Assembly: GCF_947568905.1 (NCBI RefSeq)
Contig: NC_079166.1
Coordinates: 36,704,001 to 36,768,000, forward strand
Length of the DNA: 64,000 nt
Direction of reading: 5' to 3'
Source: Ostrea edulis
Lineage: Eukaryota
Shown here in pieces: positions 1 through 64,000 of this stretch. The position numbers and the translations under genes were made by a program. The notes beneath the pieces were generated by a model. It searched no databases. It had not been told where the DNA came from and saw nothing but the letters and a program-made list of their open reading frames with translations. Within the stretch, counting starts at the first letter, position 1. The number at the start of each line of letters is the position of its first letter.

Positions 1-599
1 GAATTTGCCTCAAATCCAAATCCGTTCATACTGACCATGAACAGCTCAAAAGTGATGTTCATTTCTTAAATGTTTGTTAGTATGCTAAATCCACAAATTA
101 CGAGTCATTCTGACATACTTAAGAATGTAATATGGTTTAGTAAATCGCTTCACATATATTCACTTGCAGTTGACACAGACTTTTGTGATGATATTTATAG
201 GATGATAGCGCAATGTTTGGATTGTTCAGCCTAAATTGGAGGAGGCCTTCATTCTCCGGATATTCTTGTTGAACGCATGGGTAAAATTCTCGAAGTGTCC
301 CGATAGGGTACCCTCTTTTTGATCGGATGGTTTGCGATCAATTCAAGGCCGTGGTTGATTGACTGTTTAACATCCCTTTCATAATCTTACGCTCCTATAC
401 AGACATCAACTGCTTTAGATAAAGTGCCACAAATTTTAAGTTGTACTAGACAGTGAGGATTCTTTATCGTATTTTAGCACATAACGATTGGTCCTTTGCT
501 AAGCGTCGGGCTTGCGTGTGTGCGTGAATTAATTATGTCCTATAGCACCGTTTCGTTCGACCATCTGCATCATATAGTTTTAAGACAAAACAAGATATT

Positions 600-745
600 T
601 GAAAGGTGAAGTTAACGAACATTGATCAATCTCATAACTCTTACAAGCAATACAAAATAGATAGTTGAACAAACACAGACCCCTGGAGACACCAGAGGTG
701 GGATCAGGTGCCTAGAAGGAGTAAGCATCCCCTGTCGACCGGTTT
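600..745 (-). mobile_element. Penelope-like element terminal fragment (dispersed repeat) in paralog D intron 7
   Basis: GAAAGGTGAAG..AACGAAC..TGATCAATCTCATAACTC...CACCAGAGGTGGGATCAGGTGCCTAG. This is the reverse complement of the 3' end of the RT fragment at 6130-7225; further copies at 1656, 16472, 33667 and 39365. Confidence 0.75.
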
Positions 746-801
746 GAAGGATCTATAAATCTAAAAGAAATATGTTCCGGGGATAATCTTTTACAATTTA
801 C

Positions 802-2854
802 CTAGATCAACTTGCAACCATGAGCTTTTATCGACGCCTGTCCAGTAACCCCCATAGTTCTGTCTACCGTTGTAAGCATAAGAGTTGCCATTTGATTTGT
901 GAGCGGTCATCTGTGCGTCAGGAATCCATCTTTTACTTTGTATAACGCCGAGACTGTTACTTCTACAATCTAAAGTAAAACACCACTAACTGCACAGCTT
1001 ATACTTAATGAAGTAAAACGCCACCGACTGCAGCTTATATTTATTTTAAAAATAAAACACCTCTGAGTGCACAGCTTATATTTAAGAATGTGATTTTCGG
1101 ATTGGTCGAAAACATACTCAGACTTTCAGTTGAAATGAAAATATTAGGATTTGTCGTACCTCCCTTCAAATGAGCAGAATTCGACAAATCTGAGATCAAA
1201 CATTATCCTACCTAGGTTACACGTTCTTCCGCCGTACGGGTGCGCGCAATGACATGTGTAACTTCCCCTTATTTCCTCACAGCGTCCTTCATGGATGCAG
1301 GGATTGGAGTCGCATTTGTTAGCACCTGTTGAAACGCATAAAAGCCAGTACAGTGCAATATATTGTCTTGACGCATTCTGTTTCAGTAAACAACATCGTA
1401 TTTACCCCGAATTAACATCTTAAACACGTTGTCAGCATGTTTCCCATGTTCGTCAAAGGCCCGTATGGTAAAGGTGTATAGCTCCTCTGTATTTGGGGCC
1501 AGCCCCTTCAGGGTACCCCTCACTGAGTCCAGTTTGATTCCTGGTGGCAGCTCTCCGCTAACCAGGTAGTATGTTAGTTTTGTTCCTTCGGGATCCTAAA
1601 TTATATACCGTATTAATTATTTGCAAGCATCACATGTAATGGCATATGCTTAGATGAAAGGTGAAAGTAACAGTGATCAATCAAGCAATACAAAATAGAT
1701 AGTTGGACAAACATGGACCCCTGGACACACCAGAGGTGAGATCAGGTGCCTAGGAGGAAACATCCCTTGTCGACCGATCACACCCACCGTGATCCCTATA
1801 TCTTGAACAGGTAAATGGAATTATCCGTAGTCAAAATCAGTATGCCAGGAACGGTCTAACAAACGGTATGAAACACGTCAGACAGCATTTGACCCAATGA
1901 TAGGTTGTATACTCGTACAATTCAAGAGGTCTTTCGTCCATACCAAGATTTTTGCACCAAGTTGTTTGGTCTCTCTTTTTTATACGCCCGTCTTTATATA
2001 TACCTAAGAGAGGTCAGACTTCTTTTACATCGGTCCCCTCTGTTGTTATAGTATAAAAGAAAGATAACTTCCCAATGCCAGGCTTCCGAAGGCGAGTGCA
2101 TGAACTTTATTGCAGGAAAGTATTTTAGTTCTGTTGATTATATGATCAGTGAAACATAACAACGCAAGTTCTCGTTGAACTTGTAAAATCGATGAAATAC
2201 TCACTGATGCTCTCAATTGAATATTGACTTTTTGACCGCTGTGGAATTCCCCCACATAGCCGAAAGGAGAGTGGTCCTCCCACACTGGCGGGAGGCTGAC
2301 GATAAGCTGTGAAGAAAAACCAGGAAAGGTGTTGCGATATTTTCTTTTGAGGTGGTAGTTGTTCAAAAAGGCACATCATCAATAACAAGTAATGACAATA
2401 TAATCATATTGATTTTATGGAATTTCTAAGAAAACATTTTACATAAATTATATTTTTGTCATACCTGTATCAGATAGAAAAGGTCTTCTCCGTCAAAATA
2501 CACACTTCCGGTTTTATTTGCCCCTGGTGCAATTCTAATGTTTCCATTGTAGCCAGACTAAATTGTACAAAGCGAAAGCATATATTTATATACAATGTGT
2601 GGTTATTCTGTCAGACAGATTTAGTAAACATTATACCAGAAGTGTGAGGTTTCCGTCCTGTTCCGCAATAACGTCAACATGTGGTCGGTGTATATTCAGG
2701 GCGCTGTAAGAATAGTGGGAAGTAGACATCAAAAAGAAGCATTTCTTAACGCTTAACAATTACTGCTGATCATACGGTGAATGACTTACTCGAATGGAGT
2801 AGACGCCGATGCAACGGTCAGCAACGTCCACCACACTGTCAAAGTCCAGAACAT
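802..2854 (-). CDS. Paralog D (3'-partial): secreted cubilin-N-like / Ig-like (He_PIG) / EGF / F5/8 type C protein
   Basis: Exons 2854-2790, 2703-2637, 2557-2465, 2306-2205, 1595-1406, 1325-1212, 969-802 (65, 67, 93, 102, 190, 114, 168 nt). All are GT-AG and phase-compatible. Translation: MFWTLTVWWTLLTVASA...RPHVDVIAEQDGNLTLLSGYNGNIRIAPG...SLPPVWEDHS...DPEGTKLTYYLVSGELPPGIKLD...KCDSNPCIHEGRCE...IPDAQMTAH...SSWLQVDL. Exons 8-9 were not found and are presumably left of base 1. Confidence 0.9.
975..1085. repeat. Three degenerate ~38-nt tandem units next to the paralog D exon 7 acceptor
   Basis: TAAAACACCACTAACTGCACAGCTTATA-like unit seen three times. Confidence 0.55.
1656..1915 (-). mobile_element. 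Penelope-like element terminal fragment in paralog D intron 4
   Basis: Same family as 600-745, extended by GTAAATGGAATTATCCGTAGTCAAAATCAG...CAGCATTTGACCCAATGATAGGTTG. Confidence 0.75.
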
Positions 2855-3238
2855 GACTCAAGTCTCAAGAACTACGCTTTTAAGAATTTAGTCAACCTAG
2901 AACACACACATAAGCAAGATCACTCCTCTCTTAAAACTAATGAAAATAAATAAAACACCGAAACAACAAGCCTTCTGTTCAGTGTTCTTTTCGTATTATT
3001 ACTTGATAGAAACAATAAACGGAAATGCGCACAGAAGTTTAGATGTTACCGGAAAAGTAATTTCATACCTTATGTAGAAATCATCACCTTTCGTTTGTTT
3101 GAGGAAATCTCTAGATACGATTGCAATCTTTGGTAGTTAGAAAACTGTATGAGATTAATATCCGTATCAGATAGAGGCCTCCTGGGTCTCTGCAAAGCAT
3201 TAAAGTCAGATGGTGACGTGCAAAAGGGAAGCGCCAAA
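2855..3238. promoter_or_regulatory. Putative bidirectional promoter of the D/A pair
   Basis: Only 384 bp lie between the divergent ATGs (2854 minus, 3239 plus). The promoter role is inferred from geometry; no TSS data. Confidence 0.6.
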
Positions 3239-5867
3239 ATGTCCAGGCTACTCATCCTCGTATTTTCTGTTTTTATTTTAACGAAATTTGATATTTGTAC
3301 TGCAAGGTAAATTTTTTAAACTTTTCTATATATTATACATTTTATGAAAGGTAATTTTAATCGTTAATGTGACCACACAATTAATTCTGATAAGGACTGA
3401 CTTTATATCAACTGTGGGTTTAACTGAACGACATTTTTTCCAGTTTCTTTGACATCCAATACCCCGATGTCTTCTTTACGGCTGAACAAGGTGGAAATGT
3501 TACGATCAGGGTAAAATACTATCAGAACAACCTTAGAGAATTTGTGAATTACACAGTTTTACAGTCTTTTGTAATTCAATACACCAAAACTAATGCTTTT
3601 TAATGGTAGTTTATATTTCTTGATGTTTTTCTGTATTAGGCTGGGCCAAATGGGGGCGACATTATCATGATTCCACAAGGCAATGGCACGGTTTTCATTG
3701 GCCAGACGGATATGCTTAAACTTTTTCAGGTAAGATCCTTGTCCCAGTATCAAATTGAATTGTGGGATATCGTCCTCATTGTGCTTTTTAATATCGGTTG
3801 AAAACAGCTTTGATAACTTCCTTATTTCTTCCCTTCGCTATTTCATCCTGTAGATTGTCAATAGTCTTCCACCTGTTTGGAGTGAAAAGTCACCGCATGG
3901 AACCCTGGGAACCTTTCTAGGAGGGAAATCAGTGTCTCTCAGTGTTTCTGCTCAGGTATGTCACATATTACCTGGAAATTAAGTAGAAAAATAAGTAAAA
4001 TGTTTTGGAAGGAAAAAATTTAACTCCGATTTATATATCAAATAGGATCCTGAAAATGGAAAAGTTACATACGAAAAGGTATCTGGAGCACTGCCACCTG
4101 GTATTCATTTGGACAAAAATACAGGGGCGATAACTGGACGCATTCCTGACGTTGATGCAACTTACGAATTTGGAATTCGAGTTACAGATAGTCATGGAAA
4201 ATATGCAGATCAAATCTTTTCCATTGATACAAGAGGTTCTCGCATATTGTTAATGTTTGGTTTTTTTTATTAGCGCAACATGATTTGGTGCAATAAGTAT
4301 TTTTGAAGATTTTAAAATAATTCATCTATGCATTTTCGATTTTATATTGTTTCTTTCTCCTTTAAGTGAGTAGTACGATCAAACCGTTACTCTGTAATAT
4401 ACGAGTAATTTTCCATTTTGGTTAAACTTTTTAAAAAAAAATGTTATTAACTGTTTTCATATACAGTGCATATACCTGATATATTAATTTTGTGTGTGTA
4501 ATTGTAGAGAGAGACCAGTGTTTGAGCACACCCTGTTTACATGGGGGAACTTGCAGTGACGATATAGATGATTTTGTATGCGCATGTGCAAAACCTTACG
4601 GTGGAAAAACGTGCAATATAAGTAATATCTGTCTTAGTGTTATTTTGCGATCTACCAAAAATTACTACATCAACATTTTTGTAGAAACTGTCTTTTTCTT
4701 TAGATTGTGGCTCTATGCCTGTTGGAATAGATCTGAACAACAAGAAAATTCCGGACGCACAGATGTCTTGTCACTACTGTTATGGTGACAGTGCTGGAAT
4801 TGACGGTCGGCTTCACGCCCCACAAGGCTGGGTGGGCCAAAATACAAACTCGTGGCTACAGGTAGTGTTTAACATATTTACTGTAGCAATGTCATTTTTT
4901 GTGTGTTGCTTATAGTCAAATGGTTAGAACATCTGGTTAGCAAACTCGTGACTTCGATACAGGCTTTTTTAACACAAATTGAAACTCCTATTAATAGGTC
5001 CTATATTCAGATTTAGCCCTGCAGTTGTACTCCTATTAAGAGGTCATATATTCAGATTTAGCCCTGCAGTGGTACTCCTATTAATATGTTCTATATTCGG
5101 ATTTAGTCCTGCAGTTGTACCCCTATTAAGAGGCCCTATATTCAGATTTAGCCCTGCAGTTGTACTCCTATTACGAGGTCCTATATTCAGATTTAGCCCT
5201 GCAGTTGTACCCCTATTAAGAGGCCCTATATTCAGATTTAGCCCTGCAGTTGTACGTTTGTAGGTTGACCTGGGGAAGGAAATGGAGCTTCATGCTGTAG
5301 CAAACCAAGGCTATACATCATCCAGTTACTACATCCTGACCTACACAATCAAATACAGCGTGGACGGAAACCAGTTCTATGACGTCAAGAACGGAACGAC
5401 CGTCATGGTAAATATTATCTAAGGAATCGTTTTATTTTCTGGGAGTTCGTTTATTGTGGGCAACCCCATTACTGCGAATTTTAAAAAGTTTCATCGAAAA
5501 GCACAATTTACACAATATTTTAATGTGTAGAGAACATCCATAAAAAAAACCAACATGCCAACCAAATCTTGGCAATCCAGGTGAATTGACCCTCCCCAAT
5601 TTAAATAATTCCACTGTATATTACTTTCGTCATATTCCTGAATACAGTTATTATGTTAAAGGATTTGTAAAAACAAATGTGAATGATTCATTTCAGTAAT
5701 GTGTACAAACATTTTACTTTCAGGATTTTAGTGGAAGCAGTAACGTGAACTCCGTAGTAAAACACACATTCCTGACACCGTTTAGAGCACGATTTGTTAA
5801 ATTCATACCGAAGACCTTTCACAGCAAACCCGGGATGAGAGTGGAACTGTACGGATGTGATGTTTAG
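3239..5867 (+). CDS. Paralog A: secreted cubilin-N-like / Ig-like / EGF / F5/8 type C protein, 358 aa
   Basis: Exons 3239-3306, 3444-3510, 3640-3729, 3854-3955, 4046-4235, 4508-4621, 4704-4861, 5264-5407, 5724-5867 total 1077 nt with an open frame. Translation: MSRLLILVFSVFILTKFDICTA...AGPNGGDIIMIPQGNGTVFIGQTDMLKLFQ...SGALPPGIHLDKNTGAITG...QCLSTPCLHGGTC...WLQVDLG...PGMRVELYGCDV*. AATAAA follows at 5883. Confidence 0.93.
4984..5255. repeat. 45-nt minisatellite, about 6 copies, in paralog A intron 7
   Basis: Unit CTATTAAGAGGTCCTATATTCAGATTTAGCCCTGCAGTTGTACTC. It accounts for ORF 4979-5263. Confidence 0.9.
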
Positions 5868-6129
5868 ATCTGAATTGCATCCAATAAAAATATGTAGTCA
5901 TCTTGTCTTCATTTACTTATAGGTCTCATGACTAACTCATTACAATGCGTTTCTGCCCGTTGTCATGCGATATCTGCCGTTTGTAAACTTTGAACTTTTT
6001 TTCAATTCTCTTCTTACACCATTCGACCAGTTTTGGTCACGGGAATGAAAATTGTAAATTTTGTTTTTTACCACAACCTCAAAGGTGAGATAAATACCTG
6101 TTTTATTTATTAACAATGTTCAATTGCAT

Positions 6130-7225
6130 CCATATGTTGATTCGATACATCCCAGTGAACTCAAAATAAAAGACATCAGTCTTCCATATTTGCTTCATAT
6201 TTGTATATTTTATTGAATATGAATCTTAACGGCAAACTGAAAACTCAACTTTATGACAAACGACAATGACAAATCAGCTTCTCCATCGTCAAATTCCCAT
6301 ACTGATTCCACCCACAAGTACTCTGAAGTTGAAATTAAAAATATGCTGGAGTTCCTCATTGACAATATGTTCGTAGTCTTTGGTGATCAGGTCTTCCAAC
6401 ATTCTGTTGGAATTCCCATGGACACGAACTGTGCTCCTTTGGTTTTTGATCTGTTTATATATTCTTATGAGGCAGAATTTATTCAAAAGCTTTTACATGA
6501 GAAGAAAAAATCTCTTGCAGTGGCCTTCATCTAGACATGTAGATATATCGAAGACATTTTATTTATTAACAATAATCATTTGCATTCATATGTCGATTCG
6601 ATATATCCCAGTGAAGTCGAAATAAGAAGACACCACAGAGTCCTCCACATCTTCTTCGTACTTAGATATTTCATTGAAAATAGTTATTAATGACAATCTA
6701 AAAACACAAATTATAACAAACGGGATGATTTCAGCTTCTCCATCGTCAACTTCCCATATTTATGTAGCAATATTCCATAATCACCTGCATATGGTGTTTA
6801 TATATCTCAATTCATTCGATGCACAAGAGCTTGTTCTGCGTATGATCAGTTTTTAAATCGAGAAAGACTGCTTACAATCACGTTGATATTACAGAGTTTC
6901 AACAGTCTCTTTCAGCAGTCAGCATTTTGCAAATTCTATGGTCGTTATAACGATCTAGTTTGCCCATACAACCTTTTATTTGGTCAAATGCTTTCTGATA
7001 TGTTTCATACGAATTTTTAGGCCGTTCTTTACACACTAATTCTCTGTTTATCTGATCGAGATTTAGGGCTCACGGCGGGTGTGACTGTTCGACAGGGGAT
7101 GCTTACTCCTTCTAGGCACTTGATCCCACCTCTGGTATATCCAGGGGTCCGTATTTGCCCAGCTTTACTTTGTATTACTTATAAGAGTTATGAGATTGAT
7201 CACTGTTCGTTATCTTCACCTTTTC
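6130..7225 (+). mobile_element. Degenerate Penelope-like retroelement reverse transcriptase fragment plus 3' terminal sequence
   Basis: Translation includes MLEFLIDNMFVVFGDQVFQHSVGIPMDTNCAPLVFDLFIYSYEAEFIQKL, then RYIEDIL, then DDFSFSIVNFPYLCSNIP and AYGVYISQ. These are RT motifs typical of PLEs. Stops and frameshifts are present. Confidence 0.85.
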
Positions 7226-7269
7226 GTGTACCAATTTTCCATGACCTGTATATGACGTTTATGTCTCTC

Positions 7270-7660
7270 GATTGATTCGATAGGCTAGAGAATGTTTTGC
7301 GTATGATCAATTTTTAAATCAATGCGAGTTACTGACAAAAAGTTTATATTATATGGGTTTTAACAATTTTGTATGAAATAAACATTTCACAAATTCTATG
7401 GTCGTTATAATGATCTTATTTGCAAAGGTAGGTCGAATGCCGTCTGACATGTTTCATACATGTACCAATTGTTCGGCCGTTCTCAAAATAGAGGGCATAT
7501 GGCAAGTGTGGTCCGTCAATAGGGAATTCTTACTCCTCCAAGGCACCTGATTCCACCTTTGTTGAGTTTATGGATCTGTCTTTGCCCTACTCTCAATTTG
7601 CTATTCTTTACAGGATGAATGAAATTAATCACTGATTGCTCCACTTTCAAAATCAATCTT
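7270..7660 (+). mobile_element. Second, more decayed Penelope-like fragment
   Basis: Repeats the AAATTCTATGGTCGTTATAA..GATCT and TACTCCTCC.AGGCACCTGAT motifs of 6950-7220. Confidence 0.65.
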
Positions 7661-8799
7661 TTAACACATTTTCCTCCTTTCTCTTGAACTTGAAGCAGAC
7701 AAACCGGGTTTACAGTTACAATGAGCTGGGACACATCTATTAATAATGTCTAAAGTTTCTTGCTCAGTGTTTGAGGCCCCAGGGTGGGTGTTCAATAGGT
7801 CATAGAGTAAAATCTATTATTTCAACCTTTCAATCTGCTTCGCTCAGAAACATCTTGCAGAAAAAATTGGGTGCTTAGTTAATTTATAATAGGCATAAAG
7901 TTTCCTACTAAAATTGTGAAATCTATGACCCAAGGGTGTGGGATCCAGGTACATGGTGGTGCATAGGTTATATACACTATCAACAAATCGTTGAAATTGT
8001 TCTTCACTCCTGGATATTCATCAGACAAATGGTAGCATAATTATAAAGTCTTTTAAAGACTTTTAATGAAATTGTAAAACTTCAATAACCCTTGGTCTGG
8101 TGTATAGGCTTTGGGACATAACTTTACAGAATTTATGTAATAAACCTGTAAAAACCTCCCTCACTCCCACAATTCTAGCCGACAAATTTGATAAATGGTT
8201 ATCTTGAGCTTATAGCCCTCTTCCAGTAGTAAGGAGCTCATATCCCCATGTTTAACCATAGTACCTTGTTTGAGGTTCTGTTGTATTTCGGATGAATATT
8301 TCTATATGATCCTAAGCAAGCGTTGTTGATTTTTTTTTTTCAGATAACAAATGTCATTCTTTTTTTTTTTTTACGAGATTTATGAATTAGCTTCATGATA
8401 TAACCACCGAAATTGATTCACAAAACTATTGTGGTGTAAATTGGCAAACATAGAACACCTACGATATTGTAGGTGTAGTACACCATTACACGTAACATAG
8501 TTAGACCTAATATCACTTGATCTACCGCAAGAGAACCGCAAGCTTAAAAGCTTCTTCACAAGATATCGGCAATTATCCCGCCAAAATGAGGGGTGAATTT
8601 TGCTACTGTCATGAAGTGAGTTTTTGATCAAATTATGAAACCAGGACAATTGATTCTTGCATAGAGGTTTTAAGAGCCTTTGGTCAACGTTATTGCAAAT
8701 GTGACAGATTCATTTTTCTACATAAAAATAATAATGCAATTTTTTTTCTTTACAAGTTTTAATTATTAAAAGAAAATCCCACAATTGTTATTTCAAGAG

Positions 8800-11695
8800 T
8801 TAAAGAATTTTTGTTTGTCGCTGGTAATGACATCCATATAGGTCTACCTTCAGTTGCGGTTTGTTGTGATATGAAGTAGGATGAAATCGAACAAATCGCG
8901 CATCAACAGGAACCGGAAGTGAATACTTGTAATTCCCAGTGGATGCATGAAAGGCCTAGGAGAAAATCATCAGATTATAACCAAATATTTGTTACAATCT
9001 GTTACAATCGTATAATAATTATTCGAAATGATTTGTAAAGACATGATTTCGAAATTTCCTTTTAGCTGATGAAACCTCTGTCTTGAACTAAAATGTAAGT
9101 TAAATTCGTGCTTACATGTTTTCCTCCATTTGTGTTGTTAACGGAGAGGAATGTGGTGCCATCTACGCTAACAGAAAGGGTGTATGCGGTACTGTAGTAC
9201 GAAGAACTGTAACCCTGGTTCCGTACAGCGTACACTTTGGTCAGGTTACCTTATAACACAAAGGAATACATCGGTAAATACCCATTACAAACAACGTAAG
9301 CACCAACACTTTCAAGAAACTCTTTGAATTCTCTAACTCCATATTACATTTCTATATCTGCTGAAACATCGTATAATAAATTTGTTATATATGAAGACAT
9401 TACCTAAATCTACCTGTAACCACGAGTTGCTGTTAGATCCCACCCATCCATATCCAGAAGCACCATATCGTCCATTAGATTCCAAGTAGGTACTGTACGT
9501 AAGGTATCCGGACATTTGCGCATCTGGTATCTTGTTTCTATCATTTACCCCCAAACTCTGGGACACACAAGCTGACATAAACGAAGATCTATGTGATTTA
9601 ATACGCGATTAACAATCAAGGTCTGATAGGAGTAATAGAAAATATAAATGGAGAGTTTTACGCAACTTCGCATTTCAATGTTTACATGTAACAGTTATCA
9701 AGACACAGGGATAGACATTAACTTTTCTTCTTTCTTGCCCTTCGGGCAAGTAAACTCGAAGTTTTACTTGTCCGAATGAAAAACTTAGTTGTCCGAAATA
9801 TTTTAGGCTCTGATAAGCCTGTCAACCAGTAACTCTAATTATCTTAATTATCTTTCTCTGTCAATGGTGGTACAGTACGATCTACTAGAATGGGCCTTCG
9901 CTATAATCTAACGATTTGGTAAAAAAAAAAAAAAAAAAAAACCAGTAAGATATGGAGTTGGACTGTACGTTCTAATATTTGATATTCATCAAGTTTAACA
10001 CAATTATTATAATAATCACATTTCCTATTTAAATAATCACTTGCCCCATCGGGCAAGTGTGTATCGAGTTTTACTTGTCTGAACTGGGTTTTCACTTGCC
10101 TCGGGCAATCGGACAACCGTTAATGTCGATCCCTGAGGCATCATTTAGTTTTGTTTTATTATATCATTCCATTTAAAACTGATAATGAAAAAACTTTCAA
10201 TTATCATGCCGAATCCCTATAGCAAATCCGTAATTAGGTAGCACAAATATAGAAATACTCACAAAATTCACATCTTGGACCTCCATATCCGGTTCGGCAT
10301 GTGCAGTTGAACCAACCTTTTGTATCTGTACACGTTCCACCGTGTAAGCAAGGGTTTGTTTCACAGTGATCTTTCACTACACAATCAACACAGAAATCAA
10401 TGCTAAAATTTATTATCACAAATAAATAAATAAATAAATAAATGATGATATGTTTCATGCGGATTTATTTTTATTTTTTTCAATTTCCATTGCAAGTTAT
10501 TCAAAAGGATATACCAATAGTTTCCATTTTGAAAAGAGCGTCAGCATATTTGTTGTGTTCATCGATGGCCCGAATGGTAAACTTGAAAATGTCTTCTACA
10601 TCCGGTATAATGCCTGTAATATGACCCGTGACGTTGTTCAGGGTCACGCCTTCCGGTAGTTCTCCAGAAACAACCATGAAATGGAGATTCGTACCTTCAG
10701 GATCCTAGTTTTAAATTAAAATGGCTGTATCGCAGCAAGTTCATATTCTACTGTTATGTTACAGTGTGCAAAATCGTAGTCGTTAAACTTACCTCGGCAT
10801 CAAGTTTGATGTTGATTCTCTGCTCGCCAATAAATGTTCCAAAGAAACCCATGTGCGCATGCTTTGACCAAATCGGAGGCATGCTTTTTGCCACCTGTGA
10901 ATGTGTACAATGTTACTGTATACGTTTATACAAATTTACCATTGTGGCATTACGAACGACTTGTAGATCAGCAATACCTCTATGATTTTCAGAATGTCGT
11001 CGTTCTCAAACATCACGGATCCGCCCGGTCCTGGTTTGAGGTATACATCTTTCAGGTCGTAACCAGACTGTAAAAATAATAAAGACAAACAAATATGTAC
11101 TTGATTTTGATTTCATGATTGGATTTTATGTTCAAGTATGTTTAAGAACGAGTTTGAAGTGTTTTTGTCAACTTTTAACTTCAAAGATCGCAATAAAGTG
11201 TTATCGTCACCATTTTGAATAAATCAGATGTTACATGTAACTTAATTGATGTGTAAACTAAATCTATCTATAGATTTTGTAATATGTCATAATTATTGAG
11301 TTGTTTGGTTGTTTGTTTTTTTTTAATTTATTTATTGGGGGGGGGGGGGGGGGGGGTCATCGGCACGTATGCTAAATCTTCGAAATGTCACATACACCAC
11401 TAAGATGAAGAGGAGATCATTTTCTTACCTGTAGAATAATGTCGCCATCAGCCGGTGCGTGCACGGAGAGACTAGGATATTGTATATCCAGAACACTGCA
11501 TAAGAAGAGGAGCTTTTTAATATCATAGTTTACATCAGAATTCTTTACAGGTAAATGTATATCATCAGTTTTCATTTTTAAGAATCCCAGACTTTTGAAT
11601 TAAAATTGAATTGAATATTGATAAGAAAATACCCACCCATCGTCACAGCGAATACTAGCTATGAAAAGTACAACAGGAAAGAGCCTGGCCACCAT
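8800..11695 (-). CDS. Paralog C: secreted cubilin-N-like / Ig-like / EGF / F5/8 type C protein, 359 aa
   Basis: Exons 11695-11637, 11495-11429, 11067-10978, 10894-10793, 10704-10515, 10376-10263, 9571-9404, 9249-9116, 8955-8800 total 1080 nt with an open frame. Translation: MVARLFPVVLFIASIRC...DIQYPSLSVHAPADGDIILQSGYDLKDVYLKPGPGGSVMFENDDILKIIE...HCETNPCLHGGTC...WLQVDLGNLTKVYAVRNQG...ARFVRFHP...LKVDLYGC...*. Confidence 0.92.
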
Positions 11696-11944
11696 TTTAA
11701 TGGCCTTGTGAAGACGTTTCCGACAAGGTCACAGCTCCAAAACGAGGGCGTAAAATAAAACTTCTGAGTTACTAGATACTGAAACATGGGGTCAGAGAGA
11801 TTACTGCTAAAATAATTAATAACATAAATAGACTGATTAATTATTTGGTAAACACACGAATTTAAAAATCGTCAAGGAAGAGCTTATGTACTAGGGCACC
11901 TTTTAATTTCGTCGTTTTTCTCTTCACTGACCCGTATATGCAGG
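11696..11944. promoter_or_regulatory. Putative bidirectional promoter of the C/B pair
   Basis: Only 249 bp lie between the divergent ATGs (11695 minus, 11945 plus). Inferred from geometry. Confidence 0.6.
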
Positions 11945-14900
11945 ATGCAGAATTTCATATATTCAATTTTTGTTTTACCTGGAATTGTTTATGGAAGGTA
12001 AAGAGTATGATGATAACAAATTGTATATTTTTTTTATATTATAGCAGGAATTGTCGTTCTGTTAAAACAAATGTTGTGACGCAGATTTCAGAACCTATTG
12101 TCTATTGTGAACAACTATACATTAATTGAAAGCGAAATGTATTTTTAAAACTGATGAACTTCTTTTCTTAAAGCTGTAAAAATGTTACAGAATTCCATTT
12201 AATGACTCATATTCCCGTTGTATTTTCCAGTTTCTTCCAGATTGATTATCCCAATGTGAATGTCTCTGCTGAACCCGGTGGAGACCTCACGTTCGAGGTT
12301 AGTATAGTCTCGTTCCAAAAGGGTATTTTCCTCTGCATGCTCTCTAGCCTTGTTCAATTAACTGATCTAACATGATCACAAAAATAGCTGTTAAAGCATT
12401 GAACATCCATGGATATCTAATTTGTTTTTGTATGTGAATTTATGTCAGTTGCGTTATATTGCTAACAGGCTGGTGTAGGTGGTGATGTTATTTTGAAACC
12501 AGGAGCTGGAGGCACCGTAATTATTGCAGGAACGGATCTCAGAAAATTTATAGAGGTGATTTTGTAAACAGTTCTGTCCATATTCTATAATTGATAGTTT
12601 TATGTAAGGCTTGCCTAAATAGATATATTAGCCACGACTTCGAATTTCAAACTTGTAATACAAAATCAAAATTTTCAGAAAGTGAAGAGTCTTCCGCCCA
12701 TATGGACGAAACAGTCGGTTCACGGGTCACTGGGAGCGTTTACTTCCGGTACAAAATTGGCCGTGTCGGTAGAAGCAATGGTAAATATGTTTTACATTTC
12801 TATATCTTCTTGGTGGTAGGTGACAGTTTCAGCCAGTTGAAGCACGCCTCTATAAAAAGCGCCATTTTAATATGTAAATGATGTTGAAATTCCCTCGGCC
12901 AAATTGTCAGACGGTGTTTTCTTGAATATATAGTACTATGAACGATTTCGATTCTTAAAGAGGTTCGCACCTGACATTTGAAGTAATGTCAATTTTTTTG
13001 GGAAGTGTATCTTTGATTTCTACATTGAAGAAGAATTAGGAAATTAAAAAGAAAAACTGGGGTCGCAATGCTTGTTATTGAGCTATAGTGATATAAATAT
13101 GACCTTATTGCACTTAAAACTTATTCAACTAAACTTGATTTTTCTGTTAGTGTCAACACAACATAAGCAACACAAATCAATCATTACATAAAATAGATAC
13201 ACAATCATGTCCTCTAACACTACAGATGAAAAAATAAATTAATACTAGTAAAGGAAATAAATAATGACCCTTTTGCACTTGATATACGCAAAACTTCATG
13301 ATATCAAAATTGAGAGTTTAAAAAGACATATTAGGAGTAATGTCAATTTCTAAAATTTTACATAATTTTCAAGGTCTGGTCTTCCAATTTAAAATGCAAC
13401 TAAAAAAAAGTGGGGGTTGGAGATCAAAGTTTTTGGCGAAAATACTGAATTTTTATACAAAATTTCGAATGAATTAATTAAAACTTTTTTAAGAATCGGT
13501 GTACTGTTTGGAAAAATATATCAACCAAGTTAATAAATTACAACATTTGAACTAGTTCCAAGTCTCAACTACCTGTATCATAAATTATAAAACTGAAATA
13601 CACATATAGGGATATAAAAATAGACGATACATTGGATTAAACAGAAACTGTAATATCGTGCAGAATTAGAACTTTTTGATTAGTGAATCCTTCGCCCCAA
13701 AATATAGTCCCTGTCAAACACTTTCAATTTGAATTGACACAAAAAAAAAATTCAGCTGGATAAGGTTCAGCAATAGATGTGTAATATATTTGCACCAATA
13801 GGATCAGTTTTGAACCAGTGAATACTTAGTTGTAGCATCCTGCGCAGTTGTATTCAAAAGCTCAGGAGCTAACTTCCTTAATCAAAAATGTCTCGAAATT
13901 GCGAGATTGGTAAAGAGCGGGTTTTGTTTTTTTATCAGCAAATGATGCAATGTTTTGGGGGGAAATGTATAATTTTCGTCGATTTCGTGGAATCTACATA
14001 CATGTACCTATGAGTTCAGGTTACGCCAAGTCAAACTGACTTGACTCAATTCCTTCTCTCCTCCCGGAGATTAGGGCTTCAACGTGCATCTTCCAATATG
14101 GAGAGTTGGGGTTTTGTTTTTACCACGAAGTGACATGATTGTTTATTGAAGCAAAAATGTGATAATTGAAAAAGAAAGTAAAAGTTGACTACTTTCAAAT
14201 CATTTTATTTTTTTCAAAATCATTTAATGTTTTCTATCAAAAATCATGTCTGGCATGATCTCTATTTATGTATACTCAAAAAGGGTTCATGCATTATAAC
14301 TTTGTTGAAGTATCTAGTAAAACTGTTTTATTTCTTTTTGACTTTGTTGAAGTATCTAGTAAAACTGTTCTATTTCTTTTTAACTTTGTTGAAATATCTA
14401 GTAAAACTGTTTTATTTCTTTTTGACTTTGTTGAAGTATCTAGTAAAACTGTTCTATTTCTTTTTAACTTTGTTGAAATATCTAGTAAAATCGTTTTATT
14501 TCTTTTTAACTTTGTTGAAGTATCTAGTAAAACTGTTCTATTTCTTTTTAACTTTGTTGAAATATCTAGTAAAATCGTTTTATTTCTTTTTAACTTTGTT
14601 GAAGTATCTAGTAAAACCGTTCTATTTCTTTTTAACGTTGTCCCTATTCTCCTCAAACAGATTATATAGAGCTAGTATCAGATATAGCCATGGGGTTGAT
14701 GTACATGTATTTATATTCTTTGCGACAAGAATGAATTTGGATATTCAATATTTCATAGTGATTAAAGATTTGAATTGCACATTGATCTATAGCAATGCAT
14801 ATGTCGGTTTGACTTTGGTGAAACCTTAACATCCTACATAAAATGCTAAAAGAATTAGAATATTCTCCATAAACACATTTTGACTATCTTCTCATCCACG

Positions 14901-16496
14901 AACCAGCTTTTCTTTCTCTCTCTCAAAGACCCCACGAAATTGTATGTCTGTATCGGTGAGGAAAACATACAAGATTCAGTGTTTTATCCACTACAGGACC
15001 CAGATGGTGGTAACATACAGTATAGGGTAATTTCCGGTCATCTACCACCCGGAACATCTCTGAACTCTTCCACTGGAGTCATCACCGGTACAGCCCCCGA
15101 TATAGACGCAACATATACATTCGGAATTCGCGCTACTGACCGCCATGGAAAATATGCTGATGGGACGTTCTCTATTGATATAAGAGGTTTCAAATGATTC
15201 TTAATATTTTACTTTACGTTTAAAACTAACCTTTTGTGGAATAACATTGAAACTTTTCAAACAATACAGAGCAATTTCGATGATTTCATACTCGCCTATT
15301 TAAATGCCTATATAACAACGCAAAATGTACCAACGACACAAAATGTAATAATTTTACGTTCTTACATTGTGCGTCGAGTTTAAGACAGAATGCAATTACA
15401 CAAAATGTGATATTAATTCTCTTTAATTTAATTAACAATATCAGGATCTTTATATATGACCGCAATTATTACATTTGATGTGTCATTATATTTTGTGTCG
15501 ATTTCAACGCAACATGTAATTAACACAATTTATTTTTATCTAATTTCTTTTTTAAATAATGAATACTATGTACAGAAATTAAGACAATTATATCGTAAAT
15601 TCAATAAGAGAACAATTATCTGATTCATTTAAAGCACGCATTAATTCAAACTTAAAGATATCATTAATTGATTATATTTTCCATTACTTGAGTTTATAAT
15701 ACATTGGTATATTTATAACATTTTGCGTTATTACATTCTGTACATTGAACTCGATGGAAAATGCAATAAGTCAAAAAGTAATATTGAGTTTATTATATTT
15801 TTCGTTATTACATTTTGCGTTGCTACATTCCTATTTATGTAGCACATGACGTGGATTGATTGATTGTATATTGTTTAACGTCCCTCTCGGGAATATTTCA
15901 CTCATATGGAGACGTACACATGACGTAGATAAACATATAGTAACGTATTATGTAGAACGAGATCAGTGTAGCAGCAACCCTTGTCAAAATGGCGGCACAT
16001 GTTCGGATGATTTTGGAAGGTACGACTGCGCATGCTCAACTGACTATGGAGGACAACACTGTGAGCTACGTATGTATTCACTTTATCTCTCAGCAAAATT
16101 GTCTGTATAATCTGTACAAGTATGATTACTGGAGACTCGCTTTCTTAACCAGGATGCGACTCAAACCCCTTTGGAGTTGACAACGCGAAAAAGACAATCC
16201 CAGACGCCCAAATGTCCGCACACTACACGTTTTCTAATCATTTTGCCTCCAATGGTCGATTGCATAGTCGTGACGGTTGGATCGGAGAGGCTTCCAACTC
16301 ATGGCTTCAGGTTTATGTCAAATTTGCTTAGATGTTTGCTTTAACTATGTACACCATTCCTAATTAGTCTAGTGTCAGTATCCTAAAGTTAGAATCAGTC
16401 TAGGTGGTAACTTGAATTTAAATGCAAAATAATCAATATATCAATTTTATTTTCAATTAATCGTCTTTATATGAAAGGTGAAGATAACGAACAGTG

Positions 16497-16548
<52 letters not shown>

Positions 16549-17081
16549 TATAACATGTAAAACAAATCTGTTATTTGTTTGGTGTAGGTTGACCTGGGAG
16601 AGACACGGGTTGTTCACTCAGTCGCTACACAGGGTTATCGGTCTTCCACCTACTACACACTGTCGTACAAACTTCAATATAGCACAGACGGAAACAACTT
16701 CCACGACGTCATCGGGAGTAACGGATCCCCAAAGGTACACTCACTCTGCATGTAAATTCAATTTACAGAGTCATCAACCTATGTGACTACAAATGCGAAA
16801 TGGTGTTAACGCTGCTGTTGTTTCACCTCAAGCTTTTAAAATTCGCCATGAGAATTGGCCTTGATAGTCTAAGGGTGTACTTCTGTCGCGTCGAGTTCAT
16901 CTGCAGTCGCGTTTCAGCGCTTTCATGTCTATTTTAGGAATTCTTTGGAAGCAGCGCTTACGACTCGGTGATTAAACACTACCTTCCCAACAGAATCAGT
17001 GCAAGGTTCATCCGGTTTGTTCCGCTAACATGGCACAATGGTGGGAAACCAGGTCTTCGTGTGGAAGTGTATGGATGTTGA
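11945..17081 (+). CDS. Paralog B: secreted cubilin-N-like / Ig-like / EGF / F5/8 type C protein, 353 aa
   Basis: Exons 11945-11997, 12231-12297, 12469-12555, 12679-12780, 14997-15186, 15956-16069, 16153-16310, 16588-16734, 16938-17081 total 1062 nt with an open frame. Translation: MQNFIYSIFVLPGIVYGS...AEPGGDLTFEAGVGGDVILKPGAGGTVIIAGTDLRKFIE...DPDGGNIQYRVISGHLPPGTSLNSSTGVITGT...QCSSNPCQNGGTC...PGLRVEVYGC*. Confidence 0.93.
12880..13900 (+). mobile_element. ~1-kb non-autonomous dispersed repeat; second copy inverted at about 43215-44150
   Basis: AAAAACTGGGGTCGCAATGCTTGTTATTGAGCTA (about 13034) and TACTTAGTTGTAGCATCCTGCGC..AAAAGCTCAGGAGCTAACTTCCTT (about 13823) recur as reverse complements near 43995-44045 and 43212-43265. 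Boundaries are approximate. Confidence 0.7.
14293..14637. repeat. 42-nt minisatellite, about 8 copies, in paralog B intron 4
   Basis: Unit AACTTTGTTGAAGTATCTAGTAAAACTGTTCTATTTCTTTTT. It accounts for ORFs 14185-14829, 14268-14669 and 14294-14656. Confidence 0.92.
15311..15827. mobile_element. MITE-like element with ~19-bp terminal inverted repeats
   Basis: Left TATAACAACGCAAAATGTA; right TACATTTTGCGTTGCTACA. Internal sub-repeats of the same motif. No clear TSD. Confidence 0.6.
15855..15914 (-). mobile_element. SINE-like family 3' tail fragment
   Basis: GATTGATTGATTG...AACGTCCCTCTCGGGAATATTTCACTCATATGGAGACGT matches the end of the full copies at 24593 and 25549. Confidence 0.7.
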
Positions 17082-17235
17082 CCAGAAACGCAATCCGAAC
17101 CTTACGTTCTCAATAGCTCCGCAGAAGGATATCTTTGGTTTTTTTTGGACTTTCCATTCCTCATAAAATCAATTGTAATTATCGTCATATCTTCATACGT
17201 ATCTTAAAACAGAGATAACATTTAATTTTATGCCA

Positions 17236-20200
17236 TTACTTTGCTTTTAGTTGCGGTAGACAAAAATTATAAAAGGAATGATCCATAAATGAGTCTAGTG
17301 GTCGCCAAGACACCATGCCGTCGTCACAGAGTTCTTGTAATGACGTCACATTCCCAAAGTAATGAGGATCCTGAAATATATATATACAAATCATAGCCAG
17401 TGCTGCGATAGAAATTTTGGTCAATTAGAATTCCTGTGTACAGAATTATAATGCAAAAAGACCCTCATTAAAAGAGAGAAGAAAGAATGGAGCCACGTGA
17501 ATCATGTGGAATTCATACAAATGGTCGGGCTGTATGGCTAACAAAATCAATGGAGATGCTATGATAGAAATTATTTGTTTAATTATCATTCCCTGAAATC
17601 AATTAAAATCATCTCCCATTCGAACACAAGAAACGAAGTACAAAATGTAGTTGGGAATATACAGTAGTCGTGGGATAGCTGGTGATTGTGTAGTGCCTAC
17701 ATGAAATGAGTCGGCATCGGATTCGACATCTTAAGCTTAATAATTATGCTCAGTTTTAATGATATGGTCCACTTATTTATACATGCACATGTTTGGCGTC
17801 ACAATCATGTTTAATTTCCGTTATATTTCAATGCATTCGTTTGAACTTTCATTTCGAAAAAGAATTATAAAATTTACATAATCTGACTTCCGTTACCAAT
17901 ATTCATGAAGCATTGAAAAAACAATCTCATACGCACAACAATAAGCAGAGATTTCTTTTCCAGCGACACCCCTACAATCCCCTTAGAGGCATTGTCCGTA
18001 TCGCCGCCTGTAAAAGAAAAGTGATCAAAATCAATATCTATATCATGCCATAAGTTCATATCAGAATTTTCACAATGCTAAATTTGGTGAAATGCATCAT
18101 AACAAAAATCTTTTGATTAATCTGGATCTTGCTCGTTCACGTAAAAAAAGTATTACCCATCATGATGACCGAGCCAATCTCCCGGAAGTGCTTTTGGAAG
18201 TCAGGTAGATATTCTATCAGTTTGTCTCCCGACGTCACGTGAATTAGTCTGCACGGAACCTATATAATTAAGAGAACCTCAATGATAAGCTTTAAAAACA
18301 ACACATAAAATACATGTCTCCTTTTTGTGGTATATAAACATTAACAGTTGGCGCTGACGCATGTGCGTCAATTCACGATTAGGGAAAATAGGAAACAGAG
18401 AAACTAAGAATGTAGCAATTGATGATTCCGAATTGCTCTAAATAGTCTGATCTACGATTTCGCTAAATTCTGAATACACTAATTCAAAATATATATTGTA
18501 ATTTGAACATGTGACTTTTTCATCTTTAAACGTTACCTCATAAAAATAGTCGATACATATACATATTTCAAAGCTGCCTATCCAGTTTTTGGAACCAGCA
18601 AACGATTTCGGTTTGTCGTTCATAGCAACTAGGGCGTCTTGAATCTGTGTTAATGAAGGAACCTCGCGCATGCTCTCCCCTCGTTGCCCTTTGATCCATG
18701 AACACATCGTCTGAAGTGTCCGATATCCACATCCCCATCCCTGTAATAAATATAAATTCTACATGTAACACAGTTTGCCGTTATGAAATTGACAATAAAC
18801 CCATTGACGCCAAAAAAAAAACCCACCGTGTTGCGTCAATGAATTTATTGTAGATTTTATACCTTGATGTCGTCTGCAATGTCTTTATCTCTCCTAAAGG
18901 ATTGTATTATGTACAAGTTTTAAAACAGACTTAACCGTAGTAAGATAAAAATGACCTCGTTGTCGGTCTTGGGTTATAGTTGGGGCTCGGGACATAATAT
19001 CTAAACTGGGGATTATTCTCCATAAGTCACTATTTCTTAATTCTCACAATACCAACCAAAAAAACCCTAGAGCCATGCATGCTCATTCTGGAAAGTCATA
19101 GGGCCTACAACACAGGAAAGTCATAGGGCCTACAACACAGGAAAGTCATAGGGCCTACAACACAGGAAAATCATAGGGCCTACATAAAAACGTGACGTTC
19201 CCTCACAATATGGACATTTCCAATGACCTTGACATTTAACATTTATACTCTTGGAACTCATTTTTATGAATTGTAACATACTTGGAGGATCGCAAAAAAT
19301 ACCAATAATTGTTGTACAAAAAGGAAGAAATCTTGGTTTTTCGCTAAAGTAACTTTCAATTTGACCTTAAAAACTGTAAAATATACATTCTAGACAATAA
19401 TCTAGTATTATGGGGCAAGTAAAAAATCATTCATACTTAGAAATATACTTCGAAACTAATTCAAATGGGGGGGGTGGTGGGTGGTTCTGGGTAAACACCC
19501 ACTGAAATTTCGGACCAAAATTACACCTGCAGCTGTGTATCCATCATTTCAATGTGTTTATTTTATTCTTAATTACGTGTATTTCAAAATTTATTATTAT
19601 TATTAGATAAACAAGTATTTTATATCATTGTTACGCTTTTGAATTTGCATCATTTTAAGTACATTCATTATAAAGATTCAACTGAGCTGTTTCTAACAAC
19701 TGCGACAGATAAGTGTTGAGTTTTGTAAGTGCAAACGGTTTTACACTTTTATTTCTTAGTTTGCAACTCGTCATAAATATTGATAAAAAAAATGTGAGGA
19801 AAAAATGTTTCAAACTTTTGTATTCAGGAATCAACATCCACAAACCAATGTTACAAGTAAAAGGCCAAGGTCATTTTGAACGTTGTGATTTCATCGCTCG
19901 TTCTTTTCACAAGCATTGAGATTTCTCGCTCGTAATTCGCATGAGGGACTTTTTAACCCTGGATGGATTTCTACGTAGGAGAAAATAACTATTATGACGA
20001 CTTTATACATGGGAAAATTTAAGGCACCTTTTCCCCGGGTTAATTAACTTGTGCCTGATTTTCTTGGTCTTCTTTTCTCGGAGGGAAATAATACGTAATA
20101 TTTGCATCACAATTGGTGTAGGGTGATAATAATCAAAACTATAAAAACATCCATTCGGTTGCACTGAAATCACATCTAAGAAAAGGGGTTATGTCATACT

Positions 20201-20326
20201 AAGAACAAGTACTTCTATACCAGCCTATTCAATTCAGAAATCTAGACTTTATCATATAGATATATTCAGTTGATTCTATTACATTTTGTAATATATATAT
20301 ACATATATATTCTATTACATTTTGTA

Positions 20327-20370
<44 letters not shown>

Positions 20371-20593
20371 TTCATTGTAGATATAAAATTTACGATATGA
20401 AAGTTTCCTTTAGTGTACCTCTCCCATCAACAAAAACAAAATGTACTAGCGCCTCACTTTCTAACAGCTTTCTTACCCTATCGTCCACCCCATCACAACC
20501 GTAGTGATAATAAAGGTAATCCCCGCGGACTGAGACAGCGTCCGTAGCAACGGGAAGTAACGATTTATGGACGTTCTCTCTCAACGTGTTCAT
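17236..20593 (-). CDS. UFSP1: UFM1-specific protease 1-like (peptidase C78), 209 aa, 5 exons
   Basis: Exons 20593-20477, 18740-18537, 18259-18157, 18007-17937, 17370-17236 total 630 nt. Motifs: [29 protein letters not shown] (catalytic Cys), WIGSFE, IMMGGDTD, IVDPHY (catalytic Asp/His), YNFCLP. There is no UFSP2-type N-terminal domain. ATTAAA lies about 10 nt after the stop. Confidence 0.92.
19090..19184. repeat. 25-nt tandem repeat, about 3.8 copies, in UFSP1 intron 1
   Basis: Unit GGAAAGTCATAGGGCCTACAACACA. Confidence 0.9.
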
Positions 20594-21197
20594 TATACGA
20601 CACCGCTCCTCAAGCCACAGATCGCACAAGCGCGGCACGGGAGATAACTCCAAATGAGTGCATGAAACGTCCACTGGGGAACTCGAAGGGGGATGAGATG
20701 CGTTATTAAGATTATCATTAATGCTCAATTTTGTCCTACATGGAAATAATCGATGAAAGCTATCAAAAAATACATTAAAAGAAACTGCAATTTTATTATA
20801 AAAGCTGAGTTTTTAATCTACGATAGATGAAGACGAAGAGGAAATTGATTTGTGGGGGAAAAATCTGCATTGATGAAACATTGATCAAAGATTACCCAAT
20901 ATCAGCAAGGTAAATTGATCCATTTAAGCCTTTCCTATACTCTATACTATATGAATCATTTTGGTTTAGCCCTGGATAAATGTTTTTAGAAGGAATAAAA
21001 GATGTCGAAATAAAATCTACCACTTAACGTCAAACACGTAATATCAATACATGTATATCCATGTGTTGGACACTCTACATGAATACTGCTATCTAGTGGG
21101 AAATGTTAGTAATTCTTTGATAAGGAGGCGACATCTAAATCGTGCGCAGAAAAAGTCACGCTCTAAATAGAGAGGTTTCTGTAACGGTAATATCGTA

Positions 21198-22871
21198 GTG
21201 TATATCAGATTGTTCCTAGAGAGCCACTGTTATACATCTAACTACCATCACGTGTACATCAGATTGTTCCTAGAGACCCACTGTTATACAAATAACTATC
21301 ATCACGTGTACATCAGATTGTTCCTAGAGACCCACTGTTATACAAATAACTATCATCACGTGTACATCAGATTGTTCCTAGAGAGCCACTGTTATATAGC
21401 TAACTACCATCACGTGTACATCAGATTGTTCCTAGAGAGCCACTGTTATACAAATAACTATCATCACGTGTACATCAGATTGTTCCTAGAGAGCCACTGT
21501 TATACAAATAACTATCATCACGTGTACATCAGATTGTTCCTAGAGAGCCACTGTTATACAAATAACTACCATCACGTGTACATCAGATTGTTCCTAGAGA
21601 GCCACTGTTATACATCTAACTACCATCACGTGTATATCAGATTGTTCCTAGAGAGCCACTGTTATATAGCTAACTACCATCACGTGTACATCAGATTGTT
21701 CCTAGAGAGCCACTGTTATACAAATAACTATCATCACGTGTACATCAGATTGTTCCTAGAGAGCCACTGTTATACATCTAACTACCATCACGTGTACATC
21801 AGATTGTTCCTAGAGAGTCACTGTTATACAAATAACTATCATCACGTGTATATCAGATTGTTCCTAGAGAGCCACTGTTATATAGCTAACTACCATCACG
21901 TGTATATCAGATTGTTCCTACATAGCCACTGTTATATAGATAACTACCATCACGTGTGTATCAGATTGTTCATTTAGAGCCACTGTTATACATCTAACTA
22001 CCATCACGTGTACATCAGATTGTTCCTACATAGCCACTGTTATACAAATAACTATCATCACGTGTACATCAGATTGTTCCTAGAGAGCCACTGTTATATA
22101 GCTAACTACCATCACGTGTACATCAGATTGTTCCTACATAGCCACTGTTATACAAATAACTACCATCACGTGTATATCAGATTGTTCCTAGAGAGCCACT
22201 GTTATACAAATAACTATCATCACGTGTATATCAGATTGTTCCTTTAGAGCCACTGTTATACAAATAACTATCATCACGTGTATATCAGATTGTTCCTAGA
22301 GAGCCACTGTTATATAGCTAACTACCATCACGTGTACATCAGATTGTTCCTAGAGAGCCACTGTTATATAGCTAACTACCATCACGTGTACATCAGATTG
22401 TTCCTAGAGAGCCACTGTTATACAAATAACTATCATCACGTGTACATCAGATTGTTCCTAGAGAGCCACTGTTATATAGCTAACTACCATCACGTGTACA
22501 TCAGATTGTTCCTACATAGCCACTGTTATACAAATAACTACCATCACGTGTATATCAGATTGTTCCTAGAGAGCCACTGTTATACAAATAACTATCATCA
22601 CGTGTATATCAGATTGTTCCTTTAGAGCCACTGTTATACAAATAACTATCATCACGTGTATATCAGATTGTTCCTAGAGAGCCACTGTTATATAGCTAAC
22701 TACCATCACGTGTACATCAGATTGTTCCTAGAGAGCCACTGTTATATAGCTAACTACCATCACGTGTACATCAGATTGTTCCTAGAGAGCCACTGTTATA
22801 CAAATAACTATCATCACGTGTACATCAGATTGTTCCTTTAGAGCCACTGTTATACAGATAACTACCATCAC
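21198..22871. repeat. 54-nt minisatellite, about 31 copies
   Basis: Unit TACATCAGATTGTTCCTAGAGAGCCACTGTTATACAAATAACTATCATCACGTG. It has a few recurring variants and no unique spacers. Confidence 0.97.
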
Positions 22872-24592
22872 CAGTTCTTATTGTATAATTCATAAATTAA
22901 ACTAATCATGATCAAGTTAAAATCCAATTCACCGGCAGTATTCAAAGAATAACATTTATTTACAAGATATATGTGTTACATATACCAAAAAAGGGTCCCA
23001 TGAGGCATACATGTGCACATGTGTGTAAACAATATGTACTTCAACAAGATAAAGGGAAAATATTTTCATATCGAATAGCTTGAATTGTAATTGCACATGT
23101 ATATATCTTTTCTCTGTATGTCAAATATTAACTGCTTATTACATGCAATCTGTTGCTTTTAATCAGTAATATTGTTGGTATGTTATTGTACGGCTCATGC
23201 GAGAATTTCTACACTACAGTGGACAAGGCACCAACTTCAGACTTATGCACGAGCTAACGGTCATAACAAGGAGGGAGGGTTCTTAACCGTGTCAACGATT
23301 ACCGTGAAACAGGACCTGCGCTGTATAGGATCCGAAAGACCCATTGATTTACTTATGCATAGCCCACATACATGTACATACATACACATGTACACACGTA
23401 CAAACGATTATACACACACACACATATATAACATGTACAGACATACATAAATGCATGCAATGCATTGGATACATACATATATAATTGCATACATACATAT
23501 ATACATACATACATATGTATTACACTTGTTTTCGTATTCATAAACTATATATTAGTTTCTCTTCTGGTGTTAAAAGTGGAGAACTGCAGCACGAATCTGC
23601 CAAAGCTTTTAGGATGAGTAAACGTTCAGGGTTGCATCTGAGGCAATGAAACAGATTTCATTTCCGATATCCCGTGTGTTGTATTGTAAGCATGTTCTGA
23701 TTGAAACTAGTAATTAAGCATTGCTTTAACAATTGGACAGCTACCATATTTAATTATTTTTTCTGTGAGACCCAAGGACTGATTTGAAGGACTGAACATG
23801 TAATGTTTGACATCTTTTAATGCTACTACAAAATTCTGTCCAAATCAACATTTTTTCATTTCTGAATTTGGAAGCAAAGGAGCAATGGTTAATAGTGTAC
23901 ATTATAAGCACGTGGTATCGTCGGTTTTCAAAGGGGGGGGGGGTAGCCGAAAATAATTTTCGACAAGCAAAATAAAAAGGCTTTAAAAAAAGCAAACAAA
24001 TAATTGTAGATGTATATACATGTATAAGCTTCCATAATGATGAACTAATTGTTAAAAGTTTATACTTTATACAGAATCAACATAAAATCCAATAGTAGGT
24101 ACTGGTAAATACTATCATTTCTTTCTGCATTTCAGAACAGGGGTTTGAACATGCAATGTTTTTTTTTTTATACATTTCGGACAACATGCGGAAGAGAATG
24201 AGTTATTAAAATACTGAAATATATTTTTCCATTATTTCGTTCAGAAATGTAAATTTTTCAAAACTATTTCTGCCAGCTTCATCTTTATTTTTGTCGGATT
24301 GATTTTAACACACCCATCATTACAGTATTTGTCTAATATATTAAGTTTGTGATAGTAATCCCTACCGTACGTTTGAGAATAAAACCTAGGCACCATGATG
24401 CACAAAGCAGTGAATAATAGGATTATTGAGCTTGATTAAATTAAGGGATTTATCTAAATATTTTGGTACATATATGCAAGTCATTTACAAATATCTTGAA
24501 ATTCATCTTATGCAGCGGAAGTCAGTAATTTTGTTCTTGATTTTCACACACGATATACTGTTTTGATACATATTTTAAATTATGCTATTTAA

Positions 24593-24628
24593 GATTGATT
24601 GATTGAATATTGTTTTACGTCCCTCTGA

Positions 24629-24659
<31 letters not shown>

Positions 24660-24862
24660 CTGCCGGTGAAGGGCTGCAAAATTTAGGCCTATGCTAGGCG
24701 CTTATGGCCATTGAGCAGGGAGGGATCTTTATCGTGTCACACCTGCTGCGACACGGGTCCTCGGTTTTTGCGGTCTCATACGAAGGACCGCCCCAATTAG
24801 TCGCTTCTTACGACAAGCAAGGGGGTACTGAGGACCTATTCTAACCCGGATCCCCACAGGAT
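24593..24862 (-). mobile_element. Full-length SINE-like element with 11-bp target-site duplication
   Basis: About 270 nt with an (AATC)n tail. TGCTATTTAAG flanks it at 24583-24593 and 24863-24873. Confidence 0.85.
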
Positions 24863-25224
24863 TGCTATTTAAGAAAAAGAATCACAACTCCTCATTGAGG
24901 AAGTTGAAATTTTAGCAGAGCATGAATCAAAACATTTGGGGTAATTTTCAAATCATTTAATTTTACATGTTACACCTTTTTCATTGGTTGAAAAATTATT
25001 GGAATATCGCATCCAACGAAAAAAAAAATGACCGGATCTACTTTCTATTGCAATGTTGGAGATTCCTCTGGATGCTTCGTATTTATATATAGATTAGGGA
25101 ATCCTGAAAAGAAAAACTTAACATTTCTATCGGTCTATATAAATTTATTAAACAAATACAAAAAAATATCAAATATAAATAATAATTAATTATGCAAAAT
25201 GAAATAAACATGGCTATTTGAGGA

Positions 25225-25256
<32 letters not shown>

Positions 25257-25548
25257 ATAACAACACACGTCTGCTTCTGCAATTCCGGGCTGAGAATTAA
25301 ACGTATTCAACCGGGGATGACAATAGTCCAGTTTGCACCTTGCAACAACTTCCTTCATGTCACAAACCCAAATACCAGATACATTTTTCTATAACCCGGT
25401 CCTGTAATCTTTGTTTGACAGCAACAGTGATCTATTTTTTATTGTGATCGTACACAAAATGATCTTTCCAAATATTGGACAAACACGACGACAGATAACG
25501 GAACTTATCATTATATAATTTGGGGTACTACTTTTTAGCTAAAGTAGT

Positions 25549-25819
25549 CCTGTGAGGATCCGGGTTAGAATAGGTCCTCAGTACCCCTTGCTTGTCGTTA
25601 GAGGCGACTAAATGGGGCGGTACTTAAGATGAGACCGCAAAAACCGAGGCCCCGTGTCACAGCAGGTGTTGTACGTTAAAGATCCCCCCTGCTCAGAGGC
25701 TGTAAACGCCAGGCATACGTCTAAATTTTGCAGCCCTTCACCGGCAATGGTGGCGTCTCCATATGAGTGAAATATTCTCGAGAGCGACGTTAAACAAATT
25801 ATATACAATTAATCAATCA
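25549..25819 (+). mobile_element. Full-length SINE-like element, same family, opposite orientation
   Basis: GATCCGGGTTAGAATAGGTCCTCAGTACCCCTTGCTTGTC...ATATGAGTGAAATATTCTCGAG...AATCAATC. TAAAGTA occurs on both flanks. Confidence 0.85.
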
Positions 25820-25849
25820 GATAAAGTATATGATTTTTTTAAAAAAAAA

Positions 25850-26200
25850 TTAATGAACACTTTCAATGATATCAGGGTTTTCAAAACCCCATACTTCACA
25901 ATCATATAAGAAAACTGGCACCACCATATTATCGAATAAATCTAACGGACATTCGACAGGAAGGTTAAATTGCCTAATTTTCCTTATTACACCATACCTT
26001 GCGGTTATAGCGTAATCACATATACGTTTTCTAGCTTTCTTGTCAAATCTATATTTTAATATGCTGTTTAAAAAATGTCCCATTGGCACCAATTACTGTG
26101 ATTTCCCTATGATTATTAGGATTGTGAATTGCAGATATACCTGAATACTATAATTTTGGATATTCTTCATTAGAAAGAATAATTTTCACGACAGAGTAGA
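25850..26200 (-). mobile_element. Degenerate non-LTR retrotransposon (LINE) RT C-terminal fragment
   Basis: LDLFDNMVVPVFLYDCEVWGFENPDIIESVH resembles the post-RT LF..LV.P.LLYG.EVWG motif, also seen at about 34170-34210. Boundaries are approximate. Confidence 0.7.
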
Positions 26201-26830
26201 AGAATGCCCTGTCCACCTACCGCCGTATTACATGTGATCATCATAGCGGCATTTCTGTCATCATTCGTCGGATGTCAGATAATTATGTCGACTAGTCAGT
26301 TGATTATACCAGCTTGTCGGAGGAAAATCTTCGTTCATATTCTCTTATCATGTTTTAATTCTGATATGCTATCGTCATTTGCTGACATCTACTTTTCTTC
26401 TTAATACCGTATAAATAGTATTTTTAACGAGACACAAATTCAGCGATTTGTCCAAGAATTATGGGTATACATGTATATATATTTAGCAAGAGTATATTTC
26501 AGCGACTTTATAATTCCAAGAAATATCAGTGGCTATTACCTCCGATATACAAAAAATATTAGCGATATTCAATTTTAGCGACCTCAACACTGTCGCTAAT
26601 AATGTCAAAATTAAATCCTCACTAAAATTTCTACTTATACGGTATCTGACAAGTCAATATAGAGATCTGAAAAGTCGACATACATGTATTATCTTAGTCA
26701 ACATAATTATCTGACAAGACGACAAAAAGATTATTATGTCGACTTGTCATATATATATATTTTACTTTAGATTCTATTGAGAATACTCGGGTTTTCAAAA
26801 AGCCATAAAAACCCACTCCGTATCTCTAGC

Positions 26831-28330
26831 TCAGACTGCATACGAGTATATCAGGCGCCACATCCTTTTACAAATTGAAATGTACGTAAACCGAAAATGT
26901 AAACAAACAAAAACCTCAAGAATTTGGAGTGCATTATACATGTATATGAAATATATGCAATAAAAAGGTTCTTGACTGAATATTGGGAAATGGTCCCTGA
27001 GAGGAAACAAACCTCGCAAGTTCTGTCCTCTATTTACCGCGCAAAGTCCTCGGACGGGTATATTTCCCGATATTCAGTCAATAACCTATAGATATAAATT
27101 GCATGCAATATGTCTTTAGAAATATACACGATAAACCACTTACTGCAAATGCTGTATCTTTCCATTTCTTCGATGCTGTCTGTTGTTGTATATAAATTGA
27201 ATTTTAGATTGGGGAATGCATGTTGCAGAAAATAAAACTTTCCAGTCATGCGTCATAATATACGAATGTTCATGGACCGGAAACCTACATCCATCTAACT
27301 AACTCCATCCAGATAGGTTACCCCCAGATTCTCCAAAATCTTCTCTAGTGTTGTCAATCATGTGGGATTTTTTCTGTACATATGAAATTATACAAACAAA
27401 CAAACGAAAAACAACATCAATCAAATGCATAAGCTATATAGCGGAGGTGATAGATTACAGCGATGCAACTAGGCGTTGACTTGACCATAGCGTCATCAGA
27501 TATACAGTGTACGGGGCGGGGGTTGAACATTTTGTGGTAAGGAAGTTGTGTCTTAATTCCCTTTGCTTGATCTTAGAGACATAGTTATCAATGTTAACTA
27601 CGTTAGGCAGTAGTCTGTTAGATACTCCATTAAATCGATCTCACGCTTTCAAGAAGATAATGTTTTCTTCCATCCAAATGTCAGAATTATCGTATAAAAA
27701 GTATTTCAGCGCTTAGAGCACTGTCACCTTGTGCAAGGCAATCCCGTTCTGTGTTGTCAAAAAAAAAACCCTTCCAAACTCCCTGCAGACAGACGATATA
27801 TATATGTCGCATCAACACGACTCGCCGTGCAGCTAGCCAATGATGTACTGTGTGTGTATTGTATAGACACGAAATATTGTGTTGCATAGAGGAAAAAAAT
27901 TTCTCTGTATGAAATAATTACAAGATGTAAAATATACCAGCAGCACCAATCTATCTGACACCCGACACATGTGCTAGTGATTTATGAAGTAGTAAATACC
28001 TAATTGTGAGCTTTTGGCGAGTAGAGCAACAATATTTATGCCGAGGAACAAGTATTGGTAAAGTGAACTGGGCATCTGGTAATTCGTCGTAAGATGTATG
28101 AGAATTCGGAGTGATTCCACTTTTGGTGCCCAGTGTCCGCAGAATGCGACATTTCGATAAACTGGAAATCCGAGGAAGCGAGGGAAATCTATATCGTATG
28201 ACACGATGAGTTTAAATCATAGAGATCCCGCAAGTTCGGACGTTTACATTGGTAATACGTAATGAAACTGCTGTGATCGCGTTTGTGTGAAGTCTAATCG
28301 ACAGGGTCGGGGTACGAGTTGACCTGGCAT
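26831..28330 (-). other. Candidate multi-exon transcription unit, reading frame unresolved
   Basis: Chain of GT-AG segments: 28330-28248, 28188-28000, 27782-27728, 27373-27304, 27179-27144, and one starting at 27085. One splicing path gives an open 146-aa ORF. I recognise no family. Confidence 0.3.
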
Positions 28331-28587
28331 CGGTTGGAGAGAGAGAGAGCGATCTTTTTTGGTCGCTGGGGAAATATTTGGGGGTGAGGTGAAGGAAAAC
28401 AGAAACAATAATTTTAATTTCGCGACAGTGAAGATTTATACAAAAATAAGTCAATCAAAAAAGGTGATTGAGGAGCTTATTGCATGGGGACATTTTTGCT
28501 GTAAACTTTGTAGAAGTTTGAATATACCGCGGGATACATTTTTCGGAGTTTGATATATCGGATTTTTGAAGGCAGAAGAATGGCATA

Positions 28588-31500
28588 ATGTCTAGTCTGC
28601 CACTTTACAATGTCCAGGCCAGGTTTAAATTTTACGTTAATGAAGAGAGCCTCATTAGAGAATGGAAATCATCAGCAAAATCGAACACCCATCTTACGAC
28701 TTTCCTTGAAGGAATCCTGCTAAAAAGCCTTGAGAAAAATGGTGAGTAGGGGAAAAAAAAGGCTGTATATTGTTATATTGATCGCCGTGACAAGAAATGT
28801 GATATTGTCGATGGTACACTATTTGTTTTGATACAACTTGTTGCATTCTTGGCATAATTCGGACTTCTCTATTTCAAAATTTCCCTCTATGATTTTTAAA
28901 AATTGATGTTTGATATGTCGACATTCTGTATCTATTTCATAGTTTAGATACAACGCGACACATATATGCCAGCCTGTGGATGAATTTTTTATGCACTATT
29001 GCCCGTGAATCTGTATCGACCAAATAAAAAATTCCTATTTCCCCCCCAAATTACAACAATTTATTTTTATTAACTAAATGTTTTATAGGGATTATATCAA
29101 ATAGACATGAAACATCATTTATATGCATACATGGACCAACGCGCATTTTTGACATTTCAGTAATTGTCGCTAATCAACTTTTTCATATATCGATCAGAAT
29201 AAAATGGAAATCCTCGAATACAGTTTCTCTCTCCAATCAATGCTGCAGTAAAAATATTTTATCAATCACATCAAAATATTTTTTCAGCGTTTTTATCAGT
29301 TATATGCTGTAATTGTAATGAAATCGTTAAGATTATGTTGTTTCAATCGAACTTCGCAGAAAATAACAAAAATGTAAATGAGCCTCGCGACGTTTTGGCG
29401 CAAAACACATAAGAGTTATACTATCACAGAATAGCGAAAAGTATGTCTATTATGTCCTAGTGTACGATAACACCATAAATACTGCATCCTTCCTGAAACT
29501 AGTGTGGGTAGTCATTCCATTCAGATAGTTGTCATAAAAATTAGATTTTAGTAGAGAATCAAAATAATATGCAGCCATGTTTGTACGATTTGCAGACATG
29601 ACTCGTCTGTAAATTTGGGATTAAGGGAGATTATAGGTATGCCAGTATATACAAATGTTTAGATGAAGCATTATAGAGTTGTATCTGCACTCGGTCAACT
29701 ACACTTATCTATCAATTGCTGGTGTGAGAAAACGCTACTCGTGAAATTTTCAAGATGAAATACATTTCTTGAAATATTTTAAATTCTTTAAACTACGAAA
29801 CCTTAATAAATGTATGTAAAAATAAAGATTTTAAGAAAGCTTTAGGCAGACAAGTTTGCATATACGCGTGCTCGGTGAATTTCTTGAATAATCCTAGATC
29901 TTTAGTCCGTCAGATGGCGCTTTGCTAATTATGAAACCATTAACATGTACAGAATGCTTATATGCGTAATTAGGTACTCATGAGTTGATCTATGTCAGTT
30001 TAGCTTCTGCATTCATATCCAGAAAACAATACTCAATTTATTCCTGTAGCAAATGGTACAATGTAACTATTACAGTACAAACACGTGTTCGATATTTCAG
30101 GCAGGTATACTGACATTACACACACCATGCAGCGGTAGCCAAATATTCTAAATGACAATTAGCTAAAAATGCTGTTTTACGGTTCAAATAAGATATCTAA
30201 AGAGTGATAACATGTTACGAAGGTCAAGGTCACATGTCAGTGTCAAGGCCAGTTTAGCCACAATACTTGTAGATGTAGTGTTTAATAAACCCATCTTGTT
30301 TATGTTAACGTTGAATACAAAAATTTAGCATATGCCATTATCAATTTAAAATATATCATTTAGAAGATTGGCATATAATATTTTAAATTAAAATCTGTTT
30401 TGAACTACTTTGTAGGAACGAATTTCTTGTTTTCGAGTATTTTCTCTTTTTTTATCGCCCAAAATTTTAATCTTCCAATATTTCGTTTTAGTAGATTGCA
30501 AACACTCCTCTTTACCTGCAAATGATTAAATTCAATGAAATAAATACTTTAAACTCTACAACTGAAGTATGGTGGAAGTCCGCAAACATATGTCCAAGTG
30601 TTAATGAAGTATAAAATGGGGTGTAGTTGTAATATTCACGTTACTGAGGCGATACTCTGAAGTGCTTGTGCGATTGCAGTAATATATTCAGGAATTTGCT
30701 TCACTCAATGTGCTGGGTTACCTTGGTTAAACGGTCAACAAACTGAGCTGGTGTCCATATGGTACCAATGTGGTGATCTACATGTGTGTCAGTTTGGCAT
30801 CACCAGATACATTGCTAATATATTCCTACGTCAAGTGGGAATCATTTCAAAGACATGTGTTAGCTATTTCAGGCACGTGGAGTGACATGTGTATGATTTT
30901 ACTACAATACAGCTTCAACCAAAATTCTTAATGAAGCTTGACCCCCCCCCCCCCCCGTTCATCCCACCACTTAAATTCTATATGAAGCTTGACCCCCACC
31001 CCACCCCCTTCATCCCACCACGTAAATTCTAAATGAACCTTAACCAACCAACCCCCCTCATCCTACCACTTAAACTCTGTTTCATGGCTTAAAGCAATAC
31101 GGTTATACCAGCTGTCATTTTGGTGTCGAAAAATTTTGTTGTTGCAAAATTGTGATTTGATATTTTATTGACAGAAAAGAAAATAACGGTTTATAAACTT
31201 TGTAATTAATAATTGTGTTAGAAATCCTATCCAGAGGCTCAGAATGAAGCAAAATTACGTTATTGCCTTCCTGTACAAAGAGTGATATCTAAATAATGCT
31301 TCATTGTGTACATCTTTATCTTATATTTTGATAAGATCTTTAACTTAGTTTTAATTTTACCGATGACTAAGGTTAAAGTTACATAAAAACTATCATAATA
31401 GCACATTTTTACAACAAAATAAAATTTTCAGATTTAAAGTTAATATTCATTTAAACACGTATATTTGCTGTGTAAAATCGACAGTGAAATTAGCCCTAAT

Positions 31501-34500
31501 GTTATTTCATTTGTGACCATTTTCGAATAATGGCATCATGCACACCAATCGGCTAAACCAAGAAAACTTTCTGGAAAGGGTGGCGTCATCAACTCAGGTA
31601 TAACAGATACCAACATGTATGTGCAATGTGTGTGAAAGATAGATGAGGTGTTCATTTCCAACCAATGTTTGCATTCCAGAGCACTGCATCCCAGTCTTAT
31701 AGGTGAAATAGTAACGACCTACAAGTCACAGAAACTCTCGAGAATCAAAGAGGATTTTATATACTGTGGTACATAAATAATTTTAGGCTTGGTTCTTTCA
31801 ATTGACTGGTTTTAACGAAATATAGCAGCATTTCCCCCCAAGCAATCTGATGACACTAACATTTTCTTTGGTGCACTACCTGATGCCCTTTGGGTTTTAT
31901 TGTTGTTTATCCTGTAGTGGGAGGTATTCACGTGCATGTAACTGTAACGTTCCCACAGCTGCGTGAGAGACAGTATTTGGCTACATGAAGTCGGTCTGAC
32001 GTAGCAGTCGTAATGGTGTGAGACGTGTGTGTGAAATGGAACATTCGGAAACTATCTCTTTGAATTCATACATCTTACTTGTAATACCGGAAAGAGTTTC
32101 AATTTTGAATCGAAGTCATTGCAATGATAAAGTGTTCATATACATGTATAACAAATTGAAACTGTGATAGCATAGGAACTATTTCATGTTATTTTCCTTA
32201 CTGTGAAGCCCTACATGATGTCAAAGTCGAACGAAGTCATCGCAAACTTCATTTCATTTCAACGATAACATGATCTTGAACAGTTCACTGTAGAATAAAA
32301 AAGATTTATCTTTAATTCAAAAGCTGGGTGTTCAGATATATTAACAATAGTTCTAAAGAGCTCTTCGACGTATGTTCTATGTTCCTTTAAAAATGATACC
32401 ATTAAAAATTGCAAGATGAAACATATATCTTCTCTAGCTGCGGAGTATTCAGCGAGTATTTAGAGAGAACCGTAACACAGTACTCATTTAGCCAGCAGCA
32501 GTGACATTTTTCTTGTCAGTTTCCTTCTGTAGCATTGCTGTCAATATGATTTATTTATATCAAAAATGTAGAACAGAGCTAGCGTACTTACCAGTTTCCT
32601 TCAAATTAGATAAAGGGTGTGCGGAAACGTAAAAAGCGAGAATTTAGAAAAGGTATTCTAGACAAACGAGATCAAATGAATGAAATTAATCTTAAAGAAT
32701 ATTGGAAATAGTCAAATCTCTACGTGAAACTAAAGGGGAAAATAATTTCGAGAAGGTTATTGATGGGAATACATGGTTTGGGTATTTTACTTCTTTATCT
32801 AAATTACCAAATCAGTACAAGGACAGAGTCGAGATTATAGAAACCGAAAATTAGAAATTAAAAAAAAGAAGAAGTCTGGATTGTAACTCTCGTAGCAGTT
32901 GGATTTCAAGATATCTCTGTCTGAAGTTCAAAAGACCATATTTACCTAATATCTACCTTAAAGTCGTGTAAAAGTCCTGGCTTAGGCAACTTCGCAAATG
33001 AAATAATAAAAGCAGCTCAAATATAAAAAAAAATCCTAGTATCTTAAATCTATTCAATATTGTCTTAACATCAGGAATCTATCCAGAAAAGTGGTTAGAA
33101 AGTTATACAACACCCATTTTTAAATCGGTCATTCCAAAGCTCCCCCAAAACTATAACTAACAGCATAGCAAAACGTTTTTAAATGTCAGGCTTGATACAT
33201 TCTTAAAATGAAAATAAAATTATTCATGATAACCAAATAGGAATTGCAATAAAATCTAGAATATCAGGCCATCTATTTGTTGTGAAATTTTTAATTGACA
33301 AATACATTAACACTGGTAATAAACGACAGTATGCATGTCTTGTATATTTTCGCAAAGCATTTGATACTGTCATTCATGAAGGCATTTAACCAAAACTCCT
33401 ACAATCAAATATCAATGATTTATTCTACAACATATTATGTAGTATGTATAGGCACAACAATATCTTCATAAAGGTAGGAAATAAGTTAGCCCGTCCATAA
33501 ATACCAGAGATAGGAGTTCGACAAGGTGACGTCTTAAGCCCACATTTTTTAAAAATAATTTTAAACGAGTTTTCTATATTACTGGACAAAGAACCCATTA
33601 GCTCTGCCAATCTTTCTGAAAAGAAAATCACCTCATTTCTATAGGTGGATGATCTTGTACTGATGCAAGGTGAAGATAACGAACAGTGATCAATCTCATA
33701 ACTCCTACAAGCAATACGAAATAGATGGTTGGGCAAACACGGACCCCTGGACACACCAGAGGTGGGATCAGGTGCCTAGGAGGAGTAAGCATCCCCTGTT
33801 GACCGGTCACACCCGCCGTGAGCCCCATACCCTGATCCTGATATCAGACAATTAGAATAGACTACAAAACAAACTAAACTTACTTGAAAAATATTGCAAT
33901 GATTGGTGCTGAGAAATTTATACCAATAAGACAAAAGTAGTCATTTTTTATAAACGCGAACATCTAATTAAAGAAAATTTTATGTTTGGTAATACATGCA
34001 TTGAATGTGCTAACAAATATAAATATCTATGTGTAATATGATCCTCATGTGGTTCATTCAAGGCAGCAAAATCTGATATATACAATAAAACTCTCAAGGC
34101 CTCTTTCAAACTTTTTAAAGACATCAAATCTATAGATCCACCCATTAAAACATTTTTACATCTTTTTGACCATTTGGTAAAACTTATTGCCTTGTATGGC
34201 TGTGAAATATGGGAAATACATGTACCTTTAGCACGCATGCTGGAGAAAGTCAGCGATTTATACGATGTCTTTAAAGATTAAGAGGTAGAAAACCTGAATA
34301 TTAAGTTTTGTAAACATCTACAAAGAGCCCGAGAAAAATGTACTAATATTGCAATAATTTAAGAATTACGTAGATAGCCCAAGTTCTGCTCTATGATCCA
34401 TAGTATTTTACTGTATTGGCATAGACTTGATAATTGCCCTGAATCATCCTTGTTATATAGTGTTTATACAGAGAATATCAATCTGAATTCATATAATATA

Positions 34501-37500
34501 AATTGTTGGTATAAAATTATAAATTATTTTAGAAACAAAATTGGCATTCTTTTGGTATCCAATTGTAAAAATCTGAAATTCTCATTTTTCAAAAAACATA
34601 TGAAGAATCGGGTATGAAAGCATTTTTTACTTTACTGGTTAAAAAGACGTGAAGAGGGTCAGAAATCAGTCAAACTTACAGTTCATATTTTTTTGTATAA
34701 AGAAAACTTTGATATGGAAAATTACATGTTTATAAAATCCCTAGAATTAAGAAAAATTCTGTAGATTCCGACTTAGTACACATGACCTATGAATTGAAAG
34801 AGGAAGATATGAATTTGTAAAACGCAATATTGGTCAGACGATTCCTTTGGAAAGAAACAAAAGAAAATGTGAATTATGTAACCTAAATTGTTTAGAAGAT
34901 GAATTTTATTTCCTCACTGATAGCCCATTCTATGTTGAAGAGAGAAACGTACTTTTTCCTGATATATCCAAGCACAATAAAAAATTCATATATCTAATAA
35001 ATAAGGACAAATTTACTTGGTTGATGATTAATGAAGACAAACCAGTAATTGTCAAATTGAGTGAATATCTATTTAAAACTTTCAGAAAAAGAGGGGATGC
35101 TTTAAAACTGCAAAACTCCTTCTAGTTTATTATTCATATGTTGGTGATATCGTCCATCTACTTAGTGTATGTATATACACCCGATTTGCACATCATATAT
35201 GTACTTGTTTCCTCAGATGTTGCATCTACACGTAGTTTGTAGTTAAAGTGCATGGTAATCTTTTTCTGAAATTTCTTTCATTATAAAATTATAAACTGTC
35301 TTTGCTATTATGCCCTCTGGGCCCAAAATTGGAATAAACCTATCTTACATGTATATATAGTTATTATAACTCTTCATCTTGAAAATCACCAGGAGCAACA
35401 TCATGATTAACCAGTGTGATGACCATTTGAAATTCAATTTAAAATCACACAGTAATTTTATTACTCTAAAATATAGTCACTGTTAGATATTCGCAATTCA
35501 AAAAGGTCAAGTTCACTTAAATCATCATGCGATCTCTCTGCAATTGTTTATATGTCATGACATGCGGATGACTGAATCAAATTTTATTCCTCTTGTGCAA
35601 CTGATGTAGTTTTTATCCAGCATTAAATTATTCAAATGCTGCACTCTAAAAACAATGTTTAGGTTTGGAACACTTTTTAAACGTGTTTAGGTCTAAACGT
35701 GTTTAGGATTGTGCTTATATCCTAAACGCGAAGTGTAATAAACATGTTCTACCCTAAACATGTTCAGACTGAGAACATGTTTAGCTATGCAAAAATACAG
35801 TATCTAAACACAAAATAACATGCTAAACACATTCCTAAACGTCTAAACACAATCCTAAACGTCTATGCGTTTAGGTTTTGAACATGATAAGCTTAGTAAC
35901 ATTGTTGACATTAGTTTTACAGTCTTCATGTAGAATATTCCTGTCTTCTGTAAATGAAATTCGAATTGCAGAAAAAATTGCATGTCAGAATTGCCATACT
36001 TCAAACTGCTATAGTGTACCAGGTCCCGATAGTGACCATAGTGTACATCATACGCCGTATTGCAAGTATACACTGTCGAGGTCGATATCCAAAATTGATG
36101 GAACCATTAGAAGAGCCGTCTATGGGCTTCAACCCTTTCCTGTTGGAAATGAGCAGAGTTTAGGAGTATCCAGAAAATTTTATCTGGAATTCCATTTCAA
36201 CTTGAACAGGTCTGGACACATACATATTGAATTTAAAAAAATAGTGTAATTCATTGTCTCTGGTATTAGACGTGCCTTTAGTGCTAATTTAAACCAATGC
36301 ATCACTCTTACTTTGCATTGGAACAAAATTCATTTAAATCTTGTGAAAGAGAACATCAGTTGCAATTGATGCCCCCCCCCTTTTTTTTTTAATTCAACAT
36401 GTGACAGTGCCTGTTATGCGAAAACTAGCATATCAAAGACAAAAAAATTGTTGAAGTTGTACTTGCCGGGTGATATTTAACCATGTATAGTTTACTTCTT
36501 ATATGTGCATAAGTGATTTTTAATGGTTTTGTCTTTAACATGTATCGCGGAAATGTCAACCGTGTTGTTTCGGCAATTAGAATATAGAAATAGACTTGCA
36601 ATGTAATTTGAGAAGAACCGCCCAAACCCGTGTAGTGATTGGGGGGGGGGGGGGGGGGGGGGGGGATTTTTAGTATTTCTGGTCGGGCTCGGAGTCCTCT
36701 GAGCCTGCACGTGATTTTCTCTCTCTCTTACCCGCGAACTCTAGGCAATCGGACGTGTTTTAGAAAGTGCAGCAGTGTAGTTATTGTATTTGTTAACCCC
36801 TTGTAAGTTGTTCTATGTATTTGTGAATATATCTGTTTATAAGTGTTTTCCGGTGTTCTTTGTGTGTAGGAAATCACTTTACCCGCATTGTTCGATTTGA
36901 AACATCATGGATCCCATAGACACAGTTTGTAATGCAAGGGATATTCTTGCTAGATTTTGCAATGTTATTCTCCTATAATAGAAGAGAAAGCTACTATTTA
37001 AGACTCTTTAATGCTGTGGATTGAGTTTTAAATAGAAGGTTAGCAAATCATTTTGTAATTGAGACAAAGTCAAAACCTAAATACAAGGAGAACTAAACAT
37101 GTTCAAAACCTAAACACAAAAGAGGTAAACGTGTTCAAAACCTAAACACAATAAGGGTAAACATGTTCAAAACCTAAACATAATAAGGGTTAAACATGTT
37201 CTACACCTAAACATTAAAAGAATTAAACATGTTCAAACCTAAACACATTGGGTTAAACATGTTTAAAACCTAAACACAGAAAGTGTTAAACATGTTTAGA
37301 TTTAGAACGCGTTCAAAACTGTACACAAGAAATGTGTTTAACTTTGTGTTTAGGATCTAAACACCATTTTTAGAGTGTGTGCCGTGACTACGTAGGCCTA
37401 CACATTGCATGCCATTTAATGATCAGACAATCTGTGTGGTGGGCGCTCTGGTACAGACAGGAGTTTGGTCCTGATTCTTGTTAGACGTTCTAGAGATAGA

Positions 37501-49979: not shown

Positions 49980-50779
49980 TAGCTTATCCCTCGACATATG
50001 TGTACCGACATGTATTGGCAATAATACATAAATCGTGACCTAAAGCTGTTGATATTATCATTCAAACTGATTTTGTTATCTGCATTGTTAATGTTAGTCG
50101 TGAGTCCTCGGCATTTGCCGTTGTCATATCAAACTTGTAAAATATGTGTTAACAAGGTTGTAATTTTTTTTACAATGATATTTATACTTGTTTCATCATC
50201 AATGCTCTTTCAGTATACATGTATGTAATGTATATATGGATTCTATTTCCATATAACCTTTTAAAATTTTGTAATAAATATTCAAATTTCGATTCCTTTT
50301 TTTTTCCACATCTGTTGATGACGTTATCTGCATCAAACAAAACCCTTCCTGTTTCAATCCACTTTCGATAGCCAGGGACCCCTGCTATTGATTGACAGGA
50401 AGTTACTTCGTGTAAATAAGGTCTGTGACGGGCAAACTTAACGCGATCTTGGTGTCACTGTCGCAATTACAAGTTGGAATTATCCTGAGAACGCGAGATA
50501 CTCTTGGAAACAAATCAGCATACAGTATAATATTTCGCAAAGATATCTTTCTTAATATGATGCATGACGTGGTCATTAATTTCCTGGTGAGTTTACGATA
50601 CTTTGTGCACTCTAATTGCCGCATTTAGTGCGCGAACACAAAGAAGAAACAAGACACCATATTTGCCACATGAGACTGCAGTCATAATCACGCAGATAAA
50701 ACTTCGAATATCATAAGTCTGTGTACTGGGGGTAATTTTCATTTTATGGTCAATAACCTACGTCCTTGAATTGCGATAA

Positions 50780-51340
50780 CTTTACTCTGTCGTGTCCGCG
50801 GAATGTTAAAATGCCACGCTGCTTTGTCCATAGTGTGTGATAAAGTCACGCTACAGTGTCCACAGAATTTGATAACGTCACTCTGTCGTGTCCAAAGAAT
50901 GTGAAAAAGTCACGTGGTCATGTCCGTGTTACTCCGTCCTATCCACAGAATGTGATAATGTCACGCAGTCGAGTCCGCAGAATGTGATAATGTCACGCAG
51001 TCGTGTCCACAGAATGTGATAATGTCCCTCTGCCGTGTCCACAGAATGTGATAATGTCACTCTACCGTGTCCACAGAATGTGATAATGTCACTCTGCCGT
51101 GTCCACAGAATGTGATAATGTCACTCTACCGTGTCCACAGAATGTGATAATGTCACTCTGCCGTGTCCACAGAATGTGATAATGTCACTCTACCGTGTCC
51201 ACAGAATGTGATAATGTCACTCTGCCGTGTCCACAGAATGTGATAATGTCCCTCTGCCGTATTCACAGAATATGATAATGTCACTCTGCCGTGTCCACAG
51301 AATGTGATAATGTCACTCTGCCGTGTCCACAGAATGTGAC
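50780..51340. repeat. 32-nt minisatellite, about 17 copies including degenerate ones
   Basis: Unit GTGTCCACAGAATGTGATAATGTCACTCTGCC with alternating GCC/ACC variants. Confidence 0.92.
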
Positions 51341-51389
51341 AAAGCTGCGTACCCTGAGCGCTAAGCATATGTCTAAATTTGCGGTACTT

Positions 51390-51462
51390 CACCTACCGCC
51401 GGTGACGTCTCAGTATAAGTGAAAAATTCTCGACGGGACGTAAAAATAACTCAATCAATCAA
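51390..51462 (+). mobile_element. SINE-like 3' tail (further tails at about 52277-52328 and 53350-53415)
   Basis: CCGGTGACGTCTC..TATAAGTGAAAAATTCTCGACGGGACGTAAAAA...CAATCAATCAATC. Confidence 0.7.
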
Positions 51463-53611
51463 TCCACTATAAATCAGTATAGTTGTATTACTATATCAAC
51501 CTCTCACCACAAACTTGCGGGGAACATGATATCTTATTTAGAGTAACAATCTCGTACTCAATTTAGAGATGAAAGGTGAAGAGAGGTAGATCCCTATATA
51601 TTAGTATGTCAAAGGTCAAGATTAGTCAGTCAGGTATTACAGTGTCATTTAACAAATAAATTTCAGTTTTGGAAATGCATGTATACGAGGAACGCTTCAC
51701 GTCGGCATGCTTCATTAGCGCTTCATGAAAAGCGTGAAGCATTGCAGTTCATGCCCTCATGATTTTCAAAAATAAAATTTACTATTTTATATTTACATTT
51801 TACAAAAATAAAATTTACTATTTTATATTTACATTTCACTTTCGTTTTCTGTTGATGTACCACCAGCCGTTGAAATAGATATGTTATTTTTATGAAGATC
51901 CATACGCGTATTGCTCCCAAGGACAATGTATTCCTCGGGAAATAGCTATCATTACAATAAGGAAAGATATCAAAGGCAAAAATTATTATTGTAAATATAT
52001 ATAAAGATGGTAAGTATGAAAGAAAGATGGTCTTTATTCCCGATTCAAGGTATTTTTGTTGGCCGTATTATTTATGACCAGCCATTGATTGCAACAATCT
52101 GATGCACATCATGCAAGGAGAGGTCGACCATGCCAGCTGCCGGTGTCTTCCTTGAGATAACTTTTGGATGGTAGATGAAGATTTGATTGATGGGTCAATG
52201 GTTAAGACTATAATGATATATACTTAGTACAATGGAGTAGGAAAAAGCTGTGTAGGTGCGAAGTGGGTGATTTAGAGTTCAAAGGTCAATTTCAAAACTG
52301 GTGACGTCTCTATATATATGAGTGAAATATTCTCGAATGGGACGTAAAAGAGCAGAGTTGGACCGTCATGTGGTAATTTCTGAATTTACTGGGTGGGTGT
52401 AAAAAACGAAAATTACAATTTAACAACATTTTTGTATTTACACCCACCCAGTAAATTAAAAAATAAATACGATATGACAATAGTAATGGACCGTTGTTCT
52501 GCTTTGCAGTGTTTATCAGCGATGTGATGACGTATTATATGTAGTATAGATATTATGGACTTCGATGTTGGGTCGATATGTCATGTTATATAGCTGATTC
52601 CGTAAATTCATCAATGATCAATCCCCGGTAACATTCACGGTCACGTGATTATTATTACATTAACAGGATATAACTCTCTCAATGCTATAATTTAACTGTA
52701 TTTAACCGAGATTATAAGTGATCAAGCGAGGACGATTGGTCAACAGAAACACATATCGACGTATGATATCAAAATCTCTAATTGCATGGATATGTTCGTC
52801 TATTTATATTTCTTCATCATTTCGTAGTTATCAAAGAGAAAACTCATAACTTTTTTTTTTTAACGTAAAAGCATTCCGATTTCTACCACTTTAAAACACA
52901 TTAGCGTTGCACTATCGCTATAAAAATTCAGTCCCGGTAGATAAAATAGTAAAAGTAAAAGCGAAAGTACAGCTACTACTTCAAACAAGCAGATTGTAGA
53001 ATACACTCAAATAAGTGTACTGACAGTTGGCCTGATCTGGGAAACCTGTTCTTGAGGATGAAGTCCCAAGTCGCAAATCGGTACGGGTCCACTATTTCTA
53101 TAATATTGTCACAGATGATTCTTACCCAACTTCTATAAAAATTCACATTGTATAAAAAATCCTAGAGAAATTCGATTTCCTGTAAAAATTTTACAAAATC
53201 CTACGGAATTTTTATCTAATTTTTTAAAGAATTAAATATAATCATCTCGTCGTAAATTATATTTCAATTTAGAGGAGAGAAAATTTGCAAAAAATAAAAT
53301 TTCGAAATCATGTGGGATGATGCTAAAATCCTAAAGGAATACCATACTATTTTCCGTCTCCGTATGGGTGAAAGGATCTCGAGAGAGACGCTAAATAATA
53401 TAGACTCAATCAATCTTATCATTCATGTACCATTAATGATTTATTTCAACAACAAATGAGCAAGGTGAACCAACCCTCCTACACTGTAAACATATCTGAA
53501 TCCGTCGTTGAGTTCCATGTACATATTCGACTTTCATATGTAAACATTTTTATATTAATCCCACGAGTACATAGAGTTGTTTTACATAAGTTTGATGTGT
53601 CGTGGTGAACT

Positions 53612-53684
53612 ATCGCTGCGCGTTAGATAATGTAAGCGCGCAGCGATTAAGGTAGCGTCTGCGCAACATTCCGATTACGCTACC
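53612..53684. other. Two adjacent GC-rich inverted repeats upstream of the TRIM-like gene
   Basis: ATCGCTGCGCG (53612-53622) pairs with CGCGCAGCGAT (53637-53647). GGTAGCGT (53651-53658) pairs with ACGCTACC (53677-53684). Confidence 0.7.
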
Positions 53685-53931
53685 CTGAGTAACTGATTGA
53701 TAAGAGGAAATGCGAGCCTGCTGGATTCACTGTGAAGGAAGAAGTGTAACTCTGAAATACTGTCATCTAATTAATTAACTAATCGTGTGTCCGTGTTAAA
53801 AGGTATACACAATTCTCTGAATTTAAATATTAACTGATCGTACACGTAACCACGTGTGTACAGGCACATATCAGTGTGATTGGCATTATCACGCGTGTAT
53901 CGTTAATTTAATCAACTGTGTGAACAAAGAC

Positions 53932-55587
53932 ATGGAAACTTCCGACAAATCCTGCGACATCTGTCACCGTATGAACTCTGTTGAACTTGCAACGTCACGG
54001 TGCATCGACTGCTGCGACGATTTATGTGAAAATTGTGCCAAAGCTCATCCCGCCAACCGCTTGTCTATGGAACACTGTGTCTTGTCATTAAATGATGTTG
54101 AAAAGGCGGACACTGGTTCGCAAATGGTCGGTTTCTGCGAAAAGCACACCGACCGGAAGCTGGAGGTTTATTGTTTTGATCATGAGCAAGCTTGTTGTTT
54201 GATGTGTGCAACTACTGAGCATAGAAAATGTGACGAGGTGGAGAACGTGGAGGAGTGTGCTAAACAATCCGGAGACGTGGAAGTGGAGAAATTGAAAGGA
54301 TTGCTTGAGAATTTGAAACAAGAATGTGCGGACGACACAGCTGTGATTTTTAAAAATGAGGAGAATTTTGGTGTTCAAGTTGGGGATGTCCATGCTCATA
54401 TACGATCGATAAAGGAGTCGGTGATGAGATTTCTGAATGAGAAGGAGACTGAATTTATAGAACAGCTGACGGACATGCAAAATGAGAAAAATACTGGATT
54501 TTCTGTTAAAGTTGAGATGTTAAATGACTTTCAAGCAAATATAGATCTTGATGTTGAAAAATTGAAGAATTATGACGGTAGAAATGAAGTGTCACTTTTT
54601 CTAGAAATGAAGCAAATTGAGAAGAATTACAAATCCTTAAGAGAAAATTTACAAACTGTACGAGCTGGTTATAAACGTGTTGATATGAAATTAGAAGATG
54701 CGAATTTCCTTACGCATATTCTTCTCGAACAGAACCCATTCGGCAAACTTATGGTTGAGGAAACTGTCGAAAAATCAAAGCCAGATTTATTGAACTCTGA
54801 GTTGGTTCTGACAAATGTTCTCGCAAAATCGGGATGTCGAATGACTGACGTTGAAGCTATTGGTGATGACCAAGTTCTCGCTGTTTGCGACAATCATAAC
54901 AGACTCCATCTCTTCAGCACCAGTGGTAACCTTGCCGCTGTCGGAAAGTTGTCCGGGAAACCGTGGGCCATGACGAAGACAGACCAAGAAACATCCGTTG
55001 CTGTTACCATTCGTTCACCCCAGTCAAGTATTGAGATTGTCAATGTGAAGGTCGACAAGAGTCCGACTGTATCTACAACGAAAATTATCAACCTCTCATT
55101 CAAGCCCAATGGCATCGTCTGTGACAATGGCACTCTCATCATATCCTCTACCGATGGTTTACTCCGCCACATCGACACCAGTGGGAATATTCTCAATACT
55201 GTCTCGGTCACGAAGGGTTACGTATACGGACTTTGCCTTCAGTCGAGACGTATCATTTACTCGCACCATACTGATAATGGAAAAGTTTATGCTATGTATA
55301 ATGATAAGTTGGGTTCCCAAGAATTCACTTTCGAACACGACAAACTCAGTTATCCACTGGGAGTTTCCTATGATTTACATGGTAATATGTACATTGTAGG
55401 TTGTAGTACCAACAATGTATTGCAGTTGAATTCAGACGGGGTGTTTGTAAGAGAAATTCTGTGTAAAGACAGAGATGAAGCTGTAACTAATCCTATGGGA
55501 ATCCGCGTGGCAGTCATGGGATCAGTCCCACGGTTGTTACTAACTTGTCAAAATGAAATCAGAGTGTATAATTTTGACTCTTACTGA
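53932..55587 (+). CDS. Intronless RING-less TRIM-like protein: two B-boxes, coiled coil, NHL-like beta-propeller, 551 aa
   Basis: B-box1 CDICHRMNSVELATSRCIDCCDDLCENCAKAH; B-box2 CEKHTDRKLEVYCFDHEQACCLMCATTEHRKC; a helical coiled-coil stretch; propeller repeats GKPWAMT, FKPNGIV, SYPLGVSYDLHGNMYIVG and NPMGI. The first ATG is at 53932; the track's 53854 start is GTG. Confidence 0.92.
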   Translation: METSDKSCDICHRMNSVELATSRCIDCCDDLCENCAKAHPANRLSMEHCVLSLNDVEKADTGSQMVGFCEKHTDRKLEVYCFDHEQACCLMCATTEHRKCDEVENVEECAKQSGDVEVEKLKGLLENLKQECADDTAVIFKNEENFGVQVGDVHAHIRSIKESVMRFLNEKETEFIEQLTDMQNEKNTGFSVKVEMLNDFQANIDLDVEKLKNYDGRNEVSLFLEMKQIEKNYKSLRENLQTVRAGYKRVDMKLEDANFLTHILLEQNPFGKLMVEETVEKSKPDLLNSELVLTNVLAKSGCRMTDVEAIGDDQVLAVCDNHNRLHLFSTSGNLAAVGKLSGKPWAMTKTDQETSVAVTIRSPQSSIEIVNVKVDKSPTVSTTKIINLSFKPNGIVCDNGTLIISSTDGLLRHIDTSGNILNTVSVTKGYVYGLCLQSRRIIYSHHTDNGKVYAMYNDKLGSQEFTFEHDKLSYPLGVSYDLHGNMYIVGCSTNNVLQLNSDGVFVREILCKDRDEAVTNPMGIRVAVMGSVPRLLLTCQNEIRVYNFDSY

Positions 55588-58500
55588 CTGTACTCCCTTA
55601 TGTCGAGATAAACAAACACTGTACAGGAATGGAAAATGCAGGACAGATCTATTGATCTTTACCTGTATAGAAATATCTGCCTAGCTTTTCCTGGATACCA
55701 CTTAGAATTTCCTATTTGTTCTGATTAAAATATTGGTTTTGCTACACATATAAGTCAAGACGGTTGATTTGTTTGTTTGTTTTTTAACAATATTTTATTG
55801 TTGTTTGTAGGGTTTTTTATTCATTCATTATGTTTGGTTCAATCAAATCAAGAAAAGTTTTATTTTATCTAGTTGCATGTATTTGAAGTGTTGAAAAGTC
55901 AATAAACTCTTGAGAAAGTAATTGAGATTTTTCAATTCTATTTTTTAATTTGCATTGTCAGACTGGTGTGCCGATTAATTGATAATTACTTTGAAATCGA
56001 ACAGAAATCCGGATAGAATATTTAAGAGTGTGTTTCTCGTCGATAACAAATAAAAACTGCAAGAAAAGATTAAAAATCAAAAACCATCAAAACTCGATAT
56101 TATGCTCCTAAAATACGTGGTTCACAAAACATGTTTCGGGTGATTTTTTTTTTTTAAGTTGATATACAGATGCAGCATCGACAGTAGGAAGATGTAACAC
56201 GCGTCTGTATGAATCATCGCAAAAAATTTGCTGCAAGAAAATAGCTGTTGAAGTTACTTTTCCTTACGGAGCGCATAATTTACGTAAAACATTTATACGA
56301 TTTACCAGACATCTTGCACAAAATTTTATATTTACATTTCCAATGTTTTTGCCTTTGATATCTTTACAAATTGTAATGATGATCATTTCTTCATGAATGC
56401 GTTGCATTTGTAAGCAATGCGCGTATAAATGCAGATATAGTACGCTGGAAATTCCTACAGAAACGAAAGCAAGAATGTAAATATAAGAAATAAATTTGAT
56501 TTTGGAAAATACATGAGGGTATGAACTTGCAGCGCTTCACACCTGCTGACTTTCATGAATTATGCCGGCGTGAAGCATCGCAGTTAATATCCTCATCTAC
56601 TCTCCAAAAATGAAGTTCGTTTCTTAATTATAATACAGGCACCCGAAGTATGGACATTACCCCCTTCCCCCCTTTTTCCCGGTCTATCCCATCCCTCTTT
56701 CGATTCATGTAATCGTTTTACGCTTTTTGTAAGCTTTAGAGATTGGCCTTCTACCGGTATTATATCGGGACCGAGAATTCACACATTTCAGAGAAATTAT
56801 TGCCACCAAAAAAATTATTTATTAAAAAAAAAAAGGGGGGGGGGTAGTAATATCGATCCATACTTCAGGTGCCTGCGAATTTTACATGTACATAAAAAAT
56901 TCAAGGACATGGGATGGAAATTAGTATAACTTTATTAATGACACTTGTATTACTGCTGTTTTGCACAGAACATTCTGGGTTCCCATTGATACGGGTAGTA
57001 AAGGTCAAAGGCCAAGGTTACCGGAGGAGAGGTATGCTGTTCAATGTGTTAAAGATATAAACCACACCTCTATCTATCTGTAAGCCATCGGAGGAAATGT
57101 TACCCCAAAGTACATGTACATGATAAAAGGGTTTCATTAAATTTTCATGTGAAAGGTGGTCAAGGATGAAGGGAAATTTCTTTGAAATGTTCACATTCAG
57201 AATCGGACGTACAGCTATGATGTTTTCTTTGTAGAAATAATGTTTTTCGAATTGTTAAGGTAACTCCATACTCGCAGTTTTATCTGATACAAGTTTAAAT
57301 TGTGTATTTATTTCCATTCATTAGAGTTAAAACTAACAAATTATCAAATAAAATACATAGATCATCACACTTTTTAAGATGTGAGACGTACATAATCAGA
57401 ATCATATATCACCGTCAGAAAATTGCAATTTTCATTAAACAGCGTTATCAAAATCTCATAAAAACTGGTTATGACGATATAGTAGTATTCATAACAATTT
57501 CATGAAACTGTATCTTCACAAAAATATACAAAATGTATGTAAAAAATAAAGGAAATCATTGCATAATAGACTTGATAAAGAAATCAATAGAAACAGAGTT
57601 ATTGCCCTTGGATTCAATATTTTGAAACGTATCATTGATTATTCATGTATAACTTAGACTTTTGAAATATTTTTTTTTTAACAAGATTTTTTACAATAAC
57701 TATAGGAAAAGACTCCAACAAAATTTATGTTCCTATCCTGCATAAATCTAAATAAATCATTTTGCAAGGAAGGAATGTTTGCGTGAGAAGATGTAAATGT
57801 TAACATGTACTCGGTGTTGTTGCGGAAGTACATCGGAACTAATATATAGTACAGTCAGTCGCACAGTCGAGGAAGACGAAAAGGGGAAATCCCTACTCAA
57901 ACGCAGAATAATTTTATATCAAATATGAAATATACTTAATCCAAAAGTGCATTGGCACTTGATATATGCATTGCAATTCTATAGTCGTTATTCAGTTCAA
58001 TCATATATATTCTAATACTTAGTAGAATTTCACGAATTTTAAGACAAAAATGTTTTTAAAAATGAATACGTCAATGTATTAAGTATTTTGATAAGTTTGA
58101 AGATATTGTGTTGTTCGTAGTTCTGAATAATAGATGAAATGACAACACAAGACAAAGCACATAAAACAGGACGGTGATAGTAAACTATAGACTCCAAATC
58201 CCCTCAGCCAGTTGTCGATTTTGGTTTTCCAGAAATTTTTTTAATGTATTAAATTGTTATAGTATTGTAGTACGTATTTGTGAAATATGTCATATCTTGA
58301 TGGAGCATAAACATTAAATCCATCAATTGTGTACTCAGCATAAAATGTCTGTCCACGAATTATGACAATTACATGTACATGTATAGTCCTACTTTACCCC
58401 GGATAACAGTTTAACAAACATGTAACTACAAGCCAACTCTGATGGTTGTTTTACGGAACATATATGTTCCGATTGCACCGGACCTAACAGGGTAGCACGT

Positions 58501-59296
58501 GACCGTAGAAATAGGAAGAAATGTTTATCGGATGCAACAATGTTTCATAAGCAAGAGATTTAAAAAAAAATGTTCTGTGTAGTATTTGAAAAACAGTTTT
58601 TAGTGTTCTTTATATATATTCATTTGTACATAGAAATTATTAAAACATGGTAACATATTCACCTCAGCAACGTCCAACAAAAGAAGTGATAATTTATATT
58701 GTTGATCATATCTTTTAAAAAATAGACGTCATTTTATTTGTGAAGTTGTATTGAGTCCTTGAAATGATAAACGACCTGCTTTACTTGTGTCAGTATCAAT
58801 ATTACATACATGTATATATATGTATATATACTTTTGATATATATACATATATATATATCGGTCATTTGCGGAAGGAGAAAAAATTCCGCCCAAGAAACAG
58901 TGGAGGGGTGTTGAAGACCGCAAAATGGAAAAACGTGATTTAAAAAAAATATCCACCAAAGACGGGAGGGGGTAGAGGGAGGCAACTCCCATCCCCTTCT
59001 AGATTTTTATTTCAATAGACTGAACATTTTTCTTCTTCTTTTTTGTTTGTTTGTTTGTTTATTTATTTGTGTGTGTGTGTGTTTTTTTTATTGTTTTTTG
59101 TTGTTGTTGTTTGGTTTGTTTTTTAATCACGCTTTAAAAAGTCGAGAGGATATGAACCGCGACATTTCACGCCGGAATAGTTTGTGTGATTTCTACTTCA
59201 GTGAAAACTACGTTTTGGCGGATATTAGTCTTACCCTGAAAGTGAAAGTACAAACACATTTATGTAAACAAAGTTAGTCTGCTTCAACCATCATCA

Positions 59297-60921
59297 ATGG
59301 TTAATCTGTTGAGTAGATTTATGACGAAGAAAGTGGCTTACCGGCTGCTCAGAAATTCATCTTTGTTTTTGAGGTATTTTTGTCATATGGTTTGATTTAC
59401 TCTGTAATAATAGTTCGGGGGAAGGGGGGGGGGGGGGGTCTTTCATAACAATGTGATTATCTAGTCTTTGACCTTCCCAAGTGGTTTATCATTCTCAGAC
59501 TGTATAGACCTATAGGTATTATTGCAATTATGCGCATTGTCATGGCATTCATAGTTTAACTACAGACTTATATACAACTTGATTTTAATTTTTTGTAACC
59601 AGGTATAAACATGCGCACGTTATCAGTTTTTATTATCTGATAAATTTTATAATTATACACATGTACGTGGCAAATCCCTGTGGTTTGAGTGTCAAGAAGC
59701 CTATATATCTTTATTTTTTTCTATAAAGAATAGGCTCTCGACCAATGTCAGGAAAACCAGACCATCTTCAGAGAACAGCAGATAATGCAAGGCATGATGT
59801 AAGTTAATTTTTCCTACTTACATACACAATGTAGGCCTAGGTCAAATGCACCTTTATAATCCCAAGATGCTGTACATGACAAATGTCTCATCATATCAAT
59901 AGATCTGATATAACATGTAATTATCGAATTTAAATTTTTCATGGCAGTGTAGTAATTAGGGCTATACGGACCGTGGATATCGGCCTGGGTAGCTCAGTGG
60001 TTAGAGCACCTGACTAGTAATGCAGGGGTCCCGGGTTTGATTCCCGGTCCAGCCACAGATTTTCTCCTCTCTCCTTTATATACTACAGCAGTTACAGGAC
60101 TTGGAAGGTTGTTGTGGTCATGTTTTATTAGTAGGCAAGGTTGGACAATTCATTGTGTTTGATACACATTTAATGATAGCTGCAGTTTGGTAACTTCTAA
60201 GTTGTAAATGTATGGATGCCATACTGGTCCGACCAGGAAGCAATGGAAACTGCAGCTAACTTAAAGTTTAAAACTTTGGGGCAAATATTGCCCACTTTAA
60301 GGGCGATATCAAAAGATATCAAAAGTTCATTGTCTGACAAAAAACTAAATTCACATAGTTTTCACAAAGACCCCCCCCCCCCCACCTCCCCCCTTTTAAA
60401 ACTAAATATGATGGATGTTGAAACTAATCGATTAACAAGTATAAACATACGATTTTAAATAACACTCTGCATACCTTTTCTACTGTTTATTCACCGATGA
60501 AAGTGCGCATTAAAACTATTAAATGTTCATTAAAATGTAATATTAAAATGTGGTTTTGAACAGTTGCTTGCCTTTTTTTTCTTTTTCCATAAAGTGTAAT
60601 CAATGTCCGATTGTCGGATGACAGAAATCTTATCCCTTCTCCCCATACTGAATTTAGATTTTTATCCGACATCGATCTTTGATCTCGCCCCTAAGTAGAA
60701 TCTGTTGCCTCACTTATTAAGGTTGGGACTAACGACAAGTGCCCCTTTTGGAGTTTAGTTTATTTAGAAGTTTATTTACTGTAATCATTATTGTGATTTA
60801 TTTTACAGATAGTTTCTGTTGCCACGGTTATAGGAATGAGGGATGAGTCGACAACAGTGAAGGCTCTTCGACTTAAAGTACATGAAAAATCTTTGTCTTT
60901 TAAAGCAGGGCAGTGGTATGT

Positions 60922-60971
<50 letters not shown>

Positions 60972-62484
60972 GCTCTATGCAAAGACATACAACTGAAATG
61001 TGCTTACTTTACTTTATTCTGTAAATTTGGTGACTTAGATTTATGAAAGTTAGGGCCATGTTATCAGTAACTGAGATTTAGGTAGAGTGAAGCCCCATTT
61101 TATATGGATGCTTTGGTTCCTAGTGAAATCGTCCGAATAAGTGATGCATCCGGATAACTGAATTGCATTGATTTCTGATATACATGTATATTGCCTCTCG
61201 TACCAATGTCAATGAATAAGGTTTACTTCATTATATTAATATGTTTTATTGTGTTCAATATTATGATATGCATAAGTGCTGCTGCATAATAGTTATTCAA
61301 ATAAAATAAATACTACAGTACATATTATTTTACTTGGTTGGGAGTGTAGACATAATTGTAAATCATGCAAGAGCATCCATGTACATGACTGACATTGGAT
61401 TGGATGCATGGCTGTTTATCTGTCCATATAGACAATCCCAAGCTAATTTCTAATGACTGACCACCCCCTCCCCCTCCCCTACCCAAGTGAATTGATAAGC
61501 AGTCATATCTTTGAAATTAGATGGGTGAGCTGTATGTAAAGTCCCCTTTTCAGGGATTTTTTAAGGCTCATTTTGGGTCAGAATTTCAGCCCTTTCCCCT
61601 CCTAAAAATTGCCAATGTTTTCCCAATTTAGCTTGCATTTTTCCCAATAATAAAATTATGAAAGGAAAAAAATAAACATTTGATGTGAATTATATACACA
61701 AGACTTAACAAAGAGTTATGGGAATGATTTGGATAGAATTGTTAAAACTTTTAGAAGGTTAAAGAAAATTAGATGTGTAAGATAAAGATAATATAATGTT
61801 TGATATGAATTTAAAACTTATTTACGATAAAATTGATTTTTCCCAATTTGACTGAAATGTTGACAATTTTTCCCAATTCGAAAGCCACAGGACCCTTGTA
61901 AAAAATGTAGAAAAATCACTGCTTTTAATTTGAAGTTACAAAAAAATGTAACACTCATCCACAAGTGAACATCTTTTACAAGCAGAGTCCATATTTTTAC
62001 AACAATTTAAAACATCCAGCTCATGAAAAGCGTACCAGAGCTGACAGAGCATTTCAAAATTACTTTTGGAATAAATGAACCAAAATATATTACAAAAGTG
62101 CATTTTTGGGGATAGAATGACCATGCAGATCTGGAATGCATAATTCCAAATAAATGAGACAAAATAATGCTTAAAAAATTCATTTCCAAAAAATATCGTC
62201 CAGAAACTGAAGTGCCTGGATATCTGGTTTCTGGGTATATCTTAGGGTCCACTTTACTTGTAAATTTTGAATGTACTTGATAATTTAAATAAAATAAAAA
62301 AAATTCAGAATGATTGTGACTCTTCTCCGTTTAATTTGCCAGGGTGGACACATTTCTACCAGGTTTGGATAAAGTTGGGGGCTTCTCCATGTGTTCATCA
62401 CCAGGATCACTTCAAAGGGAGGGAACTCTGGACCTAGCCATCAAGTACAGCGAGCATCCTCCAGCAAAGTGGGTCCATGAAAAG
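59297..62484 (+). CDS. OXNAD1: Oxidoreductase NAD-binding domain-containing protein 1, 5' part (continues past the window)
   Basis: Exons 59297-59373, (59499-59515?), 59734-59798, 60809-60915, 62343-62484. Translation: ...DHLQRTADNARHDIVSVATVIG...[40 protein letters not shown]...LDLAIKYSEHPPAKWVH. This matches the FAD-binding region of OXNAD1. The N-terminus is Arg/Leu/Ser-rich and acid-free, like a mitochondrial presequence. Confidence 0.88.
59983..60055 (+). pseudogene. tRNA-Thr(AGT)-like sequence, probably a pseudogene or SINE head, in an OXNAD1 intron
   Basis: D-arm GCTC/GAGC, anticodon loop CTAGTAA and T-arm CCGGG/CCCGG are visible. However, the T-loop is TTTGATT, the acceptor stem has a C:C mismatch and the anticodon stem has an extra base. 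Confidence 0.7.
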
Positions 62485-62945
62485 GTGAGCCATGATAGAG
62501 CTCTGATATATGCCTCTCCATGATACAGTTCTAGCACTCTTAGTATCTAACAGCGTGAGCCAGAACTTCCAGTGGCTTCACCTTTCTGCTGGTTTTGTTG
62601 ATGTTTTACCGTGTAGCAGCTGCATGCTGATTTAGCACCGATGTTCCATTAGTACTTTTTCACCTGCCCACTAGACTAAGTACTGTGAGGTCGGTAGAAG
62701 TATCGTTAATATGTTGAGTCATTGAGCACTGCCACAGCTACTAATGGGCTAAAAAAAATTGACTTTTTTAGAACAGCTGCATGGAACATCACCAAATCTG
62801 GTACAAATGTTTGACATGTGCACATCGTCCTGAAGAAATGTTACAATTGAGGCTGTCAGGGCATCTGAGTAGCTGAGATAAAAGCCATTTTTGGATTACA
62901 GATTGTGAGGCGTATAATTAAGAAATGAATTTCATTTTTGAAAAT

Positions 62946-63768
62946 ACTTGAGGGAGTGTGAACTGTGGGGCTTCATGCTGCTCTACTTGAGGGAGTGTGA
63001 ACTGTGGGGCTTCATGCTGCTCTACTTGAGGGAGTGTGAACTGTGGGGCTTCATGCTGCTCTACTTGAGGGAGTGTGAACTGTGGGGCTTCATGCTGCTA
63101 TACTTGAGGGAGTGTGAACTGTGGGGCTTCATGCTGCTATACTTGAGGGAGTGTGAACTGTGGGGCTTCATGCTGCTCTACTTGAGGGAGTGTGAACTGT
63201 GGGGCTTCATGCTGCTCTACTTGAGGGAGTGTGAACTGTGGGGCTTCATGCTGCTCTACTTGAGGGAGTGTGAACTGTGGGGCTTCATGCTGCTCTACTT
63301 GAGGGAGTGTGAACTGTGGGGCTTCATGCTGCTCTACTTGAGGGAGTGTGAACTGTGGGGCTTCATGCTGCTCTACTTGAGGGAGTGTGAACTGTGGGGC
63401 TTCATGCTGCTCTACTTGAGGGAGTGTGAACTGTGGGGCTTCATGCTGCTCTACTTGAGGGAGTGTGAACTGTGGGGCTTCATGCTGCTCTACTTGAGGG
63501 AGTGTGAACTGTGGGGCTTCATGCTGCTCTACTTGAGGGAGTGTGAACTGTGGGGCTTCATGCTGCTCTACTTGAGGGAGTGTGAACTGTGGGGCTTCAT
63601 GCTGCTCTACTTGAGGGAGTGTGAACTGTGGGGCTTCATGCTGCTCTACTTGAGGGAGTGTGAACTGTGGGGCTTCATGCTGCTCTACTTGAGGGAGTGT
63701 GAACTGTGGGGCTTCATGCTGCTCTACTTGAGGGAGTGTGAACTGTGGGGCTTCATGCTGCTCTACTT
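62946..63768. repeat. 39-nt minisatellite, about 21 near-identical copies, in an OXNAD1 intron
   Basis: Unit CTTGAGGGAGTGTGAACTGTGGGGCTTCATGCTGCTCTA. It accounts for ORFs 62948-63967 and 63137-63781. Confidence 0.97.
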
Positions 63769-64000
63769 CAAGAATCGTCACAGTTCAGGCCCTCATGTAT
63801 TTTCAAAAATGAAGTTGAATCATTTCTTATATTTACTGTCTACTTTTATTTCTGTCAGAATTCCCAGCCATAGAAATAGAAGTACTATATTTATATCTGT
63901 AATCATACGCACGTTGTTTACAACTGTAGCACATTCATCAGGAAATGGCTATCATTACAATTTGTGAAGATATCAAATCAAAGGCAAAAACATTGGCAAT

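What the first reader, a model, noticed from the sequence alone, without database searches (positions are those of the whole stretch)
802..17081. Four-gene family of secreted proteins that may trimerise through a cubilin-type beta-helix and present discoidin heads
Seen: four paralogs share a 9-exon plan and the order signal peptide, ~50-aa beta-rich module, Ig-like domain, EGF, F5/8C. The module encoded by exons 2-3 follows P-x(5-8)-G-[ND]-[LIV]-x-[LFI]-x-[SA]-G-x(2-5)-[ND]-[IV]-x-[ILM]-x-P-x-x-x-G-[ST]-V-x-[FI]-x(3)-D-[LIM]-helix. An example is D: RPHVDVIAEQDGNLTLLSGYNGNIRIAPGANKTGSVYFDGEDLFYLIQ. Established: the cubilin N-terminus (recalled as [44 protein letters not shown]) has the same pattern and forms an intertwined three-chain beta-helix that docks on amnionless. 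EGF plus F5/8C is the lactadherin/MFG-E8 ligand-binding logic. Inference: these are short soluble trimers carrying three lipid- or glycan-binding heads, possibly an invertebrate opsonin, nutrient-capture or matrix system. I know of no description of this domain combination.
Basis: partly seen in the sequence, partly recalled or inferred. Interest (0 to 1): 0.88.

Follow-up and report, generated by a model that had tools for sequence, protein, structure and literature searches.

The report
Secreted discoidin proteins with cubilin-like N-terminus
Four neighbouring mollusc-type genes encode small secreted proteins (Ig-like, EGF and discoidin domains) that begin with a conserved 52-residue piece resembling, suggestively but not conclusively, the part of the vitamin-B12 receptor cubilin that locks three chains together.

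Summary
Four paralogous genes sit in alternating orientation at 802-17081. All introns are GT-AG. Three genes are complete, with 9 exons and 353-359 aa. The leftmost gene is cut by the window edge after exon 7.

Pfam confirms the order He_PIG (putative Ig), EGF, F5/8C. Exons 2-3 encode a 51-53-aa N-terminal module with no Pfam match. The module is under strong purifying selection. It is conserved in orthologues of all four paralogues found in other species' contigs.

Its literal regex fits none of 16 family sequences, because one spacer is off by one.

The similarity to cubilin residues 36-84 is real in pairwise tests:
- hhalign local gives P about 6e-5 and probability 62-66%.
- None of 600 column permutations reached the real score.
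- The family HMM scores 10 bits, against at most 7.3 bits in 0.59 M background residues.
- Four of six family-invariant residues are identical in cubilin.
- Both have three 10-11-residue strand units, sit at the mature N-terminus, and share exon phases.

The match is not database-significant: a PDB-wide search found no hit. Cubilin's long coiled coil is absent. Trimerisation could not be tested. The verdict is a plausible, unproven cubilin-type trimerisation module in a new architecture, of moderate interest.

The parts
802..2854 (-). Gene A, exons 1-7 only. Exons 8-9 lie beyond the window start. Exons: 2854-2790, 2703-2637, 2557-2465, 2306-2205, 1595-1406, 1325-1212, 969-802.
   Evidence: Hand model with all GT-AG introns. 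No exon 8 or 9 in 1-800.
3239..5867 (+). Gene B, complete, 358 aa, 9 exons: 3239-3306, 3444-3510, 3640-3729, 3854-3955, 4046-4235, 4508-4621, 4704-4861, 5264-5407, 5724-5867.
   Evidence: Pfam on single exons. An orthologue with the same exon order sits in L001.
8800..11695 (-). Gene C, complete, 359 aa, 9 exons: 11695-11637, 11495-11429, 11067-10978, 10894-10793, 10704-10515, 10376-10263, 9571-9404, 9249-9116, 8955-8800.
   Evidence: Orthologues in L015, L020 and L021.
11945..17081 (+). Gene D, complete, 353 aa, 9 exons: 11945-11997, 12231-12297, 12469-12555, 12679-12780, 14997-15186, 15956-16069, 16153-16310, 16588-16734, 16938-17081.
   Evidence: Orthologues in L019 and L020.
3444..3729 (+). 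N-terminal module of B (exon 2 at 3444-3510 and exon 3 at 3640-3729). It comprises an N-terminal strand, three G-[ND]-h-x-h strand units, and a short helix starting at D-[LIM].
   Evidence: No Pfam family. Alignment of 16 family sequences. AF2 secondary structure E9-12, E19-23, E28-32, E39-42, H47-50.
2465..2703 (-). N-terminal module of A (exons 2703-2637 and 2557-2465). This paralogue is the most cubilin-like.
   Evidence: Smith-Waterman score 49 against cubilin 41-84, z 8.0, 0 of 2000 shuffles.
10978..11495 (-). N-terminal module of C (exons 11495-11429 and 11067-10978).
12231..12555 (+). N-terminal module of D (exons 12231-12297 and 12469-12555).
3854..4235 (+). He_PIG (putative Ig, dystroglycan-type cadherin-like) domain of B, exons 4-5. 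Equivalents: A 2306-2205 and 1595-1406; C 10894-10793 and 10704-10515; D 12679-12780 and 14997-15186.
   Evidence: PF05345 E 6.1e-11 on exon 5, covering profile positions 34-94 of 96.
4508..4621 (+). EGF domain of B, exon 6. Equivalents: A 1325-1212, C 10376-10263, D 15956-16069. B and D fit the calcium-binding EGF signature.
   Evidence: PF00008 E 5.4e-9. EGF_CA pattern match in B and D only.
4704..5867 (+). F5/8 type C (discoidin) domain of B, exons 7-9. Equivalents: C 9571-8800, D 16153-17081, and A 969-802 (first third only).
   Evidence: PF00754 E 8.5e-7 on exon 8 and 5e-4 on exon 9.

Best explanation
The locus holds a four-member family of compact genes, arranged as two head-to-head pairs. 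Each encodes a secreted protein of about 355 aa.

Shown: each protein has a signal-like peptide, a conserved 51-53-aa N-terminal module, one He_PIG Ig-like domain, one EGF domain (calcium-binding type in B and D) and one C-terminal discoidin (F5/8C) domain.

Shown: the module is a selected domain in its own right. It has four beta-strand segments, three of which are 10-11-residue G-[ND]-h-x-h repeat units, followed by a short helix. In sequence pattern, position and exon phases it resembles the part of cubilin (residues 36-84) that forms a three-chain intertwined beta-helix.

Inferred: the module assembles three chains, homo- or hetero-typic among the paralogues, into a short beta-helical hub. 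The three discoidin heads then project from it and bind a lipid or glycan ligand multivalently. This is the same logic as other trimeric soluble recognition molecules.

Not decided by my data: whether the open end of such a helix is capped by the family's own longer N-terminal strand or by amnionless.
For: Gene structure and domains.

The genes are real and conserved:
- Orthologous exon fragments of all four paralogue groups occur in other assemblies.
- Loci L001-L021 carry the same exon order and the same head-to-head pairs.
- Module dN is 0.04-0.29 with saturated dS, and dN/dS is <=0.1 where it can be estimated.

Cubilin link:
- The recalled sequence was verified against 6GJE.
- Smith-Waterman z is 8.0, 4.7, 3.1 and 1.1 for A, D, C and B.
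- The family HMM scores 10.1-10.5 bits on cubilin, and 0 of 20,000 shuffles reach it. The best score in 593,677 residues of real beta-rich background is 7.3 bits.
- hhalign local gives probability 62-66% and P 5.7e-5 to 7.5e-5 over 36-37 columns at 35% identity. None of 600 column-permuted controls reached the real score of 23.5; their maximum was 17.1.
- The family-invariant residues P7, G17, G24 and G40 are identical in cubilin (P42, G49, G56, G69), and V42 aligns with I71.
- The global alignment starts at cubilin S36, the first residue of the N-terminal region as defined by Larsen et al., PMC6283879.
- Mammalian cubilin genomic ORFs show that this region is one exon. It starts in a split codon (phase 2) and ends in phase 0 at ...LHQ|GT. 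The family's exon 2 also starts in phase 2, and its exon 3 ends in phase 0 at ...[IF][QEK]|GT.
- Larsen et al. 2018 describe a three-turn intertwined helix, one strand per chain per turn, plus an N-terminal hairpin. The family also has three repeat units plus an N-terminal strand.
- MAFFT twice aligned unit 1 onto unit 2, which shows the internal repeat.
Against: - No cubilin hit at E<=10 when the module (single sequences or an exon-3 profile) was searched against all PDB sequences.
- hhalign global probability is only 8-20%.
- The cubilin profile I could build is mammals only (85-95% identical), so it adds little power.
- The family lacks cubilin's long trimeric coiled coil. Only about 8-10 helix-prone residues precede the He_PIG domain.
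- The exon end lies 5 residues (family) versus 6 (cubilin) after the shared [DE]D[LIM] motif.
- The family has an extra phase-0 intron inside the module.
- The family-invariant P34 is T65 in cubilin.
- The AF2 monomer model (pLDDT 72.9, pTM 0.44, imperfect alignment) gives an ordinary 4-stranded sheet plus a helix. Foldseek finds nothing below E 1.8 and no 6GJE.
- No expression, oligomer or ligand data exist.
Confidence: 0.5

Rival explanations
1. The module is a small monomeric beta-sheet domain, or an N-terminal extension that packs against the He_PIG domain. On this reading the likeness to cubilin is convergence of Gly/Asn-turn and alternating-hydrophobic strand patterns. The proteins act as monomeric secreted adhesion or matrix proteins of the EGF-discoidin kind.
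For: - The AF2 monomer gives a 4-stranded sheet plus a short helix at pLDDT 72.9 without needing partners.
- No coiled coil follows the module (sequence).
- There is no database-level hit to cubilin.
- hhalign global probability is 8-20%.
- The phmmer near-misses were other Gly-rich beta-repeat proteins, such as RTX, antifreeze and designed beta-trefoil proteins. This shows the pattern type is common.
Against: - The match to cubilin covers the whole strand region in register and includes 4 of 6 family-invariant residues.
- Nothing in 0.59 M residues of beta-rich real proteins comes near the cubilin score.
- The number of units, the N-terminal placement and the exon phases also coincide.
- A monomer AF2 run cannot produce an intertwined trimer, so its fold is not evidence of monomer state. 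The alignment given to it was partly misaligned.
Confidence: 0.35
2. The module is a true cubilin-type helix that, as in cubilin, needs amnionless to cap its open end. The four proteins would then be membrane-tethered 'mini-cubilins': alternative ligand-binding subunits of a cubam-like endocytic receptor, possibly as heterotrimers, rather than free soluble trimers.
For: - In cubilin the amnionless contact is residues 42-49, with Met44 at the hydrophobic centre, and uncapped helices are retained in the ER (PMC6283879).
- The family conserves the aligned P-x-[VLI] (invariant P7, V/L/I at position 9).
- Drosophila uses two cubilin paralogues in one amnionless-bound trimer (PMC8710305). That is a precedent for paralogue heterotrimers.
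Against: - The family has 3 extra residues and a different sequence between the Pro and the first GN unit, so the interface is not conserved in detail.
- No amnionless gene was examined, because none is in the window.
- There is no evidence of co-expression or binding.
- This reading depends on the cubilin homology, which is itself unproven.
Confidence: 0.12

Closest known systems
Cubilin N-terminal region (human CUBN residues 36-84; PDB 6GJE, Larsen et al. 2018, PMC6283879)
   Same: - It sits at the mature N-terminus of a secreted protein.
- It has an N-terminal strand with P-x-hydrophobic, then three 10-11-residue G/N-hydrophobic-x-hydrophobic strand units, then [DE]D[LIM] starting a helix.
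- An EGF domain lies further downstream.
- The coding exon starts in phase 2 and ends in phase 0.
- It shows 31-36% identity to the family profile over 36-48 columns.
   Different: - The family has no CUB domains, one EGF instead of eight, and no roughly 50-residue coiled coil.
- The He_PIG domain follows almost directly.
- There is an extra intron inside the module and 3 extra residues before the first unit.
- Statistical support for homology is only pairwise-level.
- Trimer formation and amnionless docking are untested.
Lactadherin/MFG-E8 and EDIL3/Del-1 (EGF repeats + F5/8C domains)
   Same: These are secreted proteins that combine an EGF domain with a C-terminal discoidin domain presumed to bind a ligand.
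   Different: - The family has a single discoidin domain rather than two.
- It has no RGD motif in any of the four proteins.
- It has an added He_PIG domain and N-terminal module.
- Sequence relation beyond the shared domain types was not tested.
Retinoschisin (RS1): N-terminal oligomerisation domain + one discoidin domain (from my own knowledge)
   Same: It is a small secreted protein in which a short N-terminal segment multimerises a single discoidin head for multivalent binding.
   Different: RS1 oligomerises through cysteines into octamers. The module here has no cysteine and an unrelated sequence.
Collectins, ficolins and C1q-type proteins (trimeric stalk + C-terminal recognition head; from my own knowledge)
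   Same: They share the proposed working logic: a trimerising N-terminal part presenting three recognition domains.
   Different: They have a different trimerising element (collagen or coiled coil) and different heads. There is no sequence relation.

Membership tests
Cubilin (CUBN orthologues) | Eight EGF repeats followed by 27 CUB domains | tested here: not met
   The proteins are 353-359 aa with one EGF, one He_PIG and one F5/8C domain. No CUB domain was detected.
Cubilin-N-type intertwined beta-helix module | Location at the mature N-terminus, with an N-terminal strand plus three strand units followed by a helix | tested here: met
   The 16-sequence alignment shows three G-[ND]-h-x-h units after a P-x-h strand. 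AF2 secondary structure gives 4 strands plus a helix. The global hhalign starts at cubilin S36.
Cubilin-N-type intertwined beta-helix module | Significant sequence or profile similarity to cubilin residues 36-84 | tested here: inconclusive
   hhalign local gives P 5.7e-5 to 7.5e-5 and probability 62-66%; global probability is 8-20%. The HMM scores 10 bits. There is no hit at E<=10 in PDB-wide searches.
Cubilin-N-type intertwined beta-helix module | Trimeric coiled coil directly after the beta-helix (cubilin about 76-131) | tested here: not met
   Only about 8-10 residues (for example DMLKLFQIVNS) separate the last strand from the He_PIG domain, which starts at LPPVW.
Cubilin-N-type intertwined beta-helix module | Three chains interlocked in one beta-helix | not testable with these tools
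   Only monomer AlphaFold2 is offered. Its model cannot represent an intertwined trimer, and Foldseek found no match to 6GJE.
Cubilin-N-type intertwined beta-helix module | Docking on amnionless beta-helix 1 | not testable with these tools
   No amnionless sequence of this species was available and no complex prediction tool is offered.
Lactadherin/EDIL3 family | EGF repeat(s) with an RGD motif followed by two tandem F5/8C domains | tested here: not met
   There is one F5/8C domain and no RGD in A-D.
He_PIG / dystroglycan-type cadherin-like Ig domain proteins | Pfam PF05345 match above the gathering score | tested here: met
   43.1 bits against a cut-off of 24, E 6.1e-11, on exon 5 of B. Database fragments of the orthologues carry precomputed PF05345.

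The most novel reading that the evidence does not exclude
The cubilin trimerising beta-helix may not be private to cubilin. It may be an ancient, portable module that bivalves have also attached to an Ig-EGF-discoidin cassette. The four paralogues would then form homo- or heterotrimers that dock on amnionless, giving a second family of ligand-binding subunits ('mini-cubilins') for a cubam-like endocytic receptor.
Probability: 0.12. Interest if true: 0.8.

Novelty: new variant of a known kind. Interest (0 to 1): 0.5.

Why it matters
The intertwined beta-helix of cubilin is described in the literature I could search only for cubilin itself. Neither that region nor this module has a Pfam family. 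If the module here is the same device, three things follow:
- The cubilin N-terminus becomes a reusable trimerisation domain with a recognisable sequence signature.
- It gives a 52-residue minimal version, without the coiled coil, for structural study.
- It points to a new class of trivalent discoidin-headed proteins in molluscs. These are candidate pattern-recognition, matrix or uptake molecules, possibly linked to amnionless.

If the likeness is convergent, the family is still an undescribed but ordinary lineage-specific domain combination.

Tried and rejected
It returned only giant multi-repeat proteins of unknown origin whose summed scores swamped the list. It was useless for finding family members.

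No full-length Pfam scan, homologue search, Atlas search or structure prediction was therefore run. Everything was done exon by exon or on peptides of <=57 aa.

3. PDB sequence searches with the B module, the A module and an exon-3 profile gave no cubilin hit.

4. Pfam gave nothing for either the module or cubilin 41-84.

5. align_proteins could not produce a correct whole-module alignment from exon references. Unit 1 kept aligning onto unit 2. The correct alignment exists only in my scripts.

6. The AF2 monomer plus Foldseek search was uninformative for the trimer question.

7. The cubilin fragment search returned mammals only, so no invertebrate cubilin profile could be built.

8. The metagenome scan found more genomic orthologues but no spliced transcript.

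9. Literature searches for the domain combination, for cubilin-like proteins in molluscs and for the run accessions found nothing relevant. The species remains unidentified.

10. One contig look-up failed.
Full report
**What is there**

Stop-to-stop reading frames and splice sites on both strands of 1-18000 give four paralogous genes in the order - + - +.

| Gene | Span | Strand | State | Length |
|---|---|---|---|---|
| A | 2854 down to 802 | - | exons 1-7 only | partial |
| B | 3239-5867 | + | complete | 358 aa |
| C | 11695 down to 8800 | - | complete | 359 aa |
| D | 11945-17081 | + | complete | 353 aa |

- Every intron is GT-AG.
- Exons 2-6 have near-identical lengths in all four genes: 67, 87-93, 102, 190 and 114 nt.
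- Exon 1 always ends two bases into a codon.
- Gene A is cut by the window.
- No further paralogue lies in 17-64 kb.
- The start codons of A/B and C/D are 384 and 249 bp apart, head to head. This agrees with another note of this scan.
- The last discoidin intron but one sits 10 nt further 3' in A and C than in B and D: exon 7 is 168 versus 158 nt and exon 8 is 134 versus 144 nt.

**Domains**

- Exon 5 matches He_PIG (PF05345) at E 6.1e-11, covering profile positions 34-94. Exon 4 therefore supplies the first third of that Ig-like domain.
- Exon 6 matches EGF at 5.4e-9.
- Exons 8 and 9 match F5_F8_type_C at 8.5e-7 and 5e-4.
- B and D fit the calcium-binding EGF signature; A and C do not. No protein has an RGD motif.
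- The paralogues are 41-52% identical overall.

**The N-terminal module**

Exons 2-3 encode 51-53 residues between the signal-like peptide and the He_PIG domain. Typed as a single peptide, the module has no Pfam family. Neither does cubilin 41-84, so the lack of a profile hit says nothing either way.

I obtained relatives by searching the protein collection with exon alignments and fetching the contigs.
- Exon-sized ORF fragments of all four paralogue groups occur in many other assemblies.
- Fifteen loci (L001-L021) carry the same exons in the same order.
- These loci include the same A/B and C/D head-to-head pairs.

A 16-sequence alignment of the module shows these features:
- Invariant P7, G17, G24, P34, G40 and V42.
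- A P-x-[VLI]-x-[VF] strand.
- Three units of the form G-[ND]-[LIV]-x-[LIF], 10-11 residues apart.
- A [DN]-[LIM]-x-x-[LIF]-[IF] helix start.

MAFFT twice aligned unit 1 onto unit 2, which shows that the units are an internal repeat. Between species, synonymous sites are saturated while module dN is only 0.04-0.29, with dN/dS <=0.1 where it can be estimated. The module is therefore a constrained domain, not a linker.

Its first spacer should be 9 residues, and gene A carries a two-residue insert. A corrected version fits all 16.

**Comparison with cubilin**

The recalled human sequence is exact. It equals residues 16-59 of chain 6gje_B, and I verified residues 1-100 of that chain the same way.

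Larsen et al. 2018 (PMC6283879) describe residues 36-135 as follows:
- an N-terminal hairpin whose residues 42-49, with Met44 at the centre, dock on amnionless;
- a long coiled coil after the helix.

Pairwise tests:
- Smith-Waterman scores of modules A, D, C and B against cubilin 41-84 are 49, 35, 29 and 23, with z of 8.0, 4.7, 3.1 and 1.1 against shuffles.
- The family HMM scores 10.1-10.5 bits on cubilin. None of 20,000 shuffles reaches this.
- The best score in 593,677 residues of real, mostly beta-rich background is 7.3 bits.
- hhalign of the family profile against cubilin gives probability 62-66% and P 5.7e-5 to 7.5e-5 in local mode. In global mode it gives probability 8-20% and P 2e-4 to 1e-3.
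- None of 600 column-permuted cubilin alignments reaches the real score of 23.5; their maximum is 17.1.

In the alignment, four of the six family-invariant residues are identical in cubilin (P42, G49, G56, G69). V42 aligns with I71, and only P34 differs (T65). The alternating hydrophobic positions of all three units match. The global alignment starts at cubilin S36, the first residue of the N-terminal region as the paper defines it.

An unplanned piece of evidence came from the cubilin fragment search. Mammalian genomic ORFs show that cubilin 42-84 is one exon. It begins in a split codon (phase 2) and ends in phase 0 right after ...LHQ, followed by GT. The family's exon 2 also begins in phase 2. 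Its exon 3 ends in phase 0 at the aligned [QEK], one residue closer to the shared [DE]D[LIM] motif.

**Limits of that evidence**

- PDB-wide sequence searches with the module found no cubilin at E<=10.
- Ten bits corresponds, by extrapolation from the background, to roughly a couple of chance hits per proteome.
- My cubilin profile is mammals only.
- Permutation controls destroy strand periodicity, so they cannot separate homology from convergence of beta-helix-like patterns.
- The family lacks the coiled coil that was long held to drive cubilin trimerisation.
- An AlphaFold2 monomer run on the B module used an alignment whose exon-2 rows were partly misaligned. It gave pLDDT 72.9 and pTM 0.44, with strands at 9-12, 19-23, 28-32 and 39-42 and a helix at 47-50.
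- Foldseek found nothing below E 1.8 and no 6GJE. A monomer model cannot show an intertwined trimer, so this neither supports nor refutes the idea. It does show that a monomeric sheet is a possible alternative.

**Reading**

I put about 0.5 on the module being a cubilin-type trimerising beta-helix, homologous or structurally equivalent. Such a helix would make trivalent discoidin-headed secreted proteins.

I put about 0.35 on a monomeric small beta domain with a convergent pattern.

Drosophila Cubn/Cubn2 heterotrimers (PMC8710305) are a precedent for paralogue mixing.

The ligand and physiological role (opsonin, matrix, uptake) are inference from domain types only.

**Novelty**

Literature searches found no description of this architecture or of a cubilin-N-like module outside cubilin. 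That is a weak negative, because the library is partial and I could not query annotated proteomes with full-length proteins. I rate the finding as a new variant of known kinds (EGF-discoidin secreted proteins; cubilin-type N-terminus) with moderate interest. The decisive tests are multimer prediction and solution oligomer state.

Noticed in passing
window 802-969 / 4704-4861 / 9404-9571 / 16153-16310 and the following exons: The intron after discoidin exon 7 lies 10 nt further 3' in genes A and C than in B and D. In A and C it follows VDLG (phase 1); in B and D it follows WLQ (phase 0). The C-type boundary is also seen in the orthologue L020 and the B-type boundary in L001, so the shift predates those species.
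   Followed up: partly
window 2854-3239 and 11695-11945: Both gene pairs are head to head, with only 384 bp and 249 bp between start codons. These are likely shared bidirectional promoters. The same A/B and C/D pairing is kept in other species' contigs (L002, L020).
   Followed up: partly
window 4984-5255; 14297-14641; 16500-16552; 972-1085: Tandem repeats lie inside introns: 45 bp x 6 (intron 7 of B), 42 bp x 8.2 (intron 4 of D), (AT)26 (intron 7 of D) and 38 bp x 2.9 (intron 6 of A).
   Followed up: no
window ~615-752 (-), 1680-1820 (-), 7081-7180 (+), 7523-7615 (+): A short dispersed repeat recurs in introns and intergenic DNA. One frame reads GMLTPSRHLIPPLV.PGV.VC..IYFVLL. It looks like a MITE or SINE-like element.
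   Followed up: no
window 6241-6860 (+): Open frames in the B-C intergenic region look like decayed mobile-element coding sequence (for example ...FLIDNMFVVFGDQVFQHSVGIPMDTNCAPLVFDLF...). They were not identified.
   Followed up: no
window 53854-55587 (+): An intronless 577-aa ORF has Cys/His-rich B-box-like motifs, a coiled-coil-like middle and a repeat-rich C-terminus. It looks like the TRIM/NHL-type genes that are expanded in bivalves. It was not scanned against Pfam.
   Followed up: no
window 21198-21977 and 62948-63967: Two long tandem-repeat arrays read as open frames on both strands: a 'HVYIRLFLESHCYT' unit and a 'LRECELWGFMLLY' unit. These are satellite-like DNA, not genes.
   Followed up: no
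L019:148-234: The D-type orthologue in this marine-metagenome contig uses a GC rather than GT donor after module exon 3.
   Followed up: no

What the first reader, a model, noticed from the sequence alone, without database searches (positions are those of the whole stretch)
2790..12297. Two head-to-head gene pairs with 384-bp and 249-bp spacers: a duplicated divergent cassette
Seen: D(-)/A(+) ATGs are at 2854/3239 and C(-)/B(+) ATGs at 11695/11945. D and C share an exon 3 starting SGY and the same exon 7 intron position. A and B share an exon 3 starting AG and the other intron position. Inference: an ancestral divergent pair was duplicated as a unit, and both tight spacers were kept although the introns filled with repeats. 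Established analogy: collagen IV genes are head-to-head pairs whose products form heterotrimers. Co-transcription could set the stoichiometry of minus-type/plus-type heterotrimers.
Basis: partly seen in the sequence, partly recalled or inferred. Interest (0 to 1): 0.72.

Follow-up and report, generated by a model that had tools for sequence, protein, structure and literature searches.

The report
Ancient duplicated head-to-head gene pairs
Two back-to-back pairs of related secreted-protein genes in an oyster genome are copies of one two-gene unit that has kept its divergent layout and short shared spacer across molluscs for roughly half a billion years, which points to a shared promoter, although no expression data could be obtained.

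Summary
The start codons lie at 2854(-)/3239(+) and 11695(-)/11945(+), giving spacers of 384 and 249 bp. D and C share an exon 3 starting SGY, A and B one starting AG, and intron 7 sits 10 nt apart in the two types.

All four are clean nine-exon genes. Each encodes signal peptide, unassigned N-module, He_PIG, EGF and one discoidin domain. NCBI names the relatives EDIL3-like or lactadherin-like.

D's last two exons and a fifth, unpaired paralog E lie left of the window.

Comparative evidence supports duplication as a unit:
- The layout B/C|A/D recurs in Solemya and Saccostrea.
- Both pairs are intact in Mya, although about 45 kb apart.
- One pair was seen in each of two scallops.
- D/A is conserved in abalone (433 bp), and a chiton has one plus/minus pair (498 bp).
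- Start-to-start spacers are 246-600 bp in 10 of 12 cases.
- Oyster spacers hold conserved blocks, while most introns and intergenic DNA do not align.

The best tree has the predicted shape, but AU tests cannot reject other rootings. Relative duplication depths match (2.1 against 1.9).

Shared transcription and heterotrimers remain untested, because no RNA run was found. The cubilin resemblance is marginal (E 0.058).

The scan's other notes on this stretch cover the protein and the intron shift.

The parts
802..2854 (-). Gene D (minus-type), exons 1-7 of 9. Exons: 2790-2854, 2637-2703, 2465-2557, 2205-2306, 1406-1595, 1212-1325, 802-969. Exons 8 and 9 lie left of the window, at -795..-665 and -7710..-7561 relative to base 1.
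   Evidence: Model. Exons 8 and 9 were found and confirmed by alignment to Saccostrea L020. Orthologs are P0151, P0034, P0041 and P0060.
2855..3238 (.). D/A spacer, 384 bp between the two start codons. It has no TATAAA and is single-copy in the window.
3055..3164 (.). Three blocks conserved with Saccostrea echinata inside the D/A spacer: 3055-3079, 3097-3140 (holds TTGCAAT) and 3151-3164 (GATTAAT). They lie about 75-185 bp upstream of the A start codon.
   Evidence: Pairwise alignment. blastn gives no hit in this spacer at E 1e-3, so these are short blocks only.
3239..5867 (+). Gene A (plus-type), 9 exons, 358 aa. Exons: 3239-3306, 3444-3510, 3640-3729, 3854-3955, 4046-4235, 4508-4621, 4704-4861, 5264-5407, 5724-5867.
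   Evidence: The end of exon 8 was set to 5407 from the ortholog P0163, which is 86% identical. Pfam hits: He_PIG 7e-11, EGF 6e-9, F5_F8_type_C 9e-7.
8800..11695 (-). Gene C (minus-type), 9 exons, 359 aa. Exons: 11637-11695, 11429-11495, 10978-11067, 10793-10894, 10515-10704, 10263-10376, 9404-9571, 9116-9249, 8800-8955.
   Evidence: The ortholog is P0031 (52% identity). The exons align to Saccostrea L020.
11696..11944 (.). C/B spacer, 249 bp between the two start codons. About three quarters of it aligns by blastn between two oyster genera, and the pairwise alignment spans all of it.
   Evidence: The Saccostrea spacer is 246 bp.
11813..11854 (.). Most conserved block of the C/B spacer, about 38 of 42 bases identical to Saccostrea. 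It is AT-rich with TAATTA and GATTAAT cores.
11724..11731 (.). CAAGGTCA, conserved in Saccostrea as TCAAGGTCA. It resembles an NR5A/ERR-type half site. The resemblance is from memory and no binding was tested.
11945..17081 (+). Gene B (plus-type), 9 exons, 353 aa. Exons: 11945-11997, 12231-12297, 12469-12555, 12679-12780, 14997-15186, 15956-16069, 16153-16310, 16588-16734, 16938-17081.
   Evidence: The ortholog P0162 is 90% identical and is carried by an intron-free contig, L021, with a 55-nt 5' UTR.

Best explanation
The stretch holds two copies of an ancient two-gene unit. Each unit is one 'minus-type' gene (D, C) and one 'plus-type' gene (A, B) of a family found here only in molluscs.

The encoded proteins are secreted. 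Each has a signal peptide, a conserved N-module of about 55 aa, He_PIG, EGF and one discoidin (F5/8 type C) domain. The two genes of a unit are transcribed away from each other across a spacer of a few hundred bases.

Proposed history:
1. An inverted duplication made the first plus/minus pair before the last common ancestor of living molluscs. This is shown by a chiton pair that has both intron-7 states.
2. That pair was then duplicated in tandem as a unit, giving minus-plus-minus-plus. This happened before the last common ancestor of bivalves, shown by identical layout in Solemya and oysters. It probably happened before the gastropod-bivalve split, which is inferred from the tree.
3. Later, single minus-type genes such as E were added.

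Inferred mechanism: each spacer is a compact shared (bidirectional) promoter region that couples the expression of one plus-type and one minus-type gene. Selection against breaking that coupling has kept the pairs and their short spacers intact, while introns grew, repeats invaded and the cluster was otherwise rearranged.

Why coupling matters is not shown. It may reflect co-assembly of the two proteins or a shared site of expression.
For: **Gene models and domains:**

**Fifth paralog and genomic place:**

**Family members in other molluscs:** bivalves, abalone and a chiton.

**Synteny**
- Ylistrum: A(-)/D(+).
- Mizuhopecten: B(-)/C(+), 331 bp.
- Haliotis: A(-)/D(+), 433 bp.
- Solemya: B(-)/C(+) at 502 bp, then A(-), and A(-)/D(+).
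- Mya: D(-)/A(+) at 596 bp and B(-)/C(+) at 600 bp, about 45 kb apart with other genes next to each pair.
- Chiton: plus(-)/minus(+), 498 bp.
- Saccostrea: E(-) D(-) A(+) ... C(-)/B(+), with spacers of 364 and 246 bp.

**Intron 7:** the state follows type in every species examined, chiton included.

**Trees:** plus clade 100/99; A clade with Haliotis 99/93; B clade 100/99; D clade with Haliotis 99/93; C/E group 95/91. The chiton genes fall outside the A, B, C and D clades, and the best tree has minus-types as one clade.

**Relative depth:** the ratio of duplication depth to oyster-scallop divergence is 2.1 for A-B and 1.9 for C-D. Minus-types evolve about 1.6 times faster, which explains 53% against 41% identity at equal age.

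**Constraint on the spacers**
- About three quarters of the C/B spacer aligns by blastn between oyster genera, and the pairwise alignment spans all of it, with a block about 90% identical.
- The D/A spacer has three conserved blocks.
- blastn finds nothing in the A-C intergenic region or in most introns.

**Transcript contig:** an intron-free contig of a B ortholog has a 55-nt 5' UTR that is roughly colinear with the spacer next to the start codon.
Against: - No transcription data of any kind for this genome. None of the four runs found is on record as RNA. Start sites, co-expression and the absence of upstream 5' UTR exons are therefore not shown.
- The base just before B's ATG follows a pyrimidine tract plus CAG that could also serve as a splice acceptor.
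- The sequence tree does not root the family. AU tests leave D+plus (p 0.34) and C/E+plus (p 0.59) open, and support for a minus-type clade is 17-30.
- The two spacers share no sequence. No motif was common to the spacers of different classes.
- Two spacers are long: Ylistrum D/A at 1241 bp and Solemya D/A at 3696 bp by annotation.
- In abalone the C-group genes have no plus-type partner in the stretch seen, and no B-type gene was sampled.
- Adjacency could persist partly by inertia.
Confidence: 0.7

Rival explanations
1. The two head-to-head pairs arose separately. An older array of minus-type genes (C, D, E lineages) existed first. One inverted duplication created a plus-type gene beside D. 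A later single-gene duplication of that plus gene landed head-to-head beside C.
For: AU tests do not reject trees in which the plus clade groups with D alone (p 0.34) or with the C/E group alone (p 0.59). C is no closer to D than to A or B by identity or path length. In abalone the C-group genes lack a plus partner in the stretch seen.
Against: - It needs a second, independent insertion in the same divergent orientation at the same sub-kb distance.
- A direct tandem duplication of a minus-plus unit predicts exactly the observed order minus-plus-minus-plus, as seen in the oyster and in Solemya.
- The chiton plus and minus genes both fall outside the conchiferan A/B and C/D clades in the best tree.
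- The relative depths of A-B and C-D match.
Confidence: 0.12
2. The layout is a unit duplication, but its persistence is passive. The spacers hold two independent promoters, the genes are not co-regulated, and the pairs stay together only because few rearrangements happened to fall in a few hundred bases.
For: There are no expression data. No motif is shared between the two spacers or across classes. Two lineages tolerate spacers of 1.2 and 3.7 kb. Short targets are rarely hit by chance.
Against: - The cluster itself was rearranged repeatedly without splitting a pair. E sits at different places in oysters and scallops. The two pairs are about 45 kb apart in Mya. C-group genes lie elsewhere in abalone.
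- Gene spans vary from 2.5 to 34 kb, while 10 of 12 spacers stay within 246-600 bp.
- The spacers are among the few non-coding stretches that align between oyster genera.
Confidence: 0.15
3. The arrangement is an annotation or assembly artefact, or some of the genes are pseudogenes, so no real cassette exists.
For: The gene models here rest on sequence and homology alone. D has a 6.7-kb intron running out of the window.
Against: - All five models are open, with GT-AG at all 40 introns and conserved phases.
- The same layout is present in an independent assembly of another oyster genus.
- Orthologs of every gene exist across molluscs.
- An intron-free contig of the B ortholog exists.
Confidence: 0.02

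Closest known systems
Collagen IV gene pairs (COL4A1|2, COL4A3|4, COL4A5|6)
   Same: Paralogs of two subfamilies are arranged head-to-head across a short shared promoter. The pair is conserved across metazoans, and further pairs were made by duplicating the pair as a unit (PMC12141075, read, which cites Poschl 1988 and Burbelo 1988 for the bidirectional promoter).
   Different: There is no collagen or NC1 domain here. Heterotrimer formation is established for collagen IV and untested here. The copies here are tandem on one chromosome rather than dispersed. The family was found here only in molluscs.
EDIL3 (Del-1) / MFGE8 (lactadherin) EGF-discoidin proteins, the names NCBI gives these genes
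   Same: They are secreted, with an EGF domain followed by an F5/8 type C discoidin domain. The EGF exon phase and the last discoidin intron position are shared with a cnidarian lactadherin-like gene.
   Different: There is one EGF and one discoidin domain, rather than 2-3 EGF domains and two discoidin domains. There is an added He_PIG domain and a conserved N-module with no Pfam match. The names are automatic and no orthology was shown.
Cubilin N-terminal trimerising beta-helix (PDB 6GJE chain B)
   Same: A profile of the N-module gives a weak hit to the cubilin N-terminal fragment over about 39 residues (E 0.058). The N-module is conserved in sequence yet modelled at low confidence as a monomer, with pLDDT 44-68.
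   Different: The hit is not significant: E is 0.72 with minus-types alone and there is no hit with plus-types alone. The stronger hits are repeat-inflated matches to designed propeller blades. No oligomer was modelled or tested.
Bidirectional promoters of divergent gene pairs in general
   Same: The start-to-start distance is well under 1 kb, there is no TATA box in either window spacer, and the pairing is conserved across species.
   Different: Most known pairs join unrelated genes. Here both partners are paralogs, and the pair itself has been duplicated. The bidirectional activity is inferred, not measured.

Membership tests
Head-to-head paralog pair duplicated as a unit (collagen IV type of gene organisation) | Two paralogs on opposite strands, 5' ends facing, spacer under about 1 kb | tested here: met
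   384 and 249 bp between start codons.
Head-to-head paralog pair duplicated as a unit (collagen IV type of gene organisation) | Each pair holds one member of each of two subfamilies | tested here: met
   The plus clade (A, B) has support 100/99. The minus-types (C, D) share the other intron-7 position. Every pair examined in seven other species is plus with minus.
Head-to-head paralog pair duplicated as a unit (collagen IV type of gene organisation) | The pairing is conserved in orthologs of distant lineages | tested here: met
   Seen in Saccostrea, two scallops, Mya, Solemya, Haliotis and a chiton.
Head-to-head paralog pair duplicated as a unit (collagen IV type of gene organisation) | The gene tree shows the two pairs as mirror duplicates, (D,C) and (A,B), of equal age | tested here: inconclusive
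   The best tree has this shape and the relative depths are 2.1 against 1.9. Support is only 17-30, and AU tests do not reject other rootings.
Head-to-head paralog pair duplicated as a unit (collagen IV type of gene organisation) | One promoter region drives both genes (start-site mapping, reporter) | not testable with these tools
   No RNA run was found. There is only indirect support: conserved spacer blocks and a 55-nt 5' UTR of a B ortholog.
Head-to-head paralog pair duplicated as a unit (collagen IV type of gene organisation) | The products of a pair assemble into one heteromer | not testable with these tools
   Only a monomer fold was available. The N-module has low confidence in it.
EDIL3 / MFGE8 (lactadherin) family | Signal peptide, EGF domain(s), F5/8 type C domain | tested here: met
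   Pfam EGF 5.8e-9; F5_F8_type_C 9.3e-7 and 5e-4 on separate exons. Full-length relatives carry PF00008 and PF00754.
EDIL3 / MFGE8 (lactadherin) family | Two tandem discoidin domains (C1-C2) and no other globular domain (a feature recalled from general knowledge) | tested here: not met
   There is one discoidin domain, plus He_PIG (7e-11) and an N-module without a Pfam match.
Cubilin-type N-terminal trimerisation module | Significant sequence or fold similarity to the cubilin N-terminal beta-helix segment | tested here: inconclusive
   6gje_B scores E 0.058 with the whole family, 0.72 with minus-types and nothing with plus-types. The monomer model of this part is unstructured.
Collagen IV | Gly-X-Y triple-helix repeats and an NC1 domain | tested here: not met
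   The translations and Pfam scans show none.

The most novel reading that the evidence does not exclude
The plus-type and minus-type proteins are obligate partners. They co-assemble through the conserved N-module, possibly a cubilin-like intertwined beta-helix, into mixed oligomers that display discoidin lectin heads. The bidirectional spacer, conserved across the phylum, exists to fix their stoichiometry. This would be a second, independent invention of the collagen IV logic (paired genes, paired chains) in an unrelated protein family, kept for about 500 million years.
Probability: 0.15. Interest if true: 0.8.

Novelty: new member of a known kind. Interest (0 to 1): 0.55.

Why it matters
Divergent pairs of paralogs that are kept together and duplicated as a unit are rare, well-studied exceptions; collagen IV is the textbook case. 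This is a clean second example in an uncharacterised mollusc protein family. One pair is present in a chiton, the D/A pair in abalone, and both pairs across bivalves.

The result gives three things:
- A natural test bed for how compact bidirectional promoters survive deep time in invertebrates.
- A concrete hypothesis that the two protein types work together.
- A corrected five-gene annotation for proteins now mislabelled EDIL3, lactadherin or coagulation factor VIII-like.

Tried and rejected
- **RNA evidence.** The look-up of sequencing runs returned four holders (kind not recorded), none on record as RNA. Read laying was therefore not used, and start sites could not be mapped.
- **Similarity between the two spacers.** None was found, only chance 7-9-mers.
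- **Motifs shared across classes.** GATTAAT, TAATTA, CAAGGTCA, TTGCAAT, TATAAA and AGGAAG were checked in 12 spacers. GATTAAT and CAAGGTCA occur only in the oyster spacers. The others are scattered, and none is common across classes.
- **Rooting by cnidarian outgroup and AU tests.** The result was inconclusive.
- **Polarising the intron-7 shift with Nematostella.** Its intron lies at a third position, 15 nt upstream of the plus-type site, so it decides nothing.
- **Second word search for gastropod and chiton relatives.** It returned five proteins, three of them queries. The neighbours' proteins were rebuilt from locus DNA in scripts instead.
- **Literature.** No paper was found for the accession numbers tried. 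Nothing on this family was found under its NCBI name with 'oyster'.
- **He_PIG exon as query for the big search.** This was rejected beforehand, because bacterial multi-repeat proteins would swamp the list. The exon 7 alignment was used instead.
- **Joined (spliced) protein models.** These were built only inside scripts for local alignments and trees. They were not sent to any database search, family scan or fold tool. Exons were searched by reference, and ortholog P0163 (86% identical to A) stood in for the fold.

Full report
**What is in the sequence.** The window is base 36,704,001-36,768,000 of a 98-Mb contig of an 895-Mb genome. The best protein matches are to Saccostrea and Crassostrea (78-90% identity for A, B and E), which places it among oysters.

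I read the two spacers and built gene models from stop-free pieces, paralog alignment and splice signals. This gave four complete nine-exon genes with GT-AG at every intron:
- A(+) at 3239-5867.
- B(+) at 11945-17081.
- C(-) at 11695-8800.
- D(-), which starts at 2854.

Intron 7 lies at phase 0 after SWLQ in A and B, and 10 nt further on in C and D.

Pfam on single exons gives He_PIG (7e-11), EGF (6e-9) and F5/8 type C (9e-7, 5e-4). The first roughly 55 residues after the signal peptide (exons 2-3) match nothing.

A search of the whole genome with the He_PIG exon found a fifth copy 15 kb to the left of the window. After fetching 40 kb of flank, two things became clear:
- D's exons 8 and 9 lie outside the window, at about -0.7 and -7.6 kb.
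- A complete fifth gene, E(-), lies at -11.7 to -17.4 kb.

The cluster is therefore E(-) D(-) A(+) C(-) B(+), and E has no divergent partner. Identities are A-B 52.9%, C-D 40.9% and B-C 43.4%, with the rest at 36-42%. By identity alone only A+B stand out.

**Relatives.** The joined proteins have no reference, so they were not sent to any search. I searched with an alignment of exon 7 taken by reference. That gave 174 hits, among them full-length proteins of 356-373 aa.

A word search with nine of them gave 33 relatives, and a cluster look-up gave names. The family is present in oysters, scallops, mussels, clams, the protobranch Solemya, abalone and a chiton. NCBI's automatic names for it are EDIL3, lactadherin, MFGE8 or coagulation factor VIII-like.

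No paper on the accessions, or on the name together with oyster, turned up anything on this family.

**Gene order elsewhere.** Looking up where these proteins are encoded gave the decisive evidence. The gene ranges given are start to stop codon.

| Species | Layout seen | Start-to-start spacer |
|---|---|---|
| Saccostrea echinata | E(-) D(-) A(+) ... C(-)/B(+), as in the window | 364 and 246 bp |
| Ylistrum (scallop) | A(-)/D(+) | 1241 bp |
| Mizuhopecten (scallop) | B(-)/C(+), followed by an E-type gene | 331 bp |
| Solemya | B(-)/C(+), then an A-type gene | 502 bp |
| Solemya, 18 kb further on | A(-)/D(+) | 3696 bp by annotation |
| Mya | D-type(-)/A(+) and B-type(-)/C-group(+), about 45 kb apart | 596 and 600 bp |
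| Haliotis rubra | A(-)/D(+) | 433 bp |
| Chiton Liolophura | plus-type(-)/minus-type(+) | 498 bp |

In Mya, other genes lie next to each pair. The intron-7 position follows gene type in every one of these genes, chiton included.

The plus/minus pair therefore predates the common ancestor of living molluscs, and the four-gene layout predates the common ancestor of bivalves.

**Trees.**
- An ML tree of 38 proteins gives a plus clade (100/99), which splits into a B clade (100/99, with Solemya) and an A clade (99/93, with abalone).
- It also gives a D clade (99/93, with Solemya and abalone) and a C/E group (95/91). The chiton minus gene sits near the centre.
- I then added the rebuilt neighbours and two cnidarian outgroups. 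In that tree the chiton plus gene falls outside A and B, the chiton minus gene falls outside C/E and D, and scallop Y joins oyster E (97).
- The best tree has all minus-types as one clade and C/E+D as one clade, which is what a unit duplication predicts. Support is only 17 and 30.
- AU tests do not reject D+plus (p 0.34) or C/E+plus (p 0.59, with slightly higher likelihood).

One quantitative check fits equal age. Oyster-scallop ortholog distances are 0.86 and 0.75 for A and B, against 1.23 and 1.42 for C and D, so minus-types evolve about 1.6 times faster. The duplication depth divided by that divergence is 2.1 for A-B and 1.9 for C-D.

The order minus-plus-minus-plus is what a direct tandem duplication of a minus-plus unit gives. 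Separate origins would need a second insertion in the same orientation at the same short distance.

**Are the spacers constrained?**
- The two spacers share no sequence with each other. No motif was common across classes.
- Between this oyster and Saccostrea, blastn aligns exons, a few short introns and one non-coding stretch of note, which is most of the C/B spacer.
- The pairwise alignment of the C/B spacer shows a block about 90% identical at 11813-11854 and a conserved CAAGGTCA at 11724-11731.
- The D/A spacer has three short conserved blocks at 3055-3164.
- The A-C intergenic region and most introns do not align.
- Spacers stay at 246-600 bp in 10 of 12 cases, while gene spans range from 2.5 to 34 kb. 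Repeats fill the introns here.
- The cluster was rearranged around the pairs: E's place differs between oysters and scallops, and the pairs are separated in Mya. No pair was split in any species examined.

**Transcription.** No RNA run was found, so co-transcription is not shown. The only transcript-like evidence is an intron-free 1237-nt contig that encodes a B ortholog (90% identical). Its 55-nt 5' UTR is roughly colinear with the spacer next to the start codon in this oyster and in Saccostrea.

This is weak. The contig is from another species, and the sequence before B's ATG could also serve as a splice acceptor.

**Heteromers.**
- The collagen IV comparison holds for gene layout (PMC12141075), not for the proteins.
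- An AlphaFold2 monomer model of the A ortholog is confident for He_PIG, EGF and discoidin. It is unstructured for the conserved N-module, with pLDDT 44-68.
- A profile of the N-module hits the cubilin N-terminal fragment only marginally: E 0.058, or 0.72 with minus-types alone, and nothing with plus-types alone.

Oligomerisation, and mixed oligomers in particular, remain a hypothesis.

**Verdict.**
- The unit duplication and the retention of tight spacers are well supported by comparative gene order, and allowed but not proven by the tree.
- The shared promoter is a reasonable inference from conservation.
- The heterotrimer idea is untested.

This is a new, deep example of a known kind of organisation, in an uncharacterised family found here only in molluscs.

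Noticed in passing
window 21171-22900 (+): A tandem array of about 1.7 kb with a 54-nt (18-codon) period. It stays open in one reading frame, and its copies are 85-97% identical at the protein level.
   Followed up: no
window 11338-11362: A run of about 25 G inside intron 2 of gene C.
   Followed up: no
L008-L009 (about 13 kb left of window base 1): Intron 1 of gene E holds a stretch that looks like a tRNA-derived SINE (GGGATTCGAACCCGGG core). A second family element in the same intron, at about -12.9 to -12.5 kb, matches DNA inside the Saccostrea D gene span.
   Followed up: no
L016:27032-33730 and L013:639-3769: Solemya velum has two nearly identical A-type genes, which are sisters in the tree with support 100. 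The A gene, or the whole A/D unit, was therefore duplicated again in that lineage. The DNA between the two loci was not seen.
   Followed up: partly
L011:22697-27511; L020:1395-5100: The E-type gene lies between C and A in the scallop Mizuhopecten, but beyond D in oysters. The two group together in the tree (97), so E was relocated once without disturbing either pair.
   Followed up: partly
L018:2001-9005: A Nematostella lactadherin-like gene shares two features with the mollusc family: the phase-1/phase-1 EGF exon and the position of the last discoidin intron. Its first discoidin intron lies 15 nt upstream of the plus-type site, which is a third position.
   Followed up: yes
L014:294-19210: Abalone has two tandem C-group genes (382 aa and P0028, sisters in the tree) lying tail-to-tail with the D-type gene. 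No plus-type partner lies in the stretch seen, and no B-type abalone gene was sampled.
   Followed up: partly
window 9404-9571 and 4704-4861: The 10-nt difference in intron 7 position separates all plus-type from all minus-type genes, chiton included. It is therefore as old as the plus/minus split itself. It cannot be a simple slide of splice sites, because the same residues (VDLG) are coded on opposite sides of the intron.
   Followed up: partly
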